Origin: Escherichia phage ph0011
DNA: 64,000 bases
Sequence record: OP557969.1
Direction: 5' to 3' (one strand)
In this document: positions 1-64,000 of the stretch, piece after piece
Layout of the letters: the number at the start of each line of letters is the position of its first letter
Numbering within the stretch: position 1 is the first letter of the stretch
The notes under the pieces: model-generated
What the model saw: the letters and a program-made list of their open reading frames with translations, nothing else
What the model was told of the DNA's origin: nothing
The model's database searches: none
Made by a program: the position numbers and the translations under genes

Positions 1-746
1 GGACGTTTATCAGGAGCACTGTAAGGGAAGCTCAATCTGGAGGTTTGTGATTCAGAGTCGGTTCCGATACGGATATCTTTAAATGTAGCAGTGCTATTAA
101 TACCAGTTACGTTAGCACCAAAAGTTACCGCACCTTTTTGATTAGATGCACCAGTAACATTCAATGTTTCAGCGTTTAAATCAGAAAGATTAAACTCGCC
201 ACCTAGTGTACCACTAATATTCACATCTTGAAACTCAGCAGTGCCAGTACTAGTAATGTCAGTTGCGGTAATAGTTGTAATTTCTGCGGAATTGGAAGTA
301 ATTTTATCAAAAGCAGCGGTTGTACCAACCTCAGCAGATAAGTCCCCTTTAAGTGTTGTTTCTCCCACAACTTCTAAGCTTTTTACTTTAGTTGATTGTA
401 GTGTGGTTGAACCAGCAGTTTGTGAAAAATCACTACCCACCGACACAGTACCGTTAAACGTAGCACTTGAATTGATTGTTACTGTATCAGAACCACCATC
501 TGCACTGCCGATTGTGGTATTTCCAGTAATATCAAGGCCACCACTTAATGTTGCTTTACCACCAACATCTAAAGTAGAGTTGATGATAGCTGTTTCAGTT
601 TCAATAGCAGTAAATGTTGCGTTTGCAAAAGAGATACTACCATCTACTCTTAGGTTATTCTTGATTACTGCATTACCTTTGACTAATAGATCCTTACCAA
701 CTGTTCCAGCACCAGTAATATCTAAGTCAGTTTTTATTGAGTACAT
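1..746 (-). CDS. Tail fiber-like protein, N-terminal 248 aa only (gene continues past window start)
   Basis: Hand translation of the reverse strand from ATG at 744-746 is open to position 1 (MYSIKTDLDITGAGTVGKDLLVKGNAVIKNNLRVDGS...), T/G/S/N-rich beta-repeat composition typical of fibers; RBS GGAGGG 5 nt upstream. Forward ORF 241-798 is its antisense artefact. Confidence 0.6.
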   Translation of the reverse strand, partial: MYSIKTDLDITGAGTVGKDLLVKGNAVIKNNLRVDGSISFANATFTAIETETAIINSTLDVGGKATLSGGLDITGNTTIGSADGGSDTVTINSSATFNGTVSVGSDFSQTAGSTTLQSTKVKSLEVVGETTLKGDLSAEVGTTAAFDKITSNSAEITTITATDITSTGTAEFQDVNISGTLGGEFNLSDLNAETLNVTGASNQKGAVTFGANVTGINSTATFKDIRIGTDSESQTSRLSFPYSAPDKR

Positions 747-862
747 TTATACCCTCCGTTGGAGCCTTGTTAATATGTATATATTTAGTTTAATTTAACT
801 GATATCCAATATTTTATAAAATAAAAAACCAGACTTATTTGAATAAGCCCGGTTTAATTTTA

Positions 863-1759
863 TTACTTACCAGAGATAACAATCTTCCCACTGAATGCAA
901 CATCAGAAGTAAAGATCACGTCACCAGTATTGCTAATTTGTGTATCAGTTATTACCAATTCAAATGGTGAGGATGCAACACTACCAGGTGTTTTATTTGC
1001 ATAAATCGAAACATACAAATTGTCTGGTGATTGTTTGTGTTCAGATGCTGAAATCGTGATGATGAACACATCGTTATTAGAAATCCAATCTGCTTGGTTT
1101 ACTAATTTACTATAAGGTACTGTCATTGTTGTTGCTCCTATAATGTTTACTTTAACATTTGCATAATCTGTAATTTTACCAATTACATCTATTGTGATAT
1201 CACCAGTGCCGCTTACTACTACAGAGGTTTGAAATACGGAATCCAATGTTATACTACCATGAGGATCACCCTGTAGTTGTACCATGATATCAGGACCACG
1301 CCCATGTACAGATGCTGGAAGGGTGTATGTGTAATGGTCGGTAGTATCTGAAACTAATGTAAATGAAGATACTGGTATAGTTTCAGTTGTTACATATGGA
1401 CTATCAGTTTCATGTGAACTACCTTTGAATGATTTCCAAATACCAAGATCTTTAATATAAATTTGAAGAACATTAGTTTCATCAACTAAAAAATACAAAT
1501 CACCATCTAACCCAATAGTTTCATCCGGTGCACTGGTTCCACGCAAAATACCAGAACTCCCACCACTATGTGCGTTTAGATATCCTAACGTAACCAGGTG
1601 TGTGTCAGCGGTCGGTTCACCTGCTGAAATTGGAAGAAGTTTTGTTCCTGAGTAGTTTTGTATTTGCACAACACTACCATTTGTGGTAATCTGTGCACCA
1701 TTCTTCCCAAGAATGAAGGACTTCTTCATGGTTCCTTCTAAATTAGAAAAAACTGCCAT
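863..1759 (-). CDS. Tail fiber / receptor-binding protein (298 aa) with conserved N-terminal anchor domain
   Basis: ATG at 1757-1759, RBS AAGGAGA; first ~110 aa (MAVFSNLEGTMKKSFILGKNGA...) paralogous to N-terminus of adjacent 713-aa ORF; C-terminus divergent. Confidence 0.6.
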   Translation of the reverse strand: MAVFSNLEGTMKKSFILGKNGAQITTNGSVVQIQNYSGTKLLPISAGEPTADTHLVTLGYLNAHSGGSSGILRGTSAPDETIGLDGDLYFLVDETNVLQIYIKDLGIWKSFKGSSHETDSPYVTTETIPVSSFTLVSDTTDHYTYTLPASVHGRGPDIMVQLQGDPHGSITLDSVFQTSVVVSGTGDITIDVIGKITDYANVKVNIIGATTMTVPYSKLVNQADWISNNDVFIITISASEHKQSPDNLYVSIYANKTPGSVASSPFELVITDTQISNTGDVIFTSDVAFSGKIVISGK

Positions 1760-1775
1760 TTTAATTTAATCTCCT

Positions 1776-3917
1776 TTATGGTAGGGTTATGTACGTTACT
1801 GGTTGGGCGGCTTTTAATGATGCACCAGCGGCAGTTGCTGTTATGATGGGATCTGCAATATCAATTCTATATACGTTATTAACAACATATACTGCACGAG
1901 TTATATACGTTTTCAAATCATCACCATTTTCTCCAGCACCAGATATGATGATCTCAGTTCCCGCCGCTTTTGCATATTGGTTATCACCCCATGACACACC
2001 CAATGCTTCTATGTACGTTTGTCCTACTACCGTTTGTCTAATTGTGTCATATTTTCCAAAAAATGAACCACCCACTGTTACAATATATTTTCCACCTGAT
2101 TTTTTATGTATAATCGTTCCTTCTGGGAAGTATCTTCCACCAGGGAAAGTATCATATGGAATATAATATTGTTCAACTACAGGTATTAGAACTGGGCCAC
2201 GATGACCAGTACCGTCAATAGCAGTTGTTACTTTAAAATTATTAGATGATTGGTCGATTCTATCTACGTACATTTTAGAAAAACTATATTTTGAAACATT
2301 ACAATCATCTTGAACAACACAGTTAGTCCAATTAGTATAAGTATATTTAGAGCGAGTATACATTCCCCCACCCTCACCTTCAGTGGAAAGGTGTTGTCCT
2401 ATTACATCTAATTCTTTTGTTCTGATATCACTAAACTTAGATGAAGATGGTAGACCACGCCAAAGAATTTTAGAACAAGTGATATTACTTAATTCTGTAC
2501 TATTCAGCCAATTATCAGAACCAGAAGTATAAACGAATACGGAAGACTCTGGTATATAGAGATTGGAAATTTTAAAGTTTCTAGGTGGTCCAGCAAATCG
2601 ACCAGCAGTTACCCCCCAGTTAATAGATACCATACGGTTTGTGATTGTAGGATCATTAAGTAAATGTCCGGTTAAACCATCAATTACAAACTCTTTTGAG
2701 CCATAAGTTATCACACCAGCAGTTGTTAATCCAGTACCAACTGAAATTAGAGATGATGGATACACTTCGTTATCAAGTATTTTAAAGTCCATTCCCAATT
2801 CAACATGGATACATTGTCTAACATTATAAATTCTATTGTTCTTAATAACAAAGTTTCTAACGTATTGGGTATCAGGTGCATCCAGACCATAAGGACCAGA
2901 ACCCGCAACACCAATACCGATACCCCAGTTTGAAAGTGGGATTGGTGCATCTGAACCATCAACGTTTTCAATGATATTACCTTCGATTACAAAACCATCA
3001 GGATAATGTGAGTTAATAACGTTTAATTCTATTGCATCACCATATATATCATGAATATGGTTGTAAGAATAACGCCCCACTTTCATTTTCTCACCAGTTC
3101 CTTGCTGAAGAACGCCATATTTACATTTGGTCATTTCATTAAAGCAAAAATCTATTGTTCCTGGTTGGGTCATACCTTGCATCAAAAACGCGGCAGTACT
3201 GGTAATGTTTACAAATTTATTAAAATAAAATTTACCATCCCCACCAAAGAATTTCAAATAACATCCAGTAAGTGTGGTGAATTGAATTTGTGAATTAATA
3301 ACGGATATCATAGTACCACCATTACCAGTAATAGTGCCACCAAACCAAGTTACATCTTCCAAATATACTGCTTTTTTGATACGATAATTACCACCTGCTT
3401 GAATTTGTATTTTATTTTCTTTGGCATAAGTTGCACACAAATTTACAGCTTCAGTGTCATCGGTTTCCCCATCTCCTTTCGCACCAAATTCTTCTGGTGT
3501 TATATAGAACTGTGCTTGTTGAACTGTGCCACCAGTAATAAGGCCAATGAAATCACCACCATTTTTACTTGATAGTACTTTTTTATTAATGTATAGTGAT
3601 TTAATCCATGTGCCATTTGTTTTTACGAAAATATCAACAATACCATCTTCATCAATTTGAAAATAAGTGTTATTGTTTTTTCCAATATCACCAGACGGTG
3701 GTTGAACGCCAAATAAGGCATTTGGATTATCTTCAAGGTATCTAACATTAACTGCTGAATCTTGGTCTGATGGTGTTCCTATCTTTAGTGGTAGAAACTT
3801 TTCACCGAGATAATCTTTTATCGATACGGAATCATTGACGAAATTTATCGAAGCACCATTTTTACCCAATATCATTTTTGGTTTCATGGTTCCTTCAAAA
3901 TTAGAAAATACTGCCAT
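1776..3917 (-). CDS. Tail fiber / tailspike-like protein (713 aa), possible beta-helix depolymerase-type C-terminal part
   Basis: ATG 3915-3917 with RBS AAGGGGGTG; N-terminus MAVFSNFEGTMKPKMILGKNGA shares domain with 863-1759; long G/N/T-rich body. Confidence 0.55.
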   Translation of the reverse strand: MAVFSNFEGTMKPKMILGKNGASINFVNDSVSIKDYLGEKFLPLKIGTPSDQDSAVNVRYLEDNPNALFGVQPPSGDIGKNNNTYFQIDEDGIVDIFVKTNGTWIKSLYINKKVLSSKNGGDFIGLITGGTVQQAQFYITPEEFGAKGDGETDDTEAVNLCATYAKENKIQIQAGGNYRIKKAVYLEDVTWFGGTITGNGGTMISVINSQIQFTTLTGCYLKFFGGDGKFYFNKFVNITSTAAFLMQGMTQPGTIDFCFNEMTKCKYGVLQQGTGEKMKVGRYSYNHIHDIYGDAIELNVINSHYPDGFVIEGNIIENVDGSDAPIPLSNWGIGIGVAGSGPYGLDAPDTQYVRNFVIKNNRIYNVRQCIHVELGMDFKILDNEVYPSSLISVGTGLTTAGVITYGSKEFVIDGLTGHLLNDPTITNRMVSINWGVTAGRFAGPPRNFKISNLYIPESSVFVYTSGSDNWLNSTELSNITCSKILWRGLPSSSKFSDIRTKELDVIGQHLSTEGEGGGMYTRSKYTYTNWTNCVVQDDCNVSKYSFSKMYVDRIDQSSNNFKVTTAIDGTGHRGPVLIPVVEQYYIPYDTFPGGRYFPEGTIIHKKSGGKYIVTVGGSFFGKYDTIRQTVVGQTYIEALGVSWGDNQYAKAAGTEIIISGAGENGDDLKTYITRAVYVVNNVYRIDIADPIITATAAGASLKAAQPVTYITLP

Positions 3918-3929
3918 TGTGACACCCCC

Positions 3930-5057
3930 TTAAATATTATCTTGAATAGGTTGGACCGGAGCTTGCCACGAAAGAGTACAAATAATTTCCATTTTACCAT
4001 AAGGACTGTTATTAACTGAATCATTGAATACACATGAAATAATTTCATCTACATCTGAAACTTCATGATTTGTTTCATTGACGATAAAACGCATCTGGTT
4101 ATTAATATCAAAGTAGGTTGTTGGTGCAATTACGGTTCCACCAATATTCTCGTTTGCTTCACCACCAAATCGAACAAACATATCAGTTACTGGTTGTGAA
4201 TAAGGTTGTAAAACATTTACATCTATATTAGAAACTACATATCCAGAAGGACAAGTCCCAATAACTAATAGAGCATTAGTCCATGATCTATCAATAACGT
4301 TTCTAATTGTTACAGTATCTTTGCCTGGTGCACCCGGTTCACCTTGCTTACCTTGAATACCTTGTGGACCTTCTTTACCACGGAATAAAATACCACTACT
4401 CCATTCTTTTGATGGTGGGGTGGTAGTTGTTACTTCATCCACATAATAAAGCTTACCATCAGTGTTGTTATAGAAACAATAATCAATTGGGAGGTTTTCA
4501 ATACTTGGAAATTGATCACCACTATCGTCAATATGAAAACGACCACGTGGACCTTGCTCACCACGGAAAGGAATACCATCACTCCATGTAGCTGTTACTT
4601 TTTGATAAAAATATAGTTTACCATCTTGTGTATTGTAAAATGTATAGTTATCAAAAAGACCAGAACTTGGAAAAGTAGTTCCTGCACTATCGATATGAAA
4701 AGGCTTACCAGCTTCACCAGTATCACCTTTACCAAATTCAACACTAGTCCAAGTACTGGTTTCTTCTTGTGCATCATTTGATTTAAAATACAGAGTACTT
4801 GTGTTATTTGCCAAACTAAGATAGCACCAGCCAAGCGGTTCACCAACTTTAAATTTATCAGATGGAACTTCAAAACCAATCTCATTAGGATAAAAGTTTT
4901 TACCGTTCTGACCATTTTGTCCCACAACAAGACCGAGATCTTGAATTGTATTATCTGTATATGTTACAATTAAATGACCAGCATTATTAATAACTAGACT
5001 TTTGATGCCTGAGTTATTACATGAACCACTGGACCCATTGTTAAATGTAATTGTCAT
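3930..5057 (-). CDS. Tail fiber protein with collagen-like Gly-X-Y segments and ~50-aa tandem repeats (375 aa)
   Basis: ATG 5055-5057, RBS AAAGGGAAA; GEQGPRG and GKEGPQGIQGKQGEPGAPGKD triplet runs; three repeats of the pattern DGKLYF...W..G.PFRG.QGP.G.FHIDD.G..FPS. Confidence 0.6.
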   Translation of the reverse strand: MTITFNNGSSGSCNNSGIKSLVINNAGHLIVTYTDNTIQDLGLVVGQNGQNGKNFYPNEIGFEVPSDKFKVGEPLGWCYLSLANNTSTLYFKSNDAQEETSTWTSVEFGKGDTGEAGKPFHIDSAGTTFPSSGLFDNYTFYNTQDGKLYFYQKVTATWSDGIPFRGEQGPRGRFHIDDSGDQFPSIENLPIDYCFYNNTDGKLYYVDEVTTTTPPSKEWSSGILFRGKEGPQGIQGKQGEPGAPGKDTVTIRNVIDRSWTNALLVIGTCPSGYVVSNIDVNVLQPYSQPVTDMFVRFGGEANENIGGTVIAPTTYFDINNQMRFIVNETNHEVSDVDEIISCVFNDSVNNSPYGKMEIICTLSWQAPVQPIQDNI

Positions 5058-5104
5058 AATATTTCCCTTTTATGAGTGAATGTCATATACCAATATTTAT
5101 CAGT

Positions 5105-5120
5105 ACGAAATACATTTCGT
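5105..5120. promoter_or_regulatory. Perfect 7-bp inverted repeat (ACGAAAT-AC-ATTTCGT) in divergent intergenic region, candidate operator
   Basis: Read directly from sequence; lies between minus-strand fiber gene start (5057) and plus-strand gene start (5167), next to ATAAATA-type motifs on both strands. Confidence 0.35.
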
Positions 5121-5166
5121 CACCATTAATAAATAAATGAAAGTTCACTACTAAAAGGGCTTAACA

Positions 5167-5664
5167 ATGGCATTAAGATCAAAAAACTTTCTTTTTAAAA
5201 GAAAAACAAAAGATGGTTCATGGCAAGATTTTCCTGAATCTGACAGTTGGTATCCAGCCCAATTGGATTATCAATGGAATGAACAAACATTACCACTACC
5301 AAGCGGTGGATATTATGGCAGCACTACAGGTTTGCATACCATTTCATTTACACTACGTAATTTCATTGGAAGAATTTATGTATTAGCAACATTAGCCAGC
5401 AATCCAACAGATGATGATTGGTTCCCAATTAAATTCACTGAAAGTTGTAAATATTATCTAGAATTTACGGATATGGTTATTTTAAATCCAAACGGTGGTG
5501 ATTTGATTAGACAACAAGGAACTACCGGAACATTTGCAGAAACATTAACAGGTAACTTTACATATCTTAAAGTTGGTATTGACCGAGATTATATCAGTAA
5601 GTACCCGTCTGATGTACAAAAAAGTTTAGCAGGTAAACTAGAACAAATTTTAATTAACTACTAA
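5167..5664 (+). CDS. Hypothetical protein (165 aa), first gene of plus-strand three-gene island
   Basis: ATG with RBS AAAGGG 7 nt upstream; no recognisable motif. Confidence 0.5.
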   Translation: MALRSKNFLFKRKTKDGSWQDFPESDSWYPAQLDYQWNEQTLPLPSGGYYGSTTGLHTISFTLRNFIGRIYVLATLASNPTDDDWFPIKFTESCKYYLEFTDMVILNPNGGDLIRQQGTTGTFAETLTGNFTYLKVGIDRDYISKYPSDVQKSLAGKLEQILINY

Positions 5665-5673
5665 GGATTAGAA

Positions 5674-6282
5674 ATGAAATTAGAAGCAGAACAACCAAAA
5701 CTATTTGTTAAAGGTCATGTCCTAATTACTGACGTTACTGATCCATCAAATCAAAAAATCGTTTTAGATAAATCTAACGCTATTCACCCAGAAAATATGA
5801 GTACTGCAATTGCTAATGCGTTAGCATACAATCAAGATAGTACCAGTATTCCTATTGGTTCAATTAGCGAAATGCGTTTTGGTAATGGTGGTACTGTAGT
5901 GTTAAGTACTGGGCGAGTCACGTACAAAAAACCACGCGTGACTTCCTTTGGTGGATTGTATTCACAAACATATTTAAAAAAAATCAACCCAAGAATTTCT
6001 GCTGGTATTGATTCACAGTATAATAACATCACAACAGTTCATATCCCAGGACAATCATATACTGATATTGTATGTATTTGTACACTTGGTTTAGGTGAAC
6101 CATCAGACCAAGGTGTAAGTTCAGGTACAAGTATGGATGGTACATATGTATTTGATGAATTGGGGTTATATACTGATGGTGATAGTGGTATTCCATTGAC
6201 ACATATCATTTTTCACCCAGTTGAGAAAAGTGCTAACCGTGTGTTACAAATTAAATACACAGTTCGTGTACAACTACAATAA
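5674..6282 (+). CDS. Hypothetical protein (202 aa)
   Basis: ATG 5674 with RBS AAGGA; tightly packed after previous stop; no recognisable motif. Confidence 0.5.
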   Translation: MKLEAEQPKLFVKGHVLITDVTDPSNQKIVLDKSNAIHPENMSTAIANALAYNQDSTSIPIGSISEMRFGNGGTVVLSTGRVTYKKPRVTSFGGLYSQTYLKKINPRISAGIDSQYNNITTVHIPGQSYTDIVCICTLGLGEPSDQGVSSGTSMDGTYVFDELGLYTDGDSGIPLTHIIFHPVEKSANRVLQIKYTVRVQLQ

Positions 6283-6294
6283 TGGGGTCAAATT

Positions 6295-7395
6295 ATGAGT
6301 GTAAGTTATACAATTTATAGAAGCAATGGTAGTGTTTATGCTACCATTCCAAATAATGTCATATTGGGGCCAAACCAACCAGGAAGTAACCCAGTTCCGT
6401 TGAATTTCGTCGGAAGAAATAAAGTAAGTTATGGACAAGCATGGAATGAAAACTTTTTACATTTAGTTGAGAATTTTAGTTCGGCTTCAGCACCACGCGG
6501 TAATGTGAACGGTCAACTATGGTACAGAAATGCTGGCAGTACTGGTGAATTATTGATATCATTGGTTGACAATGCTAGACAACCATCAGATGTTGTGAGT
6601 GAAGCTGAGTGGGCGTCTATTCCAATGATTTCTGTGTTTAATACCGTACCAGATGGTGAAAATAGTGTTATGGGTCGTATGGTATTAACCAGTAATGGTG
6701 ACTCACTTCGTGTATTAATGAAAAATAAAGAATGGCGTGAAATTCAAACATCACGCCCTGAGAATAAAGAATATACATCATTATTGGATATTAACTATGA
6801 TAATGGTAAAAAATATATTGAGTTTACACAAAATAATAGTACCAAGCCACTAGCATATTTTAACTTAGGAGGAACGTCACAAGTCGATACTAACAACTGG
6901 ACAACAGTAACTAACGGAACTGGTGTTTTTGAATTTGGTAGTAACTATTTCTATGAATTAAAAATTATGATTAGAGAGGTAAGCGATTCAACAGGTGAAA
7001 TTGTATCAGTTCCACATAATTCAAAAACATTTTTAATCAAAGGTCAATTTTATGTAGATAACCAAGGTACGTTTGTCCCTGGTTCTGTGGGTGCAAGTCA
7101 AATGCCAGACCCCCGCAGGATTACACATCTAGAAACCATTAAAGATGTCATTACCAGTAGTCGCCCGAACTGGGATGTGAACATGGTTATCAATGATGTA
7201 GATCCATCACTACCTAATCCAAACGGCACATCTAAAGCAGATTATGAAAACTGGGTTATTAACTCATTGAACTCTAATAAAAACTTGGGATTTAGAGTTG
7301 ATGGTAGTATTAGCAATCTTGCACCAGGTGAATCTGTGAAATTACAAGCATCAGTGTTGTTAAACATTACAGGTATTCCAATTATTGGTGTATAA
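6295..7395 (+). CDS. Hypothetical protein (366 aa), possibly virion or fiber-associated
   Basis: ATG 6295; G/N/S/T-rich composition similar to the fiber proteins; followed by bidirectional terminator. Confidence 0.45.
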   Translation: MSVSYTIYRSNGSVYATIPNNVILGPNQPGSNPVPLNFVGRNKVSYGQAWNENFLHLVENFSSASAPRGNVNGQLWYRNAGSTGELLISLVDNARQPSDVVSEAEWASIPMISVFNTVPDGENSVMGRMVLTSNGDSLRVLMKNKEWREIQTSRPENKEYTSLLDINYDNGKKYIEFTQNNSTKPLAYFNLGGTSQVDTNNWTTVTNGTGVFEFGSNYFYELKIMIREVSDSTGEIVSVPHNSKTFLIKGQFYVDNQGTFVPGSVGASQMPDPRRITHLETIKDVITSSRPNWDVNMVINDVDPSLPNPNGTSKADYENWVINSLNSNKNLGFRVDGSISNLAPGESVKLQASVLLNITGIPIIGV

Positions 7396-7400
7396 AAAAA

Positions 7401-7422
7401 GGAGCCACATGGCTCCTTTTTT
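7401..7422. terminator. Bidirectional intrinsic terminator
   Basis: Stem GGAGCC/GGCTCC with ACAT loop, A-run upstream and T-run downstream; sits between convergent genes 6295-7395 (+) and 7421-7885 (-). Confidence 0.75.
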
Positions 7423-7885
7423 AATATCTATATGGTAAACTATTGACAAACTGTGTACCTTCACGTATACTTTCCCATAATGAGTAAAAATCTTTCATCA
7501 AGTTTGTGTTAAGCAATGTGTTTTTTGCACCAGGGTGTAATGGTTTAGGCCACGAGCCGATTTTAACCCATGCATATCCAGAGCTTTCATGATTTAATGT
7601 TGGTATAAACTCATTCTCAACTACGATAACAAATGAATAATATTTAAATTTACCATTTTTTGTACAAAATACATCAAATGGTATAATATCAATAATATTT
7701 GGTATTGAGTCACCTAACTCTTCTTTAATTTCTCTCATAAGACCTTGTATTGGTGTTTCGTCGCGTTCAAGCTTTCCACCAACAAATGCCCAATTGTTCG
7801 AATAGGTACTTCTTTCAGAACGTAAATTTAACATCATATGTCCGGTACTTTTTGATAAAAATATAGCACCAACAGCTTCATTCAT
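7421..7885 (-). CDS. NUDIX hydrolase (154 aa)
   Basis: Nudix box GKLERDETPIQGLMREIKEELG fits Gx5Ex7REUxEExG; ATG 7883-7885 with RBS AAGGAGGTG. Confidence 0.85.
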   Translation of the reverse strand: MNEAVGAIFLSKSTGHMMLNLRSERSTYSNNWAFVGGKLERDETPIQGLMREIKEELGDSIPNIIDIIPFDVFCTKNGKFKYYSFVIVVENEFIPTLNHESSGYAWVKIGSWPKPLHPGAKNTLLNTNLMKDFYSLWESIREGTQFVNSLPYRY

Positions 7886-7897
7886 AACAACACCTCC

Positions 7898-9241
7898 TTA
7901 TTTGTCAGTGAAAGTTATTTTCCAATATCCTTGACGATAAACTGGCATAATACTTTTATGCCATTTAAATTTACCATTGTATCTATAATAACCATTATCT
8001 TCGTTGTTATAAATGTAATTACGCACAGTTGATGGGTCAATTAATTCAGCACCGTCGTTGGTAATTTTAAACAAATAATTCGAAGGAATTTCAGTTTCTT
8101 TGTAAATGATGTTATGCATACTGTTATTTACGTAATATTGTTCAGGTATTGCATCAAAAAGAACTGAGCTTTTTTGGACAAATCCATGAATAGTATAATC
8201 AACTGTATAGTTGCTACTATCAAGCTGAACGATAATTTTATTTGCATCTTCATCTTCACCATATGAAGAAATATAGCCTTTGAGTGGATTATCTTCTTCG
8301 ATTGATTGTTGAAATTTAATACCGACTTTTTTATCATCAAAATTGGGTTCCAAATATTTAAGATATTTTTCCCATGAGTATATACCACCATTAGGGGAAA
8401 CATCGGACAATGACTGACTAACTAAAGTTAGTTGATATGTATCTGGTAAATTATATAAAGAATTAGTTATCTCTTCAACTTTAATACATAAGTTTTTTGG
8501 TGTAAAGACATCAGTGATAATATCCGAATAGTCAGACATTTCAATGTCAAATTCATCACGAGCACCTTTTATATTAGTAGTGATCTGTTGAATCAATTTT
8601 GGTTTTTCAACAATAGCTGGTAAAGAAAACCATATTGTTGTTTCAAATGTCAATACCATAATGTCTAAATCTTGGTCAGTTCCTTGTGGAAATCCACGTG
8701 TAGAGAACTGACAATCAATCAACTCTACATCACTTAGTGATGTCCAATCCAACGGGTTTTCAGATAACTGAAGTTGAATACTCGGTGAAAATAAAGTTGA
8801 AATTTGCTCAAATAATTCCATCTTTGTTTGTATTTGAGTTACCCAGATATTCAAATCAAATGTAAATGTCCAAGGAACTGGGTTATGTCTTACGATTTTA
8901 TATTGTGAATCGAGTTCTTTTTTGTATTCATTAATGGCAGGTGATGTGTTTGTTCCCATAACTAATGTTTCATTCGCATTAGAACGTATACTTTTACGAT
9001 CCAGCTTTAGTTGATTAACACTGATTGTCATAATTGGTGCAGATGGAAGAACATTTTCACTATTACCATTGATAATTGCAGCAGCCATTCTTGATATATC
9101 CGCATAACGACATGGAACCTTTTTATATTTTGGGTTCCCATCAGCATCAACACCATTTTGTACTTGAAATTCACCAAAAACTCTGATAAGATGTTTCAGT
9201 ACTCTGCGAAATTGGCCGTCATAATAATAATCTATTTTCAT
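7898..9241 (-). CDS. Tail completion / sheath stabilizer-like protein (T4 gp15-like, 447 aa)
   Basis: N-terminal pattern YYYDGQFRRVLKHLIRVFGEFQVQ...YKKVPCRYADISRMAAAI resembles the T4 gp15 N-terminus as recalled from memory; ATGA overlap with upstream gene; position next to baseplate/fiber genes. Confidence 0.4.
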   Translation of the reverse strand: MKIDYYYDGQFRRVLKHLIRVFGEFQVQNGVDADGNPKYKKVPCRYADISRMAAAIINGNSENVLPSAPIMTISVNQLKLDRKSIRSNANETLVMGTNTSPAINEYKKELDSQYKIVRHNPVPWTFTFDLNIWVTQIQTKMELFEQISTLFSPSIQLQLSENPLDWTSLSDVELIDCQFSTRGFPQGTDQDLDIMVLTFETTIWFSLPAIVEKPKLIQQITTNIKGARDEFDIEMSDYSDIITDVFTPKNLCIKVEEITNSLYNLPDTYQLTLVSQSLSDVSPNGGIYSWEKYLKYLEPNFDDKKVGIKFQQSIEEDNPLKGYISSYGEDEDANKIIVQLDSSNYTVDYTIHGFVQKSSVLFDAIPEQYYVNNSMHNIIYKETEIPSNYLFKITNDGAELIDPSTVRNYIYNNEDNGYYRYNGKFKWHKSIMPVYRQGYWKITFTDK

Positions 9242-10731
9242 TCTGTGTCCTTATGTATACGATAAGCTGTATTTGGTTTAACTGCGTCATGTAATGGAAC
9301 TTTATTATCACTATTTACGAACTTAGTAAGTGCTAAATCTGCACCTTCCCACGGTTTTCTACCACCGTAATCAAAAATAACCCATGAATTCTTAGTTGCA
9401 TTGAATTCCCACAGTGTAACTGGTGTATAATCAGTACGGTAAAAGTAATCACCATCAACTGCATCAGTAGGGAACATGTTTCCTTCTGGAACTGTACCTC
9501 TTGCTGGTGGGATTTTAGGGCGATAATCCTGTTGTGCATCAATATTTCCATATACACAACTTGATGTGAATGGGTCATTGACGTAAGTTACTTTTGGTTC
9601 GCCCCATTTACCATCATTGTACTGAAAAATGTGTGGTTCTTTATAAAAAATACAAAAATCTTCAATATCTTTTGGTGGATTTTCACTGGTCGTGTATTCA
9701 ACATCACAATTTAACCATTTTTTAACACTTTTATCGTACTGGTATAGTGTATACCCAGTTACATCTACATCATTCTCTTTAAAGAAGAAATCACCATCCA
9801 TAGGTTTCTTAGGAAAAACGGTTCCACGCTTGACTTCCAGTGAAATCCATGTATCATTATCGTATTCTTTAAGTATTGGGTATGTTTTTTTCAAAAAATA
9901 CATACCACTTGCAGGTTCTTCGGGGAAATCATATCCATTAAGCATATACTTTGACAAATCAACAGTATCACGACGGTCATCATACAAATGCTCGTTGGTA
10001 TAATGAATATAAGGCACTTCATCATCAGCTTGCATAATGATACGATTCATAATATCCATTTCATTACTATAGTTACTGTTATCAGATGTACCATCATCAG
10101 TGTTACCATTACCATTATTTGGATCATTTGGGTTATCAGGGTAATTGTTGTTTCCTAGTAAGTCGGAGTACTCAGGAGAGTCAGTCAATGGCTTTACTCG
10201 AAGTTTATAAATGTGATGTTGCCAAGTAACAGAGTAACCTTCTGCTGTACGAAACGCATCTTGGACCACATAGAAGCGATTCAGACCAGAATCTTTACCA
10301 AGAACATCATAATCACGTAAATTTGGTAGTTCAATTACATCACCAGGCATGATTTTTCTACCCAATCGTTGCATCATGGTATTGTAGTGGATTGTAATGT
10401 CCATCGTGTTGAAATTAAAGAACAAACCTGGAATTTTCAAGTCAGGTGTTGCTTCTTGAACTTGATAGACACAACTTAGTGTGATTGCTTCAAGATTATA
10501 GTTTCTATTTGGGGTGTCTCCAAAAATTAAATCACCAATACTTGACACAACCGATCCAGAAGATGTATAATCACCGCCATATGATAAGTCTTTGTTATCT
10601 GCAACTTGTTTTGGGCCGACATAAGCGTAAAGCCACATGTCAACACCACCAATGTTGTATTGTTCAGCAATGGCAGAGTCAATGAACTTGTAATCATTGG
10701 TTCTACCTTTTTTCCACATTCTATATGTCAT
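9238..10731 (-). CDS. Hypothetical structural protein (neck gp13/gp14-like by position, 497 aa)
   Basis: ORF-track start at 10743 is TTG; ATG at 10729-10731 (MTYRMWKKG...) has RBS GGAGA 5 nt upstream, so start moved. Internal repeats DGDYFYRTDY / DGDFFFKENDVDVTGY. Confidence 0.45.
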   Translation of the reverse strand: MTYRMWKKGRTNDYKFIDSAIAEQYNIGGVDMWLYAYVGPKQVADNKDLSYGGDYTSSGSVVSSIGDLIFGDTPNRNYNLEAITLSCVYQVQEATPDLKIPGLFFNFNTMDITIHYNTMMQRLGRKIMPGDVIELPNLRDYDVLGKDSGLNRFYVVQDAFRTAEGYSVTWQHHIYKLRVKPLTDSPEYSDLLGNNNYPDNPNDPNNGNGNTDDGTSDNSNYSNEMDIMNRIIMQADDEVPYIHYTNEHLYDDRRDTVDLSKYMLNGYDFPEEPASGMYFLKKTYPILKEYDNDTWISLEVKRGTVFPKKPMDGDFFFKENDVDVTGYTLYQYDKSVKKWLNCDVEYTTSENPPKDIEDFCIFYKEPHIFQYNDGKWGEPKVTYVNDPFTSSCVYGNIDAQQDYRPKIPPARGTVPEGNMFPTDAVDGDYFYRTDYTPVTLWEFNATKNSWVIFDYGGRKPWEGADLALTKFVNSDNKVPLHDAVKPNTAYRIHKDTE

Positions 10732-10773
10732 ATTTGTCTCCAAAATAATTCGGGTATATCTTTATTTACCATG

Positions 10774-10801
10774 TAGACAAACCATAAGAATGTGATATAA
10801 T
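10774..10801 (+). promoter_or_regulatory. Sigma70-type promoter with extended -10 (TAGACA-N16-TGaTATAAT) upstream of the ClpA-like gene
   Basis: Hexamers read directly; ~40 nt upstream of ATG 10840, which has RBS GGAGA. Confidence 0.5.
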
Positions 10802-10839
10802 GTTTGTTAATTAGAGTGACGTGAATCACAGGAGAATAC

Positions 10840-13128
10840 ATGAATCTTACTCAATTGTTCAAAAAAAGCGACGAACTAGCAACATCCCTAGGTCATACTT
10901 TCTTGACTATTGACCATGTGAGTGCTACAGTACTGACTATTGATAGTATCAAGGGCGTGTTCGAAGAAATGAACATCGATGCTGACAAATTGCATAGTCG
11001 ACTGATGAACTATCTTAAAAATACAACGGTTCCAAGTGCACCAAAAAGTACACTCGATGAAGATGCTAATCGCACTTCACTTCTGGTGAACCGTGTTGTA
11101 CATGAGCTTTCGAAAAAATCAGTCATTGAACAACTAAAAAGTGATGATTTTTCGATTGATGCATATTTTGTTCTATTTGAATGTTTATCATTCCCAAACA
11201 CTGCACTTGAAGCTGCTTTGAAAGAAGAAGGCGTTAGCTGTACCGAAGCTGCTCGTGCACTACAGAAACACGTTGAGGCACTGGAAAAGGGTATCAACCT
11301 TCAAAGTATCAATGACGAACCTACTGGAGATAAAAAAGTGGCTCAACCACAGCAATCATCTAAACAAAAAGGTTTAGCAGACTATACAACAAACCTAACG
11401 GCACTTGCAAAAGAAGGCAAACTAGACCCAATGATTGGTCGCCAAAAAGAGCTATCTGCATTGATTGAGACTCTTGCTCGCAAAACCAAAAAGAATGCCA
11501 TCCTGACTGGTGAAGCTGGTGTTGGTAAAACACAAATCATCGACGGTCTTGCACAAGCAATTGCTGATGGTAATGTACCAGAGCACTTAAAAGATGTTGA
11601 AATTCTTTCCCTAAATGTTGGTGCGTTGACTGCTGGGACTAAGTATCGTGGTGAATTTGAGGAACGTATCGATAATTTACTAAAAGAACTAAAGAAACGT
11701 GAAAACACAATTGTTTTCATTGATGAAATCCATATTATGGTCGGAGCAGGTTCTGCAAGCAACGGTTCAATGGACATGAGCAATATGCTTAAACCAGCAC
11801 TATCACGTGGTGAGATTCGTGTAATTGGTGCAACAACATACGAAGAATATCGTAAAAACATCGAGAAAGATAGTGCATTGACTCGTCGTTTTATGAAAAT
11901 TGATGTTGTTGAACCGTCAATCGATGAAACTCGTGAAATTGTGAACGGTCTTAAATCAACTTATGAAAAATTCCATAACGTTGAGTTTACAAAAGATGCA
12001 ATGGATGCAGTAATTTCTCTCAGTGAGAAGTTCTTGAAAAATAAACACTTCCCAGATAAAGCAATTGACCTAATGGATGCTGCTGCTGCGAAAGTGCGTT
12101 CACGTGATAATAATAGTAAACTAATTACAGAGAATTTGATTCAAGAAGTTGTTGCTGGTATTGCTAACTTGGATATCAACGTGGTTGCATGTACAGAAAG
12201 TGAACGTATGCGTAATCTACCAGATGCACTACGTTCACGTGTTTACGGACAAGAAGAAGCGATTCAAAAATTGGTTGATAATGTAATGGTTGCTCGTGCT
12301 GGTCTACGTGATAAGTCGAGTGTTCAGGGTGCTTTTATGTTTGTTGGTCCGTCAGGTACTGGTAAAACAGAAATTACAAAAGCATTAGCTGAAGCAACGG
12401 GTTCAGAGCTTGTTCGTTTTGATATGTCTGAGTTTTCTCAAGAACATACTGTTTCAAAACTAATTGGTTCCCCTCCAGGTTATGTTGGTCACGATTCTGG
12501 TAATGGTTTGCTATTGGATAAGATTGAGCAGTTTCCTAATGCCATTCTACTACTCGATGAAATCGAGAAAGCAGATCGTAAAGTACTACTAACCTTCCTA
12601 CAGGTTCTGGACGAAGGACGTTTGACTGGCTCACAAGGTAAAACTGTTTACTTCAATAACGTAACTGTTATTATGACAACCAACCTTGGTGCGGCTGATT
12701 CAACAAAGCGTAGTATTGGGATGAGTGGTAGTGAAAGTGCACAAGACAAGGCAATTAAAGCATTCTTACCACCAGAATTCATTAACCGTATTGACAGTAT
12801 TGTTACGTTTAATGAACTAAGTAGTGAAGCAATTGACAGTATCATTGATAAATTCATGGGAAGTTTGAATGAACAAGTTAAACATCGCAACGTAAAAGTT
12901 TCACTAACGAAAGCTGCACGTGGATGGCTTGCAAAAAATGGTGTTCAGGTAGGTATGGGTGCACGACCAATGAAACGTACAATTGAACAAAACATTCGCG
13001 TACCACTAGCGAAGGAAATGTTGTGTGGTTCACTGGTAAATGGTGGTAACATTACATTTGATGTTATCAATGACAAACTTGGTATTAAACCAAAACGTAC
13101 TAAAGCAGTTGAAAAAACACTAGCTTAA
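10840..13128 (+). CDS. ClpA/ClpB-family AAA+ unfoldase (two-ATPase-domain Hsp100, 762 aa)
   Basis: D1 Walker A GEAGVGKT and Walker B IVFIDEIH; D2 Walker A GPSGTGKTE and Walker B LLLDEIEKA; GYVGHDSGNGLL; SIGM tripeptide loop where ClpA carries its ClpP-docking IGL loop; ClpA-like length. Confidence 0.9.
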   Translation: MNLTQLFKKSDELATSLGHTFLTIDHVSATVLTIDSIKGVFEEMNIDADKLHSRLMNYLKNTTVPSAPKSTLDEDANRTSLLVNRVVHELSKKSVIEQLKSDDFSIDAYFVLFECLSFPNTALEAALKEEGVSCTEAARALQKHVEALEKGINLQSINDEPTGDKKVAQPQQSSKQKGLADYTTNLTALAKEGKLDPMIGRQKELSALIETLARKTKKNAILTGEAGVGKTQIIDGLAQAIADGNVPEHLKDVEILSLNVGALTAGTKYRGEFEERIDNLLKELKKRENTIVFIDEIHIMVGAGSASNGSMDMSNMLKPALSRGEIRVIGATTYEEYRKNIEKDSALTRRFMKIDVVEPSIDETREIVNGLKSTYEKFHNVEFTKDAMDAVISLSEKFLKNKHFPDKAIDLMDAAAAKVRSRDNNSKLITENLIQEVVAGIANLDINVVACTESERMRNLPDALRSRVYGQEEAIQKLVDNVMVARAGLRDKSSVQGAFMFVGPSGTGKTEITKALAEATGSELVRFDMSEFSQEHTVSKLIGSPPGYVGHDSGNGLLLDKIEQFPNAILLLDEIEKADRKVLLTFLQVLDEGRLTGSQGKTVYFNNVTVIMTTNLGAADSTKRSIGMSGSESAQDKAIKAFLPPEFINRIDSIVTFNELSSEAIDSIIDKFMGSLNEQVKHRNVKVSLTKAARGWLAKNGVQVGMGARPMKRTIEQNIRVPLAKEMLCGSLVNGGNITFDVINDKLGIKPKRTKAVEKTLA

Positions 13129-13136
13129 AAAACAAA

Positions 13137-13162
13137 AGGAGAGCATTTTGCTCTCCTTTTTT
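13137..13162. terminator. Bidirectional intrinsic terminator between ClpA-like gene and giant ORF
   Basis: Stem AGGAGAGC/GCTCTCCT, loop ATTTT, flanked by A-run and T-run. Confidence 0.8.
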
Positions 13163-13163
13163 A

Positions 13164-16100
13164 TTACTTAACTATTAATATTTTTTGAATATCATTACCA
13201 CGAACTCGTAGACTGTTAGTATACACAGAAAGGTCTATTGTATAACTATTTTGAGTATAACGTTTAAACTTATCATAACCGCCCAAATTAATTCCGTTGA
13301 AAGAATATGTAGTATCATGTTTGAAATCGTGTTCTGCACTGTACATTACTCCACGGAGTAAGTTGTTTGTATTTCTAACTTCAACTTTTTCATATCCAAT
13401 CGATATAATGTCACTCTTGTTAGCAGCGGAGCCTGATAACACATTATTTCTAACATTATAATGGCTTACGGAAAGAGGTTGTGCTACATAAGTTGTGTTT
13501 TCTTCACTAATGGTTGTTATGTTAGTGATGGTAGCGTCAGCCACATCAATATACATACTATCAACCATTGGATATTCATACACCCACACACCTTCATTAT
13601 TTTTTGTCGGTTTGATATCTTTCGCATCATATTCAATCACGTTAATTTCTAAACAATCCGGCATTTTAGTTCTTACTAATTCACTAAGAACACCTTCCCC
13701 TGTAATTGGTAGATTATAACCGTTGTCTATAGTAATACCATCATCATTAAATATTTCATTTGATACAACCCAAACATCAACATCATCAGGTGTTACTCCG
13801 TCATTATACTTACCACCATTTAAAGTAGTATCATAAAAAACGTCATAATTAATCACATCAATGGTGTAATTTCTGTTTTGCTCATATAATTTAATATCAC
13901 CCTTGGTAAATTCTGGGTCAGCAAATGTTCTAACACGAACAATGTTCAATGCAAGATGTTGTACTGGCTGATTCAGTTGTCCAAGTGTGATGTTATCATA
14001 TCGAAGAACATTACCAGAACTATCAACCAACTCAATCGTTTCTTTTCCTGTAGTTCTTACAGTGAATAGAATAGGAGTTGTATTATGTTTGATATTAGAC
14101 ACACGTAATATGGTTTCCCATGTACGATTTTGATATCGAATAAAATCTTCACCATCCGGTGTGAAAATCATCACCTTATCACCATCAGATAAGTCACTGT
14201 CAACGATTTCAGCCTCAGTTAAGCTATTAATAGAACGTACACGATAGAAATATTTTTCTTCAAACGGTGATGCCGTTTTATTAATATCATGTTCAATCTT
14301 AGCATATGAAGGAATACTAACAATTGCTTCTGTATGTTTATATGGGTTGATAATTGCCATACCCTCGGTTTTATATCTGCTATTATTACGCAATTGCACT
14401 AGTGATTCAGTATCAAATCCATAACCATCAACAGTGAATCTAATATGCCCAACTGCACGACTAGCTGGATTTATTTCAGATATATCGATAATATAAGGAT
14501 CAACTTCATCATCTTTAACTTCCCATTTGATAGCTGAAGTTTGTGATTCTAATGCAAGGTTGTCAAATGCATTCATATCATTGAAGAACTTAGCTTCAGC
14601 AATACTATCAATTATATATTGATAATCCGAATACATAGGGTTATTTTGATCTTGTGGTAAATCATCTAGATTTATTTCAGCAAGTTTAATCATTTCACCA
14701 TTAGTAATGAAATAATCTTCCATGAAATCATCAATACTTTTATCATCTGGTATACTTTGGTATTCACCATTGATATTTAAGTAGACATGTTTTCTTGGCA
14801 TCATAGTAATAGCATAGATATCAATAGGTGTTTTTGAAAGAATTTCTTCTGCTTTTTCATACATATCAGCAGAGTCTTTATCAAACAACCCTCTCATGGC
14901 TGCCAGTACATGGACCGCATCGGAATAGAAACGTGTATCACCACCAATTTCATCATAACGATAAACATATACACCGTATTCAACTTCAAGTTTCACTTTA
15001 ATATCATGTTCAGATGCATCTGGATATTTTTCTGTAATAAAAGAAATATATTTTTCATATAATTCTTTACTTATTTCAAAATATCCATAGTTATAATCAT
15101 TACTTGAAGAAAAACCTAATGGTAGTCTAGTACTTGGGTTATCATTATAAACCAAACCACTAAATCCACAGCCAACCTCATCATGAATCTTATCATCACT
15201 GATATCTTTATAAAGTTTCAAACGGTTTGCTAATGTATTGTACTGAACATAGTGTCGAAGGTCAGTAAACATTTCATTATGCGTTGATTCGTTATAAATG
15301 CGTTCAAGTGTAGCAGTAAATTCATCAGTTGCTTCTAAATCATCAGCATGTTCTTTATACCACTGGTTTACACCATTTGCAGTTCCTAGTGTTACATCTA
15401 ATTCTGGATAGTACGTTTGTAATAGATACGCATTAACCAAGTCAAATGATTGTTCATTATACACAGGGTAAGAATATATATAACGTTGTAATTCATAGGT
15501 ATTAACAGAATCTTTTTCATTTGATTGATACTTATTATTAACACTAATCAACTCATTAATGTTTGCCAAATCTTTATTCGGTTTACATTGAATATTATCA
15601 TAATGCATAATAATATCAATTTCTTGAAATCTTCTATTTGGTGCAATAAAATCACTAGGCAGAGAACCTACTTTCTCCCATTTTTTAGTGGTTTCATTAT
15701 ATTGAGCGTACTCATAATCCCAAATATCCTTTTCAGTTTTAACCCACGAACCATCAACAAAAATATACCCATTAGGATCTAAATCATTACAAAGACCTTT
15801 GATTAAGTCATCATCAGACGTTTTTTGTTCTATCTGTGAACGGATTTTTGTACGATATGGTTTCACCTCTTCAAAGTACTCAACAATTTGGTTAATCAAA
15901 TTATCATTTGAATAGTTTTGTACCAAAGATTGTTCCAAACCAACAATATAGATATAGGATGTTTTAAATACCCAATCAACAACACCCTGTTCTACGTGTA
16001 CATATTTGACCATATCAAAAACAATTTCACTTTGGTGTAAATCGAAAGAATTTTTTAGCAAAGCAAGTGCTTTTCTAATATTAATTTCACGATTACTAAG

Positions 16101-19100
16101 TGAACCGTCCTCATTATGAACATTATAATCTACATAAAACAAATCGTTAAGCTCAATAGTACTACGTTGTCGCCCAATAGCTTTCCAATAAATTGAATCA
16201 CGTGATTGAGATTTGATATATAAAGTCCAAATGTTTTCACTATCTGTGACTCTAATTATATCACCAACTTGATAGTTTTTAGCATTTGCTTCTTCTAAAC
16301 TTATCTCTTGGATGTAAGCAGTTTTGCTATCATACCCAACATCATACCAATCTGCATAAGACCAGTATTGAGTCATATCTAATGATGTTCCGAGTGATTC
16401 AACATAATCCGATTGCTTAATCATTTTATGTTGTCCTTCACCTTTATTTTCTAAAGTTATAGTAACAACACTACCTGCATTAGCTGGACTATTCATTAAC
16501 TGAATATATCCGTTTTCATCGAAGTGAATAAAATAAACAGCACTAGTTGATAATGGAGTCGGTAGATAACCGCTAGAACTTAAAATAACAGCGTCATTTT
16601 CTTTAAATTTATCCTTTTCAACTGCAATTACAAGTTCATTATTATAAGTTAATACACGGAACGAAACCTCATTAGGGTTAACTTCTGTAGTTTTAACATT
16701 AAACACATCTTCCATAACAACACTATTAGTAGTTATGTTTTGTGATCTATAATAATTATTTGCACTTTCTACAAAGTTTCTACGTGCCTCTATTATATTC
16801 TGGAACCAAGTTTTATTAGAGCCTAAACCAGTGTCAACTTCTGGATATAATAAATCTACAACCTTACCTGACTTCGTAGTTTCTTGACCAATTAGAGAGT
16901 TCCACATAGAGTCCCAAATTAGTGGGTTAAAGTTGTAACTTTCACCCTCTTTGCAAAGTTGATATTGGTCATGTTTAACAACTTCTGTATTGTCCATATA
17001 GTAAGAAATAGTCAAAACACTAGTATCATCATTAACTTCAAACTGCATATTACTAAGAATAAAAGAGTTTTCATTAATTGGTGCGAACCAAGGAATGTTC
17101 AACTGTGATGGATCTTTAATAATACGTGCAATGTCAGTACATGATTTTGTTCTGGTATGAATAGGTGGTACATAAATTGTATCACGTACCCAGAAATAGT
17201 ATTTTGTTACATAACTGTCAGTGGAGCTATCATATTCCAAAAATGTACTATAATTATCTTCAAGTGCTGTTCCACTTGGAAGATACATATTATTATTTTT
17301 GTTTTTCTTAGCAACATCTTTACAGTACTTATCCCAGTTATATGGTTCTACTGGTGAACAAACCCATTCCAACACATCAATAGTACTATGTGGCAACAAA
17401 CGACCCCAGTTGTAACGTTTATATTCATTGGTTGCGTCAATATCAACATTTCCATCTGCATCATAAATGGCACGAGTATAATCCAAATAAAAAGCGGTGC
17501 TAGTGTTCCACCATACTTGACCAACTTTTTCAGCACCCCACGCCTGAACCAATTCGCCATTGCTATTATATTGAGCAGGGTCGATTGGTGAAGTATATGT
17601 TACGTTTTGCATTGCTGCACCAGGAATAACACCATTAATTGGGTCATAAACATTTAGATATAATGCAGTAATGTTTGTACGTTCATCATATGTAGTTGGA
17701 CGTTCAAACAAAGTACTTTGTGGTGCTTTAAAACTATATTTTTTATCAATATATGCTTGACGCTCTTCAGTACTCACAAAACGCGAAACATAACGATACA
17801 AACGAGGGCGTGTATCTGGGTCAGTAAATTCGATATTAATTGAAGTATCAAATGGAACCACCATAACTTTGGAATCATCCCCAGCAGTATAATATTGACT
17901 TTCTACTGTTAAAGTATCTGGCATAAAGTTAGTTTCGTCCACAAAATAATAGTAATCACCATCTTCAAGAGGGATATCATCAGATAGAGTTACTTTACAG
18001 AATTTCTCAGCGTAAACATCTGTGGTTTCGATTGGTGTAATAGAAACCATTTTAACATTAGTGTCAATTAATTCAAAAATGTTCCATAACCCATTTCCAT
18101 CTTTGAACATCCATACTGATTCAGGATTTTCACCTTTACCATTGATATACAACATACGGTCATTGAATGCAGTACTGAAATCTTTCGTAGTATAAGATAC
18201 TTCATCTAATGTAACTGGACCAATATCAGGCAGTTGGATGTGTTCACTTCTACCACTACGCATTGGGAAAGAGAATTTACCATTTGGACGAGTAATCCAT
18301 TGTGGGTCTTTTCCTTGTTCACCAAAGAATACAATATTGTTTCCATTACCATTTGATGTTGCATTTTCATCAAAAGACATCATTTGTGGCTGCTGCTTAA
18401 ATTGGTCATTAATCAATTTAAATTGAAGGTTTTTCTTTCCATCGATGTTACCATATGTACCAACTTTAAACGCCCATTCTTGTAATGCTTTATATTCATC
18501 AGTATCATAGGATTTAGAAACACGAAGAACACGTTCTAAAACTTGGTTTGTACCTTTGTCATGAATAAATCCTTTATAGAAATCAACACGACTTACATCA
18601 CTACTAATCATACGTTGTAGATAATCACGAGATTGATAACCAATCAAATGGCTAGACAATTCTTGTAATTGTACATCGCTAACGGGATGTTCATTGTCAT
18701 AGTAATGTTGAAAATCTGTTACTAGAGTTTCAAATGATGGTATTGTACCAGATTCCAAAATAATAAAACCAGGTGCTTGTAATCTACCAGTCCATGAACC
18801 AGTAATGTACCCATACATTTTAATTAGTTCCTGGATAGAACCATAAGTTGGTTGATAGATATAATCACCAAAAATAGTCTTATCATCAAATATAACAGCA
18901 TGTTCATATGAACACAAACTTAAGCGGATTAATGCAATACGCTTATTAGAATCGGTTGTTCTAACAGTGAATATATTACCAATACGTGAAGTTTCGATTT
19001 CATATTGACGAATACCTTGGTTATTATCATCAAGCAATGACCACACACCACCATTATTTTGTGTAATAGACTGTACTGAACCAAAATCCGAACCAAACTT

Positions 19101-22100
19101 AGCATTTGCAGCACTTGGTGTACAAGAGATAAATTCGCCAGTTACCAGAGGACTCTGACTCCATATCACAAAATCTTTAGCAATAGTGTGCCAATCTTGC
19201 TGAATACCATCTTGATTAACATCTTCGAAAATCCAGCCATGTTCTTTAAGATACTCACCATATCCACAAATAAAAGTGTATACTTCTTGATAACTATTGA
19301 AAATAGTCCCATATTCAATAGAAGCCTCAGACTTCCATTCATTATAATGAACAATATTACGGTTTTCCAATTTAAGAGTTACTTTTCTTCCATTTTTTAC
19401 TGGAAGTTTATATTTAAATTTCGCACCAACCAAATCATATCCATCAATTTGATATGCACTACCATTCCATGTAATTTTGATGGCACTCATCTGTTCATCG
19501 CGAATGTTATTCGAACGCACCAGACCAATCGTTTGGTTTTCTTGTGAAATAAGACCAAATGATTTAGCGTTGAATGTTAATTGATCTGCTTTAGTAAAGC
19601 CACCAATTTTATGTCCCACATTTACGTAAGACGAACGTACAACATCTCCATATTTTGTAGTAATATTTTTATTTTGATACATCAAATAATCACTAACAAA
19701 CATTTGATATCCAATTGTTCTTGTGTTATCTTCACCATGAACAGTTGTGTTTTTATCAAAATTCACACGATTGCGGGTATCCCCGTACAGAAATTGTTCA
19801 CCAGTGGTGATAATTTCTTTCAAATTGTCATTACGGGTATCCCAATAATAGTTGGCAAATTGTGCAGGTTTAGCTTTATACAAAAGTAACATTTGGTCAT
19901 ATGCAAACAATGTGGTGTTCATATACGTAAATTCCATATCACCCATGTCGCCATACGCCCAAGGTTCTGCTCGGTGAACTAAAGATCCAGACACTAATCC
20001 TAAAACTTCAGGAGCAATATACTCAACCACACAAATATCTACACCGGATGATGTTTTATTTCCAGTTTTAGTAATTTTAAATGGTTGTACACCAAATCTT
20101 TTATATTTGTCATACTGACCACGGCGGTCGCCATATAAAATTGTCCCAGTACTACTATCGCCGATTGTATCATTTACATCCCAAAGTCCACTAGGAACCA
20201 AATCACCTTGTTCATCAGTTACAAGTGCCTCATATACATAAACTACATCACCATCACGTTCACCAACTTGGACAGCGGTTGGTTCATACTCTTGGTTCCA
20301 CCAAGTAGGACGTTGTGTAAACCCAAACATTTCCCATGGATGTGTAGCAGGGCGATATGTACCATATTGATCAGTATAGATTGCACGCCATGAACCACGA
20401 GCAGGAATTTCAGTACTTTTACCATCAACAACATAATAGGTTCCAGTATAGTTCCATGTTCTCCAGTTATTAGGATCATAATCATGTGTACTATTACTAA
20501 TACCATTAGATGCAGTGAAGTTAATATAACCACGTAATAGAAGTGTTTGTTTTTCTTCTGCACTATATTCAGTTTTTGTAAAATATGGTGTAGGGAAAAG
20601 ATCATCACTATTCAATACAGGGACATAATCAACATCTTTGAATTTATTGTCAATACTATTGAAAATTCTATTTTCAAGTTCATATACAACATCATCCATT
20701 TTATCAACACCATTGATAACACGGTATGCTTTAGAAATAATACCAGTATGGCTGATATTATAATAGCTAGGTTTACTACCAGCAGTTAGGAATGTTGCTT
20801 TCTCAGGAACGTATGCTTGTAGAATACCTAAAAACTGTGGAGTTGGTGGTATAAATGCACGAATAAGACCAGATGTACTACCCACATTGTCATAATAGAA
20901 TGGGAATGAACTATCACGACCCATATTAATAGTTGCCAAAATAGAATCAACGATGTTAGCTGCACTATTTTGTAAAAAGTTAGTTGGGTTTTCATTGTAC
21001 ATTCTAAGCATTTGTGTATTAAATTTATTAATGAATCTGAAATATTCAGATTGCATAAACATAGTTGCTTCAAATAAATCAATATCTTCATTTGCAGTAT
21101 GAGCCATCAATGGGAGCATAGAAGCTTCATTTTGAATAATTTTAGTTCCTACTCCATTATTCACTAATCCCTTAGCTAAACGTTCTTCATAATCGTTGAA
21201 GTCATCAGCATAACCACTAGTGATATTCTGTTGAATAATATCCTGAAAATGAAGAGTATAGTCTCCTTGATTAATATATATAATATTGGAGTTATATGGG
21301 TTATTTTGTAAGTTAATTGGAACTTCATATGCACCTAATTCTTTATCAGGTGTTACAGTACTGCTATAAGTTCTAATTTGAATAACAGAATCATCATCCA
21401 ATTCAACACTGTTATCGATTGTGATACTTTGCACTTGACCTTTTAATACATTCTTGGTATATTTGGAGATATTAACACCATCAACAACAACTTCAATAAT
21501 ATCAGAGTCATTGTCTAAAACTTTTTGTGCCAATTCAAAAGTATGGTCATATTTTAAAACCTGAATACCATCACCACTAATTTGATGCCAGTCCAAATAT
21601 GTTTCACGTTCAGCTTTATAGTACTGATATGTTTTATCAACTTCGATGACATATGCATACATACCCTCGACTGGTTCTTTAAACAGTTCCATATCATAAA
21701 CAGAACTAAAGACTCGATACATATCAGTACGTTTGACTTGAGGTGTCTGTTTTACAAATTGTTTAGAGAATTCTTTTGAACGCACCCAATCAGTTTGAAG
21801 ATTCATTTTATTATTTTCATCAATGATGTTATAATAATACAAACCACCGATTTCAACTTCAACACCAAGATGGTCATATGTATAACGTTGTGATTGTAAA
21901 AAGTTTTCATAAGTGTAATAGTTATAATCACCAAGTTCAATGTTATACCCATATACACTATCAGCCGCGTAGTTATAGTTGATTTTAAATCCAAATAATG
22001 GTGAACCTTTAAATGTACTGGATGGGTACGTGGTGCTGTTATCTAGTTTGATTCCATTACGATCATAAAGTTGGAATTGAGGAAAGACGTTAACACTTGG

Positions 22101-23165
22101 CTTCGCCTGTGCACGAACCCATAATGTTCCATTCCAATACATAGAATTATTGCCGTACTCATTTCCTTTTGTGACCAAAACTACGTCACCATTTTGTGGT
22201 TCACCACTTGGACGGGACTCAGTTTCTTCATTTGGATCTAGTGCTAAGCCATAAACGCGTGTACCATCTTGCATTTTTTTAACATACACTTTATAAATTC
22301 TATTGTTTTCACCATCATTACCAATACTGGTGAATAGAATACGCATACCATCTTGTGGAATAATACCATCAATGCGAATACCGCTATTGACATCTTTTTG
22401 AATAATATCTTCAGGTTTGATACTATCAGAAAAAAGTTCAACTGTTCCACGGAATTTTGTACCGTAGTTAATTAGCTCGATATTTTTATTATATTCGATA
22501 ATTGGTGCACGAGCACGAATAAAACGAGAATCTTGCATTAGCTCTTCAGTCAAGATAGAACCGTCTTCTAGTGTTTCACCTAAAGTATACCAAAAGTTTT
22601 GCAAAGACCATGTATTACCATTAAGTGCTCCACGTTCCATTACAATGTAATCAGGTGTAATGATATTATAAGAGTTTTTGGTATCCCAAAGATACGAACT
22701 AAAATTGTTCATTTTATTTGGGTTAATTGCAGGAGTCCATGCATAAAACTTACCGTTAAATAAACGACTTTCATTATCGGTTAGTGCTCCGTAATGACTC
22801 ATGTATCCAACAAGATCATCATAAAATTGAATTGAACGAATTGTTGAATCATCATTTTTAGAGACATAAGCAGTGGACAACTGATATAGTTGACGTGCAA
22901 CAGAACTTTCATGCAAGAAGATATTACCAGCGGCAGCCGGAGAACCCATGTCACCAATATAACCGTCAACCAATTCGTTTTCAGCCGGATTAAACCATTG
23001 TTGAATAACATCATCACTGACTTTTTGAATATCTTCTAAGCCTTGCATCCACTCAGGCAATCTTTTGATAAAAAGCTTTTTCTGTACTGCTTCAGCCATC
23101 TGTGTAGGTTGAAACTTAAAATTATTAGTCATTTTTTCTGGACTCCATATAATTCGTTCATTCAT
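13164..23165 (-). CDS. Giant virion structural protein (3,333 aa), likely fused baseplate-wedge/fiber protein
   Basis: Uninterrupted 10-kb ORF with ATG 23163-23165; Y/N/D/T-rich; sits in the slot between gp6-like and neck genes where T4 has gp7-gp12/wac; own terminators on both sides. Confidence 0.6.
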   Translation of the reverse strand: MNERIIWSPEKMTNNFKFQPTQMAEAVQKKLFIKRLPEWMQGLEDIQKVSDDVIQQWFNPAENELVDGYIGDMGSPAAAGNIFLHESSVARQLYQLSTAYVSKNDDSTIRSIQFYDDLVGYMSHYGALTDNESRLFNGKFYAWTPAINPNKMNNFSSYLWDTKNSYNIITPDYIVMERGALNGNTWSLQNFWYTLGETLEDGSILTEELMQDSRFIRARAPIIEYNKNIELINYGTKFRGTVELFSDSIKPEDIIQKDVNSGIRIDGIIPQDGMRILFTSIGNDGENNRIYKVYVKKMQDGTRVYGLALDPNEETESRPSGEPQNGDVVLVTKGNEYGNNSMYWNGTLWVRAQAKPSVNVFPQFQLYDRNGIKLDNSTTYPSSTFKGSPLFGFKINYNYAADSVYGYNIELGDYNYYTYENFLQSQRYTYDHLGVEVEIGGLYYYNIIDENNKMNLQTDWVRSKEFSKQFVKQTPQVKRTDMYRVFSSVYDMELFKEPVEGMYAYVIEVDKTYQYYKAERETYLDWHQISGDGIQVLKYDHTFELAQKVLDNDSDIIEVVVDGVNISKYTKNVLKGQVQSITIDNSVELDDDSVIQIRTYSSTVTPDKELGAYEVPINLQNNPYNSNIIYINQGDYTLHFQDIIQQNITSGYADDFNDYEERLAKGLVNNGVGTKIIQNEASMLPLMAHTANEDIDLFEATMFMQSEYFRFINKFNTQMLRMYNENPTNFLQNSAANIVDSILATINMGRDSSFPFYYDNVGSTSGLIRAFIPPTPQFLGILQAYVPEKATFLTAGSKPSYYNISHTGIISKAYRVINGVDKMDDVVYELENRIFNSIDNKFKDVDYVPVLNSDDLFPTPYFTKTEYSAEEKQTLLLRGYINFTASNGISNSTHDYDPNNWRTWNYTGTYYVVDGKSTEIPARGSWRAIYTDQYGTYRPATHPWEMFGFTQRPTWWNQEYEPTAVQVGERDGDVVYVYEALVTDEQGDLVPSGLWDVNDTIGDSSTGTILYGDRRGQYDKYKRFGVQPFKITKTGNKTSSGVDICVVEYIAPEVLGLVSGSLVHRAEPWAYGDMGDMEFTYMNTTLFAYDQMLLLYKAKPAQFANYYWDTRNDNLKEIITTGEQFLYGDTRNRVNFDKNTTVHGEDNTRTIGYQMFVSDYLMYQNKNITTKYGDVVRSSYVNVGHKIGGFTKADQLTFNAKSFGLISQENQTIGLVRSNNIRDEQMSAIKITWNGSAYQIDGYDLVGAKFKYKLPVKNGRKVTLKLENRNIVHYNEWKSEASIEYGTIFNSYQEVYTFICGYGEYLKEHGWIFEDVNQDGIQQDWHTIAKDFVIWSQSPLVTGEFISCTPSAANAKFGSDFGSVQSITQNNGGVWSLLDDNNQGIRQYEIETSRIGNIFTVRTTDSNKRIALIRLSLCSYEHAVIFDDKTIFGDYIYQPTYGSIQELIKMYGYITGSWTGRLQAPGFIILESGTIPSFETLVTDFQHYYDNEHPVSDVQLQELSSHLIGYQSRDYLQRMISSDVSRVDFYKGFIHDKGTNQVLERVLRVSKSYDTDEYKALQEWAFKVGTYGNIDGKKNLQFKLINDQFKQQPQMMSFDENATSNGNGNNIVFFGEQGKDPQWITRPNGKFSFPMRSGRSEHIQLPDIGPVTLDEVSYTTKDFSTAFNDRMLYINGKGENPESVWMFKDGNGLWNIFELIDTNVKMVSITPIETTDVYAEKFCKVTLSDDIPLEDGDYYYFVDETNFMPDTLTVESQYYTAGDDSKVMVVPFDTSINIEFTDPDTRPRLYRYVSRFVSTEERQAYIDKKYSFKAPQSTLFERPTTYDERTNITALYLNVYDPINGVIPGAAMQNVTYTSPIDPAQYNSNGELVQAWGAEKVGQVWWNTSTAFYLDYTRAIYDADGNVDIDATNEYKRYNWGRLLPHSTIDVLEWVCSPVEPYNWDKYCKDVAKKNKNNNMYLPSGTALEDNYSTFLEYDSSTDSYVTKYYFWVRDTIYVPPIHTRTKSCTDIARIIKDPSQLNIPWFAPINENSFILSNMQFEVNDDTSVLTISYYMDNTEVVKHDQYQLCKEGESYNFNPLIWDSMWNSLIGQETTKSGKVVDLLYPEVDTGLGSNKTWFQNIIEARRNFVESANNYYRSQNITTNSVVMEDVFNVKTTEVNPNEVSFRVLTYNNELVIAVEKDKFKENDAVILSSSGYLPTPLSTSAVYFIHFDENGYIQLMNSPANAGSVVTITLENKGEGQHKMIKQSDYVESLGTSLDMTQYWSYADWYDVGYDSKTAYIQEISLEEANAKNYQVGDIIRVTDSENIWTLYIKSQSRDSIYWKAIGRQRSTIELNDLFYVDYNVHNEDGSLSNREINIRKALALLKNSFDLHQSEIVFDMVKYVHVEQGVVDWVFKTSYIYIVGLEQSLVQNYSNDNLINQIVEYFEEVKPYRTKIRSQIEQKTSDDDLIKGLCNDLDPNGYIFVDGSWVKTEKDIWDYEYAQYNETTKKWEKVGSLPSDFIAPNRRFQEIDIIMHYDNIQCKPNKDLANINELISVNNKYQSNEKDSVNTYELQRYIYSYPVYNEQSFDLVNAYLLQTYYPELDVTLGTANGVNQWYKEHADDLEATDEFTATLERIYNESTHNEMFTDLRHYVQYNTLANRLKLYKDISDDKIHDEVGCGFSGLVYNDNPSTRLPLGFSSSNDYNYGYFEISKELYEKYISFITEKYPDASEHDIKVKLEVEYGVYVYRYDEIGGDTRFYSDAVHVLAAMRGLFDKDSADMYEKAEEILSKTPIDIYAITMMPRKHVYLNINGEYQSIPDDKSIDDFMEDYFITNGEMIKLAEINLDDLPQDQNNPMYSDYQYIIDSIAEAKFFNDMNAFDNLALESQTSAIKWEVKDDEVDPYIIDISEINPASRAVGHIRFTVDGYGFDTESLVQLRNNSRYKTEGMAIINPYKHTEAIVSIPSYAKIEHDINKTASPFEEKYFYRVRSINSLTEAEIVDSDLSDGDKVMIFTPDGEDFIRYQNRTWETILRVSNIKHNTTPILFTVRTTGKETIELVDSSGNVLRYDNITLGQLNQPVQHLALNIVRVRTFADPEFTKGDIKLYEQNRNYTIDVINYDVFYDTTLNGGKYNDGVTPDDVDVWVVSNEIFNDDGITIDNGYNLPITGEGVLSELVRTKMPDCLEINVIEYDAKDIKPTKNNEGVWVYEYPMVDSMYIDVADATITNITTISEENTTYVAQPLSVSHYNVRNNVLSGSAANKSDIISIGYEKVEVRNTNNLLRGVMYSAEHDFKHDTTYSFNGINLGGYDKFKRYTQNSYTIDLSVYTNSLRVRGNDIQKILIVK

Positions 23166-23183
23166 TTGATTTATTTATTAGAT

Positions 23184-23207
23184 AAAAAAGGCGTTCCGAA
23201 GAACGCC
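23184..23207 (-). terminator. Intrinsic terminator (minus strand) between 1,153-aa baseplate gene and giant ORF
   Basis: Stem GGCGTTC/GAACGCC with CGAA tetraloop, followed by T-run on the minus strand. Confidence 0.7.
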
Positions 23208-23214
23208 GATATTA

Positions 23215-26200
23215 TTAAGAACCGATATTAATATTACTTTTAGCTAATGAGTTAACTATTTGAACATTTTCAACCGATGCAGTACTCAAGAATATTTGGT
23301 CCGAGCGTGAAGGTATTTCAAACAAAGAACCAAATTTGGAATTCGGATTTTGTGCAACTATAACAATTGTACTAATATGTCTTCCTAGTTGGGAATGTAT
23401 ATAAGTACATAAATCGGTATAATAGAAACTTTCACCAAAATCCCAGTTATCAACATTAAAATATTCATTCGTTAATGCTATCACATTTTGACGAATTTCA
23501 TCATCACTCATCGTGCTATTTGGTAGCTTAACAACTTTAAAATCAGCTTTATAATCTTCCGCAGCACTGTTCCCAAATAATGGTAGATACTCTGCACTAT
23601 GCCAGATAATACTATCACTGATGACTATTTTTTGTTCGACATCTTTGAACATATTTTTCAATTCAACTGATGTTGGAGGCTTCGGCATACTTCCAACTGC
23701 ATTATTTTTTAACCACACATCAACTTCAGTTTTGTATGAGTTTGTTAGTACATACATATCAATTAGGTTTGTTCTACTAGGATCAATACGGTTATCATCA
23801 GGTGCATAATGTTTCCAATGGAAATCTATACTGGTACGAGCATTCGTCTTAACCGTATATTGCGATGTAACATCTTTATAACCATAATAATCCAACTTCT
23901 GATTCTCATCAGCATTAGTACCCATGTTATTAATTGAACGATAAAACGCAAGTTCAGGACTAATAGTTCCGGTATCATCGGAATATGTCAAATTACTGAT
24001 TAATTGCCCCAAACGATCATTGTTATTACCAACAGTTTGTTCAATAAAATAATATTTACCATCATATTTAAAACACACTAAGAATCCAGAGCCTTTACTA
24101 TACAATCCACTCAATGTGTTAGAACGAATTGCATTATTTCGTACAAATTCGGTTCTTTTATATGTATTAGGTTCAGCTAATGCTTGTTCCATCGTATAAG
24201 ACCATGACGTATCCAGTAGTGAGAATGTATCATTTGGTAATGACAGTACTGAAATTGTAAAATCATTATTTTCCTTGAATATCAATATACCACCGTATTT
24301 TAATGCATCAGAACCTGACCATTCTGGAACAATATCTTTAAATTGATTCGGTTCCAATGGTATACCATTACTATCTACTTTTCTAGAGGTGACAATAATA
24401 CGAGAACCATCCAGATATCCATTTTCTTGCTGTATTGTGTCATAAATTTGAAAATCTATATTACTTGTTAGACCTGAGTTACTTGTGCTTGTTGTGTTGG
24501 ATGATAAAATTTCAATTTTATCACTTTGAACTGTACCAGAACTAATATCAGTTATTTTTTTGGATGAAACGAAATAGAATTTGACTTTATTACCACCAAC
24601 AAATATATATTCAATACCATTTGCATCAAATTCCCAGGTTTCTGCTGTATATTTAACGTTTATTACAACTAAAACTTCGTGACCATTGTAAACAATAGTA
24701 TCATCATTTGTACTAATTTCTACTGGAACCCATGAAGTTGTTTCTTTATCATGAACAATAACAAAATCAGTTTTTTTATCAAGCATTGCAGAAATAGACT
24801 GAACCTCAACCGAATCAAATCTTGTTCTATATGGTAATATATAATCAATTGCTTGCATTTTACTAGAAACTGGCGTACTTAATACATAAAACCCATTATC
24901 TAAAACACTAATAACACTTGCCCATATAGTTGTTGTAGAGTTGGAGAACTTAATTAAAGTGCCAACCTGATACGAATTATATACTGTCCCAGATGATCCC
25001 ATGATTCTTCCATATGTATTGGTAGTATAATTCGAATTATAAACAGGTGTCCATGATTGTTGAAGTTCAATTCCAATAGTATTTGGTGGATATGCTTGAT
25101 AACGTTGTATCACAGCATTTTCACCAATTAGTGGTTGAATATTGTCAATTACGATACTGGCATTTGTTTTTGTAGTTGGTAGTAATAAAGATTTATTAAA
25201 TTTAGTATTTTCTTTATATAATGCACCATCATCACTAAAAACATCAGTATTTTGATATTTTCCAGTAGGGTCATTAATATCAATGAATCGAGACTGTCCA
25301 CTATAAATTCTATTAATAGCTTTTGACTTAAGTACAGTGTTACCTAAACTGAGTGGAGCAATATTATAATCTTCACCATTAACAAAACGGTTTTGTGTGT
25401 AATACATTTGTGGTGCTCGTGCTTTAATTTGCTCAATAGTCTCAGCACTTTGTGCACGATCTGATTCGTATTGTAATGAAAAGCGTACATCTAGTGTGCT
25501 TGATTCATAACTGGATTGTGTTTTAGTACGATACGTATATTTTACACTTTTATTTTGAATTTCTGACGTTTTGATGTTATATGTTTTACCATTACTAACA
25601 CGATACCACACACGGAATGTACCACGCGGAACAACACCACTTCTGGAATCTGGATATTTAATTGTTATTTGATCTTTATCACGAGTTGTAACTGCAAAAA
25701 TTGTTTTAAGCTGGCGATTGACCGTGTTGTATGCAATACTTTCCATGGATGGAACTTTTGTCCATTTGGTACGAACAATACCATCTTCATTGATTTCTTG
25801 TACCCAAACATCAGTTTCATTTATGTTATCAACGTTTACCTCTTGTATTCTATTTTCTTCACGAATATTATATTGGTAATCTTGATATGTCAATGTTCCT
25901 TGGATAAAATACACAAAAAAACCAGTATTTGGTGAACTGAATCCATTACCATCATTTTGGTACACAATATATTTTTGCTCTTGTGGTTCTGGATGTCTCT
26001 CTTCAACACCAACAGATGTAATGTCAGGGTTAACCACTTCAAATGTCATTGATTCACCATTAACAGTTGCAACAAATGGTATACTTGGAGCACTCATAGG
26101 AATAGTATTCATTCGATAAAGCTGACGTGACACCCCATTGACATCAATACGTTTAACTGGATTACCGAACTGATTAGTACTAACAAATGAACTATTCATA

Positions 26201-26676
26201 ACAAGAATAAAGTTTTCATACCAATTCGCATCCATTGGGTCGTTCCAACGAATAATTTTATCTTTTAATGATTCATTAAAACTATTACGAACATCTTGGT
26301 TTGTTTTAATTTCTGTTAATTTTGCTACTGCACGACCTGGATATGAGCGACGTGGTGTATACGAAATCATTTTGGCTAATTTTAGAACCGATGCACGGCG
26401 TGTAGCAGTATCTAAGAAGTTTTCACGCGTGTTCAAATCCATACGAAATGCCAAGTTCTGACCCAGCATTGAAATGGTATCAAGAATAAAAATAAACTGA
26501 TCGTTTTCAATCCAGTCATTAAATGAATCAGGATACGTTTGACGCAAATAATCAATCATACTCTGGCGAATAGTATCAAAGTCAAATGCCGTGAGATTGA
26601 TTTTATAAAAACTTTCATATACTTGTGTCCAATCTTCACCACTATATAAATTTGATTGCCTTTTTTGTTGTGACAT
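23215..26676 (-). CDS. Baseplate wedge protein, gp6/J-like by position (1,153 aa)
   Basis: ATG 26674-26676 with RBS AAGGA; directly downstream of the gp25-like gene, as in the conserved W-J baseplate order; no motif verified. Confidence 0.4.
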   Translation of the reverse strand: MSQQKRQSNLYSGEDWTQVYESFYKINLTAFDFDTIRQSMIDYLRQTYPDSFNDWIENDQFIFILDTISMLGQNLAFRMDLNTRENFLDTATRRASVLKLAKMISYTPRRSYPGRAVAKLTEIKTNQDVRNSFNESLKDKIIRWNDPMDANWYENFILVMNSSFVSTNQFGNPVKRIDVNGVSRQLYRMNTIPMSAPSIPFVATVNGESMTFEVVNPDITSVGVEERHPEPQEQKYIVYQNDGNGFSSPNTGFFVYFIQGTLTYQDYQYNIREENRIQEVNVDNINETDVWVQEINEDGIVRTKWTKVPSMESIAYNTVNRQLKTIFAVTTRDKDQITIKYPDSRSGVVPRGTFRVWYRVSNGKTYNIKTSEIQNKSVKYTYRTKTQSSYESSTLDVRFSLQYESDRAQSAETIEQIKARAPQMYYTQNRFVNGEDYNIAPLSLGNTVLKSKAINRIYSGQSRFIDINDPTGKYQNTDVFSDDGALYKENTKFNKSLLLPTTKTNASIVIDNIQPLIGENAVIQRYQAYPPNTIGIELQQSWTPVYNSNYTTNTYGRIMGSSGTVYNSYQVGTLIKFSNSTTTIWASVISVLDNGFYVLSTPVSSKMQAIDYILPYRTRFDSVEVQSISAMLDKKTDFVIVHDKETTSWVPVEISTNDDTIVYNGHEVLVVINVKYTAETWEFDANGIEYIFVGGNKVKFYFVSSKKITDISSGTVQSDKIEILSSNTTSTSNSGLTSNIDFQIYDTIQQENGYLDGSRIIVTSRKVDSNGIPLEPNQFKDIVPEWSGSDALKYGGILIFKENNDFTISVLSLPNDTFSLLDTSWSYTMEQALAEPNTYKRTEFVRNNAIRSNTLSGLYSKGSGFLVCFKYDGKYYFIEQTVGNNNDRLGQLISNLTYSDDTGTISPELAFYRSINNMGTNADENQKLDYYGYKDVTSQYTVKTNARTSIDFHWKHYAPDDNRIDPSRTNLIDMYVLTNSYKTEVDVWLKNNAVGSMPKPPTSVELKNMFKDVEQKIVISDSIIWHSAEYLPLFGNSAAEDYKADFKVVKLPNSTMSDDEIRQNVIALTNEYFNVDNWDFGESFYYTDLCTYIHSQLGRHISTIVIVAQNPNSKFGSLFEIPSRSDQIFLSTASVENVQIVNSLAKSNINIGS

Positions 26677-26743
26677 AATTTATTCCTTTAAATCAGTAAA
26701 GTACTAGTTCAGTACTGGGAATTATATAGAAATATTTATTCAA

Positions 26744-26773
26744 AAAGAAAAGCACCCCGAAGAGTGCTTTTTT
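26744..26773. terminator. Intrinsic terminator hairpin downstream of gp25-like gene
   Basis: Stem AAGCAC/GTGCTT with loop CCCGAAGA, A-run and T-run on either side. Confidence 0.6.
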
Positions 26774-26778
26774 AATAT

Positions 26779-27174
26779 CTACAAAGACGATACTGAATAT
26801 GTTGCCATTCTATTATTACTTCTTGCATCAAATACAATAGAAAGTTCCTCTACAGTATTCAATACTACATAATGCAATACTATGTTCATTTGATATCCAT
26901 ATTCTATCCTTGAAATTTGTATTTTTTTAAGATTCAAACGTGGATCTAAAGAAATAATCCTTCTGGCATCTGCTTCCAAAAGGTTCATAGTATTATAACC
27001 TTCCAATTCAAACAACAAATCCCATGCAATAAAACCATAGTCTGCATCAAATGCCCTTTCGCCTTTTTTTGTATTGAAATGGTTCATTAAATCCTGACGA
27101 ACCAGTTCAGTATCGTACAATGTTTCCGTTCTACCCACAACTGGTGTGGAGAAACCTTTAAAAACAACTGCCAT
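26779..27174 (-). CDS. gp25: Baseplate wedge protein, gp25/GPW family (131 aa)
   Basis: KGERAFDADYGFIAWDLLFELEG matches the gp25 pattern G.R.FDP.FG..L.D.LFE; size typical; RBS AAGGA. Confidence 0.7.
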   Translation of the reverse strand: MAVVFKGFSTPVVGRTETLYDTELVRQDLMNHFNTKKGERAFDADYGFIAWDLLFELEGYNTMNLLEADARRIISLDPRLNLKKIQISRIEYGYQMNIVLHYVVLNTVEELSIVFDARSNNRMATYSVSSL

Positions 27175-27187
27175 TGTCTATTTCCTT

Positions 27188-27676
27188 TTATACGGATTCG
27201 ACGATTCGTGCCATCTTTTCCGCTCTAGAAGTGGTTTGTTTATACCAGGTACTATCACGCAATTCTTTACCAGCAGTTTTATAATCAGCATTACCCAATG
27301 CGGTCATTGCTTTTTTAAATTTCAAAACTTTGGCTTTGCCCATTTGGAACACCATCATCCACAAAACACGCTGTACTTGTACTGGTGCAGTCATGCCAAA
27401 TTGCTCATAAATTGATTTTGCGTCATTGTACGCGGCCTGAGCATCTTTAATAAGAAGTTGTTCAGCTTGTTCTTCAGTTAAGCCATTTTTGAAGTTTTCA
27501 CCAGGAAGAACTAAATGACCATAACCAATAGTATCAAGTCCCAAGCTATCTTTATATACCCAAAACTTATCATTTTTAAAATAACCAAGTTTTTTCTGAT
27601 AAGCAATAGTTCCTTCAAATTCTTTGATTTCATTAAAAAATTGCTCATCTGTATTTTTAATTTCCCATTTACTCAT
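27188..27676 (-). CDS. T4-type lysozyme (GH24), free-standing, probable endolysin (162 aa)
   Basis: Catalytic-triad context EFEG...KDSLG...DTIGYGH, plus MVFQMG and W..QT..RA blocks typical of T4 lysozyme; RBS AAGGA. Confidence 0.85.
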   Translation of the reverse strand: MSKWEIKNTDEQFFNEIKEFEGTIAYQKKLGYFKNDKFWVYKDSLGLDTIGYGHLVLPGENFKNGLTEEQAEQLLIKDAQAAYNDAKSIYEQFGMTAPVQVQRVLWMMVFQMGKAKVLKFKKAMTALGNADYKTAGKELRDSTWYKQTTSRAEKMARIVESV

Positions 27677-27692
27677 AAAGACATCCTTATAT

Positions 27693-27700
27693 TATTTATA
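27693..27700 (-). promoter_or_regulatory. T4-late-promoter-like TATAAATA (minus strand) upstream of lysozyme gene
   Basis: Exact TATAAATA on minus strand, 17 nt upstream of the lysozyme ATG; gp55 homolog encoded in window. Confidence 0.35.
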
Positions 27701-27712
27701 GTACTAAAATAT

Positions 27713-30376
27713 TTATTGACATGCCTCTAAACGACGAGCCATTAATTCAGCACGGCGTGTTGTTTGACGATACCAAGCCGAATTTCGTATTTGAGCAGCA
27801 GCTTGTTTATAGTTTCCTTTGGCTAATTCAGACAACATGGTCTTAAATTTAAGGACACCCCCTTTACCCATCTGGAATACCATTTGACATAGAACTTGTT
27901 GTGCCATGTAAGGAGTTTTCATGTTATATGATGCATAAATTGCCTTAGCATCATAAATTGCTTTACTACTGTCTCTAACAAGCATATCATTGGCTTCTTG
28001 TTCAGTTATACCTGACGAAAAGTTCTCACCGCTAACAATTAAGTGACCGTATCCAATAGTAGGGAATCCACGACTATCTAAGTAACGCCAGAATTTACCA
28101 TTACGGTAATATCCTTTTGCTTGTTGATATTGTATTGTACCCTCATATTCTTTTAATTCCGAAATAAACTGAGCATCACCTGGGACGATTTTCCAATCTA
28201 TTGCTGTTTTATCTACGTTACCAACATTATATGTAGGTTGTTCAACTGGCGTTGATGATACACTTCTACGTTGTGTTCTTCTTTTGCGTGGTACATGTCG
28301 TGAACCACGCTGAGAATAACCAGTCCCAATTGTTTTAATTTTAGTAGTTACTACTAATTCATCACTATCTACTGACGGTTGCACAACTGCTTGCGGTGAC
28401 GATTGATTAGTTGCTTTTCCAGCAATCAAAGTTTTATTAGCTGCATCTGCTCCAATTCCAGTTTGTGATGCATAGAACAATCCCGGATCAACTGAACCAC
28501 TAAACCCAAGTACATTTGCAGACGTTACACGTATTTCAAATTGAATAACACCTTTAGCTTTACCTATAACTTGTCCTTTTTGAACAACATCTTTATTCAA
28601 TAAATCAGTTTGAATATTATAAAATATAGATTTATATCCAGATTTGTGTTGTATTAAAATACCACCATTAGTGATTGCAACAACACCACCATCTGGTGCA
28701 ACAACATCACCTTTGCATTGTATTTCCCATCCAGAACGATCTGCTTTTCCACCGTTTTGTGTTGGAATACCTTTCCCCCAGTAACCATATTGGCGAATTG
28801 TCCCACTACATGGCATATACATATGTAAACCTTCATATGTGATACTATATCCAGTCATTCCAGCATCAGATACCATCAAATCTTGTGTTTGTACTTGTTC
28901 TGTTTCAGGTGTATAGTTAATAAACTGTATAGCTTCAGTTTCTTGAGCTTCTGGAATTTCTGGCGTAACATCATTAGCAGGTTGTGGCTGTACTGGTGAT
29001 TCACTTGAAATCTTCCCACCGCCTTGTCTCGGTGGTTCAACAGTGCTACCATGTTTTTCTGCATTAACCCAAGCAGAAATGTCATGAATGTGTTCATTTA
29101 GACCCGTAGATGGTGTTTTAAAGTTAGGAGCAGTAAATTCAGCAGTCCCGCTGTTTCCTCCACTGTTAACAGTCAATGTTTGACCACCACCGCTAATTAT
29201 TGCTGATGATGAACCAATTAAATTTGCGGAAGTAGAAGCAGATATAGATGCATTTGAACCTGCGGTAATATCAGTACTACTACCACTTTGCATACGCAAT
29301 GATGCAGCAGTAACTAATCGGAGATCTGCACCAGAATTAACAACAACCTGACCACCAACTTTTGCATCAAGTGCACCAATTAAATCCAACTTAGTATTTG
29401 CACCAACACGTGCATTGAAATCTTGACCAGATTCAATATTATATGAACGACCAGCAATCATATTAATATCCTGACCAGCACGAATATTGATATTCTTATC
29501 ACAATGCATATCAATATCACCTTCACCTGTAAATTTTATGCGTGCTGTTCCGTCACGGTTAATTAACAGAACGTCGCCTGTTGCTTCTGACAGTAATAGC
29601 TGTGCACCACTGCGAGTTTTTATAACAACTCCTTCATTTTTACGGGAACCAACACGTGTATCGTTTACTGGGTTATTAAATTGTGTATCCTGATAACCAT
29701 CTGGATCTTGATCCCATGTAGGTGCGGTTAATTCCTCTTCAGTATATCCATCATCGATAATAAAACTATTTCCACGTGGTGACGACATACCATATACAGT
29801 ACTGGTTGTCTGGCGGGTGCTACTGCGATTAGCAAGACCTGCTTCTTCATCATATAAAAGGTTTTGTTTTTTCAAACCAGCAATGATTGGAACGTTTGCA
29901 TACTTATCTTGCATGTCTGTTGTGATTGTGTTACGATCATAATCAGTAACAGGGATAGGCATATCCGTTCCGCTATAACTACTAACTTCAGTTGCCATGC
30001 CTGGAACCATAGTATTCATGCGATGGTCATATACACAACCAATCCAATATGCCTGAAATGTACGTGCCTGTGCGAAAATCACAATAACAGTGCACCCAAC
30101 ATCAGGCGGTACAGCCCAGAATCCATAGCCTTTGGGATATTGACCATATGCATCGGCACTTGGAATACCTGGTGTTTTGCCAGCAAATGGTGACATATAT
30201 GATGCTTCAATCCATGATTCTTTGGAATTTTTATCACTTTGTGAACCTTGTATCCAAACTTTCAATTTTCCTGATTTAGTTGGATCTCTATTATCCATAA
30301 CCGTTGCTAACTGTGGGTAAGATGGGTCAAAACGACCCAACTGTTGTTGTGCATACTTTTTACTTGTATCTGCCAT
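27713..30376 (-). CDS. gp5: Baseplate central spike (gp5-like) with degenerate M23-like domain and C-terminal GH24 lysozyme domain (887 aa)
   Basis: N-terminal OB-like region, G/S/N-rich beta-helix repeats, M23-shaped block GWEIQCKGDVVAPDGGVVA...QFEIRV lacking the His ligands, and C-terminal lysozyme domain (EYEG...LDSRG...PTIGYGH...MVFQMG) ~55% identical to the adjacent free lysozyme. Confidence 0.8.
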   Translation of the reverse strand: MADTSKKYAQQQLGRFDPSYPQLATVMDNRDPTKSGKLKVWIQGSQSDKNSKESWIEASYMSPFAGKTPGIPSADAYGQYPKGYGFWAVPPDVGCTVIVIFAQARTFQAYWIGCVYDHRMNTMVPGMATEVSSYSGTDMPIPVTDYDRNTITTDMQDKYANVPIIAGLKKQNLLYDEEAGLANRSSTRQTTSTVYGMSSPRGNSFIIDDGYTEEELTAPTWDQDPDGYQDTQFNNPVNDTRVGSRKNEGVVIKTRSGAQLLLSEATGDVLLINRDGTARIKFTGEGDIDMHCDKNINIRAGQDINMIAGRSYNIESGQDFNARVGANTKLDLIGALDAKVGGQVVVNSGADLRLVTAASLRMQSGSSTDITAGSNASISASTSANLIGSSSAIISGGGQTLTVNSGGNSGTAEFTAPNFKTPSTGLNEHIHDISAWVNAEKHGSTVEPPRQGGGKISSESPVQPQPANDVTPEIPEAQETEAIQFINYTPETEQVQTQDLMVSDAGMTGYSITYEGLHMYMPCSGTIRQYGYWGKGIPTQNGGKADRSGWEIQCKGDVVAPDGGVVAITNGGILIQHKSGYKSIFYNIQTDLLNKDVVQKGQVIGKAKGVIQFEIRVTSANVLGFSGSVDPGLFYASQTGIGADAANKTLIAGKATNQSSPQAVVQPSVDSDELVVTTKIKTIGTGYSQRGSRHVPRKRRTQRRSVSSTPVEQPTYNVGNVDKTAIDWKIVPGDAQFISELKEYEGTIQYQQAKGYYRNGKFWRYLDSRGFPTIGYGHLIVSGENFSSGITEQEANDMLVRDSSKAIYDAKAIYASYNMKTPYMAQQVLCQMVFQMGKGGVLKFKTMLSELAKGNYKQAAAQIRNSAWYRQTTRRAELMARRLEACQ

Positions 30377-30386
30377 ATTTTATTCC

Positions 30387-32636
30387 TTAATCAACTATAC
30401 TATCTTGACGTTTAAGTGCACGGATTACAATTGCAGCTTGAATTTGTTGTGTGAAAGAACCACCTGCCCCAAAGTCATGTACAATTTTATTAACACGATA
30501 AATGGTTTGATTAAACGTAGTTGGTGTATTAATATCCAATACACCCGTGTTATCATTAATTGATACTACTGGTTGTAATTTAAGTAAAAGGTATGCTTCC
30601 GATGTTATATAGTTTGCTACATGATAATCATCTGGATTAATTTCCATATCTTCCCCATTAATTACTTGCTCTAGATATTGTAAGTACGAATAATCACTCC
30701 ATCCAAGCCAATATGGGTCACCAACAACTCGCATATCAAGTTTACACAAAAAAGGTCTATTATAATAGTTGTCACGTATTTTACGTCTATCCATTTCATA
30801 TGTACTACTGTTATCGTTTAATGAAGCAGATAGTGTGGTTTCGTTGTTAGTTGCTTCAGTTGGCATAGTGAATATTTGACCATATCGATGACCAACGCCG
30901 TCAGTACCTTCATCAGTTTCTTCATATGTGGAGACATAATCTTCAATATATTGTGGTAATACATTTACTTGATAATTATTATAACGATCCTGCTCTTCTG
31001 CATTTCCAACCTGCATTTGGTTTTTAGCTAATGTGTCAATATCATTTAATAAATCTTGCTGATCTTTGGTTAGCATACCACCCATATCACGTGTAACACG
31101 CAAATCGCTTGTTTTCGCCCATGCATCTGGTATACTATTATATTGTACACCTTGTATATTCAATTCTTGTGAGTTATGTGTACCTGAATGGTTTGCTACG
31201 TCTTGTATTGGACCAGGGTTGCGAGTAGTAGCTACAAAAAATTGCTGGTCAAATTTCAAATCCAAATCAAGTATCTCACTATTAAGTCCACTAAACTGAT
31301 AATTATAAGTTTTCATGTTTATTTTAGGTTTTTGATCAATAGGATCTACGTATTTTTCTGCGTTCTCAAAAAAGTACTCAAATGTGAAATTTTCTGGTTT
31401 CAAGTCAGATTCATGTACAATGTCACCTATTTTAAATTTAACTATGTAAAAAATTACTTTATAAACAGATGTATTACGATAATTATCAAAACCTATATAT
31501 TGTTTTATTGGTATAATATTAACAAATTGTCTTACACTAGTACTCTCATCCGCTTGTACAGTACAAGTGTCGATAACATCATCAATAATTCTTGATATTG
31601 GTGTGCTTGGGTTCCATGAAAAGTTTTTAGAACCTTGTGTTCCACTTTTAGTCGTTCCTGCTTCTGCCATTTGTTTTGAATCATAGTTGATAAAAAGATC
31701 TTGTAAATCAGGAGCTACTTTAAATTCAAAAAATTTACCATCGGATAATTCACCAAATTTATATCTTAGATAGCCATATTGTTGATCTGCCATTTGATTT
31801 AATTTATCTTCTAAATCAAAACAGAAATCACCAAAGTTTTCAGCCGTACAGTTAAATGGTTCTTTTAATGTCCATTCCATGTTGTCAACTAATGCTGCTC
31901 TATTATGAACTAAACTCATAGTATATAGCATAGTACTACCACTTTGTGATGCACTTGCTGTAATACTATTAATTTTTACAGACCATCTTCTCGTGGTTTC
32001 TGGTATAATCTCAGGTATTCCATTCTTATTAAAACCAACAAACTTTAACTCTAAGATTAAAGGTAAGTCCATGAATTTATGAAATCTAAGTTTGTTACTT
32101 AAAGATACTAATTCGTCATATAGACTCATACTGTTATTCTCAGACATATTAAGAACTGCGGTATTAAAACAATAATTCGTTGTCATTCCTGGTGTGGATG
32201 GTCCTGCTTGTGTCATTTGAACACTTGTTATATTATATTTTCCACTAACGCCACTTTCTGATATAACATAGCGTTGTACCTCTGCATCAGGGTAAAGCCA
32301 AAAGTTTTTGAAATCATCTTTATCTAAAGCAAACAGACAAAAATGCCAAGTTGGGTTGTCATATTTTAATAACTTATTCTCATATGGTATTACAAACTGA
32401 CTTAAATCCAAATCTTCATAAACTTGGTCCATTCCGGCACTTTGTGATGGTAATGACTCAACATTACTAACGTTTGCTTTATAATTATTTTTCGTGATAG
32501 TTTTTACATCATTTTGTAATGTATTGGCGGTGGCTTTCAAATTATCAAGTGAATTATTTGCAGTTGTTTTTGTCTTACCAGTGATATTTGAAATATCATT
32601 TTGAAAATTATCAACTGTACTTCGTAAATCTGCCAT
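30387..32636 (-). CDS. Hypothetical baseplate/hub-associated structural protein (749 aa)
   Basis: ATG 32634-32636 with RBS GGAG; position between gp53-like and gp5-like genes. Confidence 0.4.
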   Translation of the reverse strand: MADLRSTVDNFQNDISNITGKTKTTANNSLDNLKATANTLQNDVKTITKNNYKANVSNVESLPSQSAGMDQVYEDLDLSQFVIPYENKLLKYDNPTWHFCLFALDKDDFKNFWLYPDAEVQRYVISESGVSGKYNITSVQMTQAGPSTPGMTTNYCFNTAVLNMSENNSMSLYDELVSLSNKLRFHKFMDLPLILELKFVGFNKNGIPEIIPETTRRWSVKINSITASASQSGSTMLYTMSLVHNRAALVDNMEWTLKEPFNCTAENFGDFCFDLEDKLNQMADQQYGYLRYKFGELSDGKFFEFKVAPDLQDLFINYDSKQMAEAGTTKSGTQGSKNFSWNPSTPISRIIDDVIDTCTVQADESTSVRQFVNIIPIKQYIGFDNYRNTSVYKVIFYIVKFKIGDIVHESDLKPENFTFEYFFENAEKYVDPIDQKPKINMKTYNYQFSGLNSEILDLDLKFDQQFFVATTRNPGPIQDVANHSGTHNSQELNIQGVQYNSIPDAWAKTSDLRVTRDMGGMLTKDQQDLLNDIDTLAKNQMQVGNAEEQDRYNNYQVNVLPQYIEDYVSTYEETDEGTDGVGHRYGQIFTMPTEATNNETTLSASLNDNSSTYEMDRRKIRDNYYNRPFLCKLDMRVVGDPYWLGWSDYSYLQYLEQVINGEDMEINPDDYHVANYITSEAYLLLKLQPVVSINDNTGVLDINTPTTFNQTIYRVNKIVHDFGAGGSFTQQIQAAIVIRALKRQDSIVD

Positions 32637-32648
32637 GTGTTACTCCAT

Positions 32649-32963
32649 TTAGCCTATATTTCGAGTACCATTAAGATAGTTTTGTACTCTTTGATTTGCT
32701 GGTATTCTAATTGTTACCCCACTTTTAAAATTATATATTGGGTCTTCTCCTAATATGTCTGGATTTAATAATGCAAAGATATAATATAATCGTTCATTTC
32801 CGTACATTTCGTATGCCAAACGCCATGGTTGGTATTCATATTTCAATGGTATCTCATAAAAATCATCAGTATCAGCCGGAATGATATCACGTGGTAAATT
32901 ATACCCAAGATACCATGTTTGTTTCACCTTAGCATAAGGTGAGTATTGACTATAGTTGGACAT
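32649..32963 (-). CDS. Baseplate wedge protein, gp53-like with LysM-like fold (104 aa)
   Basis: RLAYEMYGNERLYYIFALLNPD resembles the T4 gp53 segment ELANAIYGNPQLYWVLLMCN (from memory); RBS GGAGG; 1-nt overlap with upstream gene. Confidence 0.45.
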   Translation of the reverse strand: MSNYSQYSPYAKVKQTWYLGYNLPRDIIPADTDDFYEIPLKYEYQPWRLAYEMYGNERLYYIFALLNPDILGEDPIYNFKSGVTIRIPANQRVQNYLNGTRNIG

Positions 32964-33694
32964 TAAATAAATCCTCCGTTGCGTAATAGTTCACCTCGCT
33001 TAAAAGCATTTAGGTTGAAAGTTTTAGTCATATAATCGGAAGTGGGTTGTTCTTCAAGCTGTATCATAACCGATATTTTTTGTGGAACCCAAACCTCATC
33101 TTGTGGGTTCATATACCCAGTACTTCTAAGTTGTTCGAAGAATTTCCTACTATCCATATCGGATAAGTTAAATGTACTGTCACTACTATTCAAAGGAACT
33201 TGAATATAAGAAACATCATTTGGATATGTAAAATTATAAGATTTTAAAATAACAGGAATATCATTATATGTATATCTCCCATACCCACTTAAAAGTAAGA
33301 TTGGTGGTGGAGCACCTGCAATTGCAAGTTCTGGGTTATTCGCTGCCGCAGCTTGTCTACCAAAATCCATCAATGAAACTGAACGTATAAAATGGATACA
33401 TGCTAATGTGTACATAGCTTCTGCTGCGGTGTTAGCATAAAACTCACCCTGAATGGTGAAAACAGTATTAGATGTGTTCTTATAGTTGTTATAGTTACTG
33501 TTGGTATGTATCGGTGACTGTGTTTCATACTGAATTGACCTTTGTTCAGTAATTATTGGTGTTACAGTCCATACCAACCCATTAGTTGGACGCAGAAACG
33601 AAAGTAGTGTGGGTTCAGAACTATCTCCGAAATCTCCATATACATAGTTAGCACCTGCGGCTTTAGGTCGTAATCGAATTCTACGATCAATCAT
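32963..33694 (-). CDS. Hypothetical baseplate/tail protein (244 aa)
   Basis: ORF-track ATG at 33709 has no RBS; ATG at 33692-33694 (MIDRRIR...) follows GGAGAA with 8-nt spacing, so start moved. Confidence 0.4.
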   Translation of the reverse strand: MIDRRIRLRPKAAGANYVYGDFGDSSEPTLLSFLRPTNGLVWTVTPIITEQRSIQYETQSPIHTNSNYNNYKNTSNTVFTIQGEFYANTAAEAMYTLACIHFIRSVSLMDFGRQAAAANNPELAIAGAPPPILLLSGYGRYTYNDIPVILKSYNFTYPNDVSYIQVPLNSSDSTFNLSDMDSRKFFEQLRSTGYMNPQDEVWVPQKISVMIQLEEQPTSDYMTKTFNLNAFKRGELLRNGGFI

Positions 33695-33738
33695 TTTTTG
33701 ATTCTCCATAATAAGGGAACATTTGATGTATTTATGGG

Positions 33739-33767
33739 TGGGACAAACTGGTTCTTAGTGCTATAAT
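33739..33767 (+). promoter_or_regulatory. Extended -10 sigma70-type promoter (TGcTATAAT with weak -35 TGGGAC) for gp55-like gene
   Basis: Read directly; ~58 nt upstream of ATG 33825. Confidence 0.45.
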
Positions 33768-33824
33768 AACATTGATGGTACAAGGATTGTACCTATTGGA
33801 TTAGAACATGGAGAGTGTAACACA

Positions 33825-34664
33825 ATGACAAGTAGACCAAAGCGTAAAAAGTATCTCAACAATGCAGATTTACTTCGTGAAATACAAAAAAGTAAGATTT
33901 CATACTGCTGGTTATTAGATAAATCATATAGTATGTATGATTATATTGTCTTTCATGAATCTGAAATCACGGCTGAGTTACTTGAAAAAGCTAAAGCAGC
34001 ACGAATTAAAAGACTCAACAATGAAATGCTTGAAAGTATTCGTGCAAAGGAAAACATGAGTGCAAAAAAAGCAAAGGAATATGCAGAAGAGAATAATTTA
34101 GTTATTACTGACGTTCCAATTGATGAAGTTGTTATTCGTGTTATTACTGATGAACACATTCCACCAGATACTAGAGTTAACTTTGAACCATTCAAGCATT
34201 ATATTGTGGATAATGAAGGTATCCTTTATGAAGTTTGTCGTTCTCACTGGAAAGGTGACCTAGAAACAGGTGAATTCTGCACTATTCACGGTAAAATTAC
34301 TAATGAATTGGGTAAAATGTTCATTAAACTTGCAGAGGAAATCTCACACAAATCTAATTATAGAAACTATACTTACTTAGATGAAATGATGGGCGATGCA
34401 AGAATTCAATTAGTTAAAAATGCACTACTCTTTAAAGAGAGTATTCTTTATAAAAAAGATAAACCAGCCGTACAATTAAATCCTTTCTCTTACTATACAT
34501 CGTTTGTTAACAATAGCTTTCGTTCTATTTTGAATAGTGAGAAAAATGTTCGAAATATACGTGATGATTTACTCGAAATGCATGGTTTTACACCATCACA
34601 CACACGTCAAATTGAAATTGAATTGAACATGATTGAAAGGAAAAATGAAGATGGCTCTATTTGA
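33825..34664 (+). CDS. gp55: Late-transcription sigma factor, T4 gp55-like (279 aa)
   Basis: N-terminus KKYLNNADLLREIQKSK matches T4 gp55 KYNYVNNKELLQAIIDWK; second block ELGKMFIKLAEEISHKSNYRNYTYLDEMMGDA matches gp55 region 2-like segment; conserved 55-47-46 gene order. Confidence 0.75.
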   Translation: MTSRPKRKKYLNNADLLREIQKSKISYCWLLDKSYSMYDYIVFHESEITAELLEKAKAARIKRLNNEMLESIRAKENMSAKKAKEYAEENNLVITDVPIDEVVIRVITDEHIPPDTRVNFEPFKHYIVDNEGILYEVCRSHWKGDLETGEFCTIHGKITNELGKMFIKLAEEISHKSNYRNYTYLDEMMGDARIQLVKNALLFKESILYKKDKPAVQLNPFSYYTSFVNNSFRSILNSEKNVRNIRDDLLEMHGFTPSHTRQIEIELNMIERKNEDGSI

Positions 34665-35682
34665 TAAAGCAATTACATTCACTGATATTCACTTGGGATT
34701 AAAGAATAACAGTAAACAACACAATGAAGATTGTTTAAACTTCATTAAATTTATGATAGATGAAGCAAAAAAGAATAATATCAAAGTTTGTGTTTTTATG
34801 GGAGATTATTTTCATAATAGAAGTAATATCAACATTCAAACACTAAACTATGGTTTACAGATTCTTCAACTACTGAATGACAATTTTAAAAAAGTATATT
34901 TTCTTGTTGGGAATCATGATATGTACCATAAGAACAAACGTGATATCACAAGTATCAATATGGCTCAAGTATATGAAAATATCGAGTTCATCAATGAAAT
35001 CACAACATTTGACGATTGTACATTCATTCCATTTATGATTGAAGATGAATATAAACTATTACCTCAACTAAAAAGTAAGTATGTTTTCGGTCACTTAGAA
35101 TTACCAGGGTACTTACTTAATAAGATGGTAGAAATGCCAGACCATGGGAAAGAAACCGATGGTTCTTTTAGTGGTTGTGAATATGTTTTTAGTGGGCATT
35201 TTCATAAAAGGCAAGCAAAAACAACATCTAAAGGAACTCGTGTTGTTTATACTGGTAATTGCTTCCCACATAATTTTTCCGATACGTGGGATGATGCAAG
35301 AGGTGTAATGATTCTCGAACACGATAAAGAACCAATTTTTAAATCGTGGGATAGTGCACCAAAATATCGAACATTCACACTTTCCGAATTATTGACTGAC
35401 CCCAGTTATTATCTTCAAGATAATACAATTTCTAAAGTTCAAATTGATATATCAATAACAACGGATGAGATTAGTTTTATTCGTGATACTTTTACTAAAC
35501 TATACAACATTAGAGAGTTTAATGTTGTAACAAGTAAACAAAATGTATCAGAATTAATTGAAGATGGTGTCAATTTTGAAAGTACTGAATCAGTTGATGA
35601 GATTGTTTTACAACAAATCATGGAAATTGATTCACCAATGTTTGATAAAAATCTTCTAATCCAAATTTACAGATCATTATAA
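34645..35682 (+). CDS. gp47: Recombination/repair nuclease subunit, SbcD/Mre11-like (T4 gp47-like)
   Basis: Calcineurin-like phosphoesterase motifs DIHLG, GDYFHNR, GNHD; ORF-track start 34633 is TTG; ATG 34645 or 34651 (MALFDK) more likely. Confidence 0.85.
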   Translation: MKMALFDKAITFTDIHLGLKNNSKQHNEDCLNFIKFMIDEAKKNNIKVCVFMGDYFHNRSNINIQTLNYGLQILQLLNDNFKKVYFLVGNHDMYHKNKRDITSINMAQVYENIEFINEITTFDDCTFIPFMIEDEYKLLPQLKSKYVFGHLELPGYLLNKMVEMPDHGKETDGSFSGCEYVFSGHFHKRQAKTTSKGTRVVYTGNCFPHNFSDTWDDARGVMILEHDKEPIFKSWDSAPKYRTFTLSELLTDPSYYLQDNTISKVQIDISITTDEISFIRDTFTKLYNIREFNVVTSKQNVSELIEDGVNFESTESVDEIVLQQIMEIDSPMFDKNLLIQIYRSL

Positions 35683-35690
35683 GGGACTAT

Positions 35691-37838
35691 ATGCTAAACA
35701 TTACACGTATATCTATGCGAAACTTCTTTTCATTCGGTAATGCACCACAAATTATTGAATTGAATAGTTCTGACATTTCATTAGTACTGGGTCAAAATAA
35801 TGATGCAGTTATTGAAGGTGGTGACAGTTCTGGACGACGAAATGGTGTAGGAAAAAGTGCAATTATTCAAGGATTAGTTTTTGGATTATTTGGAAAAAGT
35901 ATTGGGAATGATATTAAAATCCCTAACTTAGTTAATAAAACTAATGGGAAAAATTGCGAAGTTGTGGTAGAGTTTGAAAAAGACGGTGTGCAATATATTG
36001 TTGAGCGTGGGAGAAGTCCCACGTATTTCAATCTTGTTACTTTAGGTAAAGATGACAAAATTGAAGATGAATCAAGGGGTGAAAAGAAAGACACTCAAGA
36101 AGATTTGAATGAAATTCTTGGAATATCTCAATTATTATTTGAACATATTGTAGTACTGAATGCAAACGTTGAACCTTTCTTGGCGTTATCCACACAAAAA
36201 CAACGTGATATGATAGAAGAACTTCTAGGTATAACACAGTTAACAGAAAAAGCCGAAATATTAAAGGAGATGTACAAGGATACTAAACGCTTAGCAGAGC
36301 AAGAAAAGTTTAAAAATGAAACAGTTGCTGCAAGTAACGAACGTATTCAAAAAAGTATTGAGGTTCTTCAAGAACAGGCAAACCAATTTGAGATCGATAA
36401 AAGTAATAGAGTAGCGAAGTTAAATGAAGAGTTGAATATTTATAAAACGTTCGACTTCAATGAACTCTATAAAGCTGCTGAAGAGAAAGAGAAAGCTCTT
36501 ATTCATAACACAAAGCGTAATGAAATAGAACGCCGTGTACAAGATTTAGCTTTAAAATTTGATGCATATGACCGTGAGATTGAATCATCCAAACGTGCAC
36601 TAAAACTAAGCATTGATAAACTAAAAACTATTGATATTAGTGCTGAGTTGGAAAATCATAATGAACTAGAGATATGGAAACAGTTAGAAGACATTCTTAA
36701 AGAGAATAATAACCAAAAACGTTTCAAAGAGCAAAAGCTAAACTCACTAAAAGTTGCATTAAAAGGGTATGAATGTTCAATTAATGCTGAAATTGACAAA
36801 TTATCAACCGTTGAAAATAGTAAATGTCCACTTTGTATGTCAGAATTGGAACATAATGAACATACTTCTTCAATTAAAGATAAAATTCAAAGTACTATTG
36901 ACGATCTTCAAGCCAAAATTGACAGTTCTTCTTCTGAAATTGAGATTTTACTTAAAGAAATTGAGAGTATTGAGATTTTTGATATGCCACCTAAGCCTGT
37001 GACATATTATAATACACTTTCAGAAGCACAAATGCATGAACATAAGCTTCAAGAATTGATCAAAAAGAGTGAAGAAGAGCCAATAAACATCTATGCAAAT
37101 GAACTTATGTCATCATATGATGAACTTAACTCATATGAACTAATGGAAGTTCCAGATACATTAAACAAATATGAAGTTAAAGAGTTGGAAATGACCGTAA
37201 ATTCATTATCACAGCAATTAGATCGTGAATTGAAGACTACTAACACATTTATTAGTCAAATTAATACCCTGAAGACTGATTCTTTAGTACCAATCGATTA
37301 TAGTGACTATAATAATCTTGATAAAATGTCAAATCACCAAGATTTCTTGGTTAAATTACTTTTAAACAAGGATTCTTATGTCCGTAAACGTATTATTGAG
37401 CAAAATATCTCATATTTGAATACACGACTTCAGTACTATATCGATATGTGCGGTTCTGAGCATAATGTTGTGTTTTTGAATGATTTGAGTGTTGAAATTG
37501 AGAAGAGTGGGCAGTACTTTGACTATAAACAGCTTAGTCGTGGCGAGCGTACAAGGGTAAACATTGCTTTATCATGTGCTTTCCGTGATACATACGAGTC
37601 ATTATATCAAAGTATCAATCTAATAGCACTAGATGAAGCTTGTGATGTTGGTCTTGATTCAAGTGGTGTAGTTAAAGTGTGGTCAATCTTCAATGACATG
37701 GCTGCTATCAGAAATAAAAATGTATATATCATCTCTCATAGAGAAGAACTAGTTTCTAAGACTGAACATATACTTAAAGTAACTAAAGAAGATGGTTTTA
37801 GTACTATAAGTTACTGTACAATTGATGATATCTATTAA
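35691..37838 (+). CDS. gp46: Recombination/repair ATPase, SbcC/Rad50-like (T4 gp46-like, 715 aa)
   Basis: N-terminal Walker A GRRNGVGKSAII, central coiled coil with zinc hook CPLC, C-terminal signature LSRGERTRVNIAL and Walker B LIALDEACDVGLD. Confidence 0.9.
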   Translation: MLNITRISMRNFFSFGNAPQIIELNSSDISLVLGQNNDAVIEGGDSSGRRNGVGKSAIIQGLVFGLFGKSIGNDIKIPNLVNKTNGKNCEVVVEFEKDGVQYIVERGRSPTYFNLVTLGKDDKIEDESRGEKKDTQEDLNEILGISQLLFEHIVVLNANVEPFLALSTQKQRDMIEELLGITQLTEKAEILKEMYKDTKRLAEQEKFKNETVAASNERIQKSIEVLQEQANQFEIDKSNRVAKLNEELNIYKTFDFNELYKAAEEKEKALIHNTKRNEIERRVQDLALKFDAYDREIESSKRALKLSIDKLKTIDISAELENHNELEIWKQLEDILKENNNQKRFKEQKLNSLKVALKGYECSINAEIDKLSTVENSKCPLCMSELEHNEHTSSIKDKIQSTIDDLQAKIDSSSSEIEILLKEIESIEIFDMPPKPVTYYNTLSEAQMHEHKLQELIKKSEEEPINIYANELMSSYDELNSYELMEVPDTLNKYEVKELEMTVNSLSQQLDRELKTTNTFISQINTLKTDSLVPIDYSDYNNLDKMSNHQDFLVKLLLNKDSYVRKRIIEQNISYLNTRLQYYIDMCGSEHNVVFLNDLSVEIEKSGQYFDYKQLSRGERTRVNIALSCAFRDTYESLYQSINLIALDEACDVGLDSSGVVKVWSIFNDMAAIRNKNVYIISHREELVSKTEHILKVTKEDGFSTISYCTIDDIY

Positions 37839-37848
37839 TAACAGAAAA

Positions 37849-37870
37849 GGGGGCTTATGCTCCCTTTTTT
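37849..37870. terminator. Intrinsic terminator after gp46-like gene (also downstream of minus-strand gene 37948-38442)
   Basis: Stem GGGGGC/GCTCCC (one G-U), loop TTAT, T-run TTTTTT. Confidence 0.7.
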
Positions 37871-37947
37871 ATTATCATTATATCTATTGTTTCCATACAT
37901 CCTACATTGAACTAGATTTTGTAAGATATAGGATTGGTAATGTGTTT

Positions 37948-38442
37948 TTATTTTGTATCTCTTTTTACATCAACCATGTTTAATTTACCGTCCTTAATTA
38001 GCTTTCTAGCTTGTTTTACACGAGCAGTAGTGTTGCTACCAGGGACGACACCTAACCCTTCCAGAATTGCGTTTTGCTGCGTTGCTGGAAGCCTTTTAAA
38101 CTTATTCACATCTACTGTTAGTGCTGTGTGATGTATCACTTGCTCTTCTAGTGGGATGTTGTTGTTCTTTTCAAGATAATCTGCCAGATTTCTTAGAACT
38201 TCATGTAAAGGCATATCAGTTAAATGCTTTCCATATCGGTTCCATGCGTTGGAAACTTTACCTTCAAATGCGTTTATTTCATTCTGTAGAACTTCACGAC
38301 AGTGTTGGTTACCATAGTGGTAGTGATCCAGTACTGGTTTAGTTATTGGTTCCTTAATTATAGGATCAATTCCTTTTTGCTTCTTTAGTAATTCATTACG
38401 ATAGTTTGCAGCTTCTTTACTATCTTTTAATCTTTTCTTCAT
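37948..38442 (-). CDS. Endonuclease VII-like protein (Holliday-junction resolvase family), atypical (164 aa)
   Basis: LDHYHYGNQHCREVLQNEINAFEG resembles the endo VII core HLDHDH...N..EG; the N-terminal CxxC zinc pair of T4 gp49 is absent; RBS GGTGGGG. Confidence 0.45.
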   Translation of the reverse strand: MKKRLKDSKEAANYRNELLKKQKGIDPIIKEPITKPVLDHYHYGNQHCREVLQNEINAFEGKVSNAWNRYGKHLTDMPLHEVLRNLADYLEKNNNIPLEEQVIHHTALTVDVNKFKRLPATQQNAILEGLGVVPGSNTTARVKQARKLIKDGKLNMVDVKRDTK

Positions 38443-38534
38443 AAATCCCCACCAAACTAATTTTTATAAAAATATTTATGAGTTACATTAGAGAACAATA
38501 ATTATGTGTTTTTTGATAAATAAATTTAAATTAT

Positions 38535-38564
38535 TTGAGACAACTTTGAAGTTTGTGCTATAAT
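38535..38564 (+). promoter_or_regulatory. Near-consensus sigma70 promoter TTGAGA-N18-TATAAT in ORF-poor region
   Basis: Hexamers read directly at 38535-38540 and 38559-38564; no plausible coding gene downstream before the terminator at 39017-39040. Confidence 0.5.
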
Positions 38565-38570
38565 GTTTGA

Positions 38571-39040
38571 TGTAGTAATGACAATCCTGTTGAATGCAGA
38601 AATGCATATAAATTAGAACCTGATCCTATCGAAAATGTAGATGGCAGATGAGCAGTTCAACAGTGCGATGAGCAGAAGAAACCCGTCAGAAGTGGGCATA
38701 GTTTGAACCCCTCACGGCAATGCGGCTCAATAAAGAACTCCGATAAGCACACAGAGAGTTCCTAGATAGACATATAAGGAATCACACCTTACCAGATTTG
38801 CTAAGGGAGTTTATTAATTGATTTTAATAAACAGCCTGAAGTTTGATTGTATAGACTTTCAGGTGAGTGCTGGGATGAAAAGACCAGTGACCGTTGCATA
38901 TGACCGTGATAGGGAGAAACAGAGCAACCCGCTTCCGTTTGTGATTGATCATTTTTACAATATAGATCCGTCCAAAATTCACGATACAATAAATGCTGAA
39001 ACCATCAGCGTCAAGAAGAGACTTAATTGTCTCTTTTTTA
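38571..39040 (+). ncRNA. Candidate non-coding RNA of unknown class (~470 nt)
   Basis: Bounded by the promoter above and an intrinsic terminator; largest non-coding gap in the window (~850 bp); only short or terminator-crossing ORFs; local hairpins and a 9-nt direct repeat GATGAGCAG x2. Confidence 0.35.
39017..39040 (+). terminator. Intrinsic terminator (plus strand)
   Basis: Stem AGAGAC/GTCTCT, loop TTAATT, followed by TTTTTTATT. Confidence 0.55.
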
Positions 39041-39251
39041 TTACTTTCATTCCCCTGTGGGGGGATGAAAATGTCCTCAACAAATCCCGTCAAGTTTTAA
39101 ATCTTTAAAAGTTCTTTCTAAATTAATTTAATGAAATGAATATGAGTTACGTAGTAACGAATATTCTTCAGGTAACGAATGAAATGAGTTAGCTGAATCC
39201 AATATATTAAAATTAATCTTTCATAATTCAATTCAAATAATTCTGTAGTTT

Positions 39252-39281
39252 AAAAACAAAAAACCAGCAACAATGTGCTGG
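39252..39281 (-). terminator. Intrinsic terminator (minus strand) downstream of gene 39294-39503
   Basis: Stem CCAGCA/TGCTGG with 6-nt loop, followed on minus strand by T-rich run (TTTTTTGTTTTT). Confidence 0.7.
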
Positions 39282-39293
39282 TAATTATGTGAT

Positions 39294-39503
39294 TTAGTGC
39301 TTCTCGTTTTGTTTTTTAATTTTCTTATTAAAAGACTTAACTAATAAGTCTCTATCTATTAAAGGCATATTAAGAAGTGTTCCATAGTCAATATTATCCA
39401 TATAAACAGAACACTCCATTAGTGCTTGTTTGATTTCTGACTTATTCAGTTCTATCTCCCTTATGACTTCTTGTATTTCTTCAGGAGTTGACTGGAGAAG
39501 CAT
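39294..39503 (-). CDS. Hypothetical small protein (69 aa)
   Basis: ATG 39501-39503; 1-nt overlap with upstream gene; terminator downstream. Confidence 0.45.
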   Translation of the reverse strand: MLLQSTPEEIQEVIREIELNKSEIKQALMECSVYMDNIDYGTLLNMPLIDRDLLVKSFNKKIKKQNEKH

Positions 39504-40339
39504 TACTCGAAAAAATGACTAGGATCATATTTTAGTCCATCAATTTCCCATTGATGATTACAGTTACTACATTCAACTTCCATAGTATGGGAGACACCAA
39601 TCTCAAGTACTTCATCCATTTTTTCACGAATTAGTTTAAGAACTCCCTTCGATTGTTGACCGAGCCATTCATTAATAAATTCCTTTTCAACTACTTCATC
39701 ACCGTCTGGTGTTATAATTTTTGCAATAACTCCACCAATCATATCAAAATTAAGTTGAGCCATACTTTCAAAAACTTCTGAAAATATTTTTACTTTTTCA
39801 TCATTGTCAATATCAGCAGTTTCAAGAAACTTGGTTTTTTGTTGTTCGTTGAACATGCGTTCTGCAAAAGATGAATATTCTTTCCATGTAAGTGGTTTAA
39901 ATTCCAAACGTAGACCGTTATCCAAATCAACAGAAGGAATTTCACTAAATGATTTCGCAGTTTCAAGTAGATATGATAGATTACGCTCAAAGCGTCCCTC
40001 TTTTTCACATTCAGGACATACTACGTTAATGTCATATGTTTCTTCTTTCGAAGCAACTTTAATTGCAATAAGAAGCATTTCAACGTCATTTACATATAGT
40101 TCATCTGCATCAATTACATTCGGAACACAGTTCTCAATCACACGTGATACTGCATCACCATTTAGTAGCATATCTGGTGTATTCAGTGTCATTTCATCAC
40201 GTGCACTACGTGCACAAACTCCGCACTTGACACCTTTTGGTCCTAGTACTCCATCTTTATAAGGAATAACGCCGTTTGTAACCAACTTAGTACTGATCTC
40301 TTCAATTTTAGTGTACTTAGCAAGTGGATTCATAGCCAT
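39503..40339 (-). CDS. Hypothetical zinc-finger protein with three CxxC pairs (278 aa)
   Basis: ORF-track N-terminal 35 aa look like translated AT-rich intergenic DNA; ATG 40337-40339 (MAMNPLAKY) has RBS GGAGA; motifs CGVC, CPEC, CSNC. Confidence 0.5.
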   Translation of the reverse strand: MAMNPLAKYTKIEEISTKLVTNGVIPYKDGVLGPKGVKCGVCARSARDEMTLNTPDMLLNGDAVSRVIENCVPNVIDADELYVNDVEMLLIAIKVASKEETYDINVVCPECEKEGRFERNLSYLLETAKSFSEIPSVDLDNGLRLEFKPLTWKEYSSFAERMFNEQQKTKFLETADIDNDEKVKIFSEVFESMAQLNFDMIGGVIAKIITPDGDEVVEKEFINEWLGQQSKGVLKLIREKMDEVLEIGVSHTMEVECSNCNHQWEIDGLKYDPSHFFE

Positions 40340-40462
40340 TTTGTTAAATCTCCATGTAATAAATGTGTTTGTAGTATTTATAATACTAAAAACAAACAAT
40401 TTTTTTATATTATATATAGTTTCATAAATATTTCTATAATACATCTATTAAAAGGGAATGTT

Positions 40463-42664
40463 ATGGCTGGAAATACAAGTGATTACCTACTACAACAGTT
40501 GGTTAATCAAACTAAAGATAACAATGATAGCTTGAGTGCTATACGTGAGTTATTGGCTGAAAATATAAAAAATGACAGAAAGAAATCCGGTTCTAAAAGT
40601 AGAAAACATAACGAAAGAACTTCATCTGGTTCTGGGAATCGTGGTTCTAAAGCTAATAATGTAGGTGGTGGTAAAGAATTTGGTAAAATATTCAAATCAT
40701 TATCATCTGAAGTATCAAATGTTGGAAAAACAATGATGAGTACATCTGCTAACGTCAGCAACGTTGTCAATTCACTGGGAATGAGTGCATCTTCATTTGC
40801 TGGTTCACTGGCAATGATTCCTGGGCCAGTTGGTGCAGCCGCTACTGCTTTTAAAATGGTCGCTGACGTTGGTATGGCAGTATATAATGTATTAAACGCA
40901 CAACTTGAAGTTTATAATAGAATAAACAGTGCTGGTGTTGCCCTATCTGAAGGTTATGGTTCCATATTAAAAGGTGCAGGTGCATCAATGATGAGTGTTG
41001 ATGCATTTGGTGAAGCATTACAAACACATAGTTCCGTTGTTGCACAATTGGATGGAGCATATGGTGATGGTGTTTCCACCTTTGGTAAATTATTGGGTAC
41101 TGTACAACAGGCACAAAATCAATTGGGTTTATATGGAGTTTCACAAAAAACACTAACTGATTTAACTGCACGTAATATTAAATTCCAAAAGCAATTTGGT
41201 GGAAGAGAAATGTTACGTAGTATGGATCAAGCAAAAAGTACTGAACAGTTTATCATGAGCATGACTAAGTTCAGTAAAAGTATGGGTGAGTCGGTTGATG
41301 CACTATTAAATAAAACACAAAACTTAGATAAATCATTAGATACACGTTCAATGCAAATAGCATTACAGAACTATTCTGGGCTATCAGGTAAAGCAGCAGT
41401 CGAAACGTCAAAAGCATTTAACGAAGCTGCTGCGAGTATGGGTGATGCTGGTGCAGATTTCCTACGTTTAATTTCACATCGTTTAACCATTGGTGGTGTA
41501 CCAGATGATTTATTGACTCCAGTACTTAATCAATTTGCTGACTTAGGTGAGAACTTGGTACGTAGTGGTGTTACTGATTCGCAAGAAATTCGCCGCCAGC
41601 AGATAGAATTTGTTAAAAAGAACAAAGAATTAATAAAGCAAGATTTATTACATCAGATTAATTTAGGAAACACTACTGCTGCAATCTTCAACCAACAACT
41701 ACTCGATATGGAAGCTGCGATAAACGATCCTAAGAGTCAACCAGCAGATAAATTAACACAATTCACTGATAGATTCAACAGATGGATTAGTAAAGAGTTT
41801 ACTGGACCATTTAATAAAATGTATGCAGATACACAAAATTCTATTGCGGATTACCTTACTGATATTGCTGATAGTACTGATGGTGCATGGGAATTCATCG
41901 GAAAGTTAGCACTTGATGGTTTTGGTTTGGTTCCTATTGCGAAAGATGCCGTTGTGTATTTGGATAGGATCGGTGGTGAGTTTGAGCAGTGGTTAGAAGG
42001 GTTAGGTACTGAAATTTTTGGTAGTGGATATAATAAAGTTTCAGAAGCATTCAATAGTTTTATGAATAACTTAATGGATTTACCTGGAAAACTATGGGAT
42101 TCTGTAAAAGGTTGGTTTGGTGGTTCGAAAGATAAACCAAAAGTTGATAATAATTCAGTCACCGATGGAGTAGAAAAAGTTAATAGCTACTTCGAAGATA
42201 AAATGAATTCATTTGGGGATTATATTTCCAATTCATTTGACCATTTTTTGAAATGGAATTCAAGTAGGAACTTTAAACAACCTAAACCACTTGATGGTTC
42301 AGTTGCAGAAAAACTTATTGGTACTGGTATTGATAGTAAACCCACAACAACTACTAGAATCGAAAAATCTGAACACGTTGCTCCGTATGTTACCATTACA
42401 CCAAAAACTTTTGATAAGTCAGCATGGGGACCGAATGAACCGCCAGTTCAAGCTCAACCGGACGATAATGAGGCTATGAAAGCGATGATAAATAATGGTA
42501 GTAGTATGGCAAATATTAATAATAATGCCACAATATCAGAAGATATGAAAGAGTTACTTAAAAAACTTGCTGATGTTAACGAGCAATCACTATCTGCTGT
42601 ACAACAGACAAATAACTATCTAAGAACTATCTCTGAAAACACTCAAGGTGAGAGAAACAGTTAA
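40463..42664 (+). CDS. Ala/Gly/Ser-rich helical virion protein (733 aa), possibly tape-measure-like or ejected internal protein
   Basis: RBS AAAGGGAA; low-complexity basic N-terminus, long helical A/G/S/Q-rich body; immediately upstream of portal gene. Confidence 0.4.
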   Translation: MAGNTSDYLLQQLVNQTKDNNDSLSAIRELLAENIKNDRKKSGSKSRKHNERTSSGSGNRGSKANNVGGGKEFGKIFKSLSSEVSNVGKTMMSTSANVSNVVNSLGMSASSFAGSLAMIPGPVGAAATAFKMVADVGMAVYNVLNAQLEVYNRINSAGVALSEGYGSILKGAGASMMSVDAFGEALQTHSSVVAQLDGAYGDGVSTFGKLLGTVQQAQNQLGLYGVSQKTLTDLTARNIKFQKQFGGREMLRSMDQAKSTEQFIMSMTKFSKSMGESVDALLNKTQNLDKSLDTRSMQIALQNYSGLSGKAAVETSKAFNEAAASMGDAGADFLRLISHRLTIGGVPDDLLTPVLNQFADLGENLVRSGVTDSQEIRRQQIEFVKKNKELIKQDLLHQINLGNTTAAIFNQQLLDMEAAINDPKSQPADKLTQFTDRFNRWISKEFTGPFNKMYADTQNSIADYLTDIADSTDGAWEFIGKLALDGFGLVPIAKDAVVYLDRIGGEFEQWLEGLGTEIFGSGYNKVSEAFNSFMNNLMDLPGKLWDSVKGWFGGSKDKPKVDNNSVTDGVEKVNSYFEDKMNSFGDYISNSFDHFLKWNSSRNFKQPKPLDGSVAEKLIGTGIDSKPTTTTRIEKSEHVAPYVTITPKTFDKSAWGPNEPPVQAQPDDNEAMKAMINNGSSMANINNNATISEDMKELLKKLADVNEQSLSAVQQTNNYLRTISENTQGERNS

Positions 42665-42675
42665 GGACGAAAATA

Positions 42676-44415
42676 ATGAGTTGGAAACGACATATGACAA
42701 TGGGAAGGTCTAAATTATCGACCATCCCAAATCAGTCCAGTAATAGCAATAAATCAACGGGAACTAAAACAAATTTCGCTTCCTATCTACCAGTTGTATA
42801 TAATGGATTGGCAAATCGCACTGAACGTTATAGTCAGTACGAGCAAATGGACCAAGACCCTGAAATTAGAACTGCATTAAATATCATTGCTGACTTCTGT
42901 ACACAAAGTACTGAAGACTATGGTTTGCCATATAAAATTAAATACAAAGATGATATTGGTGATACAGAAGTAACTACAATTGAAGACCGTTTGGATGCTT
43001 GGACTGAACAAAATGATTTTAAAACACGAATGTATGAAATTGTACGTGGTCTTCTTAAATATGGCGACCAGTTTTTTATTCGTGACCCAGAAACATTTGA
43101 TTGGTATTGGGTGAGTCCAAAAAACGTTGAACAAGTGTTTGTTAACGAAGCTACTGGAAAAACACCAGTAATTTATTACATACGAGATGTGTCATTGAAC
43201 CTGAAAGATAAGGTTTTTAGTAACCTACAAGTAGGATTTGATAAAACAGCTTATCCTGGTGCGATCCCTACAACAATGGGTGGGGGTGGTTCAGTAGCTG
43301 CGGGTGGTGCGTCTGGATTTACCAGCCAAGGAAATACTGCTGACCCATTCAGTACTAATGGACAATTGGACGTTATTCCTGTTGGTGCAGAACACGTAAT
43401 TCATCTAACACTAAATACAGGACAAGATGGGGTATGGCCTTTTGGAACAAGTATACTTGAGGACGTATTTAAAGTCTATAAGCAAAAAGAACTTCTGGAA
43501 GATAGTATTATAATTTATCGTGTACAACGTGCACCGGAACGTCGTGTGTTTAAAATTGATGTTGGTGATATGCAAGCACACCAAGCAATGGCTTATGTGG
43601 AAAGATTTAAAAATGAAATCCACCAGCGTAGAATACCTTCGAACAAAGGTGGAAGCACTTCATTGATGGATGCTGCATATAATCCATTAAGCATTTTAGA
43701 AGATTACTTTTTTCCACAAACTTCCGAAGGTCGTGGTTCTGATGTCCAAACACTACCTGGTGGTGATAACTTGGGACAAATTGATGACTTACGTTATTTT
43801 AATAATAAATTGATTCGTGGTCTTCAAATACCAGCTTCATATCTACCACAAGGTCCAGATGATGGCGGTGTTTCGCTATTTGGTGATGGTGCTACACAAG
43901 CTATGGCAAGTGAATTGCGATTCAATAATCAATGTATGCGTTATCAGCGTTTGGTTGCAAAACACTTTGATGCTGAGTTTAAAAGATTTATGGTTAAAAA
44001 TGGTTATAATATTAGTACTTCATCTTTTGAGGTTATAATGAATCCACCTATTAACTTGGCTTCTTATCGTAAAGCAGAGTTGGATGCTAAATTGATTAAC
44101 ACCTATCTTCCTCTTAATGACTTGCCTTATATGGCTAAACAAACAATTCTTGAAAAAATGGGATTTTCTAAATCTGATATTGTCAAGAATGAACAATTGT
44201 GGTTACAAGAAAATCCACAAGATGGTTCCCAACCTACTGGTGATGAAGAAGAATCCGCAGGTTTGCAGTCTGTTGGTATTGACGCACCAAATGACCCTGG
44301 TATGGATCTTGGTATTGATGGCGATGGTAATTTGGAAAGTGCTGATGCAGAATATCAAGAACAACAAAGTGGAAGTGACGGTTTTGACCCGAATAATTTA
44401 GGCAATTCTTTTTAA
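42676..44415 (+). CDS. gp20: Portal protein, gp20-like (579 aa)
   Basis: Size, acidic C-terminus and position upstream of prohead core, gp21, gp22 and gp23 homologs (T4 order 20-67-68-21-22-23); RBS AAGGA. No motif verified. Confidence 0.6.
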   Translation: MSWKRHMTMGRSKLSTIPNQSSNSNKSTGTKTNFASYLPVVYNGLANRTERYSQYEQMDQDPEIRTALNIIADFCTQSTEDYGLPYKIKYKDDIGDTEVTTIEDRLDAWTEQNDFKTRMYEIVRGLLKYGDQFFIRDPETFDWYWVSPKNVEQVFVNEATGKTPVIYYIRDVSLNLKDKVFSNLQVGFDKTAYPGAIPTTMGGGGSVAAGGASGFTSQGNTADPFSTNGQLDVIPVGAEHVIHLTLNTGQDGVWPFGTSILEDVFKVYKQKELLEDSIIIYRVQRAPERRVFKIDVGDMQAHQAMAYVERFKNEIHQRRIPSNKGGSTSLMDAAYNPLSILEDYFFPQTSEGRGSDVQTLPGGDNLGQIDDLRYFNNKLIRGLQIPASYLPQGPDDGGVSLFGDGATQAMASELRFNNQCMRYQRLVAKHFDAEFKRFMVKNGYNISTSSFEVIMNPPINLASYRKAELDAKLINTYLPLNDLPYMAKQTILEKMGFSKSDIVKNEQLWLQENPQDGSQPTGDEEESAGLQSVGIDAPNDPGMDLGIDGDGNLESADAEYQEQQSGSDGFDPNNLGNSF

Positions 44416-44438
44416 ACATAAATAATATTGTATAAAAG

Positions 44439-44468
44439 TGAGGGTGAAATTAAACCCTCATTTATAAT
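44439..44468 (+). terminator. Hairpin with weak T-tract after portal gene, possible terminator or attenuator
   Basis: Stem TGAGGGT/ACCCTCA with 8-nt loop, followed by TTTATAAT. Confidence 0.4.
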
Positions 44469-44488
44469 GCATATTTCAAGGAGATTGA

Positions 44489-44716
44489 ATGTTAAAGGAC
44501 ATCTTTGAATCTAGCAGTGATTCAATGTACGACCCTGAAGATGATCAGAACGTATATAAAATTACTGATTCCAGAAAACCGAAACTGACATTACAAGTAC
44601 TAAACAATTTAAGAAAGTATCGTGAATTTAAAGCACATGAAGAACAACGCCGCAAAAATGTGGTTGCAGTTGTTTATGCCGCTGCACCATCTGGTGACGG
44701 TTCTGGACTAATGTAA
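44489..44716 (+). CDS. Small hypothetical protein (75 aa), prohead core candidate by position
   Basis: RBS AAGGAGA 5 nt upstream; sits where T4 has gene 67. Confidence 0.4.
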   Translation: MLKDIFESSSDSMYDPEDDQNVYKITDSRKPKLTLQVLNNLRKYREFKAHEEQRRKNVVAVVYAAAPSGDGSGLM

Positions 44717-44817
44717 GTTAAAAATCGCACTTTTTGAAGCTTTTAAAAAAGGCGATTTTATTCAGTACTAAATAATATCATACTTTATACGAATATAATA
44801 TATCTATGGAGGATATA

Positions 44818-45654
44818 ATGGCGAATTTAAAACTACTACAAGAAGCAATTGCGGCGTTTGCAAATGGCGAGCAAGATATTGCTGATAAAAAAATGCGTAA
44901 GTATTTTGTTGAACAAGCACAAGAAATTAACAAAAAGCTAGAAGAAAGCATGGAAGACGAAGAAAGCATTGAAGATGAAGACGTCGAAGATGAAGAAAAG
45001 CTTGATGAAGATTTTGACGTACAACCAGATGCAGGTCTTAATGCAGAAATCCAATACACCCTTGGTGAAGAAGATGAAAGTGCAGAAGACGAAGTTGAGA
45101 TTTCTGCTGATGCAGATGCCGATGGTGAAGATGATGTTGATGTTGATGTAAAAGCAGATGCTGAAGTTCCTTCTGAAGATCAATGGGAATCAATTCAAGA
45201 TGCTTTCCGTGGTCTACAGCAAATGTTTGATGAAATTGGTGATGGTGAAGTTGACCTAGACTCCGATGAAGAAGTCGAAGATAGTGAAGAAGAAGTTGGT
45301 GTTGATGGTGATGATGAATTCGCTGATATTGAATTTGGTGATGAAAAAATCGGTGAATCATTCAAACTAGAAAAAGTTGCACCAGTTGATAAGAAAGAAA
45401 AAGCAGGAACTCATACTAAATCACCAGTTGCACCAGAAGCTAAATCACCAGTAGATGGTGTAGAACCAGTTAAATTCGCTAAGAAAACTGATCAAGCACC
45501 ACTAGTTGATCTTGATGATAAATCTGTTCTACCAAAAGATAATCTAGATCTTGGTAAAAACGCTCGTGGTGAAATGAAAGATGTCAAAGAACCAAAAACT
45601 ACTGCATCTAAGTCCAAATCACCACTAAGCAAAGCACAACCTAAACTAAAATAA
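44818..45654 (+). CDS. Highly acidic Asp/Glu-rich protein, prohead core / internal head protein candidate
   Basis: ATG 44818 (MANLKLLQEA) has RBS GGAGGA; the ORF-track ATG 44806 lacks one; long D/E runs; sits between portal and gp21 protease where T4 has gene 68. Confidence 0.5.
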   Translation: MANLKLLQEAIAAFANGEQDIADKKMRKYFVEQAQEINKKLEESMEDEESIEDEDVEDEEKLDEDFDVQPDAGLNAEIQYTLGEEDESAEDEVEISADADADGEDDVDVDVKADAEVPSEDQWESIQDAFRGLQQMFDEIGDGEVDLDSDEEVEDSEEEVGVDGDDEFADIEFGDEKIGESFKLEKVAPVDKKEKAGTHTKSPVAPEAKSPVDGVEPVKFAKKTDQAPLVDLDDKSVLPKDNLDLGKNARGEMKDVKEPKTTASKSKSPLSKAQPKLK

Positions 45655-45674
45655 ATATCTGAAAGGAGATCATT

Positions 45675-46298
45675 ATGAGTAGTATGATTCGTGAATGGTC
45701 TTCATTCAATGATTCTAAAGTTGTTTTGGAACATCGTGATAATGGATTTGGTGGGCGTGATTGCTATCTTCGTGGCATTGCTATTCAAGCTGACCAACGA
45801 AATTTGAACGAGAGAATTTACCCTTTATCTGAAATTACAAGGGCAGTAAATAACATGAACCAGCGTTTAGCTAAAGGTGAAAGCATTCTTGTTGAATGTG
45901 ACCATCCAGAAACATTAACTATTAATCTGGACCGAGTAGCAGCAATGATTACTAAGGTTTGGATGGAAGGTGCTAATGGTATGGCAGAAATCAAATTACT
46001 TGATACTGCACATGGTCAAAATATCCGTAAAATGCTAGAGGCTGGTGTGAAACTTGGTGTAAGTTCTCGCGGTTCCGGTAACGTTGATTATAATGGAATA
46101 GTTTCTGATTTTGAAATTATCACTATTGATATTGTTGCTCAACCTAGTGCTCCAGAAGCATACCCAACAGCGGTATTTGAATCTCTGATGAGTAAGTACG
46201 GATCACCTTGTAAAAGTTCTAAAAAAATCACTGAATCTAAAAAGGTAAATAACTTAGATTCCGAAATATACGATTTTTTCAAGAAATTAAAAGGTTAA
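45675..46298 (+). CDS. gp21: Prohead core protease, T4 gp21 family (207 aa)
   Basis: YLRGIAIQADQRNLNERIYP, HPE...KLGVSSRGSG and QPSAPEAY blocks align with T4 gp21 (YIEGIFMQAEVVNRNKRLYP, GWIPGVSSRGLG, GPSAPDAW); RBS AAAGGAGA. Confidence 0.9.
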   Translation: MSSMIREWSSFNDSKVVLEHRDNGFGGRDCYLRGIAIQADQRNLNERIYPLSEITRAVNNMNQRLAKGESILVECDHPETLTINLDRVAAMITKVWMEGANGMAEIKLLDTAHGQNIRKMLEAGVKLGVSSRGSGNVDYNGIVSDFEIITIDIVAQPSAPEAYPTAVFESLMSKYGSPCKSSKKITESKKVNNLDSEIYDFFKKLKG

Positions 46299-46309
46299 CA
46301 TTTTAAAAA

Positions 46310-46317
46310 TATAAATA
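46310..46317 (+). promoter_or_regulatory. T4-late-promoter-like TATAAATA upstream of scaffold gene
   Basis: Exact TATAAATA, 47 nt upstream of ATG 46365; same TAAATATCTG context recurs at 45652. Confidence 0.4.
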
Positions 46318-46364
46318 TCTGTATATTGAAGTACAGATATTTCAGTACTTAAAGGAGAGAACGA

Positions 46365-47480
46365 ATGTCTAAATTAGAAAAGCTTCTAAAAGAATCATCT
46401 CTTTCTGATGAGGCAAAACAGCTAATTCAGGAAGCATGGAATGAAGAAAAGAATACACTAGCCGCAGAGATGCGTGAAGAAATGAAAGGTCGTTACCAGC
46501 AGGATTTGGCTGAACTAACTGAAGGTTTGAACACTATGGTTACTCAAGTCATTGCTGAAGAAATGGGTGCTGTATATGAAGAGAAAAAACGTCTTGTTGA
46601 AGATCGTGTAACTCTACGTAAAACACTAAGCAATTTCTCTGCGTTTTCGAACTCTGTATTGGCAGAAGAAGTTAAACAAATGCGTAAAGAACGTAAGCAT
46701 CTTCATGAATGTATGGGTAAATTTGTTAATTTTTCTAACGGTATCCTAGCAGAAGAGCTAAAAGAATTCCACAATGAAAAACGTCAACTAGTTGAAACAC
46801 GTGTAAAACTACTTGCTGAAGGTTCACGTCAAATTGCTGAAGCTCGTAATAACTTCATCAAACGTACATCTGAAAGTGCTGCTAAATATATTGCAGAGAC
46901 AACTCAGAAGAATCTATATGCGTTGAAACAAGATCTAGTGGAAGCGAAACAAAATATGTTTGGTCGTAAAATCTTTGAAGCATTTGCTCAAGAATTTAAT
47001 GTCAAACAATTCAATGAAAATTCATTGCTACGTTCACTAACTGAAACAATTAAATCTAAAGAAGATGAAATTGATCAAGTTAAGCAAGAACTACATGAAA
47101 CTGTTAATGCGGTCAAAGCTGCTAAAACTAAACTACGTATTATGGAAGATGCACAAGCCCGTAATGCGATTATGTCTGAACTAGTAAAACCACTAACAGC
47201 ACAGCAAAAACAAATTATGGAATCCCTTCTAGCAACTTCACCTACTGAAAAGCTTAAAGAAGATTTCAATAAGTACCATAAGTCAGTACTTAACGGTACT
47301 AAAGTAAATGAATCTGCTACCACTCGTCAAGCAGTTCAGTCTTCCGCTAAGAAAACTCTTGCAGAAGGTAAAGTGATCACTGGCAACCGTCAGGCTATTG
47401 TTGAAAGCGAAGAAATGACCGCTGACGATATGGCATTCCTAAAAGAACTTGATGTTCTTTCTGGTATCAATAAAAAATAA
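46365..47480 (+). CDS. gp22: Prohead scaffold protein, gp22-like (371 aa)
   Basis: Coiled-coil E/K/A/L-rich sequence; between gp21 and gp23 homologs; RBS AAGGAGAG. Confidence 0.7.
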   Translation: MSKLEKLLKESSLSDEAKQLIQEAWNEEKNTLAAEMREEMKGRYQQDLAELTEGLNTMVTQVIAEEMGAVYEEKKRLVEDRVTLRKTLSNFSAFSNSVLAEEVKQMRKERKHLHECMGKFVNFSNGILAEELKEFHNEKRQLVETRVKLLAEGSRQIAEARNNFIKRTSESAAKYIAETTQKNLYALKQDLVEAKQNMFGRKIFEAFAQEFNVKQFNENSLLRSLTETIKSKEDEIDQVKQELHETVNAVKAAKTKLRIMEDAQARNAIMSELVKPLTAQQKQIMESLLATSPTEKLKEDFNKYHKSVLNGTKVNESATTRQAVQSSAKKTLAEGKVITGNRQAIVESEEMTADDMAFLKELDVLSGINKK

Positions 47481-47518
47481 ATATTTTAAAGCATTTTAAT
47501 AATCAAATTTTTCAGTTC

Positions 47519-47526
47519 TATAAATA
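47519..47526 (+). promoter_or_regulatory. T4-late-promoter-like TATAAATA upstream of major capsid gene
   Basis: Exact TATAAATA, 46 nt upstream of ATG 47572. Confidence 0.45.
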
Positions 47527-47571
47527 ATAACATACTGAAAAACGAATATAACATCTTTAAGGAGATATATA

Positions 47572-48747
47572 ATGTCACAACTACTAAATGAATCCAAATG
47601 GGTAGCAGTAAAAGAGAAACTAGTTGAAGGTCTACAGGGTACTCGTAAGTCTGTAATGGAAACTGTTCTTGATAACCATCGTAAAGTTATGCTAACTGAA
47701 TCTGCAACTTCTGGTGCAACTACTGCTGGTAACATCGCTACTCTAAACAAAGTGATTCTACCAATTATGCGTCGTGTAATGCCAACTGTTATTGCGAACG
47801 AAATTATCGGTGTTCAACCAATGACTGGTCCAGTTGGTCAGATTCACACCCTACGTGTGCAATATGCTGATAATGCACCTGGTGTTATTGCTGGTGAAGA
47901 AATGCTTTCTCCATACAAAATTGCAAAATCCTACTCTGGTGAACTAAATTCTGATAATAGCAACCCACAAGCTGCTCCTACTAGTCAACTAGAAGGTACT
48001 ATGGGTCGTCGCGTAAATATCCGTATCCTACGTGAAACTGTTGAAGCGAAATCACGTCGTCTATCTGCACGTTGGACTGTTGAATCTGCACAAGATGCAC
48101 AATCTCAACATGGTGTTGATGTTGAAGCTGAACTAATGGCAGCAATTGCACAAGAAGTTACTGTAGAAATCGACCAAGAACTACTAAGCCGTCTACGTGC
48201 ACTACCAGGTGCTGCTGCTGTAACTTATGACCAATCTAAAGTTACCGGTGTTGCAACTTTCGTAGGTGATGAACACGCTGCTCTAGCTACCCTAATCAAC
48301 CGTCAAGCTAACGAAGTTGCTCGTCGTACCAAGCGTGGTGCAGCAAACTGGGCCGTTGTTTCCCCAACTGCTCTAACCATTCTACAGTCTGCAACTACTT
48401 CTAGCTTTGCACGTACCACTGAAGGTACTTTTGAAGCACCAACTAACGTTAAGTTTGTAGGTACTCTAAACAGCACCATGCGTATCTTTGTTGATACCTA
48501 TGCAAGTGATTCTGAAGATATCCTAATTGGTTATAAAGGTAATGCTGAAACTGATGCTGGTGTATTCTATTGCCCATACATCCCACTAATGGCATCCGGT
48601 ACTGTTATGGACCCTAACACTGGTGAATTGGTTACAACTTTCCTAACTCGTTATGGTTACGTACAATTGACCGACAGCACTTCCTCTCTTGGTAACGCTG
48701 CTGACTACTATAGCAAAATCGCTATCAAAAACGTTACTTTCATGTAA
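47572..48747 (+). CDS. gp23: Major capsid protein, T4 gp23 family (391 aa)
   Basis: Blocks IIGVQPMTGPVGQIHTLRVQYA, VEAKSRRLSARWTVESAQDAQSQHGVDVEAEL and GYKGNAETDAGVFYCPYIPL align with T4 gp23; RBS AAGGAGA. Confidence 0.9.
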   Translation: MSQLLNESKWVAVKEKLVEGLQGTRKSVMETVLDNHRKVMLTESATSGATTAGNIATLNKVILPIMRRVMPTVIANEIIGVQPMTGPVGQIHTLRVQYADNAPGVIAGEEMLSPYKIAKSYSGELNSDNSNPQAAPTSQLEGTMGRRVNIRILRETVEAKSRRLSARWTVESAQDAQSQHGVDVEAELMAAIAQEVTVEIDQELLSRLRALPGAAAVTYDQSKVTGVATFVGDEHAALATLINRQANEVARRTKRGAANWAVVSPTALTILQSATTSSFARTTEGTFEAPTNVKFVGTLNSTMRIFVDTYASDSEDILIGYKGNAETDAGVFYCPYIPLMASGTVMDPNTGELVTTFLTRYGYVQLTDSTSSLGNAADYYSKIAIKNVTFM

Positions 48748-48790
48748 TTATAATCGATTTAAAAAAATAATCAAGAAATTAAAAACAAAA

Positions 48791-48818
48791 AGGGACTCTG
48801 ATGAGTCCCTTTTCTTTT
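48791..48818 (+). terminator. Intrinsic terminator after major capsid gene
   Basis: Stem AGGGACT/AGTCCCT, loop CTGATG, T-run TTTTCTTTT. Confidence 0.8.
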
Positions 48819-48889
48819 ATCTAAATATTGACAAACAGTACTGAAACATGTTATGCTTATGTAAATATAGTAACTATAGAGGAATTTAA

Positions 48890-50488
48890 ATGCTTGGTGA
48901 AATCAAACAGTTTTTGAAGACGAAAAAGTTAAGAGGTGTAAAATCTGCACTTCAAGCAAAACCATTATATGTTGATTACTTAAAAGAAATTTATGGTGAT
49001 ATCGAACTGAATGTTATCATTTACATGGTATTGAATGATATTAAAGAAATTCCAAAAGCAAAATGTGGTAACGATGTAAAGTTTGTTAATTTAATTGAGG
49101 GATTCAGTGACAGATGTAATCTACCGTTTCAGGGAAAAAATAAATGTAAAGTTTGTTCTGTAATGATTTCTGAAAAAAGAAAAAGTACATACAAGAATAA
49201 AACTGGGTATGATAATCCCGGACAGAATCCAGACGTTCGTGACAAGATGTCAAGAACTAATATTAATCGTTACGGAACTACTGTTCCCCAGCAGACCGAT
49301 GTTGTCAAAAAACGTTCAATTGAGACAAATCTTCTTAAGTACGGAGTTGAACATCCCTCAATGTTGGAAGAAAACAAAGAGAAACGCCAAAAAACTGTTT
49401 TTGAAAAGTATGGTGTAGATAATGTACTTAAAACTACACATAAACGCCTTGAAGAACGTTATATGAATTTCAAGAAAAAATATGAATATTCTGGAAAATA
49501 TACATTACTTAGTTCAATTGAAGAGTATGATTCTTCTGTTAATGGTGTTAAAAGTATTCTTTTATGGAAATGTAATACTTGCAACAATACTTTCAATAAA
49601 GTTGCACCGTGTTTAAGATGTCCTAAATGTGAACCATACTCTTCCAGTACTGAAGAAGTTGAATTATATGAATATATTTCATCAATCTATGACGGTGTAA
49701 TTATCCAGAATAGTAGGAATATTATCACAGGTAATGAGATTGATATTTTCATTCCAGAACTGAAACTTGGTATTGAGTTCAATGGTGAGTACTGGCACAG
49801 AGACGAAGTGCGTGGTAATAATTATCATCAGAGCAAATATATTCGTATGAAGGAAAATGGCAACAAACTTATTACTATATATAGTAATGAATGGCGTAAT
49901 AAAACTGACATCGTTAAGCGTAGATTAAAAAGCATTTTAAATACTGATAATAGAGTGTACGCTCGTAAGTGTACTATCGGTTTAGTTCAGAATGATGTAT
50001 GTGATGAGTTTTTGAATACATATCATATACAGGGTAAGTGTAGTTCTTCGATTCGCGTAGGTCTGTATTTGGAAACAGAACTTGTTGCAGTAATGACATT
50101 CGGTAAACCAAGATTTAACAAAGAATATGAATATGAACTACTCCGTTATTGTTCCAAAGATACAGTGGTTGGTGGTGCTTCAAAACTGTTAAAATATTTC
50201 GAAATTACACATGTTCCAAAATCTTTGATATCTTATGCTGATATGAATTGGAGTTCTGGTAATCTATATGAAGCAATTGGATTTCAATTTGTTGAAATGA
50301 CGAAACCTGGATATTTCTATTATGATAAAAAAACAGAAACCACATATTCCAGATACCAATGTCAAAAGCAAAAACTAATATCAAAGTTTGGATTTCCTAA
50401 CACAATGACAGAGAATGAAATGACACGATCACTTGGTTATTACAAAATATATGATTGTGGTAATTTAGTATATAAAAAAGAATACTAA
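48890..50488 (+). CDS. Multi-domain freestanding nuclease, homing-endonuclease-like (532 aa)
   Basis: N-terminal CxxC pair, three ~21-aa repeats ending in [RK]YG, zinc ribbon CNTCN...CLRCPKC, Vsr/DUF559-like PD-(D/E)xK core IDIFIPELKLGIEFNGEYWH, C-terminal domain with GGASKLL motif; inserted between capsid gene and fiber module. Confidence 0.6.
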   Translation: MLGEIKQFLKTKKLRGVKSALQAKPLYVDYLKEIYGDIELNVIIYMVLNDIKEIPKAKCGNDVKFVNLIEGFSDRCNLPFQGKNKCKVCSVMISEKRKSTYKNKTGYDNPGQNPDVRDKMSRTNINRYGTTVPQQTDVVKKRSIETNLLKYGVEHPSMLEENKEKRQKTVFEKYGVDNVLKTTHKRLEERYMNFKKKYEYSGKYTLLSSIEEYDSSVNGVKSILLWKCNTCNNTFNKVAPCLRCPKCEPYSSSTEEVELYEYISSIYDGVIIQNSRNIITGNEIDIFIPELKLGIEFNGEYWHRDEVRGNNYHQSKYIRMKENGNKLITIYSNEWRNKTDIVKRRLKSILNTDNRVYARKCTIGLVQNDVCDEFLNTYHIQGKCSSSIRVGLYLETELVAVMTFGKPRFNKEYEYELLRYCSKDTVVGGASKLLKYFEITHVPKSLISYADMNWSSGNLYEAIGFQFVEMTKPGYFYYDKKTETTYSRYQCQKQKLISKFGFPNTMTENEMTRSLGYYKIYDCGNLVYKKEY

Positions 50489-50516
50489 AATACATTATTG
50501 AAACAAGGAGGTTTCG

Positions 50517-50867
50517 GTGTTAACTGTATATATTTTTAAGAAAGAAGAGTACTTAAAGAGTCAGTACTCTAAAATTGAGATTAACGTTCCCTATGGAACA
50601 TTGGTTGGTTATGACGAATCTAGCGAAACCTTGTTTTATAATGATGATAAACTTGACTATAGCATTGATTCATTTATTGAAGATATACTTGATAGTAATA
50701 CAGAAGATATGTTGTATGAAGAATACTTAGATGCGTACAGAGAACGTATGTCAAAGTTACATGCTGATGCTCCAGTACTAAACATTACGCAAAAACCTTC
50801 TGAATTTGAACCACATAATCCGTTTCAACGTTTAATTGATATTGGTTTAAAATTCACTATTAATTGA
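50517..50867 (+). CDS. Hypothetical acidic protein (116 aa), GTG start
   Basis: GTG at 50517 preceded by RBS AAGGAGG with 5-nt spacing. Confidence 0.45.
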   Translation: MLTVYIFKKEEYLKSQYSKIEINVPYGTLVGYDESSETLFYNDDKLDYSIDSFIEDILDSNTEDMLYEEYLDAYRERMSKLHADAPVLNITQKPSEFEPHNPFQRLIDIGLKFTIN

Positions 50868-50906
50868 TAGATAAATATCTCCATATTAATGATGGAGATT
50901 GAATCT

Positions 50907-51215
50907 ATGTCACAAATATGTTATGTTATCATAAATTCTGCGTGGCCTGATTATGTTAAGATTGGGTTCACATCAAAATCCGAAATGACTGAGCGTTTGA
51001 GAACATATCAGACAGCTACACCTTTCAGAGATTTTGAGGTATACCATGAGGTGTATTTTGATGATGCACGTTTGGCTGAAAAAGAAATTCATAAAAGACT
51101 AAAGCAAATGAATGCAATTAGACAACCGAACACTGAGTGGTTTAAAATGTCTAAAAAGATCGCCGCAAACATTATTGACTCCATAAGGGATGATATGGAT
51201 AATGATATGTTATAG
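50907..51215 (+). CDS. T5orf172 / GIY-YIG-like domain protein (~102 aa)
   Basis: CYVIINSAWPDYVKIGFTSKSEMTERLRTYQTATPFRDFEVYHEVYFDD...EKEIHKRL...TEWFKMS fits the T5orf172 pattern; ATG 50907 has RBS GGAGA; ORF-track ATG 50889 is an alternative. Confidence 0.65.
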   Translation: MSQICYVIINSAWPDYVKIGFTSKSEMTERLRTYQTATPFRDFEVYHEVYFDDARLAEKEIHKRLKQMNAIRQPNTEWFKMSKKIAANIIDSIRDDMDNDML

Positions 51216-51255
51216 GAATAAATATAGTATATATTAATCATAAAGGGATTTATAC

Positions 51256-52869
51256 ATGAGCATAAGTTTTAATAACCCACTGGATACAATGACCAGTACT
51301 GGTGCTAATGGTTCTTTGGAACTAATAGTGCTTGGTGGTACACCAACTAACCCAAGACCTATTCGTTTTAATTCATCATCAGTTATTATGCCAGTAAAAA
51401 CATTACCGACTGGTGAACAAGGTGCAATGGTTTTTGATAGAAACGAATTAGTGTTAAAGTATCATAATGGTACTAGTTGGATTGCAATATACGACAATGA
51501 TACTATTTTAGAACCAATTAGGGTTTCGTTGGATGAAGTAAACAGAAAATTAAACTTAAAGGTTGAAAGTGTAACATACAGTAGTAGTTCTGTTCCAAGT
51601 GCAAGTATCAGTGGAACAAACTTAAACATCGTATTCCCTACTGTTTCTAGTGGTGGTGGTTCAGGGCCAACTGGCCTTTATACTTCACTTAAACCTGGTG
51701 TTATCACACAGTACGCATTGACTTCTGGTCAAAACGTTGCTAGTATACGTGAACAAATGTCTGGACAAACCAATGGTCAAAATGGACGAAATGGTTCGCA
51801 AGCTGCTCCATGGAAAACATCAGATGGATGGTGCTTTGCTGATGGTATGTGGTGGCAATGGGAAGGTGAAAATGGCACAGTTACTAAACAAGTACCAAAT
51901 CTTAACAGAAACGCGTATTTAAAAGGGATATCCACATCAGGGGTAACCAAAACGGATAGTGTTATTGGGAGCAGTGGTAACATTAGCGGAACTGTTTTGA
52001 GTGTAGCACAATTGCCTTCACATTCATTTAGTTTTAGCGGAAGAACTGATGCTGCTGGTCGCCACAGCCATAGTCAAGCACTAAAAGGTATGGACCGAAG
52101 TGGTCTAAATGCGTTAACATCAAGTAATGATAACGGTATACCAACAGTAATTAGTAACATTAATGAAGCACCAGACCATGTTCACTCATTTAGTGGAAAC
52201 ACAAACACACTTGGTGGGAATCAGCCACATTATCATGGTATCAGTAATGTTGATGTTGAGCACTTTAACGTGGCATATTTATATAACATTGCAGAATCAA
52301 ACGTAGCACTGAGTGAAAAAGTAGCAAATACGCGTTATGTACTGAAATCAGGTGATACAATGACTGGTTCTTTAACTATTGCCAACAGTGCATCTATTAA
52401 GTCTAATGATACATCATTAGTTCTATATTTCCGTAACGCAAGCGGCGGTGAACGTGCGGCTGTTTACCATAATTCATCAAACAACACGTTGCGATTACGT
52501 TCCGGTGGTGCTGAAGTAGCAGTAAACTCTTCAGGTAACTTGTCTGCTCCTTCATTAACTGTTTCTAATAATTCAGCTACTGTTGGTGGTAAAAATATTG
52601 TTCGCACTATCAATGGTACAGCGGCTGATGGTAATGGTAATGTTTCATTGCAAATTAATTCGAATAACGTACAAAGTATTCGTTTGAGTGCAAGAATTGA
52701 AACAAGTAAAATTCCAGATTCTTCATGGACATACGCACCTGAAGGTGCACTCATGGATGGTGTATGGATTTCAGTGAACGGTAGTTCAGGAACTCATTTG
52801 GAACGTATTAGCTATCGTTATATTCAAATGCAGGTAAATGGCAATTGGGAAACGGTACGACAACAATAA
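51256..52869 (+). CDS. Tail fiber protein (537 aa), partner of downstream Tfa chaperone
   Basis: RBS AAAGGGA; G/S/T/N-rich; immediately followed by tail-fiber-assembly gene. Confidence 0.55.
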   Translation: MSISFNNPLDTMTSTGANGSLELIVLGGTPTNPRPIRFNSSSVIMPVKTLPTGEQGAMVFDRNELVLKYHNGTSWIAIYDNDTILEPIRVSLDEVNRKLNLKVESVTYSSSSVPSASISGTNLNIVFPTVSSGGGSGPTGLYTSLKPGVITQYALTSGQNVASIREQMSGQTNGQNGRNGSQAAPWKTSDGWCFADGMWWQWEGENGTVTKQVPNLNRNAYLKGISTSGVTKTDSVIGSSGNISGTVLSVAQLPSHSFSFSGRTDAAGRHSHSQALKGMDRSGLNALTSSNDNGIPTVISNINEAPDHVHSFSGNTNTLGGNQPHYHGISNVDVEHFNVAYLYNIAESNVALSEKVANTRYVLKSGDTMTGSLTIANSASIKSNDTSLVLYFRNASGGERAAVYHNSSNNTLRLRSGGAEVAVNSSGNLSAPSLTVSNNSATVGGKNIVRTINGTAADGNGNVSLQINSNNVQSIRLSARIETSKIPDSSWTYAPEGALMDGVWISVNGSSGTHLERISYRYIQMQVNGNWETVRQQ

Positions 52870-52881
52870 GGAAATGTGCAA

Positions 52882-53391
52882 ATGCAACTAACTAATTTTA
52901 AGATGTACGATAAAGAAGATGGAAATCCAAATTCTTTGTATATGATGTCCGATGAAGGCATGGATTGGTATGAATCTCGTGGTCTGTTTGACATTAACAA
53001 AGCCAAATTTATGTATGATGCCAATGGATTGATAGTTTCTGCATCATATGACATTTATGATCTAGTACCTTTGGGGTTTAGTGTTTCTGAAATTGAGTAC
53101 GATGGTGACGTTAACAAACTTTATGGTATGATTTATGATGGTAAAACTATCAAGGAGTATGTAGAAACCAAAGAAGAAAAGATTGAACGTCTTAAGATTG
53201 AATTGGAAAAATTAAAATACTCTGCAATTCAACAGCTTGGGCATTTGAAAACAGCTATGGATCTTGAGTTAGCATCAGATGAAGAAGCTGTATTGTTTGC
53301 AAAATTAAAAGAGTATGTAACACAATTGTCGTCAATTAAACCAGTAGATATGGTCAAAAAAACATTTTCATTTCCAGTCAAACCTGAATAA
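52882..53391 (+). CDS. tfa: Tail fiber assembly chaperone, Tfa family (169 aa)
   Basis: SDEGMDWYESRG...AKFMYDANGLIVSASYDIYDLVPLGFSVSEIEYD and C-terminal LELASDEEAVLFAKLKEY resemble lambda/E. coli Tfa; ORF-track start is GTG 52876; ATG 52882 has RBS AAGGAAA. Confidence 0.7.
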   Translation: MQLTNFKMYDKEDGNPNSLYMMSDEGMDWYESRGLFDINKAKFMYDANGLIVSASYDIYDLVPLGFSVSEIEYDGDVNKLYGMIYDGKTIKEYVETKEEKIERLKIELEKLKYSAIQQLGHLKTAMDLELASDEEAVLFAKLKEYVTQLSSIKPVDMVKKTFSFPVKPE

Positions 53392-53432
53392 AAATTGAGA
53401 CAGCACTGAAATGTATGATACAATTTAGTCAT

Positions 53433-53464
53433 CTCACCAGCGGTGGTGAGGTGACATTTTTTTT
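53433..53464 (+). terminator. Hairpin plus T8 run after Tfa gene
   Basis: Stem CTCACC/GGTGAG with loop AGCGGT, then GTGACA and TTTTTTTT; the ORF-track start 53415 lies inside it and is rejected. Confidence 0.5.
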
Positions 53465-53489
53465 CAAAACAAACATGGAGAAATACAAA

Positions 53490-53792
53490 ATGGCTAAATC
53501 CAAAAAAGAAGTTAAAGTTGAAATTCGTGATCTAAACGATGAACAGCGTAAACGTCTCGGTGATGCACTTAACAACATCGTAGTCCAACTAACTTTTATC
53601 GATGATACTAAAGCATCTTTATCTGATTTTGTTTCTAGTGTTTCAGACGAACTTGGTATTGATGCATCCGATATCAAACAAGCGGCACAACGTATGTACA
53701 AAGGTGATTACTTTGACAAACAAAGTAAACTAGATAATATTGAAACTATTCTAAGTGTTACCAACAATCTTCCACAAGCAGACGATTACTAA
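53490..53792 (+). CDS. Hypothetical protein (100 aa)
   Basis: ATG 53490 (MAKSKKEVKVEIRDL) with RBS GGAG 9 nt upstream. Confidence 0.45.
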   Translation: MAKSKKEVKVEIRDLNDEQRKRLGDALNNIVVQLTFIDDTKASLSDFVSSVSDELGIDASDIKQAAQRMYKGDYFDKQSKLDNIETILSVTNNLPQADDY

Positions 53793-53815
53793 TTTGTAAT
53801 AAAATATATTAAATT

Positions 53816-53842
53816 GCCTCCATGGACGGAGGCATTATTTTT
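53816..53842 (+). terminator. Intrinsic terminator upstream of DNA polymerase gene
   Basis: Stem GCCTCC/GGAGGC, loop ATGGAC, followed by ATTATTTTT. Confidence 0.65.
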
Positions 53843-53871
53843 AACTTAATAAACGTAAGGGAATACTAACG

Positions 53872-56800
53872 ATGTATATCGATGCTTATATGGAACGTAA
53901 ACGTACTGGTGATATTCTTCATGTTGTTGAACGTAAAAATGGTAAACGTATTCTACGTGAATTAGATCCAGTATATGAATATTACGTTGAATCTCCCCAA
54001 GGTACACACAAAACTGTGTATGGTACAATGGCTAAACATTTTGAGTTTCAAACACAAGCTCAAATGAATAAAAGTGTAGAGCAGCACAAAAGTGAAGGTC
54101 TACGTATTTTTGAAAGTGATTGTAACATTACATTTAAAACACTAGCAAAAGAATATATGGGGAAAGGCTCACCGGACTTGAATATTGTTTTCTTCGATAT
54201 CGAGACTGATTTCCATAAGAAATTTGGCTATGCCCCGCCATCAGACCCATTCAACCGTGTAACAGCCATTTCCCTATATCAATCATGGACCGGAAAAGAT
54301 TATGTACTTACTTTACCACCTGATGATATGGAAATTTATGAAGCACAGGACATTGTTCGCAAACTAAATGAAGAAACAAACGATCCTAACAGTACTGTAA
54401 TTCTATATACAGACGAAAAGGAAATGTTTATGGAATTCTTTAGTTTAATTGATGATTCTGATATTATTTCAGGATGGAATAGTGAATTCTTTGATATTCC
54501 ATATATGATCAATAGAACTAAAAAAATCTTCAATGAAGCAACAACTGCACGTTGGTGTTTGTGGAATAAAAAACCAACTTCGCGTGAAGCCGATAACTTT
54601 GGAAAAATAGTTCAAACTTATGATCTGATTGGTCGTGTTCATCTTGACTACTTGGCATTGTATAAAAAACATGCTGGTCAGGTTGAACAATCTTATAAAC
54701 TGGATTATATTGCAGAAAAAGTAACTAAAGAAAATAAAGTATCATATGAAGGTTCACTAGATAAACTTTACAGAGAAGATTATATTACTTTCTTACGATA
54801 TTCCAAACAAGATAGCATTCTACTTAAAAAGATTGATGCAAAGTGTGACTACATCAACCTGCACAATCGCCTGGCACATAAAGAATGCGTTCTTATTAGT
54901 ACAACAATGGGTTCTGTTGCACTTATTGACACAGCTATTATTAACTTAGCACATGCACGTGGTGAAGTTGTTTTTAACAAAGCACCCAAAGATGATGTTG
55001 AGTTTGATCCTGAAATGGAATATTATGGTGAAGATGGAATTGATGGAGAAGAGAAAATCAGTGCAAAAGCAGCAGGGGCATGGGTACAAGATCCAGTACT
55101 AGGACTTGTGAGTGACCTTGGGTGTACTGACTTTAACTCACTTTATCCTACTGTCCTACGTACTTTAGGTATGAGTACTGAATGTATTCTTGGACAACTA
55201 CGACAAGATTACACAGATGCGTATCTTGCAGATAAAATCCAGGAACAGAAGAGCAAATCTAAATCAAAATCATTTGAACCTGATTGGACTGCTGCATGGC
55301 ATGGTTTGTTTGCCGCAGTAGAGTTTACAATGGTCCATGAAAAGTCAGAAGAAACATTGATTGTGGACTTAGAAGATGGTAGTTCCTTCAAAGCAACTGG
55401 TAAGGAACTATATGATATTATTTTTGCAGAAGATAGCACGATTGTTCTTAGTGCAAACGGAACATTGTTTGATAAATCTAAATCAGGTGTAATTCCAGAT
55501 ATTCTTACACAATGGTATTCTGAACGTAAAGCCCAGCAAAAAATGGTTATTGATTACAAACATATGTGTACGGATGGCTGGGAGTTTAATGGTCATGAAA
55601 AAGTTGAACCATTGCTATCCAACTATACACATGGAACTATGTTTAGAACCAATATCCATGATAACGATCCAGTATACTTACTTCGTAAAGAAATTGGTAA
55701 AGGACAATGGGATGAAGTTGCTAAGTTGATTGTTGAAAACGGCTTAATCCTAAAAGAAGGTCGCATTTTTTGTCCAAACGAAGAAAAAGAGTACTTTAAA
55801 CAGCGTAGTGCTTTCTGGAAACAGAACCAACAGATTCGTAAAATTCTTCTAAACAGTCTATATGGTGCACTATTGAACAAAGGTTCTCGTTTCTTTGATA
55901 AACGTTTAGGTCAATCTGTTACATTAACTGGTCGTTCAATGACTAAGCACATGGCAAGTCGTATCAATGAAATCACAACTGGTGAATATATCCACCACGG
56001 TGGTTCTGTAATTTACGGTGATACTGACTCCGTTTACTTTAGTGTGACACATTATCTGAAAGAACAAGGCATCCCATATAATTTATCAAAAGAAGAAATT
56101 GTTGATATGTATATTAAAATTGGTGAAGAAGTTGGTGAATCTTTCCCAACATTTATGCATGAAATGTTCAACACTGGTATTGAAAAAGGTAAGATTGTCG
56201 GTGCAGACCTTGAGATGGTTGGTTCCCGTGGATTATTCTTGAAGAAAAAACGTTATGCAATCTTGAAGTACTGGGAAGATGGCTTCCGTAAAGATATTGA
56301 TGGTAAACCCGGTGAAATCAAAGCAATGGGTCTTGAGATTAAACGTTCAGATACACCAAAATACATCCAGAACTTCCTAGAAGAGACACTAATTGCACTA
56401 CTGGTAGGTGAGAGTGAACAGCAATTAAAACAGCGTGTACGTGCTTTTAAAGATGTATTTAAGGACATGCCAGTATACGAAAAAGGATCACCAAAAACCG
56501 TAAAAAATTACACTAATTTAGAGGCAGAATATCAACTAACTGGTAAGTGTAAGGTTGGTCATGTTCTTGCTGGTATTCAATGGAATCGTCTTCGTGAAAT
56601 TTATGATGATAAAACAGTACCAGAAGTAACTGATGGAACAAAAGTGATTGTCTGTAACTTAAAAGATAACCCTATGGGAATTAAAGCTGTTGGTTATCCA
56701 ATTGACTGTGTTGAGTATCTTCCAGAATGGTTCTTGGAATTACCATTTGATACTGAAAAAATGGAAGAGATTGTCCTGACTAAAAAATTAGAGAATATTT

Positions 56801-56877
56801 TTGGTATTTTAGATATGGATATTGGTATTCATGAAAAAAGTACTGCATCAGTAAACAATGGATTCTTCACTTGGTAA
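53872..56877 (+). CDS. gp43: Family B DNA polymerase with 3'-5' exonuclease domain (T4 gp43-like, 1,001 aa)
   Basis: Exo I FFDIETD; motif A DFNSLYPTV; motif B KILLNSLYG; motif C YGDTDSVYF; RBS AAGGGA. Confidence 0.95.
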   Translation: MYIDAYMERKRTGDILHVVERKNGKRILRELDPVYEYYVESPQGTHKTVYGTMAKHFEFQTQAQMNKSVEQHKSEGLRIFESDCNITFKTLAKEYMGKGSPDLNIVFFDIETDFHKKFGYAPPSDPFNRVTAISLYQSWTGKDYVLTLPPDDMEIYEAQDIVRKLNEETNDPNSTVILYTDEKEMFMEFFSLIDDSDIISGWNSEFFDIPYMINRTKKIFNEATTARWCLWNKKPTSREADNFGKIVQTYDLIGRVHLDYLALYKKHAGQVEQSYKLDYIAEKVTKENKVSYEGSLDKLYREDYITFLRYSKQDSILLKKIDAKCDYINLHNRLAHKECVLISTTMGSVALIDTAIINLAHARGEVVFNKAPKDDVEFDPEMEYYGEDGIDGEEKISAKAAGAWVQDPVLGLVSDLGCTDFNSLYPTVLRTLGMSTECILGQLRQDYTDAYLADKIQEQKSKSKSKSFEPDWTAAWHGLFAAVEFTMVHEKSEETLIVDLEDGSSFKATGKELYDIIFAEDSTIVLSANGTLFDKSKSGVIPDILTQWYSERKAQQKMVIDYKHMCTDGWEFNGHEKVEPLLSNYTHGTMFRTNIHDNDPVYLLRKEIGKGQWDEVAKLIVENGLILKEGRIFCPNEEKEYFKQRSAFWKQNQQIRKILLNSLYGALLNKGSRFFDKRLGQSVTLTGRSMTKHMASRINEITTGEYIHHGGSVIYGDTDSVYFSVTHYLKEQGIPYNLSKEEIVDMYIKIGEEVGESFPTFMHEMFNTGIEKGKIVGADLEMVGSRGLFLKKKRYAILKYWEDGFRKDIDGKPGEIKAMGLEIKRSDTPKYIQNFLEETLIALLVGESEQQLKQRVRAFKDVFKDMPVYEKGSPKTVKNYTNLEAEYQLTGKCKVGHVLAGIQWNRLREIYDDKTVPEVTDGTKVIVCNLKDNPMGIKAVGYPIDCVEYLPEWFLELPFDTEKMEEIVLTKKLENIFGILDMDIGIHEKSTASVNNGFFTW

Positions 56878-56888
56878 GGAGTAATATT

Positions 56889-57038
56889 ATGGTTATTGTA
56901 AATGAAATTGAGCTAAACTATGACGAAGTAAATGATACTTTCACTAATGCAATGTTGAATATTACTGAAGAAAGTGTAAATGAGGCATGGGAAAAATATG
57001 TAGAATGGACTTCATTACAAGGTAAAAATGATGAGTAA
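56889..57038 (+). CDS. Small acidic protein (49 aa), not in ORF track
   Basis: ATG 56889 preceded by AAGGAG with 7-nt spacing; ends TAA 57036-57038, overlapping the next gene start by 11 nt. Confidence 0.4.
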   Translation: MVIVNEIELNYDEVNDTFTNAMLNITEESVNEAWEKYVEWTSLQGKNDE

Positions 57039-57327
57039 TATATATAAGCGTATTGGTGAAGTACTAGAAGGCAATGGTATCATCAATTCTGTACTAGCAT
57101 ACGATAATGATGAAGAAGTAGTTCTAATTGGTGCGGGTTTTACCCGTACTGGTTCTGTTGAAGTTGATGGCGAGATTGTTGATGTTTATACTCTTGTGAA
57201 AAAGCGTAAAGTTGTTTTTGTAGACGATGTGCATACATTAAAAGACTTAGAAAAATTACGCAATAAAATTGGCATGAGTTCTACAATTGATAAGCCTTAT
57301 CTTAAACGTTGGAACACAAAATTCTGA
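57028..57327 (+). CDS. Hypothetical protein (99 aa)
   Basis: ATG 57028 in overlap with the preceding small ORF; no recognisable motif. Confidence 0.45.
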   Translation: MMSNIYKRIGEVLEGNGIINSVLAYDNDEEVVLIGAGFTRTGSVEVDGEIVDVYTLVKKRKVVFVDDVHTLKDLEKLRNKIGMSSTIDKPYLKRWNTKF

Positions 57328-57333
57328 TAAAAA

Positions 57334-57370
57334 TGAGACAAGCACCATTTTTGAGATATAATGGTGCTTG
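57334..57370 (+). promoter_or_regulatory. Sigma70-like promoter (TGAGAC-N17-TATAAT) inside an 8-bp inverted repeat
   Basis: Inverted repeat CAAGCACC (57339-57346) / GGTGCTTG (57363-57370) brackets the -10 TATAAT (57357-57362); upstream of clamp-like gene. Confidence 0.4.
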
Positions 57371-57425
57371 TAGTAATCTGACATAAACACATTTTTGATT
57401 AACAAATAAAACGGAGAATTATATA

Positions 57426-58157
57426 ATGGATCTACGCAACGTACTACGTGACCTAGTTAACACCACCAGCAGCATCGATTTTTCTTGTATCGCAGTGAGT
57501 AGTGAAGACCGTGGTGAAGGACAACGTGTATATATGGAAGCGTATACAGATGACCGAACTCTTGTTATGCGTGCATATACAAAAGAAGATGTTCCTGAAG
57601 TTCAGGGTCGTTTTGGTCTAGGAAACCTAGGTCTTCTTCAGGGTCTAATGTCCCTTAAAACGTACAGTACTGAAGGAACTACCATTACATCTAATGTTAA
57701 AGATGGTTCAGTTAAAAGTTTAGGATTTAAATCAGAAGATGCAAGTACTACATTTATGGTACAAGCAGAAAAACTTATTCCAGTTCAACCACGTTTCCAT
57801 GAACAACCATATGACGTACAGGTTATTCCTAGTGCTGCTAAAGTTCAAGAACTAAAAAGTTTTTCTGGTGTATTCAAATCATTTAGTTCTCTCGTAACAC
57901 CATACACTGAAGGAGACACTCTATACTTTCATGTTGGTGAGAAAAACAAAAGCAATCACGTTGGGTCATTAGCTTTTTCTAAAACTGAAGGTGAATTGGG
58001 TCTTGGATTTGGATACAATATTGATCGTGTACTTCAAGCACTGTCCCGTGTATCTAATGCTGAATCTGTATCACTCGGAATTACCAAAACTGGTATGCTA
58101 AATGTAACGCTTGATACTGGTATTGCAGTATACAAATTTTACGTAACAGGTTGCTAA
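57426..58157 (+). CDS. Sliding clamp-like protein (T4 gp45-like, 243 aa)
   Basis: GRFGLGNLGLLQGLMSLK and S.DASTTF...L.PVQP segments align with T4 gp45 (VAIYDLNGFLGILSLV, STIFWPAADPSTVVAP) from memory; near the polymerase; RBS GGAGA. Confidence 0.5.
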   Translation: MDLRNVLRDLVNTTSSIDFSCIAVSSEDRGEGQRVYMEAYTDDRTLVMRAYTKEDVPEVQGRFGLGNLGLLQGLMSLKTYSTEGTTITSNVKDGSVKSLGFKSEDASTTFMVQAEKLIPVQPRFHEQPYDVQVIPSAAKVQELKSFSGVFKSFSSLVTPYTEGDTLYFHVGEKNKSNHVGSLAFSKTEGELGLGFGYNIDRVLQALSRVSNAESVSLGITKTGMLNVTLDTGIAVYKFYVTGC

Positions 58158-58224
58158 TATATATAACGGGGAATGTAATATTCCCCACTACTTAGTTTTA
58201 TTTAAAAGTAAAGGAATACAAAAA

Positions 58225-58431
58225 ATGCCATTATATACATATCGTTGTGAAAAAGAAGAATGCAAGCATAGCATTGAAAAAATTGTTAAAATTGCAAATC
58301 GTGATGAACCTCATGATTGTCCTAAATGTAATGGTGAAAAAACTATGAAGTTGGAAGTGTTCACTCCAGGTGATAAAGGTGCTAATCTTTATTTTCGTGG
58401 AAAATGGTTTGCAAATACTGGGGGCTACTAA
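58225..58431 (+). CDS. FmdB-type zinc-ribbon protein (68 aa)
   Basis: MPLYTYRCEKEEC...DCPKCNG: two CxxC pairs with the characteristic YxYxC start; RBS AAGGAA. Confidence 0.65.
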   Translation: MPLYTYRCEKEECKHSIEKIVKIANRDEPHDCPKCNGEKTMKLEVFTPGDKGANLYFRGKWFANTGGY

Positions 58432-58432
58432 T

Positions 58433-58732
58433 ATGAAAATTAAAATGATTAATGATTATGTACTTGTTCGCCAAATTGAAGCACAGAATAAAAGTTCTGG
58501 TGGTATTATTCTTGGTAATGTTGAACCACCTTGCATTGGTATGGTAATTTCAGTTGGGCCTGGTAAAATCTTACCTAATGGACAATTAGCAGAGCACAAT
58601 ATTAAAGAAGGTGATATGGTTGTATTTGGACGCTCTTCATTGAACACCCCACTCACTGAAGATCTTGGTGGTGGTGAAGATACATATTATGTAATGAAAA
58701 TTGAAGAGATTTTTGGTAAGAAAAATGGCTAA
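58433..58732 (+). CDS. GroES-like co-chaperonin (cpn10; functional analog of T4 gp31, 99 aa)
   Basis: MKIKMINDYVLVRQIEAQNKSSGGIILG...GMVISVGPGKILPNG...GDMVVFG follows the GroES pattern; ORF-track upstream start rejected, ATG 58433 used. Confidence 0.7.
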   Translation: MKIKMINDYVLVRQIEAQNKSSGGIILGNVEPPCIGMVISVGPGKILPNGQLAEHNIKEGDMVVFGRSSLNTPLTEDLGGGEDTYYVMKIEEIFGKKNG

Positions 58733-59450
58733 AAAGAAATTCATACCATTTTGGCTTGTCCCTGCACATTGGGGACTTTCTGGAAAAGCAAAAGAGATTG
58801 CCAAAGCATACTACTACAATGATGATTATGAAGCTGATATGAAAGTTGCAGAATTGACATATTTAACTCCATATGAAGTAGAAGTAGCACATTTAGATAT
58901 TAAAAAGAAATATAATGTAATTGGAGAACTTGAATATCTAATCGCAGTACTTGATGTGGACCTTAAATATTCTAAAATTACACGTGAACAGTATGACGTT
59001 AAAGTTCTTGATGCAAAATTAAGTACTGGAACTATTACTGAAAAAGAATATGACATGGAAATTATCGAGTTAATGCCAGACGGTGATGAAAAAAGGCTGA
59101 AGGCAATTGAATATGCATATCGATATGATGAAATCACACAAAGTGAATATTCTAAGGAAATATACACACTTCGTAAAGAGCCGTGGATTGATTTAGACGT
59201 GGTTCTTGACCCTGATACGAATGAAGTTGAGTTTGTGTTTGATTATAATGAGTATTTCTGGAAAAAGTTGAAGGCTGAAGGCCATCCAGGTAATGACGAA
59301 GAAGAGATTATTGATAATTTTGTTAGAGACTTAGGTCGTAAACTTGCCACGGATGATTTCAGTGATGATTATGACACAAAGTTGGTGAGTGCGAACGAAG
59401 GATTAGACAAGCTACCTGGTTTGCCTGAAGGTTTTCGTTCATATAGATGA
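58725..59450 (+). CDS. Hypothetical acidic protein with internal KEYD/EY repeats (241 aa)
   Basis: ORF-track start 58701 is TTG; ATG 58725 (MAKKKFIPFW) overlaps the GroES-like stop; followed by a strong terminator. Confidence 0.45.
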   Translation: MAKKKFIPFWLVPAHWGLSGKAKEIAKAYYYNDDYEADMKVAELTYLTPYEVEVAHLDIKKKYNVIGELEYLIAVLDVDLKYSKITREQYDVKVLDAKLSTGTITEKEYDMEIIELMPDGDEKRLKAIEYAYRYDEITQSEYSKEIYTLRKEPWIDLDVVLDPDTNEVEFVFDYNEYFWKKLKAEGHPGNDEEEIIDNFVRDLGRKLATDDFSDDYDTKLVSANEGLDKLPGLPEGFRSYR

Positions 59451-59455
59451 AATAT

Positions 59456-59487
59456 AAAAAGGAGAGCATATGCTCTCCTTTTCTTTT
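59456..59487. terminator. Bidirectional intrinsic terminator (near-perfect palindrome)
   Basis: GGAGAGCATATGCTCTCC flanked by an A-run and TTTTCTTTT; between convergent genes. Confidence 0.85.
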
Positions 59488-59493
59488 GATATA

Positions 59494-60183
59494 TTAAACC
59501 AATGCTGGGAGGTATTTGAATAGTTTAATACCGAAATCACCTGCTGCATCAGCGGCCTGTGAACGAAGATACACTTCAGTGACACCATCTTTTGCCAATA
59601 GCGGAACACCAGTTAGGTCATCGATTAGTAGGCGACCTTCTTCATATTCAGTACTTGGAACACCTTGTGGTGATTTGAGATCTTTATTAAAGACACTAGC
59701 ACGTTCAACAAGGAATGTGATAACAGAAGCATCATCAATGCTAACGCTACCAGCACTCATAACACCATCAGGTGCGTTGGAGAAACCAGTAACCGGAAAC
59801 GCTTCAGCACCACTTCCTGCAATGTTGGATGTGGCAATAACAACTGCACGCTGTTGCACAACGTCTACGATGCGTTTGACGTTGGTTTGTGCTGCATAGG
59901 ATGCATTGTAATCTGATTCTAGTGATTCTAGAACGAAAGCAGAACCATCAACACGCTTGATACCTTTATCATTTAGGTATGCTAGAATTTCTTCTGGGAT
60001 ATCAGTGTTTAGAAAACGTTGTAAACCTACATAAGAGGAAACTGCTCCTGTTACAAGAACGTTCACGTCACCAAGTTTACTAATAGCAATAGATGCTAGG
60101 GCGTTAGTACCACAAAAGTAACCTAGAATACGCTCAAATGAATACCCATTGATACGTTCAAAAGAAGTATTAGTATTTGACAT
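59494..60183 (-). CDS. Hypothetical protein, paralog A of a tandem pair (229 aa), probable late/structural gene
   Basis: Shares VVQQRAVVIATS...VFNKDLK blocks with the adjacent gene; RBS GAGAGG. Confidence 0.5.
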   Translation of the reverse strand: MSNTNTSFERINGYSFERILGYFCGTNALASIAISKLGDVNVLVTGAVSSYVGLQRFLNTDIPEEILAYLNDKGIKRVDGSAFVLESLESDYNASYAAQTNVKRIVDVVQQRAVVIATSNIAGSGAEAFPVTGFSNAPDGVMSAGSVSIDDASVITFLVERASVFNKDLKSPQGVPSTEYEEGRLLIDDLTGVPLLAKDGVTEVYLRSQAADAAGDFGIKLFKYLPALV

Positions 60184-60198
60184 AATATTACCTCTCTA

Positions 60199-60798
60199 TT
60201 ATAGTTGAACTGGAAGAGCAGCACGTACTTTAATAGCTACAGCAGTAGATGCACCTGCATCACCAACACCATCAGTTCCTTGACTTACGAAAGTTTTAGT
60301 ACGAAAAACTTTAGCTTGTGCAATAGATTTAGCTAGGTCAACAGTTGGATCAACTGGAGCAGGACATGCAGAACCTGGACGAACTTCTTGTTTATTAAAT
60401 ACGTCTTGACGTTCACAGATGAAAGTCAATGCAACAGAGTTAGCACCACCTTTAACATCAGTACCGCTAGTACCAAATGCAACTACGTTTGGGTTAGCAT
60501 TTTTAAAATCTTCAGGAATAACAACTTCTGCATCAAGAGCAAGTAGTGAAGTCGTTACAAGAACAGCACGTTGCTGTAGTAGTTGAGTAACCATGAATAG
60601 GTTATATTGTGCATTGCTTAGTGCAGTTTGATATGCATCAGCTTGAGCATCAGAACCATCGGACACAACTTTAGTAGTACCGATTTCAACATCGGCTGGT
60701 AGATCGATTACGATGGTTACAAAACCGTTGTTACCACCCCACCATTCGCGTGCAACACCAGACATACCATAGTTACGGTTAAAAGAATTAAGACTCAT
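60199..60798 (-). CDS. Hypothetical protein, paralog B of a tandem pair (199 aa), probable late/structural gene
   Basis: LLQQRAVLVTTS...VFNKQEV blocks; strong RBS AAGGAGA; ATAAATA-type motif 46-58 nt upstream on the minus strand. Confidence 0.5.
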   Translation of the reverse strand: MSLNSFNRNYGMSGVAREWWGGNNGFVTIVIDLPADVEIGTTKVVSDGSDAQADAYQTALSNAQYNLFMVTQLLQQRAVLVTTSLLALDAEVVIPEDFKNANPNVVAFGTSGTDVKGGANSVALTFICERQDVFNKQEVRPGSACPAPVDPTVDLAKSIAQAKVFRTKTFVSQGTDGVGDAGASTAVAIKVRAALPVQL

Positions 60799-60843
60799 GA
60801 AAATCTCCTTGTCAAATTTTGTGCAGGAACATCCTGCTTAAAG

Positions 60844-60920
60844 TTATTTATCAAAAAATATCATCAGCATTTAAATTTACTGAAATAATTAATGAATTTC
60901 TATGATATTATTTATCAAAA
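60844..60920. repeat. Two 13-bp direct repeats TTATTTATCAAAA (60844-60856 and 60908-60920) in divergent promoter region
   Basis: Read directly; the reverse complement contains GATAAATAA (late-promoter-like, minus strand); the second copy abuts the -35 of the RNase H promoter. Confidence 0.5.
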
Positions 60921-60950
60921 TTGGGAAAGTGCTTAATGATGTGCTATAAT
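60921..60950 (+). promoter_or_regulatory. Sigma70-type promoter TTGGGA-N18-TGcTATAAT upstream of RNase H gene
   Basis: Extended -10 TGCTATAAT at 60942-60950 and -35-like TTGGGA at 60921-60926. Confidence 0.5.
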
Positions 60951-60959
60951 TTTCAATGA

Positions 60960-64000
<3,041 letters not shown>

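Follow-up and report, generated by a model that had tools for sequence, protein, structure and literature searches.

The third chain of the (gp6)2-gp7 wedge module of contractile systems is represented by gp7 in phage T4, gpI in P2, gp48 in Mu, and TssG in the T6SS; gp7 and P2 gpI are structural homologues. [quoted passage not shown] Other peripheral baseplate proteins of jumbo phages have been described in Chimalliviridae, namely, phiKZ gp87/gp27 (PDB 9xqs/9xqd) and the spokes of Goslar, and the baseplate peripheries of both these phages are assembled from many separate proteins.

Here, we consider a giant gene in a 64-kb stretch of DNA (the window) whose source is a 121Q/PBECO4-type (Asteriusvirus-like) jumbo coliphage, the top match being UE-S1 with 89.5% nucleotide identity (megablast). 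Its closest described counterparts are the orthologues in Rak2-like phages, which have the same neighbours and the same length, show 87–89% nucleotide identity in comparisons with Asteriusvirus genomes, and have been verified by MS in virions of relatives. Nothing essential differs between them and the gene studied here, which represents a new allele (best identity 89.5% at the nucleotide and 91% at the amino acid level).

The encoded protein matches phrog_10938 of PHROG, “virion structural protein” (E = 0, 5595 bits, residues 12–3330 against profile positions 1–3324 out of 3324), a group that comprises 121Q gp582, phAPEC6 gp245, CBB_236, and homologues in RaK2, GAP32, and PA5oct. MS of purified virions detected phAPEC6 gp245 (381.88 kDa) with 17 peptides and CBB_236 with 21 peptides; through these orthologues, the statement of a first-pass annotation that the gene encodes a virion protein is borne out. 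The gene is already catalogued as “virion structural protein,” in a family without assigned function or structure, and no published function assignment for the family was found in the literature. The CBB paper used the largest gene of every Rak2-like phage only to anchor genome drawings, and the published remark on PA5oct gp128, which adjoins wedge genes, is limited to its being among the two largest proteins of that phage.

The family is widely distributed. The protein search yielded 192 relatives of 3,100–5,750 aa, encoded on contigs as long as 430 kb, and 59 full-length homologues at 44–91% identity. By tblastn, the family was found in 88 cultured phage records, nearly all annotated “hypothetical” or “virion structural protein,” including phages of Escherichia, Salmonella, Klebsiella (RaK2), Cronobacter (GAP32), Pectobacterium (CBB), Erwinia, Yersinia, Serratia, and Vibrio, and further members in Pseudomonas PA5oct, Agrobacterium Atu_ph07, Sinorhizobium Phosso, and Salicola SCTP-2. 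One database record names an orthologue “D-alanyl-D-alanine carboxypeptidase.” Within this widespread group of 290–490-kb phages, no gene product is larger than this protein, which takes up roughly 3% of their coding capacity; several phages of the group are being investigated as therapeutic agents against E. coli, Klebsiella, Pseudomonas, and pathogens of plants.

Reading frame and translation start

The longest open frame of the window, 13164..23165, starts with ATG, contains 3333 codons plus stop, and covers 15.6% of the window; it lies on the minus strand, the strand being absent from the first-pass annotation. The earlier description of one uninterrupted frame of 3,333 aa, 16% of the window, agrees with all data on stop statistics, composition, selection, and conservation. 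Given the probability of a stop of 0.080 per codon expected from the base composition, the probability of meeting no stop in 3333 codons is about 1e-120, and the remaining five frames contain from 142 to 587 stops across the same interval. The order GC1 > GC2 > GC3 is even along the whole frame. Since dN/dS relative to phage 121Q is 0.03–0.13 in each 300-codon interval, the protein is constrained over its whole length. The frame is a genuine gene, under purifying selection at full length. Its product belongs to the ~380-kDa mass class, is acidic throughout, and has no membrane segment.

Splitting of the frame by frameshifts or stops, which would yield several genes, is seen in three records of Salmonella phages that originate from a single study, where it is broken into three to four abutting CDSs; however, a single frame of 10,002 nt is present in about 30 related phage genomes (megablast), and a sister record of the same Salmonella phage study is intact, and hence the split records probably reflect assembly indels.

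The ATG at 23132, codon 12 of the frame, is the probable true start of the gene, so that the likely CDS is 13164..23132 (minus strand; 3,322 aa plus stop) and the protein begins with MTNNFKFQ. This assignment is based on a Shine-Dalgarno-like GGAG (23143..23146, minus strand) situated 10 nt upstream of this ATG, on the alignments of distant homologues and of the PHROG model, which begin at residue 12, on the annotation of the 121Q orthologue from the equivalent ATG, and on a 3-nt indel in 121Q between the Shine-Dalgarno sequence and the ATG.

Gene neighbourhood and flanking hairpins

On the minus strand, the giant gene is preceded, in this order, by a gp53-like gene, a gene for a 749-aa structural protein, a gp5-like hub/lysozyme gene, a second lysozyme gene, the gp25-like gene (GPW_gp25; 26779..27174, minus strand), and the gp6-like baseplate wedge gene (23215..26676, minus strand). 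The 1153-aa product of the latter is a DUF8360 orthologue that matches phrog_219 via its N-terminus (E 3e-21), and the gene is the invariable upstream neighbour of the giant gene. Downstream are a ClpB-like AAA+ ATPase gene on the opposite strand, a gene for a 501-aa structural protein, and then a gp15-like gene. Thus, the placement of the giant gene in the slot between the gp6-like gene and the neck genes holds on one side, where it directly follows the gp25-like/gp6-like genes, but not on the other, where the ClpB-like and 501-aa genes precede the gp15-like one, so that the neck genes do not adjoin it.

The same arrangement is observed in five distant contigs, where the giant protein has diverged to 24–30% identity: in all five, the DUF8360 (gp6-like) gene immediately precedes the giant gene, and the gp25-like gene lies just upstream in four out of five. 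In contigs L008 and L009, the stop codon of the gp6-like gene overlaps the start codon of the giant gene (TAATG and TGATG, respectively), which fits translational coupling of possibly stoichiometric partners. On the 3′ side of the giant gene, the distant contigs carry a gene of ~200 aa and a gene of ~370–690 aa, immediately in L003, L004, and L007, and behind a 49-aa ORF in L008 and L009; in L003, an additional 246-aa gene is present within this pair. The homologous pair in the window, encoding 202 aa (5674–6282) and 366 aa (6295–7395), is found at 5674..7395 on the plus strand, parted from the giant gene by an inverted block. We regard these two proteins as candidate partners of the giant protein.

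The gene order gp25–gp6–X is the W–J–I order of contractile systems, observed in P2. Because of this order, gp25 (W)–gp6 (J)–X, the giant gene is the positional equivalent of gp7/gpI/TssG. At the same time, a comparison of T4 gp7–gp12 with all ORFs of the 64-kb window gave no match, and the only homologues recovered among the window ORFs with T4 proteins were those of gp53 and gp5. Tail fibre and tailspike genes are present separately near the giant gene.

Both ends of the frame are flanked by hairpins, initially described as dedicated terminators. The hairpins are real and conserved in 121Q, but they are shared with the neighbours rather than dedicated to the giant gene. A GC-rich UUCG hairpin (23190–23207) plus U6 (together 23184..23207, minus strand; −12.3 kcal/mol, z = −4.4 versus shuffles), with a stem identical in 121Q, likely terminates or attenuates transcription at the end of the gp6-like gene, upstream of the giant frame. 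At the other end, a predicted bidirectional terminator with a 12-bp stem (13134..13160; z = −4.0 for the minus strand and −7.1 for the plus strand), kept in 121Q with a changed loop, appears to be common to the giant gene and the convergent ClpB-like gene. In the 64-kb window, no enrichment of the T4 late-promoter consensus TATAAATA was observed.

Conserved core, variable modules, and predicted folds

The protein starts with a conserved N-terminal arm (aa 12–95; 22881..23132, minus strand) with invariant L36, P37, G68, G71, and R91, which has low AlphaFold confidence as a monomer and is a candidate partner-binding segment. It is followed by a compact multi-domain body (aa 96–1200; 19566..22880, minus strand), confidently predicted to comprise beta-sandwich domains plus a helical region at aa 633–887; the model of the N-terminal 1200 aa is compact, with pTM 0.79. 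The next segment, a conserved core at aa 1201–2133 (16767..19565, minus strand), contains an insertion hot-spot (aa ~1700–1800), a highly conserved W-rich block (aa ~1840–2000), and the motif series “IPSFETLVTDFQHYY ... HLIGYQSRDYL ... FYKGFIHDKGT” (aa 1474–1547; 18525..18746, minus strand) with invariant P1476, F1478, Y1530, G1532, I1534, K1537, and G1538. The best-conserved block of the entire protein, aa 2370–2490 (15696..16058, minus strand), is predicted to be helical with pLDDT 25–37 as a monomer, and is a candidate inter-subunit interface; both interface assignments derive from the criterion “conserved but low pLDDT.” The C-terminal region (aa 2461–3333; 13167..15785, minus strand) is lineage-restricted, acidic, and under purifying selection, and has several moderately confident small domains; the model that includes it (aa 2134–3333) is mediocre (pLDDT 67, pTM 0.31). 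A degenerate motif “I.I..E.V.V.....LRG” in this region (aa 3254–3280; 13326..13406, minus strand) is common to distant members, where it is seen more clearly as “PGVI.I..ERI.Y....GN.L..I.RGT.GT.”

Mapping of the relatives on the query delineates a conserved core at aa ~20–2460 with insertion hot-spots near aa 160, 470–560, 1700–1800, and 2140–2260. The C-terminal ~870 aa are alignable within the Rak2-like group only, and the C-terminal third of the protein evolves faster. Similarly, the phmmer search of aa 2481–3333 (853 aa) against 1.84e9 representative proteins yielded seven hits: two long ones, which correspond to family members matched at the equivalent position, and five short fragments. 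In distant members, a GDSL esterase occupies the 1700–1800 hot-spot and an RCC1 propeller the 2140–2260 hot-spot, and the C-terminal regions contain Laminin_G_3, Gly_rich_2, and ILEI domains; CBM_5_12 and FG-GAP_2 are found in other members according to precomputed Pfam listings without mapped positions. At the level of these alignments, the family is shown to combine a conserved core with variable modules, and the nature of the inserted domains suggests their exposure at the periphery.

The lectin, CBM, and esterase domains of the distant members could also mean that the giant protein itself is the primary adhesin, a tail fibre or whisker, and not a baseplate scaffold. The faster evolution of the C-terminal third points in the same direction, as do the unusual tail hairs (“hairy” tails) and branched fibres of relatives. 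Yet we consider this reading quite unlikely. Self-comparison of the protein revealed no internal repeats, the predicted N-terminal 1200 aa are compact, and the predicted secondary structure combines helices and strands, lacking long helices or a convincing beta-helix, so that the fibre nature suggested initially is not upheld. Moreover, dN/dS is at most 0.13 even in the C-terminal part, with no mosaicism or diversifying signal typical of receptor-binding tips; length and sequence are kept across Escherichia, Klebsiella, Erwinia, and Yersinia hosts; and the tail fibre and tailspike genes mentioned above are separate. In fold, the model of aa 96–1200 weakly resembles the N-terminal anchor domains found in fibres and tailspikes of phages, namely, the N-terminal domain of T7 gp17 and aa 1–250 of CBA120 TSP4 (gp10-like domains), these matches covering 75–110 residues of the 1200-residue model, under conventional confidence and without sequence support.

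The predicted secondary structure also bears on the possibility that the protein is the tail tape measure. In phiKZ, the largest gene, orf181, encodes the tape measure with a lysozyme domain, and the giant gene, judging from its use as an anchor in the CBB paper, is likewise the largest one of its phage. However, the modelled parts consist of 25–29% helix and 22–25% strand in a mixed alpha/beta arrangement, with the longest helix of 29 residues, and 3,322 aa would form a helix of ~498 nm, to be compared with 123–136 nm for the tails of relatives. Given this secondary structure and the length mismatch, we reject the tape measure as effectively refuted; in addition, the protein has no lysozyme domain, and its gene follows wedge genes and is not found beside tube or sheath genes.

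Hidden depolymerase, peptidase, or polymerase domains had been considered possible for a protein of this size, and a cryptic enzyme of this kind, N4-like virion polymerase included, or an ejected internal protein could be envisaged. The size is close to that of N4 vRNAP (~3,500 aa); several polar residues, namely, E1421–H1422, H806, H2065, D2397, and K2401, are invariant; the models cover 72% of the protein, the central 28% (aa 1201–2133) being checked by sequence alone; and one orthologue bears the carboxypeptidase label noted above. Nevertheless, such an activity seems very improbable. No Pfam family matches the protein at E ≤ 1, and NCBIfam yields no match either; the HExxH, GxSxG, GDSL, P-loop, and CxxC motifs are absent according to the motif scan; and the PDB sequence search, whether the query was the single sequence or a profile of 16 family members, produced only noise (GCN5 with E 0.14, ribosomal L18 with E 0.68). 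An enzyme or internal protein is also disfavoured by the gene position, which is within the baseplate operon rather than among head or internal-protein genes.

Comparison with gp7 and a possible role at the baseplate periphery

The giant protein shares with the gp7-type chains its position after the gp25-like/gp6-like genes, and, like them, is large, peripheral in the proposed reading, and lineage-variable; on the other hand, its size is 3-fold that of T4 gp7 and 19-fold that of P2 gpI, and no similarity to them was detected at the level of sequence, profile, or fold. It also has no sequence relationship to the phiKZ and Goslar peripheral proteins. The proposal that it is a fusion of gp7–gp12/wac was not supported by single-sequence search, by comparison of the giant-family HMM with T4 gp5–gp12/wac, by hhalign, by Pfam, or by the fold search with models of aa 1–1200 and 2134–3333 (72% of the protein), where no gp7–gp12 fold was among the hits listed. 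The gp7 Pfam domains, Gp7_helical (PF21428), Gp7_5th (PF21427), and Gp7_6th (PF21456), as well as Tail_P2_I (PF09684), are absent: the controls, T4 gp7 and P2 gpI, match their own families, all T4 gp7 relatives listed carry Gp7_helical, Gp7_5th, and Gp7_6th, and the tiles of the giant protein with candidate regions match none.

These data bear on the most direct alternative, that is, an extremely diverged true gp7 homologue, perhaps fused with gp8–gp12-like parts, with the core-bundle/trifurcation module hidden in the centre. In favour of it, besides the gene position, is the focused hhalign alignment, in which “lPNFEk ... DFY..KGT” of the giant protein (aa 1474–1547) is collinear with “NFEkF ... 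DFYS-TKG” of gp7 (aa ~661–740), a segment overlapping Gp7_helical of Pfam (643–689). But the hhalign probability is 0.1% at full length and 0.2% in the focused comparison (P = 0.3), and in the full-length comparison this alignment is not the top chance-level match; we retain this likeness as a lead without statistical support. A by-eye lead in another place, “MLP...FEAT” (aa 683–702) versus the gp7 helical domain, found no support and was dropped. The control comparison of gp7 with P2 gpI gives an equally low probability (0.15%), and since these homologues are equally undetectable, the negative sequence comparison with gp7 is uninformative. Taking into account the absent gp7 Pfam domains, the fold search over 72% of the protein, and the absence of similarity to gp8–gp12, we judge a diverged gp7 unlikely.

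The reading that we favour, with slightly better than even confidence, assigns to the giant protein the role of main scaffold of the peripheral baseplate in RaK2/121Q-type jumbo myoviruses. It is based on the operon context, the synteny in five out of five distant contigs, the MS detection of orthologues, the purifying selection, the module insertions, the reported evolutionary variability of the fibre-contacting, gp7-like wedge part (PMC8894135), and the absence of gp7–gp12-type genes, which holds within 64 kb of the genome. The location in the baseplate, the gp6-like protein as binding partner, a copy number of six per virion, and the function in scaffolding or in docking of fibres are our inferences, the MS evidence placing the orthologues in the virion, not specifically in the baseplate.

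Under the scaffold model, a ~380-kDa non-repetitive multi-domain structural protein would be expressed from the baseplate operon just after the gp25-like/gp6-like wedge genes, and aa 12–95 and ~2370–2490, possibly with aa ~1470–1550, would attach it to the gp6-like dimer in every one of the six wedges. There, it would take the architectural place of gp7 (functionally, gp7–gp11) in T4, or of gpI in P2. The core, aa ~96–2460, may build the outer baseplate body, with the surface loops and the C-terminal region serving as permissive sites for domains plugged in by different lineages, or for fibre docking; the plugged-in domains plausibly bind or modify sugars of the host surface.

The stronger version of this model, that the entire outer baseplate of the largest T4-related jumbo phage clade is made by one ~380-kDa chain with no relation to gp7–gp12 in sequence or detectable fold, seems to us rather doubtful. 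If true, a single-chain outer baseplate would be an evolutionarily independent solution to the contractile-tail periphery, and its fixed insertion sites would form a plug-in platform for esterase, lectin, and beta-propeller domains across lineages. If the protein does belong to the baseplate periphery, it would link the recognition of the host by branched fibres with contraction of the sheath, and would be an obvious target for cryo-EM and, at its natural insertion sites, for host-range engineering.

Candidate partners and the C-terminal motif of the giant protein

Two plus-strand genes of the window, encoding a 202-aa protein (5674-6282) and a 366-aa "virion structural protein" (6295-7395), have homologues in five distant contigs of jumbo phages, namely the two genes located after the giant gene there, with E-values of 1e-39 to 1e-54 for the former and 6e-7 to 6e-15 for the latter. 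In the window, an inverted block of NUDIX, gp15-like, 501-aa, and ClpB-like genes lies between this pair and the giant gene. Neither protein has a match in Pfam or PDB, and both are considered candidate partners of the giant protein.

Distant members of the giant-protein family (P0072-P0120) have in common a sharp C-terminal motif, PGVI.I..ERI.Y....GN.L..I.RGT.GT, located 80-370 residues before the protein end; the giant protein itself carries only a degenerate version of it, at aa 3254-3280 (window 13326-13406).

Genes of the baseplate neighbourhood

A ClpA/ClpB-type double-AAA+ ATPase is encoded within the tail/baseplate module (10840-13128, plus strand). Its gene and the giant ORF run towards each other and have one terminator in common. 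The same association is seen in L004, one of the distant contigs. Speculatively, the ATPase might act as an assembly chaperone or unfoldase.

At 27713-30376 (minus strand) lies the gene of the gp5-like hub protein, whose 887 aa comprise the Phage_base_V OB domain, DUF2345, a weak match to Peptidase_M23, and a C-terminal phage lysozyme domain; it is followed by a separate gene for a 162-aa lysozyme (27188-27676). A tailspike-type gene close to the baseplate module (1776-3917, minus strand) encodes a 713-aa "colanic acid degradation" protein with a weak pectate-lyase-like match and PHROG matches to tailspike and tail-fibre proteins; depolymerase function thus seems to be encoded apart from the giant protein.

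The interval between the gp25-like and gp6-like genes (26677-26778) is a gap of only ~100 nt, whereas in the related phage 121Q it is occupied by an HNH homing endonuclease gene (L001, 10721-11485).

Late-promoter-like boxes

The stretch that separates the giant ORF from the hairpin upstream of it contains the box AATAAATA (23172-23179, minus strand), which is one mismatch away from the T4 late-promoter box TATAAATA and is conserved in 121Q. Further sites lie at 27693-27700 (minus strand), 46310-46317, and 47519-47526 (both plus strand). Despite the lack of enrichment of the exact T4 box in the window (six found vs. 9.95 expected), three of its copies lie immediately upstream of genes. The window also contains a gene for a gp55-like late sigma factor (33825-34664).

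Annotation of orthologues in other phages

The orthologue in Escherichia phage EJP2 (OQ411014.1) is labelled "D-alanyl-D-alanine carboxypeptidase," probably a misannotation, since no domain of that kind is detectable in the giant-protein family. In three Salmonella phage records from one study (OR699183.1, OR699181.1, and OR699182.1 [L006]), the orthologue is annotated as three to four abutting or overlapping CDSs (example length 9,978 nt vs. 10,002), which probably reflect frameshifting assembly errors.

Follow-up and report, generated by a model that had tools for sequence, protein, structure and literature searches.

A predicted cargo-bearing central spike with a degenerate LytM domain and its free lysozyme paralog in a RaK2-like jumbo phage

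Background

The T4 spike gp5 is built from an OB fold and a β-helix with a GH24 lysozyme domain between them, and a free GH24 paralog, the product of gene e, is encoded elsewhere in the T4 genome. The two T4 enzymes are 45% identical and both have kept the catalytic Glu, Asp, and Thr. T4 gp5 has neither a LytM domain nor an HxH motif and is capped by the PAAR protein gp5.4 (P2 Apex preprint). According to the same preprint, iron-binding Apex domains (histidine cages), a feature of spikes of the P2 gpV and phi92 type, are recognised by an HxH motif close to the spike end. In gpV the motif (H197/H199) is located 12 residues from the C-terminus at residue 211. HxH cages are also found in fibers and tailspikes, where they serve as trimer clamps.

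Another arrangement is found in the evolved VgrGs of type VI secretion systems, for example VgrG3/VgrG3cp of V. cholerae, TssI2 of V. fluvialis, and VgrG2b of P. aeruginosa. Here, a linker connects OB fold and β-helix to a C-terminal enzyme, which acts in the periplasm of the target cell. The effector domains of VgrG3cp and TssI2 are pesticin-like and thus have the fold of T4 lysozyme (T4L). M23 domains are used for wall passage by the tail-tip virion hydrolases phi29 gp13, in which the M23 domain is joined to a lysozyme-like domain, and Tal2009 of Tuc2009. These are active endopeptidases with intact H(x)nD and HxH motifs, and both phages have non-contractile tails and Gram-positive hosts.

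The closest described relatives of the two genes analysed here are the orthologous pairs of the RaK2-like jumbo phages, RaK2 gp078/gp073, CBB_240/CBB_239, 121Q gp587/gp586, and UE-S1 ORF535/ORF534 (LysUE1). The RaK2 paper (2013) reported the unusual C-terminal lysozyme on the spike, the CBB paper (2017) a weak central M23 match and the free lysozyme neighbour, and the UE-S1 paper (2025) the purification and muralytic activity of LysUE1, the ortholog of our free enzyme. The gene pair, the C-terminal lysozyme, and the weak M23 match are therefore already published for sister phages. In the literature on these pairs we found no account of the M23 active site, the HxH motif, or the origin of the free copy. 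Nor did we find a published statement that the degeneration of the M23 domain extends to all members of the family, that an invariant HxH after the β-helix is followed by about 456 cargo residues as in evolved VgrGs, that PA5oct-like relatives have a short cargo-less spike, or that the free gene seems to stem from a duplication of the C-terminal domain of the spike.

Results

The analysed stretch of 64,000 nucleotides (the window) shares 88-91% nucleotide identity with UE-S1, 121Q, and phAPEC6 and belongs to an Asteriusvirus-like jumbo phage. Phage species are delimited at 95% nucleotide identity, and judged by these values the window phage is below the cut-off. The stretch of spike and free lysozyme genes is 87-89% identical to the orthologous pairs. 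At the protein level, the spike shares 93.8% of its residues with the ortholog of phage SHEFM2K, and the free lysozyme is 95% identical to the UE-S1 (LysUE1) and 121Q orthologs. Gene order, lengths (886-902 aa for the spikes, 162 aa for the free enzymes), and domain order agree with those of the RaK2, CBB, 121Q, and UE-S1 pairs, from which the window pair does not differ in architecture. The arrangement is common to several jumbo-phage genera. The alignments were built from a phage collection and an exhaustive search of representative proteins; a separate protein homolog search with residues 440-727 of the spike returned one partial match from a database with almost no relatives. The features are compiled in Table 1.

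Table 1. Features of the spike and free lysozyme locus (window numbering)
Feature	Position	Strand	Evidence
gp53-like baseplate wedge gene	32649..32963	-	Pfam Phage_gp53 E 8.7e-5, above gathering score
749-aa virion structural protein gene, immediately upstream of spike	30387..32636	-	phrog_11190
Central spike gene, 887 aa, 96 kDa	27713..30376	-	ORF; full-length PHROG match
OB-fold domain, gp5/VgrG type, aa 19-117	30026..30322	-	Pfam Phage_base_V
Conserved acidic insert, aa 118-250	29627..30025	-	high conservation; site of T4 gp5 lysozyme domain
Triple-stranded β-helix region, aa ~251-420	29117..29626	-	Pfam DUF2345 and profile
Invariant HxH, H429-I430-H431, directly after β-helix	29084..29092	-	alignment of spikes
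Acidic Pro/Glu/Gln-rich linker, aa 446-510, pI 4.05	28847..29041	-	composition, low conservation, pLDDT < 35
Degenerate LytM/M23 domain, aa 511-640, without zinc ligands	28457..28846	-	
Post-LytM segment, aa 641-727	28196..28456	-	alignments, conservation and charge profile
C-terminal GH24 (T4-type) lysozyme domain, aa 728-887	27716..28195	-	catalytic E745, D767, T773
Free GH24 lysozyme gene, 162 aa, 18.7 kDa, pI 8.9	27188..27676	-	ORF, Pfam
gp25-like baseplate protein gene, last of apparent hub operon	26779..27174	-	Pfam GPW_gp25 E 5.6e-9
Terminator-like hairpin after gp25-like gene	26748..26771	-	10-bp stem, then T-run; consensus match only

The baseplate module has the order gp53-like protein, hub protein, spike, gp25-like protein, and gp6-like protein. 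The 749-aa protein encoded upstream of the spike matches nothing in Pfam, NCBIfam, or the PDB, and a likeness to gp27 was not found; its phAPEC6 ortholog, gp240, has been detected in virions. The free lysozyme gene is tightly packed between the spike and the gp25-like gene and has its own AAGGA ribosome-binding site. The gp25-like gene adjoins the free lysozyme in all 12 relatives carrying the free gene, which represent several genera, and this neighbour is kept even in RaK2, in which four ORFs are inserted between spike and free lysozyme. Tight packing and a separate ribosome-binding site of the free gene are likewise seen in these 12 relatives. An exact TATAAATA is located 17 nt upstream of the start codon of the free gene, but a dedicated late promoter was rejected because the motif is not enriched (six found in the window against about ten expected). 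Upstream of the free gene it is kept in the closest relatives only.

Concerning the larger protein, the initial annotation had proposed a gp5-like spike whose lysozyme is C-terminal, unlike the internal domain of T4 gp5, and both proposals hold. Its domains follow each other in the order OB fold, insert, β-helix, HxH, linker, degenerate LytM domain, basic linker, and GH24 lysozyme, the latter about 300 residues beyond the helix. Phage_base_V matches residues 23-116 (E 9.3e-7; 29.6 bits, gathering score 23.8), and with a family profile the OB-fold domain aligns to residues 364-449 of the VgrG spike chain 9jg8. The acidic insert belongs to the most conserved parts of the spike and has an AlphaFold pLDDT below 40; neither a family match in Pfam nor a profile match in the PDB was found for it. 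DUF2345 matches residues 280-326 (31.3 bits against a gathering score of 30.7). In addition, profile A2 aligns residues 286-412 (E 1e-3) to residues 494-629 of the 643 in P. aeruginosa VgrG1 (4mtk), up to the tip of its helix; other VgrGs and the T4-like central spike 9f4a are matched as well. The VgrG1 helix matches range from E 1e-3 to 5e-6, the lower end being too favourable on account of a His-tag: in 4uhv, the best PDB match of the N-terminal profile (E 4.8e-6), the tag of the construct was aligned to the HxH region of the spike, which makes this match artefactual in part, and the untagged entry gives E 1e-3. The triple-stranded helix is seen by sequence only, and a monomeric AlphaFold model cannot show a trimeric helix. 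The model of the full-length spike has a mean pLDDT of 48.5 and is unreliable outside residues ~531-620 and 721-887; it gave no basis for conclusions on the OB fold, insert, helix, linker, or inter-domain packing.

Mass spectrometry of CBB and phAPEC6 virions has revealed the spike orthologs, with peptide coverages of 4.1% and 9.9%, respectively, and the spike was missed in the RaK2 virion proteome. The phAPEC6 ortholog is listed at the full 95.9 kDa, which is a calculated and not a measured size. Together, these data support the 887-aa protein as a gp5/VgrG-type central spike of a contractile tail. It resembles the P2 gpV and phi92-type spikes by sequence in that OB fold and β-helix are followed by an HxH as the sole invariant feature of its region. 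H429 and H431 are present in all 16 spikes and their surroundings are poorly conserved. The spike HxH is a candidate for an inter-chain histidine cage, which it probably forms. However, 456 residues follow it, compared to 12 in gpV, and thus it is not at the C-terminal tip. Given that HxH marks the usual end of a spike, about 456 residues beyond it would be cargo, as in evolved VgrGs.

The first cargo domain had been described in the initial annotation as an M23-shaped block with replaced metal ligands, and the Pfam search and the inspection of the active site agree with this: the fold is kept and metal-binding and catalytic histidines are missing. The block has the β-fold of M23/LytM domains. 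The window protein scores below the PF01551 gathering score of 28.7 (18.0 bits with the whole protein, 23.6 bits with the isolated block), and the family matches the block in 12 of 12 relatives with a best E of 8e-7. The first zinc motif, H(x)nD, is replaced by R547...E551; in the relatives the first column holds R, S, or N (H in two) and the second E, I, or T. The alignment contains no conserved alternative histidine upstream of this motif, H518 not being conserved. The column of the second motif, HxH, reads V610-I611-Q612 and that of the catalytic histidine of YxHL is N587, and at V610, Q612, and N587 none of the 16 sequences has a histidine. From its residues, the domain cannot be expected to act as a metallopeptidase and is best classified as a degenerate LytM factor, defined in an M23 review as an M23 fold that has lost catalytic residues and/or zinc. 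A dN/dS of 0.02-0.25 reveals purifying selection, which shows only that the domain is functional. The subfamily is confined to jumbo-phage spikes, with eight real relatives among 1.84 billion representative proteins. The AlphaFold confidence of the domain is moderate (pLDDT 61-80, underlying alignment of eight sequences); a single-sequence model of residues 500-727 reached a pLDDT of 34 and was discarded. The post-LytM segment contains a conserved IGxGYxQRGSxHxP motif (residues 683-696), followed by a hypervariable basic linker with a pI of 11.6.

Both GH24 proteins have the two-lobed T4L fold. PF00959 is found in the spike with 44.8 bits and in the free enzyme with 37.4 bits (gathering score 22.3), and the T4 gp5 lysozyme domain and T4L are matched by sequence in the PDB with E 1e-9 to 1e-11. 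Compared to T4L, a 13-residue insertion separates the catalytic Glu and Asp, and about 20 T4L residues are missing. Alignment to T4 lysozyme places E11/D20/T26 at the residues given in Table 1 for the spike and at E21/D43/T49 in the free enzyme. Thus, the catalytic context is intact in both, as had been annotated, and the expected identity of ~55% between the two was measured as 52%. All 27 phage sequences have kept the catalytic Glu and Asp. The Thr column holds D or S in three fused orthologs, so the fused enzyme of some phages may fall short of full activity. The spike domain is under strong purifying selection (dN/dS 0.02-0.16), and based on its residues it is predicted to be a catalytically intact muramidase. 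A dN/dS of 1.66 obtained for the free gene between window and RaK2 was disregarded as an artefact of a one-codon offset in an ungapped pairing. LysUE1, 95% identical to the free enzyme, lyses EDTA-treated E. coli, with the enzyme applied at a high 2.65 mg/ml.

These jumbo phages encode a third GH24 paralog, a signal-anchored, e-like LysM-GH24 protein. The insertion between Glu and Asp is common to the fused, free, and e-like paralogs, which are set apart from T4 as a single clade (bootstrap 200/200). Because the window and T4 pairs each form their own clade (200/200), they result from independent duplications. An origin of the free copy from the e-like paralog was rejected, since a grouping of these two has a bootstrap of 0.015 compared to 0.56 for free and fused copies together. 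The bootstrap for separate free and fused clades is 0.61-0.67. The Vibrio relative bears the cargo on its spike, which branches before the free/fused split, but lacks a free gene; the PA5oct-like phage Callisto lacks a free gene as well, and its spike of 477 aa is devoid of cargo. The free gene seems to have arisen as a separate copy of the C-terminal domain of the spike, a direction of duplication for which the tree gives only moderate support.

Discussion

The data are, with somewhat better than even confidence, explained by a cargo-bearing trimeric central spike of a 121Q/RaK2-type jumbo myophage with a dead LytM partner domain and a free duplicate that serves as lysis muramidase. The N-terminal half would be the puncturing device, seated by its OB fold under the tail tube, and the β-helix needle would end at the invariant HxH. 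The enzyme would hang from the far end of the needle and not between OB fold and needle as in T4 gp5. Beyond the needle, a flexible acidic linker would lead to the degenerate LytM domain and a basic linker to the GH24 muramidase, which is the layout of an evolved VgrG. Contraction of the sheath would carry three cargo arms through the outer membrane, and the GH24 domains would cut the glycan strands so that the tube could pass the cell wall. Unlike evolved VgrGs, the protein lacks a gp27-like N-terminal half and an immunity gene, has the HxH after the helix and the degenerate LytM domain between helix and enzyme, and is a phage virion protein and not a secreted toxin.

The free enzyme would be produced late in infection along with the products of the baseplate-hub genes and would be a soluble muramidase of the cytoplasm. 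It lacks a signal sequence, and lysis genes are not found nearby in the window. In RaK2, the separate LysM-GH24 protein is the annotated product of gene e, which is located near nudE as in T4 and which we confirmed as a signal-anchored LysM-GH24 gene; the CBB paper regards such a protein as the predicted endolysin. With this candidate present the free enzyme may not be needed for lysis, and the idea that the free gene encodes the endolysin of the phage is weakened by the RaK2 gene but not rejected. Most likely, the free enzyme would act from within at lysis beside the signal-anchored endolysin candidate. Alternatively, it could be a low-copy virion or baseplate component that binds in trans to the spike or the hub, for example near the OB/helix junction, and is injected with the spike. 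This would fit its position within the baseplate-hub operon in all 12 carriers including RaK2, the separate e-like endolysin candidate, and the conserved spike insert at the place of the T4 gp5 lysozyme domain. However, the free enzyme was not detected in the proteomes of CBB and phAPEC6 virions although the three-copy spike was, a weak negative for a protein that has 18.7 kDa and may be present in few copies. The Vibrio and PA5oct-like relatives, moreover, do without the free enzyme in the same module. T4 gene e is also located among virion genes, and a location inside a structural module is therefore no proof of a structural role. A virion component is thus unlikely, and lysis from within remains our preferred function.

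T4 gp5 is cleaved during assembly, and everything after the HxH might similarly be an assembly aid that is removed from the mature spike by cleavage at the motif of residues 683-696 or in the post-HxH linker, releasing a LytM-GH24 fragment as soluble lysis enzyme. The conserved motif in front of a hypervariable basic linker would agree with such a site, a sharp tip seems hard to square with three appendages of 450 residues, and the peptide coverage in phAPEC6 and CBB is low, with peptide positions not reported in the text of these papers. On the other hand, an assembly-only part would not need a GH24 active site under strong purifying selection, least of all with a free copy adjoining, and the evolved VgrGs show that C-terminal spike cargo is mechanically tolerated. 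The full size listed for the phAPEC6 protein also speaks against removal, but it is calculated. We regard cleavage as very unlikely and retained cargo as the better reading.

What the LytM domain contributes can be approached from published degenerate LytM domains, which more often mediate protein-protein contacts or regulate a partner hydrolase than merely bind peptidoglycan. A binding-only module, as suggested in the initial annotation, is a reasonable but putative assignment. Most likely, the domain would assist the lysozyme without being an enzyme itself, either by keeping it attached to peptidoglycan or by holding it in check up to the time of delivery. A precedent is PrgK, in which a metal-free LytM domain down-regulates the muramidase of the same polypeptide. 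None of EnvC, NlpD, and ActS of E. coli, DipM of Caulobacter, SpoIIQ of Bacillus, and PrgK of the pCF10 type IV secretion system is a phage virion protein, and the window domain shares 13-23% sequence identity with them. Instead of serving its own lysozyme, the domain might mimic EnvC, NlpD, or ActS and activate the host amidases AmiA/B/C once brought into the periplasm, so that the wall would be opened by the phage muramidase and hijacked amidases together; we give this only a slim chance compared to a partner of the lysozyme.

That the block is still a peptidase with the unconventional ligands E551, H577, E614, and D630 is extremely unlikely: E614, H577, and D630 are invariant, E551 is a conservative swap for the ligand Asp in the window protein, and the CBB paper gave a possible M23 family peptidase domain (Pfam E 6.48e-4, active-site residues not inspected), but H577 aligns to the non-ligand scaffold histidine H71 of LasA, E614 is the ordinary Glu after HxH as in HLHFE, D630 belongs to a structural VDPG turn also found in zoocin A, most relatives have I or T in place of E551, and known M23 folds without the HxH and general-base histidines, which are absent in 16 of 16 sequences, are inactive. 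In this the block differs from the M23 domains of phi29 gp13 and Tal2009.

Conclusions

Because the window pair is orthologous to the RaK2, CBB, 121Q, and UE-S1 pairs, the main value of the analysis is a sharper annotation. The central "M23 peptidase" is better labelled a degenerate, non-catalytic LytM domain, and the protein is better described as a cargo-bearing central spike than as a T4 gp5 look-alike. This raises the questions how the sharp tip of a contractile tail accommodates three 450-residue appendages past an HxH clamp, which purpose a dead LytM domain has in a virion, and why three GH24 paralogs (spike-fused, free, and signal-anchored) are kept. LysUE1 has already been explored as an antibacterial, and the apparent descent of the free enzyme from an entry enzyme, together with the possible targeting or regulatory domain of its fused twin, could inform enzyme engineering. 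As a quite unlikely extension, RaK2-like spikes might be the phage counterpart of evolved VgrGs with a non-catalytic LytM regulator as cargo, which would switch on host amidases in the manner of EnvC and NlpD or gate the GH24 domain in cis in the manner of PrgK. If so, the virion would bring a regulatory module to the periplasm, which is undescribed for phage entry, gating in cis would restrict wall cutting to the time after delivery, and the neighbouring free paralog could be the same enzyme split off and released from this regulation.

Genomic context of the spike and lysozyme genes

Two ORFs on the minus strand, encoding the spike and a free lysozyme, occupy the interval 27188-30376 with a gap of 36 nt between them. 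Both lie within a run of baseplate genes in the same orientation, with a gp53-like gene (Pfam Phage_gp53) and the gene of a 749-aa virion protein upstream, and a gp25-like gene (Pfam GPW_gp25) and a gp6-like wedge gene (1153 aa) downstream. Because a terminator-like hairpin directly follows the gp25-like gene, the gp53-like, 749-aa, spike, free lysozyme, and gp25-like genes are suggested to form a single transcription unit. The motif TATAAATA in front of the free lysozyme gene is not enriched across the window, and at this site it is kept in the closest relatives only. Beyond the wedge gene there is a very long ORF, whose size fits the 382-kDa virion protein gp245 of the phAPEC6 proteome list.

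Features of the spike and lysozyme locus and their positions in the window
Feature	Position	Strand	Residues	Remarks
Spike gene	27713..30376	-	887 aa	ORF
OB fold			spike aa 23-116	Pfam Phage_base_V
Acidic insert	29627..30025	-	spike aa 118-250	133 aa, highly conserved, at OB fold/beta-helix junction
Acidic linker			spike aa 446-510	Pro/Glu/Gln-rich, pI 4.05
LytM domain			spike aa 511-640	M23-like block, degenerate
Motif IGxGYxQRGSxHxP	28289..28330	-	spike aa 683-696	conserved, between LytM and GH24
Basic linker			spike aa 697-722	after the motif, very basic (pI 11.6), hypervariable (conservation 0.27)
GH24 domain			spike aa 728-887	C-terminal lysozyme
TATAAATA	27693..27700	-		exact T4 late-promoter consensus, 17 nt upstream of free lysozyme start codon
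Free lysozyme gene	27188..27676	-	162 aa	ORF
Terminator-like hairpin	26748..26771	-		strong, 10-bp stem and T-run, directly after gp25-like gene
Long ORF	13164..23165	-	3333 aa	single ORF, directly downstream of gp6-like wedge gene

The last 159 residues of the spike align without gaps to residues 4-162 of the free lysozyme at 52% identity (BLASTP, E 4e-58), a match that shows the paralogy to be genuine and comes close to the identity of about 55% proposed in the initial annotation. The two genes share 87-89% nucleotide identity with those of the Escherichia phages UE-S1, 121Q, PBECO4, phAPEC6, and others, whose genomes are all about 350 kb in size, and another 25 kb of the window match the same genomes at 89-91%. 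The window thus stems from a jumbo myophage that is Asteriusvirus-like and belongs to the 'RaK2-like' phages. Phage species are usually delimited at 95% nucleotide identity. With 88-91% overall to the nearest Asteriusvirus genomes, and a synonymous divergence (dS) of 0.4-0.9 in the spike and free lysozyme genes, the phage falls under this line, and it probably represents a species absent from the 2025 phage collection.

Domain architecture of the spike

In addition to the OB fold, Pfam detects DUF2345 in the spike. A profile of spike residues 1-456 from ten phages pairs the OB fold with that of a VgrG protein and residues ~286-412 with the beta-helix of Pseudomonas aeruginosa VgrG1, reaching residue 629 of 643, although its best E-value is inflated because the HxH of the spike is aligned with a His-tag. 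Further matches of this profile are other VgrGs and a T4-like central spike. The two His that lie directly past the helix, H429 and H431, are invariant in 16/16 spikes, and the region around them is among the least conserved of the protein. The presence of HxH in the C-terminal portion of a spike has been described as diagnostic of an iron-binding Apex domain; in gpV the motif consists of H197 and H199, with the C-terminus at residue 211, and the same His cage clamps the trimers of fibers and tailspikes (P2 Apex preprint).

In the window spike, 456 residues remain past the HxH. They comprise, in this order, the acidic linker, the LytM domain, the IGxGYxQRGSxHxP motif, the basic linker, and the GH24 domain. 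The lysozyme is thus found beyond the beta-helix, HxH, linker, and LytM domain, confirming the C-terminal placement that the initial annotation had contrasted with T4 gp5. In T4 gp5 the topology differs in that the lysozyme follows the OB fold and precedes the helix, a position that is taken by the acidic insert in the window spike. Evolved VgrGs have the same topology as the spike, and some of them bear pesticin-like muramidase domains of the T4L fold. The acidic insert matched no family or structure and is modelled by AlphaFold with a pLDDT below 40. The region of the IGxGYxQRGSxHxP motif and the basic linker could be a cleavage or docking site. At the site of the motif, marine relatives carry the related [IL]xSx[FL]PxSGxxxxP.

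The LytM domain is degenerate

The active-site columns of the M23-like block were read from HMMER alignments and then checked across 16 spikes. In the window spike, the His and Asp columns of the first motif are occupied by R547 and E551; the relatives have R, S, or N (H in two cases) in the His column and E, I, or T in the Asp column. N587 stands where YxHL has its general-base His, and the HxH columns read V610-I611-Q612, followed by the conserved F613-E614. A His is present at the general-base column or at either HxH column in none of the 16 spikes. Because the spacing of the first motif is variable (M23 review), we looked for another conserved His, but the only invariant His of the block, H577, pairs with the non-ligand H71 of LasA. 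The initial annotation had noted that the metal ligands appear replaced, and the column-by-column reading and the 16 spikes agree with it. Taken as a whole, its observation and its interpretation are both supported. Lacking the required residues in all these spikes, the block is a degenerate LytM domain, whose degeneration is ancestral to the spike family and which, judged from its residues, is predicted to be unable to cleave peptides.

The block is nevertheless under purifying selection: nine pairwise comparisons gave dN/dS values of 0.02-0.25. When 1.84 billion representative proteins were searched exhaustively with HMMER, only eight true relatives came up. Each of them is a spike, 872-984 aa long, that carries the block in the same place. 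Therefore, this LytM subfamily appears to be restricted to jumbo-phage spikes.

Evolution of the cargo and the free lysozyme

For comparison of the gene order, 13 related loci were retrieved. The 162-aa gene is located between the spike and gp25-like genes in all enterobacterial and Xanthomonas relatives, which belong to Asteriusvirus, Alcyoneusvirus, Mimasvirus, Eneladusvirus, and other genera. The locus tolerates insertions: in RaK2, four small ORFs are inserted between spike and free lysozyme (L003 7522..9015). In 121Q, an HNH endonuclease is found between the gp25-like and wedge genes (L002 6353..7117). The distantly related Vibrio phage 2.275.O (L005 3334..6670) has a full-length, cargo-bearing spike and no free lysozyme. 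It is also without the large 749-aa-type gene, the spike directly following the gp53-like gene. The more distant, PA5oct-like Pseudomonas phage Callisto (L016 3914..5347) has the same gene order and a spike of only 477 aa, which ends about 60 residues past a single His (IHM, not HxH) and bears neither HxH nor LytM or lysozyme cargo; the free lysozyme is absent as well.

A neighbour-joining tree unites all RaK2-like lysozyme domains in a single clade, apart from the T4 pair (200/200). The fused Vibrio domain branches off ahead of the free/fused split, and support for each of the two clades, free and fused, is moderate (0.61 and 0.67). RaK2 encodes a third paralog, gp506 (L018 2704..3606, annotated as gene e), which combines an N-terminal signal-anchor with a LysM-like segment and a GH24 domain. 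Its gene is near nudE, like gene e of T4, and the protein is 33-42% identical to the fused and free lysozymes, a Glu-Asp insertion being common to all. The free lysozyme joins the fused copies (support 0.56), and a grouping with gp506 (0.015) was rejected. The simplest history, read from these trees of moderate support, would be that a short spike gained the cargo in the RaK2-like lineage and that its C-terminal domain was later duplicated into a stand-alone gene. The boundary of the duplication would be exactly at the first conserved Trp of the domain (W728 of the spike and W4 of the free lysozyme). An event of this type has happened independently in T4, whose gp5/e pair is 45% identical.

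Every free copy retains the E/D/T residues. Some of the fused GH24 domains may be altered or lost in activity. Three fused orthologs (Munch, Hallingskeid, and XaC1; L010, L013, and L007) have Asp or Ser at the equivalent of T26 of T4 lysozyme, and a metagenomic spike (P0009) has G/R/V at the Glu/Asp/Thr columns.

Possible functions

The analysis shows what the domains are, the state of their key residues, their conservation and selection, and the gene order; the roles of the spike arms, the LytM domain, and the free lysozyme are inferred. The spike would serve as a needle for puncturing, to which three LytM-GH24 arms are tethered. Contraction would bring these arms into the periplasm, where their GH24 domains would cut glycan strands. 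Published degenerate LytM domains act via contacts with proteins: EnvC, NlpD, and ActS are amidase activators, SpoIIQ is a docking partner of SpoIIIAH, and DipM is a coordinator of autolysins (M23 review). PrgK is the closest case: its LytM domain binds no metal and down-regulates the muramidase of the same chain. Given these precedents, targeting or gating of the adjoining lysozyme seems the most economical role by analogy. Hijacking of amidases, as in the activator precedents, is less likely.

The free lysozyme is probably soluble and active. It lacks a signal sequence, its gene belongs to the hub operon, and it was not detected in the published virion data. We favour a role in lysis from within, auxiliary to a signal-anchored e-like enzyme, over its being a low-copy virion component, which it may also be. 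Only two GH24 genes were found in the window, and a gp506-type third gene is absent from it.

Relation to described phages

The core of the arrangement is already known because the RaK2, CBB, phAPEC6, and UE-S1 papers describe orthologs. For RaK2, three lysozymes were listed (ORF029, ORF073, and ORF078), and the 886-aa gp078, with a beta-helix between unmatched regions and a C-terminal lysozyme, was counted among the largest baseplate lysozymes and credited with a 'very unusual domain composition' (PMC3622015). The CBB paper described a gp25-like protein (CBB_238), a free T4-type lysozyme (CBB_239), and a protein with OB fold and C-terminal lysozyme (CBB_240), noted that a central M23 domain may be present (E 6.5e-4) 'in other Rak2-like phages', confirmed CBB_238 and CBB_240 but not CBB_239 as virion proteins, and predicted another protein, CBB_187 (transmembrane, LysM-like, and lysozyme), as the endolysin (PMC5259590). 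In phAPEC6 virions the 95.9-kDa spike was detected by mass spectrometry, and the free lysozyme was not, since the proteome table goes from gp241 to gp244. The 162-aa protein of UE-S1, LysUE1, has been cloned and lysed EDTA-treated E. coli (PMC12805682); the free lysozyme of the window is 95% identical to it.

The feature is an ortholog of published gene pairs. What is added here are the family-wide degenerate LytM domain, the internal HxH with cargo past it, the lineage-specific gain of this cargo, and the direction that the duplication appears to have taken, which are refinements and not a new kind of system.

Follow-up and report, generated by a model that had tools for sequence, protein, structure and literature searches.

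A candidate family of large, pseudoknotted noncoding RNA genes in Rak2-like jumbo phages

A gene-free interval with its own promoter

The window that we analyzed is the whole stretch of 64,000 nucleotides from Escherichia phage ph0011 (OP557969.1), an Asteriusvirus-like (Rak2-like) jumbo phage. Two minus-strand coding sequences, at 37948-38442 and 39294-39503, bound a gene-free interval in it. An earlier note on this DNA had singled out the interval as poor in reading frames and had proposed that it holds a structured RNA of an undescribed kind, transcribed from a promoter of its own. That proposal is supported by covariation, by the absence of a conserved reading frame, by conservation of the promoter and by the lack of any known class that fits, and all of the elements listed in the note were found where it had placed them or a few bases away. 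There are two longer reading frames over the same stretch, one of 96 codons (38818-39108) and one of 89 codons on the opposite strand (38824-39093). The other frames are short, so the gap is indeed ORF-poor. The promoter and the core of the RNA are as follows.

38536-38564, plus strand: promoter, with a -35-like TGAGAC (38536-38541) and an extended -10, TGcTATAAT (38556-38564); consensus match and conservation
38571-39098, plus strand: structured RNA core of about 528 nt; family profile, covariation, z-scores and G-U pairs

The promoter had been described as sigma70-like, and TTGAGA-18-TATAAT at 38535-38564 does match at 11 of 12 positions, with a TG preceding the -10. Going by its position, transcription would start at about 38570-38572. 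Although promoter-like matches are not enriched in the region (13 found and 13.4 expected in shuffles), this one is conserved: TG(G/A)(G/A)AC-N~14-TGTGnTATAAT lies upstream of the RNA in 45 of 60 family members. With TATAAT, TGn and the -35-like motif, the RNA has the conserved promoter of its own that a stand-alone noncoding RNA gene should have. Promoters of this class occur 16 times on the plus strand of phage 121Q and 0 times on its minus strand, and they precede the ssb, primase, exonuclease and late sigma genes. The class matches the 'TGAAACG' promoters of CBB and GAP32, which have been linked to DNA-synthesis genes (PMC5259590). The sole promoter-like site on the minus strand (39014-38986, 9/12 match) uses a CGTCAAG that reads CGTCAG in most members, and we saw nothing in the family that would be a conserved antisense promoter like that of ColE1 RNA I.

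The nhmmer family profile spans 38572-39098 of the window, and the MFE z-score is -5.0 on the plus strand versus -3.2 on the minus strand. When the conserved tail (to about 39197) is counted with the core, the RNA is about 630 nt long. A length of about 470 nt had been suggested; the RNA gene holds up but that length is too short even for the core. The interval is a predicted independent noncoding RNA gene with its own promoter, a phage-type sigma-70 one with an extended -10, and we are close to certain, going by the sequence, that this is a structured noncoding RNA gene of a new family.

Covariation, fold and known RNA classes

Covariation was scored in two alignments, the first with 33 members and an independent second one with 47 sequences. 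The fold supported by these 33-47 homologues has 19 helices, including 5 pseudoknots. In the 33-member alignment, 96.3% of the cells are paired, compared with 36-43% when the partners are shifted, and the independent alignment gives 93%, compared with 36-46% in shifted controls. The earlier note had suggested an alignment of relatives as a check for compensatory changes, and this one shows structure-preserving covariation, with compensatory double changes in 66 of the 95 pairs (33-member alignment). Shuffles reached the observed value 0 times in 500 on four of five measures and once in 500 on the fifth. Among the 73 pairs predicted by RNAalifold, 44 are compensatory. About 100 positions in the RNA are invariant, many of them unpaired. 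The alignment also has invariant G-U pairs, which are possible only on the plus strand and so place the RNA on that strand; a covariation-supported structure on one strand is again what a stand-alone noncoding RNA gene should have. From 5' to 3', the elements of the fold are as follows.

38587-38663, plus strand: PK-A, in which CUGUUGAA (38587-38594) pairs with UUCAACAG (38656-38663) in the H3 loop; covariation
38595-38606, plus strand: H1, with a GAAA loop, between the PK-A strands
38620-38630 / 38640-38647, plus strand: H2; 7 of 8 pairs with double changes
38652-38654 / 38664-38666, plus strand: H3 stem
38669-38673 / 38725-38729, plus strand: H4, a long-range helix; covariation
38683-38686 / 38714-38717, plus strand: H5, enclosed by H4; covariation
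38720-38773, plus strand: PK-E, in which AUG (38720-38722) pairs with CAU (38771-38773); GC21/AU11 at columns 213-277
38735-38740 / 38756-38761, plus strand: H6; 6 of 6 pairs covary
38746-38749 / 38799-38802, plus strand: PK-B, in which AGCA of the H6 loop pairs with UGCU; covariation
38775-38779 / 38787-38791, plus strand: H7, between the PK-B strands; covariation
38802-38809, plus strand: invariant UAAGGGAG; invariant alignment columns
38809-38817 / 38824-38832, plus strand: Hs, an A/U-rich hairpin after UAAGGGAG; 4 pair types at columns 316-386
38835-38990, plus strand: 3' domain; found in both alignments
38835-38845 / 38852-38863, plus strand: H9
38846-38851 / 38985-38990, plus strand: PK-C, in which AUUGUA of the H9 loop pairs with UACAAU; 99.3% paired, 5 of 6 covary
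38868-38873 / 38884-38889, plus strand: H10
38893-38897 / 38924-38928, plus strand: PK-D; 100% paired
38905-38909 / 38979-38983, plus strand: H11; 100% paired
38912-38916 / 38932-38936, plus strand: H12; 100% paired
38939-38941 / 38973-38975, plus strand: H13
38943-38972, plus strand: optional inserted hairpin module GAUUGAUC..UACAAUAUAGAUCCGUC inside H13

For PK-A, columns 29-114 read AU12/CG6/UA5/GC3, and the window copy is paired at 8 of 8 positions. The covariation of PK-A to PK-E fits intramolecular and intermolecular pairing alike. The H2 loop, GAAAAUGUA, is conserved and is followed by an invariant GAUGAG. A 9-nt direct repeat had been reported here, and GATGAGCAG is present at 38647 and 38667; only the first copy (GAUGAG) is conserved family-wide, which makes the repeat as such lineage-specific. 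A variable hairpin within H4 takes alternative short and long forms among the aligned members, and the module GAUUGAUC..UACAAUAUAGAUCCGUC sits elsewhere, after UAAGGGAG, in other family members. We dropped one RNAalifold helix, UAA.GG/CC.GUUG (columns 308-313 / 448-453), because PK-B and PK-D, which covary, are incompatible with it. Putative closing pairs, UGA/UCA (columns 101-103 / 674-676), show no variation at all.

The 96-codon frame, the 2-4 'hypothetical proteins' that several GenBank records call across the RNA loci and a 'repeat_region' annotated in UE-S1 would suit a protein-coding region (this frame or the annotated small ones) or a DNA-level repeat with no RNA role. We consider this very improbable. 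The frame starts with TTG and, as had been observed, reads through the terminator-like hairpin described below; it is closed by stops in 59 of the 59 other family members, the closest relatives among them. A conserved protein-coding frame in relatives, which had been named as an argument against an RNA, is thus absent. Counted by codon position, the differences come to 15/7/10 and 7/7/4, with no third-position excess, and indels among the aligned members are not multiples of three. In addition, the G-U pairs and the strand-specific covariation require an RNA and not a DNA-level repeat. The annotation of those GenBank records is corrected by this result.

It had not been possible to assign a class to the RNA from its letters, and the covariance-model and tRNA/tmRNA searches do not supply one. 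Rfam 15 gave no match at the gathering threshold in the whole window and, at E up to 10 in 38300-39400, only chance-level matches to terminator-containing sRNAs. There was also no Rfam 15 match in four 121Q paralogues or in two copies from chromosomal islands; the positive control, SRP RNA, was detected. The classes covered include GOLLD, ROOL, OLE, HEARO, raiA, group I/II introns, 6S, tmRNA, RNase P and hammerhead. ARAGORN finds 0 tRNA or tmRNA genes in the window. We found no prior description of the family in the literature searched or in Rfam 15, so the predicted family is previously undescribed in these databases and papers.

Some likenesses were followed up and rejected. RNase P RNA is of a comparable size class and has long-range helices and pseudoknots as the new RNA does, but its helix order is different. 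There are short motif resemblances, AGAUGA...CAGAAGAAACCCG and CGACCGUUGCA...ACAGAGCAACCCGC, to what we take to be RNase P RNA motifs. Rfam RNase P models gave no match at E up to 10, and our family covariance model (R1, a 99-position core) has its best hit at the E. coli rnpB locus with E 7.5, outside rnpB. For a hammerhead-like core (CAGAUGAG...CGAA), the would-be invariant positions vary (GUUGAG, AAUGAG; by eye) and there is no Rfam hammerhead match. PA5oct, a distantly related jumbo phage, also has four noncoding RNAs per genome (ncRNA001-004); these 'putative lncRNAs' are promoter-independent, ORF-free transcribed regions of 236-619 nt seen by RNA-seq (PMC7318152). Its ncRNA004 looks similar by eye, but homology is unsupported: the best that nhmmer finds is a 47-nt match at its 3' end with E 0.03, and with the covariance model E is about 1 or higher. 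In the literature searched, we found no transcriptome of Asteriusvirus, Alcyoneusvirus, Eneladusvirus or Mimasvirus.

The 3' end, the copies and their surroundings

Downstream of the 3' domain, the interval holds the following elements.

39013-39040, plus strand: H14, a terminator-like hairpin (39013-39038) with T's (a U-run) to 39040; 5 of 6 pairs covary
39046-39098, plus strand: conserved 3' segment, with H15, UUCAUUCCCC-UGUG-GGGGGAUGAA (39046-39069), and CAAAUCCCGUCAAG
39099-39262, plus strand: AT-rich tail, 21% GC (window 34.5%)
39167-39176 / 39188-39197, plus strand: tail hairpin; at least 7 compensatory stem variants
39263-39282, no strand assigned: hairpin ACCAGCA/UGCUGGU with A-run and T-run flanks; scored on the minus strand

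A terminator had been placed at 39017-39040. The hairpin and T-run are there, and the region has more terminator-like sites than expected (5 against 1.2), but this is not the 3' end of the RNA, because conserved, covarying structure continues to 39098 and is followed by the tail hairpin. H14 is internal and optional: it is missing from 9 of 33 aligned members. The terminator-like hairpin has a 3' copy in 41 of 60 members or a 5' copy, directly after +1, in other members, and never both. The segment at 39046-39098 is found in all members, those without H14 included. Its H15 has only C-to-U changes that keep G-U pairs, and therefore belongs to a plus-strand RNA.

Short repeats had been noted in the AT-rich DNA downstream, and we find GTAACGAAT at 39154 and 39172 and ATGAAATGA at 39131 and 39179. 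They belong to a motif, AACGAA(G), that recurs in tails across the family with an 8-11 fold enrichment; AACGAAG typically occurs 2 times per tail, with 0.29 expected. Since the tail hairpin covaries, the tail would act at least partly as RNA, and not as DNA iterons alone. The hairpin at 39263-39282 is conserved in orthologous copies from other genera. It is a predicted terminator of the convergent minus-strand genes, and it is a possible end of a long form of the RNA.

With BLAST, the RNA is found at 3-5 places per genome in 72 phage records (Rak2-like jumbo phages), and we count 60 distinct full-length family members. In 121Q, the one genome that was scanned whole, there are four copies, 55-112 kb apart and all on the plus strand, which is the gene-dense one. 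They fill four of the five largest annotation gaps of that genome. By these comparisons, the RNA is one paralogue of a multi-copy family whose copies appear old, divergent and tens of kilobases apart. In Ga0164306_10000001, which is 366 kb long, the copies lie near 41, 108, 188, 270 and 333 kb, 63-81 kb apart. For five random points, the chance that every gap is at least 63 kb is (1-5x63/366)^4, or about 4e-4. Because the genomes are related, the spacing evidence amounts to about one observation, and the over-dispersion could also be explained by recombinational loss of closely spaced repeats. For one group of paralogues (L015, L019, L041), the next reading frame starts with an ADP-ribosylglycohydrolase-like motif (by eye).

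The RNA unit is also found, rarely, in two unrelated low-GC, integrase-bearing enterobacterial chromosomal islands, one in Silvania and one in E. coli, and is the sole thing that these islands have in common with the phages. The island RNAs keep the fold, with 10-11 compensatory changes relative to the nearest phage copy, and the genes after the RNA are on the same strand in both. A search of a plasmid collection gave no match to the family, and therefore no link to plasmid replicons. Beside the RNA, the Silvania island has a DarT-like gene and an ADP-ribosylglycohydrolase, and the E. coli island has PDC-M45 (DuOB/DUF488/mSLOG-DUF4326). These integrases and defense-type genes, together with the motif seen by eye in L015, L019 and L041, would fit an RNA of a conflict system (a decoy, sensor or partner RNA of defense or counter-defense, or a mobile-element RNA) that moves between phages and defense islands. 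We think this quite improbable. The phage copies keep their synteny and are old, not recently mobile. The two islands have different defense neighbors and share no more than a resolvase and a membrane protein of weak similarity, and a reverse transcriptase, nuclease or Cas-like partner is not found next to the RNA with any consistency.

Most paralogues are directly upstream of plus-strand genes, with a hairpin and an RBS after the tail. This position, the same-strand genes in both islands and the canonical terminator inside the conserved unit, which must be read through, argue for a cis-acting leader that would switch on downstream plus-strand gene blocks, by RNA polymerase antitermination (as HK022 put does) or by stabilizing the mRNA. 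Regular spacing is compatible with operon leaders as well. However, the genes downstream differ from paralogue to paralogue, and what follows the copy in the window and its orthologues is a bidirectional terminator and convergent minus-strand genes. HK022 put-type RNA consists of two hairpins in about 70 nt, lies immediately downstream of its promoter and acts on the polymerase so that terminators are read through. The new RNA is like it in its post-promoter position and internal terminator but unlike it in size and fold; with 530 nt and five pseudoknots, it would be far too large for such an element. We consider a leader unlikely.

Possible roles: local, at an origin, or as a trans-acting particle

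We put the chance that the RNA acts in cis, or locally at its own DNA site, at about even. The copies are over-dispersed, and all four in 121Q are on one strand. The promoter class is common to replication genes, the AT-rich tail carries iteron-like AACGAAG repeats, and the two unrelated islands have just this unit in common with the phages, with the fold kept.

Our leading inference for such a role, drawn by analogy and held tentatively, is an origin or pre-primer RNA. The RNA would be transcribed at the origin from the promoter class that also drives the ssb, primase and exonuclease genes, and the folded body would position the 3' part, with its G-run hairpin and its repeat-carrying AT-rich tail, so that the DNA is opened or primed. 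Islands that have only this RNA unit would be copied as hitch-hikers during infection by a Rak2-like phage. The logic would be that of the T4 origins oriF and oriG, which are R-loop origins, and of ColE1 RNA II. The likenesses are a promoter-driven RNA of about 500 nt with a folded body before an AT-rich region, a promoter class common to replication genes, and a portable unit that could confer replication on foreign DNA; T4 also has several origin sites per genome. By sequence, a promoter-driven transcript followed by an AT-rich region, as an origin transcript should have, is what the locus holds.

There are differences too. ColE1 RNA II and the T4 origin transcripts do not have a conserved pseudoknotted fold, and no antisense regulator was seen for the new RNA. 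GC skew in 121Q has no inflection at the RNA copies and tracks gene orientation, although this is a weak test for T4-like phages. Five pseudoknots and about 100 invariant positions are far more than known primer or origin transcripts need, which counts against an origin role, as does the covarying tail hairpin. Such structural elaboration is typical of ribozymes, RNP scaffolds and RNA-only particles.

The main rival is an RNA that acts in trans, as a particle (an RNP scaffold, a ribozyme or a ROOL/GOLLD-like RNA-only multimer) working away from its gene, with sub-specialized paralogues. We hold this about as tentatively as the origin role. The ornate fold, with many of its invariant positions unpaired, is typical of RNAs that bind partners or are catalytic. 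The pseudoknot sequences are paralogue-specific and self-consistent (PK-C is AUUGUA/UACAAU, AUCGAA/UUCGAU and AUUGCA/UGCAAU in three 121Q copies), which would prevent cross-pairing between copies. There is also a precedent, since ROOL and GOLLD are reported to be large phage-borne RNAs that form RNA-only cages (10.1101/2024.12.08.627333). They are like the new RNA in being phage-carried and several hundred nucleotides long, with many helices and pseudoknots and strongly conserved unpaired nucleotides. However, they are present in one copy, whereas the new RNA has 3-5 paralogues dispersed over each genome, and a conserved AT-rich tail with repeats belongs to the new RNA. ROOL and GOLLD are usually near tRNAs, whereas no tRNA genes are near the new RNA (ARAGORN, window), and it has no sequence or structure match to ROOL, GOLLD, OLE, HEARO or raiA (Rfam 15). 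Any likeness in RNA-only assembly would be one of working and not of homology. A trans-acting particle leaves the even spacing and single orientation unexplained, as well as the conserved tail beyond the terminator, and does not readily explain why islands captured just this unit.

New classes of large, highly structured RNAs from bacteria and phages are rare, and earlier ones have included ribozymes, guide RNAs and unprecedented RNA-only cages. Five covariation-supported pseudoknots and about 100 invariant positions make this RNA a good target for cryo-EM, and few large RNA candidates without an assigned function are as well supported. We know of no other large RNA with such a combination: several old paralogues within each genome at regular distances, a conserved stretch beyond a terminator, and uptake by chromosomal islands. 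Together, these genomic features point to a position-dependent role, possibly in the replication of 350-kb genomes. Returning to the origin role, one idea that we hold loosely is that Rak2-like phages mark their origins, or some other position-dependent function, with an 'origin RNA' every 60-110 kb, and that the islands captured the unit to be copied and spread. If this is true, origins would be defined by RNA in a way that is new, and the islands would represent a new, minimal strategy for satellites.

The RNA interval and its neighbours

The window is DNA of a Rak2-like jumbo phage. Sequence comparison makes it very probable that the interval is an RNA gene in its own right, whose large product, with several pseudoknots, represents a new family. 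The window carries one copy (38572-39098), and the interval is flanked by these genes:

37948-38442, minus strand, endonuclease VII gene, on one side
39294-40444, minus strand, 69-codon gene and then baseplate-hub gene, on the other side

By BLAST the interval is matched in 72 phage records, with 91-94% identity to Escherichia phage UE-S1 and 88-90% to PBECO4/121Q. The hosts of the matching phages are Escherichia, Klebsiella, Salmonella, Erwinia, Yersinia, Serratia, Pectobacterium, Cronobacter and Xanthomonas.

An earlier note had proposed a structured RNA here with its own promoter and terminator. The window sequence does contain the promoter (TTGAGA-18-TATAAT with TG, 38535-38564), the direct repeat GATGAGCAG (38647 and 38667), the tail repeats GTAACGAAT (39154 and 39172) and ATGAAATGA (39131 and 39179), the hairpin and T-run taken for a terminator (39013-39040), and the ORF running through them (38818-39108). 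The RNA probably extends beyond that hairpin, at which the note had it end: in the paralogue alignment conservation runs past it, and some paralogues lack it.

We looked for a conserved protein-coding frame in relatives and found none. The frame of this 96-codon ORF is stopped in all 59 other members, UE-S1 and 121Q included, and substitutions in it show no codon-position bias. Searched against Rfam 15, neither the window nor the 121Q paralogues nor the bacterial island copies matched any family, and a search for tRNA and tmRNA found none, in agreement with the first reading. RNase P RNA has a likeness at the motif level and was rejected by a 99-position core covariance model. The distant relative PA5oct has lncRNAs defined by RNA-seq (PMC7318152), and the same model does not support homology to them. 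The 3' end of PA5oct ncRNA004 (L050 972-1018) weakly matches the region of the terminator-like hairpin and the hairpin behind it, H15 (nhmmer E 0.03); the core model does not support this match. A literature search found no earlier description of the element among the papers covered.

Fold and hairpins with alternative sites

For 33 members RNAalifold predicted 73 pairs, of which 44 show compensatory changes, and column-pair analysis added five pseudoknots, for a full model of 19 helices and 95 pairs. The covariation check on homologues bears out a structured RNA, with double changes in 66 of the 95 pairs. Paired cells reach 96.3% vs 36-43% with shifted partners, and the covariation score is 0.487 vs 0.06-0.10. 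In a shuffle control with five measures, the observed value was reached by 0 of 500 on four and by 1 of 500 on the fifth. The 3' domain, in a separate 47-sequence alignment, is 93% paired (vs 36-46%); there PK-C, the pseudoknot of the H9 hairpin loop with 38985-38990, is 99.3% paired and five of its six pairs covary. The window sequence forms every helix of the model. MFE z-scores are -5.0 for the plus and -3.2 for the minus strand, and we place the RNA on the plus strand because the model has invariant or near-invariant G-U pairs and because C-to-U changes in H15 preserve G-U. A plus-strand hairpin within the RNA, GCUGA/UCAGC (38995-39009), was omitted from the model because its register varies among members; a minus-strand terminator-like site (39009-38995) is its mirror. 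This elaborate fold favours a trans-acting RNP, a ribozyme or an RNA-only particle like ROOL/GOLLD, which we consider somewhat unlikely.

The conserved 3' segment, UUCAUUCCCCUGYGGGGGGAUGAA...CAAAUCYCGUCA, is present in all paralogues, including those without the terminator-like hairpin. The hairpin and U-run precede it in 41 of 60 members; certain others have them at the 5' end instead, directly behind +1, and no member has them at both sites:

5' end: L016, L021, L026, L031, L054, L078
3' type: window copy, 39013-39040

With a terminator at +10 to +40, most transcription would stop early, unless the polymerase reads through it or the hairpin has a structural function. An inserted hairpin module also has two alternative sites among members. 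This module of ~30 nt, with the conserved loop UACAAUAUAG, is at 38943-38972 in the window and between UAAGGGAG and H9 in other members (alignment columns about 330-380), as though it had shifted within the RNA.

Copies in phages and bacterial chromosomes

BLAST finds the RNA in 3-5 places per genome. The whole 121Q genome has four copies (90.3, 192.8, 247.5 and 326.6 kb), all on the plus strand, 55-112 kb apart and occupying four of the five largest annotation gaps. In IMG/VR, pattern scans hit solely jumbo-phage contigs of ~345-380 kb; they also gave 65 metagenome loci, and we collected 60 distinct full-length sequences (35 clusters at 90% identity). The spacing of copies is over-dispersed: in one genome of 366 kb, five of them lie 63-81 kb apart. 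Five random points would have every gap at least 63 kb with a chance of ~4e-4, and since the genomes are related this amounts to about one observation. A separate 2-kb stretch of 121Q without annotated genes, among plus-strand genes (135194-137161; L004 35194-37161), has reversed composition (GC skew -0.13, AT skew +0.17) and two short tandem arrays, with nothing further found; it is not a family member.

Full-length members, with the promoter type and tail of the phages, also turn up in a single bacterial assembly, from Silvania hatchlandensis, and in two E. coli genomes out of 5426; 72,556 plasmids gave zero matches. We read the E. coli context from strain LR-29-1, and the second genome, EEC_W5, has the same BLAST match.

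LR-29-1 (NZ_AP027515), L128 7958-18302: integrative island
LR-29-1, L128 11957-12545: RNA, inside a 1.4-kb unannotated gap
Silvania (NZ_JAMGZK010000045), L127 8283-7770, minus strand: RNA, between a 703-aa serine integrase and a CI/LexA-like repressor

The 10-kb LR-29-1 island lies from ffs to ybaA (39% GC vs 54% in the flanks) and carries a resolvase, a tyrosine integrase that IS3 has disrupted, and the PDC-M45 genes (DuOB, DUF488, mSLOG-DUF4326), which are candidates for defence. The 13-kb Silvania stretch (L127 1-13175) has 40.7% GC; near the RNA are an invertase and two defence-type genes, one DarT-like and one for a 561-aa ADP-ribosylglycohydrolase. We think it quite improbable that the RNA belongs to a conflict system. 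In the phage paralogues L015, L019 and L041, the frame directly 3' of the RNA starts with an ADP-ribosylglycohydrolase-like motif, as read by eye. The RNA unit is the sole thing that the bacterial regions have in common with the phages; these copies share ~80% identity with the phage copy closest to them, against which 10-11 double changes are compensatory, and their fold is preserved.

Promoter, tail and possible role

Promoter-like matches in the region are at chance level (13 observed vs 13.4 expected from shuffles). The RNA promoter itself is conserved: 45 of the 60 homologues have TG(G/A)(G/A)AC-N~14-TGTGnTATAAT, and the 'TGAAACG' promoters seen in CBB/GAP32 match this class (PMC5259590). 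In 121Q this class has 16 sites on the plus strand and 0 on the minus strand, and the genes behind it include ssb, primase, exonuclease and late-sigma. The sole other window site for TG(G/A)(G/A)AC-N12-16-TGnTATAAT is 33739-33767.

The tail is AT-rich (21% GC in the window; family mean 32% in the first 110 nt after the core vs 40% in the core). The 150 nt behind the core typically carry two AACGAAG motifs vs 0.29 expected, and the tail closes with a hairpin that has at least 7 compensatory stem variants (39167-39197). Beyond it, some copies have an RBS and the start of a plus-strand gene that varies by paralogue, and others a bidirectional terminator (39263-39282 in the window). That the RNA is a cis-acting antitermination leader appears unlikely to us.

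The copies are dispersed and in 121Q share one orientation, the promoter is of the replication type, the tail is AT-rich and bears repeats, and islands have captured the unit; these features speak for a function bound to the place where the RNA is made. GC skew gives no origin signal in 121Q, which is a weak test for T4-like phages. Tentatively, the most concrete version of a site-tied role is an origin or pre-primer RNA: the transcript might act in the manner of T4 oriF/oriG and ColE1 RNA II, which we cite as analogues for this putative role.

Follow-up and report, generated by a model that had tools for sequence, protein, structure and literature searches.

Short A/T-rich boxes recur upstream of virion genes, including those for scaffold and major capsid protein, in the DNA of Escherichia phage ph0011 (sequence record OP557969.1), which raises the question whether they are late promoters and what would read them. 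The window, by which we mean the whole stretch of 64,000 nucleotides that was analyzed, derives from an Asteriusvirus-like jumbo myovirus of the PBECO4/121Q/RaK2 group that infects E. coli, and shows approximately 88–95% nucleotide identity to Asteriusvirus genomes. The genome DNA has a G + C content of 34%; the non-coding DNA, which makes up 5% of the window (3.2 kb), has 28%. We computed motif statistics, orientation, spacing, association with gene classes, conservation in relatives, homology to gp55 and conservation of its pocket residues. On these grounds, the ATAAATA boxes very likely serve this RaK2-group jumbo phage as late promoters, read by a phage-encoded gp55-like sigma factor.

The ATAAATA heptamer in the intergenic DNA

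A preliminary description had noted the T4 late promoter octamer TATAAATA and close variants upstream of virion genes, and all of its coordinates were correct when re-checked against the window. The definition of the motif decides whether its count is above chance. The octamer is not enriched, with 6 matches in the whole window (9.95 expected) and 4 in intergenic DNA (1.86 expected), a count reached by 131 of 1000 shuffles. The heptamer ATAAATA is the most widespread 7-mer of the non-coding DNA: 20 of its 23 copies are intergenic, against an expectation of 5.25 ± 2.24 that none of 1000 dinucleotide shuffles raised to the observed count. The remaining 3 copies lie within genes, where 35.6 ± 5.9 are expected, an approximately 12-fold depletion. 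The proposed recurrence upstream of virion genes thus holds for the 7-mer and has to be abandoned for the 8-mer. Rather than occurring at background frequency without positional bias, ATAAATA is enriched intergenically, biased in orientation and fixed in spacing.

Variants of ATAAATA were found, as described before, upstream of the genes starting at 45675, 40463, 50907, 51256 and 5167 and, on the minus strand, at 5057, 26676, 33694 and 60798. The sites at 23172(-), 27710(-), 38473(-), 40375(-), 44418(+) and 47477(+) are additional (Table 1). The protease site, previously given as starting at 45650, is among the weakest and, among the relatives examined, recurs only in Munch.

Table 1. ATAAATA boxes, their variants and the genes for the putative late sigma factor and sliding clamp in the window.
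Feature	Position	Strand	Context
CTAAATA variant	782..788	-	35 nt before ATG (746) of long tail fibre proximal subunit; N5-ATAT after
ATAAATA	5094..5100	-	36 nt before ATG of virion structural gene 3930-5057; divergent spacer, pairs with 5129(+)
ATAAATA	5129..5135	+	31 nt before ATG of structural gene 5167-5664
GTAAATA variant	10763..10769	-	31 nt before ATG (10731) of structural gene 9238-10731
ATAAATA	23172..23178	-	right after intrinsic terminator; 39 nt before giant 3323-aa gene (start 23132)
ATAAATA	26733..26739	-	after terminator; 56 nt before baseplate wedge gene (start 26676)
TATAAATA	27693..27700	-	16 nt before tail lysozyme ATG (27676); proximal, leader would be very short
ATAAATA	27710..27716	-	overlaps hub-lysozyme stop codon; 33 nt before lysozyme ATG; weak
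ATAAATA	33729..33735	-	34 nt before structural gene 32963-33694
gp55-type late sigma factor, 279 aa	33825..34664	+	TGCTATAAT promoter upstream; gp47 and gp46 homologs downstream
ATAAATA	38473..38479	-	30 nt before endonuclease VII gene (start 38442)
ATAAATA, ambiguous	38516..38522	+	inside TTTTGATAAATAA; 33 nt (38523-38555) upstream of TGCTATAAT match 38556-38564
TATAAATA, exact	40375..40382	-	35 nt before baseplate hub gene (start 40339)
ATAAATA	40424..40430	+	32 nt before structural gene 40463-42664; probable promoter of operon including portal gene
ATAAATA	44418..44424	+	64 nt before small gene 44489-44716; kept in RaK2, CBB, GAP32 and Yen9-04
CTAAATA variant	44768..44774	+	after terminator; 43 nt before structural gene 44818-45654; ATAAATA in relatives
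ATAAATA	45651..45657	+	overlaps stop codon; 17 nt before protease gene (start 45675)
TATAAATA	46310..46317	+	47 nt before scaffold ATG (46365)
ATAAATA, doubtful second capsid site	47477..47483	+	overlaps scaffold stop codon; 88 nt before capsid ATG
TATAAATA	47519..47526	+	45 nt before major capsid ATG (47572)
ATAAATA	50871..50877	+	29 nt before T5orf172-domain gene (start 50907)
ATAAATA	51218..51224	+	31 nt before tail fibre gene (start 51256)
PCNA/gp45-like sliding clamp, 243 aa	57426..58157	+	identified by structure; 'hypothetical' in relatives
ATAAATA	60845..60851	-	46 nt before virion structural gene 60199-60798
ATAAATA, ambiguous	60909..60915	-	inside TTTTGATAAATAA; just upstream of TGCTATAAT promoter of divergent RNase H gene

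Within the window, the distance from ATAAATA to the ATG is mostly 29–50 nt and typically about 35 nt, and in spacers between co-directional genes the box is sense to the downstream gene 12 times and antisense once (p = 0.003). Divergent spacers carry paired boxes, one toward each gene (5094/5129 and 40375/40424), and several boxes come directly after intrinsic terminators. The position equivalent to the T4 '+1', 6 nt after the box, is a purine in all but one of the 20 sites and an A in 17 (p = 9e-6), and the five bases that follow the box (+7 to +11, counted from the first base of ATAAATA) are A/T-rich. Nothing is conserved upstream in the information profile of the site alignment, with neither a -35 element nor a TG extension. 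A T precedes the heptamer (-13) in only 4 of the 20 sites, and the full 8-bp consensus TATAAATA is therefore not the conserved unit; the core of the box (-12 to -6), including the adenines that are flipped out in T4, is present exactly in 20 intergenic sites. As the flipped adenines all fall inside the 7-mer, this fits a lost constraint at -13. The earlier reading of the motif as a gp55-dependent late promoter is borne out in that the features of the sequence are as expected, with the corrections that the conserved unit is ATAAATA (T4 -12 to -6) and that some of the sites listed are weak.

In the whole genome of the close relative EC22.5-2, ATAAATA occurs 52 times where 204 copies are expected, and is the most depleted among all 128 A/T-only 7-mers. 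Its intergenic copies number 34, of which 32 are sense-oriented and at most 120 nt from a start codon, with box-to-start spacers clustering at 29–50 nt; the first 130 kb of the record contain no promoter-like ATAAATA sites. This depletion shows that a very short promoter is workable only with a genome that avoids the same sequence elsewhere. In DNA of 34% G + C a 7-bp box of A and T alone would be expected to appear frequently, and for this reason ATAAATA would have been removed from the remainder of the genome.

Gene classes and conservation in relatives

Among genes preceded by a spacer, a box is found at 14 of 17 virion or morphogenesis genes and at 2 of the 12 remaining genes (Fisher p = 7e-4), and the three virion genes without an exact box have a C/GTAAATA variant at the same distance. 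The boxes are placed before morphogenesis genes on either strand and face the gene. Genes with a box that are not obviously structural are those for endonuclease VII and the T5orf172 protein. ATAAATA is absent from the replication genes, which have sigma70-like TGnTATAAT promoters; promoters of this type precede ClpA, the sigma gene and RNase H, and that of hyp311 is a near-match (TGAGATATAAT). The boxes separate late genes from sigma70-type early/middle genes, and mark approximately 18–20 late transcription units in the window and approximately 32 in the complete relative genome. This is of value for annotation, as Asteriusvirus records carry no promoter features; the G17 record has annotated terminators and no promoters. 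An Rfam scan of the whole window found no family.

In the spacer upstream of the scaffold gene, 8 phages share ATAAATAT without change, and in the capsid spacer 7 share ATAAATAA. Apart from the Shine-Dalgarno sequence and the ATG, the box is the sole invariant block in these upstream regions across the 7–8 phages, which belong to different genera and include RaK2, CBB, GAP32, Munch, fHe-Yen9-04 and a Vibrio phage. It is also present in the orthologous CBB and GAP32 spacers.

The gp55 homolog and its possible partners

The putative late sigma factor matches phrog_234 ('late sigma transcription factor') at 3e-17, and a profile of its homologs matches T4 gp55 (PDB 7D7C) at 1.7e-6. This profile was required, as a single-sequence phmmer search of the protein against PDB sequences gave no match, and Pfam and NCBIfam recognized neither the sigma protein nor the clamp. 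The pocket residues of T4 gp55 and the flipped adenines (-12, -9, and -8) have been described (PMC7892883). N13, F86, Y97, and T99 are identical in the phage protein, whereas I, K, and F take the places of L54, R57, and H95; the window encodes a gp55 homolog with a sigma region-2-like fold and DNA-reading pocket residues. It carries an insertion of approximately 120 amino acids after the N-terminal helix (residues ~28–140). The C-terminal clamp-binding motif (SLDFLY in T4) is absent, the protein ending in ...ERKNEDGSI, and no LDFL-like motif was found in it or in 18 of 19 aligned homologs; the single regular expression match, FDYI in P0120, is not part of the C-terminal tail.

A phage sliding clamp of the gp45 type is encoded as well, and is a possible activator of late transcription. 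A search for clamp partners by a DNA polymerase-like tail (..NNGFFTW) gave nothing convincing. Group 2 jumbo phages are reported to have orthologs of gp33 (Iyer et al., 2021). T4 gp33 had no match in the window or the EC22.5-2 genome by phmmer or BLASTP, searches that are insensitive since they also miss gp55, and PHROGs and Pfam gave no match to gp33 among the small proteins of the window. With T4 gp33, gp45, DsbA, gp59, gp62, and RpbA, the same programs applied to the window and EC22.5-2 found only gp44, again missing gp55. The pair of genes that follows RNase H (62005-62490 and 62535-63218), considered by synteny as counterparts of T4 dsbA and gene 33, had no support for this from PHROGs or Pfam.

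Together, these features suggest how the boxes may be used. Early in infection, the host sigma70 holoenzyme would transcribe the sigma gene from its TGCTATAAT promoter. The product, a minimal sigma factor of the gp55 type, would bind the host core RNA polymerase and recognize ATAAATA as a -10-like element (T4 -12 to -6), making no contact at -35. During promoter opening the adenines at -12, -9, and -8 would be flipped by the sigma factor into its protein pockets, and transcription is predicted to start at the conserved A 6 nt past the box, giving leaders of approximately 25–45 nt for head, tail, baseplate and fibre genes. From the sequence features we infer promoter function and dependence on gp55; RNA would then start at the boxes late in infection and need the gp55 homolog, and clamp activation may resemble that of T4. 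Literature searches retrieved no study in which transcription start sites had been mapped for late genes of the RaK2 group.

Tentatively, and with less rather than more confidence, late transcription in the RaK2 group could be a rewired T4 system, in which the box is the same, the gp55 homolog has gained a domain and lost its clamp-binding tail, and gp33 may be missing, with the inserted domain possibly replacing gp33 or the clamp contact. If so, promoter activation would be clamp-independent, or coupled to the diverged PCNA-like clamp via a new interface. The point of modest interest here is activation through a gp55 homolog with an additional domain and without the tail that binds the clamp.

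Alternative explanations and comparison with known systems

The boxes might be host sigma70 signals, either degenerate -10 hexamers or A/T-rich UP elements, with the virion genes being read by the unmodified holoenzyme. The motif is indeed A/T-rich and located where a -10 box would be, and UP-like elements were reported at RpoD-type promoters of related phages. Moreover, the copies at 38516(+) and 60909(-) lie approximately 30–35 nt upstream of TGCTATAAT, inside TTTTGATAAATAA, where a UP element would be, and these two may be UP-like DNA of sigma70-type promoters. As an account of the boxes in general we regard it as highly improbable, since no frame of ATAAATA has both the A at position 2 and the T at position 6 of the -10 hexamer that sigma70 requires, the sites have neither a -35 box nor a TG extension, and the head gene region shows no enrichment of sigma70-type consensus matches (35 versus 41 expected). 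The clear TGnTATAAT promoters belong to a different, non-structural gene set, and strong avoidance of the 7-mer within genes is not expected for a UP-like sequence.

We consider it very unlikely that the motif is a site of RNA processing or stability in a polycistronic late mRNA, or a binding site for a phage DNA-binding regulator, for example a DsbA/GapR-like protein, instead of the point where RNA polymerase initiates. Many boxes do lie inside long co-directional gene runs, sequence alone cannot separate primary from processed 5' ends, a caveat made for T4, and T4 DsbA was reported to bind A/T-rich sites overlapping late promoters (PMC2988020). The paired boxes in the divergent spacers, however, have no upstream transcript to process, and several boxes come after terminators. 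In addition, the box is identical to the segment of the T4 late promoter that gp55 reads. The window encodes a gp55 homolog in which the reading residues are conserved; no DsbA homolog was recognized there. The chance that the motif recurs without any function, as a side effect of A/T-rich spacers and of TAA stop codons, appears close to negligible. The low G + C content of the non-coding DNA, the overlap of three copies (45651, 47477, and 27710) with TAA stop codons and the lack of enrichment of the exact 8-mer would fit it, but it is already contradicted by the motif statistics: dinucleotide-preserving shuffles of the spacers did not match the observed count, and the depletion within genes, the orientation bias, the fixed spacing, the conserved A at '+1' and the invariance of the box in otherwise diverged orthologous spacers all argue against it.

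Late promoters read by the gp55-like sigma factor, the reading that we favor, have a close counterpart in T4, where gp55, together with gp33 and the sliding clamp gp45, reads TATAAATA. Both systems have a -10-like A/T box with an AT-rich segment downstream and no -35 element, a start approximately 6 nt after the box, one helical turn or so from its first base (predicted here from the conserved A), and sites on either strand before head, tail and fibre genes. Both encode a gp45/PCNA-like clamp and a gp55 of the same fold with partly identical pocket residues, and share the relative order of the sigma gene, gp47 and gp46, although T4 has a-gt, mobB and small ORFs between 55 and 47. In T4, the match is perfect at 32 of 50 sites, with an A at -13 in 9 (PMC2988020), whereas in the phage studied here conservation is confined to -12 to -6. 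The sigma factor is longer (279 amino acids, against 185 in T4 gp55) because of its insertion and, unlike that of T4, lacks the C-terminal LDFL; gp33, in searches of low sensitivity, was not detected in the window or EC22.5-2.

T4-like cyanophages such as S-PM2 and Syn9 have the late promoter motif NATAAATA upstream of homologs of T4 late genes, with a relaxed first position, the ATAAATA core and g55, as here (PMC2984593). Their g33 and g45 homologs are recognizable (PMC2984593), whereas in our window the clamp is identified by fold only and gp33 was not found. An RNA-seq study of PA5oct reported only TATAATA/TTGAC promoters.

The nearest precedent comes from two sister phages, Pectobacterium phage CBB and Cronobacter phage GAP32, for which ATAAATA was predicted as 'promoter 3' (Buttimer et al., 2017, PMC5259590; Abbasifar et al., 2014, cited there), for CBB with MEME and as a prediction only (PMC5259590). 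The defining features of this promoter, an ATAAATA or CTAAATA box with an A/T-rich region downstream and a position before structural genes, are all found in our window, whose motif list agrees with CBB Table S7; the phages share the clade and the companion TGAAAC...TGnTATAAT promoter class, and CBB likewise encodes a gp55-like sigma factor. Unlike CBB and GAP32, the phage studied here is Asteriusvirus-like in genus, and while gp45 was reported absent in the CBB study, a clamp was identified here by structure. As the late-promoter motif is already published for CBB and GAP32, its novelty is low, and the accepted picture is unchanged: cyanophages are known to have T4-type late promoters whose first base is relaxed, and ATAAATA is predicted in sister genera.

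Distribution of ATAAATA

Positions 45000–49000 share ~94.7% identity with Asteriusvirus jumbo myoviruses (PBECO4, 121Q, G17, phAPEC6, and others; megablast), and EC22.5-2 is collinear with the entire window at 88–93% identity. Gene starts were set by tblastn of the annotated G17 proteins onto the window. Both strands carry genes for tail fibre, baseplate, tail lysozyme, portal, protease, scaffold and capsid, among which replication and repair genes (ClpA-like, gp47, gp46, endonuclease VII, DNA polymerase and RNase H) are scattered. Over its C-terminal 160 residues, the 887-aa hub-lysozyme protein matches its neighbor, the free-standing tail lysozyme, at 52% identity, and the pair therefore reflects a local duplication. 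The adjacent genes 59494–60183 and 60199–60798 are mutual paralogs, and 863–1759 and 1776–3917 are alike over their N-terminal ~100 aa. The ortholog match of the large terminase gene ends at 63460 (approximately the first 90 codons), its frame stops at 63495, and the rest of the window bears no relation to the G17 or EC22.5-2 terminase genes, suggesting that an insertion (intron, intein, or homing endonuclease gene) extends past the window end.

The preliminary description proposed T4-like, gp55-dependent late promoters upstream of virion genes from a recurring (T)ATAAATA(T) motif, present as the exact 8-mer TATAAATA or as close variants. Its coordinates were all correct on rechecking, but the 8-mer is not over-represented (6 in the window vs. 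9.95 expected; 4 vs. 1.86 in non-coding DNA). The recurring unit is the 7-mer ATAAATA, with 23 copies on both strands, 20 of which touch non-coding DNA (3.2 kb, 5%). Dinucleotide-preserving shuffles of the spacers predict 5.25 ± 2.24 copies vs. the 20 observed, a number reached in 0 of 1000 shuffles, and ATAAATA is the most widespread 7-mer of the spacers (14 of 30 segments). Across the whole window it is under-represented (23 vs. 38.5 ± 5.9 expected) and it is almost missing from genes (3 vs. 35.6 ± 5.9); the three genic copies may serve as antisense or internal late promoters or may simply have survived this purge. With the motif taken as ATAAATA, the comparison with background frequency proposed earlier reveals strong positional bias and a recurrence that is real and far above chance.

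The 352-kb genome of EC22.5-2 was assembled from an unannotated record, with ORFs called in this analysis. It contains 52 copies of ATAAATA vs. 204 expected under an order-2 Markov model, and no other of the 128 A/T-only 7-mers is as strongly depleted. Of these copies 34 are intergenic, and 32 of the 34 face a start codon at most 120 nt away, mostly across spacers of 29–50 nt. The first 130 kb of the record contain no promoter-like ATAAATA sites.

Associated genes and architecture of the sites

When only genes whose upstream spacer is usable are counted, ATAAATA precedes 14 of 17 virion/morphogenesis genes vs. 2 of 12 others (Fisher p = 7e-4). The three structural exceptions have CTAAATA or GTAAATA at an unchanged distance and with the same downstream N5-ATA(Y) pattern. 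The two other genes with a box are endonuclease VII, which has a late promoter in T4 as well, and a T5orf172-domain gene located among the fibre genes. Extended -10 boxes (TGnTATAAT) are found upstream of ClpA, the sigma gene (encoding the gp55 homolog) and RNase H, a near-match (TGAGATATAAT) at the gene for the PCNA/gp45-like sliding clamp, and a TGAAAC-type upstream box at some other genes. A non-coding element, a homing endonuclease gene and a small regulator-like gene are likewise preceded by promoters of this second class. Across the head genes, matches to the sigma70-type consensus show no enrichment.

Features of the window discussed in the text
Feature	Position (strand)	Remark
Sigma factor gene	33825–34664 (+)	279 aa
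Sliding clamp gene	57426–58157 (+)	
Variant boxes (CTAAATA/GTAAATA)	782–788 (-); 10763–10769 (-); 44768–44774 (+)	structural exceptions
Genic ATAAATA	36437–36443 (-)	antisense, gp46 gene
Genic ATAAATA	52276–52282 (-)	antisense, tail fibre gene
Genic ATAAATA	42488–42494 (+)	sense, 181 nt before portal gene
Second promoter class	10793, 33759, 38556, 60942 (+); also 48838–48857, 53395–53424	TGnTATAAT, some with TGAAAC-like upstream box
Geneless gap	38443–39293	851 nt
Non-coding element	38556–39045 (mainly +)	
Homing endonuclease gene	48890–50488 (+)	532 aa; phrog_3339, 5e-136
Tail lysozyme gene	27188–27676 (-)	
Hub-lysozyme gene	27713–30376 (-)	
Large terminase gene start and following sequence	63196–64000 (+)	

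The homing endonuclease gene lies 3' of the capsid gene terminator under its own TTGACA/TATGCT promoter; G17 and EC22.5-2 lack it and carry another gene at that place. The non-coding element, located in the geneless gap, consists of a TGCTATAAT promoter, ~470 nt of G+C-richer sequence and an intrinsic terminator; its RNA fold z-score is -4.85 and it has no Rfam match. The EC22.5-2 genome has related copies (~75–83% identity) at three further loci, and the element resembles a structured non-coding element present in several copies, or a candidate ncRNA family.

In co-directional spacers, 12 ATAAATA boxes point toward the downstream gene vs. 1 away (p = 0.003); in three divergent spacers boxes are single or in outward-facing pairs, and every one faces a virion gene. 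The distance from box to ATG is 16–110 nt (median ~35). Alignment of 20 sites showed nothing conserved upstream of the box, and thus no -35 element; the base immediately 5' is T in only 4 of the 20. The DNA 3' of the box is A/T-rich, and the position 6 nt 3' is A in 17 sites (p = 9e-6) and a purine in 19. As the T4 consensus TATAAATA spans -13 to -6 (PMC2988020), this conserved A falls exactly at +1. At several sites, such as before the giant gene and the wedge gene, the box directly follows an intrinsic terminator, a layout that looks like a re-initiation point.

Conservation in related phages

We compared the portal-to-capsid regions of RaK2, CBB, GAP32, Munch, fHe-Yen9-04, Vibrio phage 2.275.O, PA5oct and Atu_ph07, whose scaffold proteins are 30–74% identical to that of the window. 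Upstream of the capsid gene, seven phages share an unchanged ATAAATAA and ATA at the predicted start, where otherwise only the ATG and the ribosome-binding site do not vary; before the scaffold gene, ATAAATAT is unchanged in eight phages, Atu_ph07 among them. In PA5oct, the genes are fused into one unit and the box is kept solely ahead of the run's first gene. The protease-proximal box (45651) overlaps a stop codon, is shared only by Munch among the relatives examined, and appears to be a weak site.

The gp55 homolog and comparison with known late promoters

In the cryo-EM structure of the T4 late complex, gp55 flips out A-12, A-9 and A-8, and the pockets that receive them are lined by N13, L54, R57, F86, H95, Y97 and T99 (PMC7892883). 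All three adenines lie within ATAAATA, so that drift is possible at -13. The sigma protein retains N13, F203 (F86 in T4), Y223 (Y97) and T225 (T99); across the family alignment the last three never vary, and N13 is kept in at least 90% of it. In place of L54, R57 and H95 the protein has I, K and F. Unlike T4 gp55, it contains a ~120-aa inserted domain (residues ~28–140, helices and a small beta sheet, conserved across the family) between the N-terminal helix and the core, and lacks the C-terminal LDFL clamp-binding motif. Gene 55 precedes the 47 and 46 homologs in the same relative order in both phages, with a-gt, mobB and small ORFs between 55 and 47 in T4. The sigma70-type promoter of the sigma gene itself fits a cascade. 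No match to gp33 was found with searches too insensitive to establish absence; one comparative study reports gp33 in group 2 jumbo phages (Iyer et al., 2021).

Several independent lines of computation support the T4-type late promoter reading, a function that we infer. Our literature search found no description of the motif for Asteriusvirus and no mapping of late transcript starts for this phage clade. A relaxed late motif, NATAAATA, is known from T4-like cyanophages (PMC2984593). In CBB, MEME identified 35 sites of the same motif upstream of structural genes, including CTAAATA variants; that study likened the motif to T4 late promoters, noted a gp55-like sigma and stated that GAP32 carries the same motif (PMC5259590). 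The TGnTATAAT/TGAAAC class matches the "divergent RpoD-like" promoters listed as a second class for CBB. The ATAAATA boxes are an already described kind of signal in a known clade, and what novelty remains concerns the altered gp55 and the unannotated clamp rather than the promoters.
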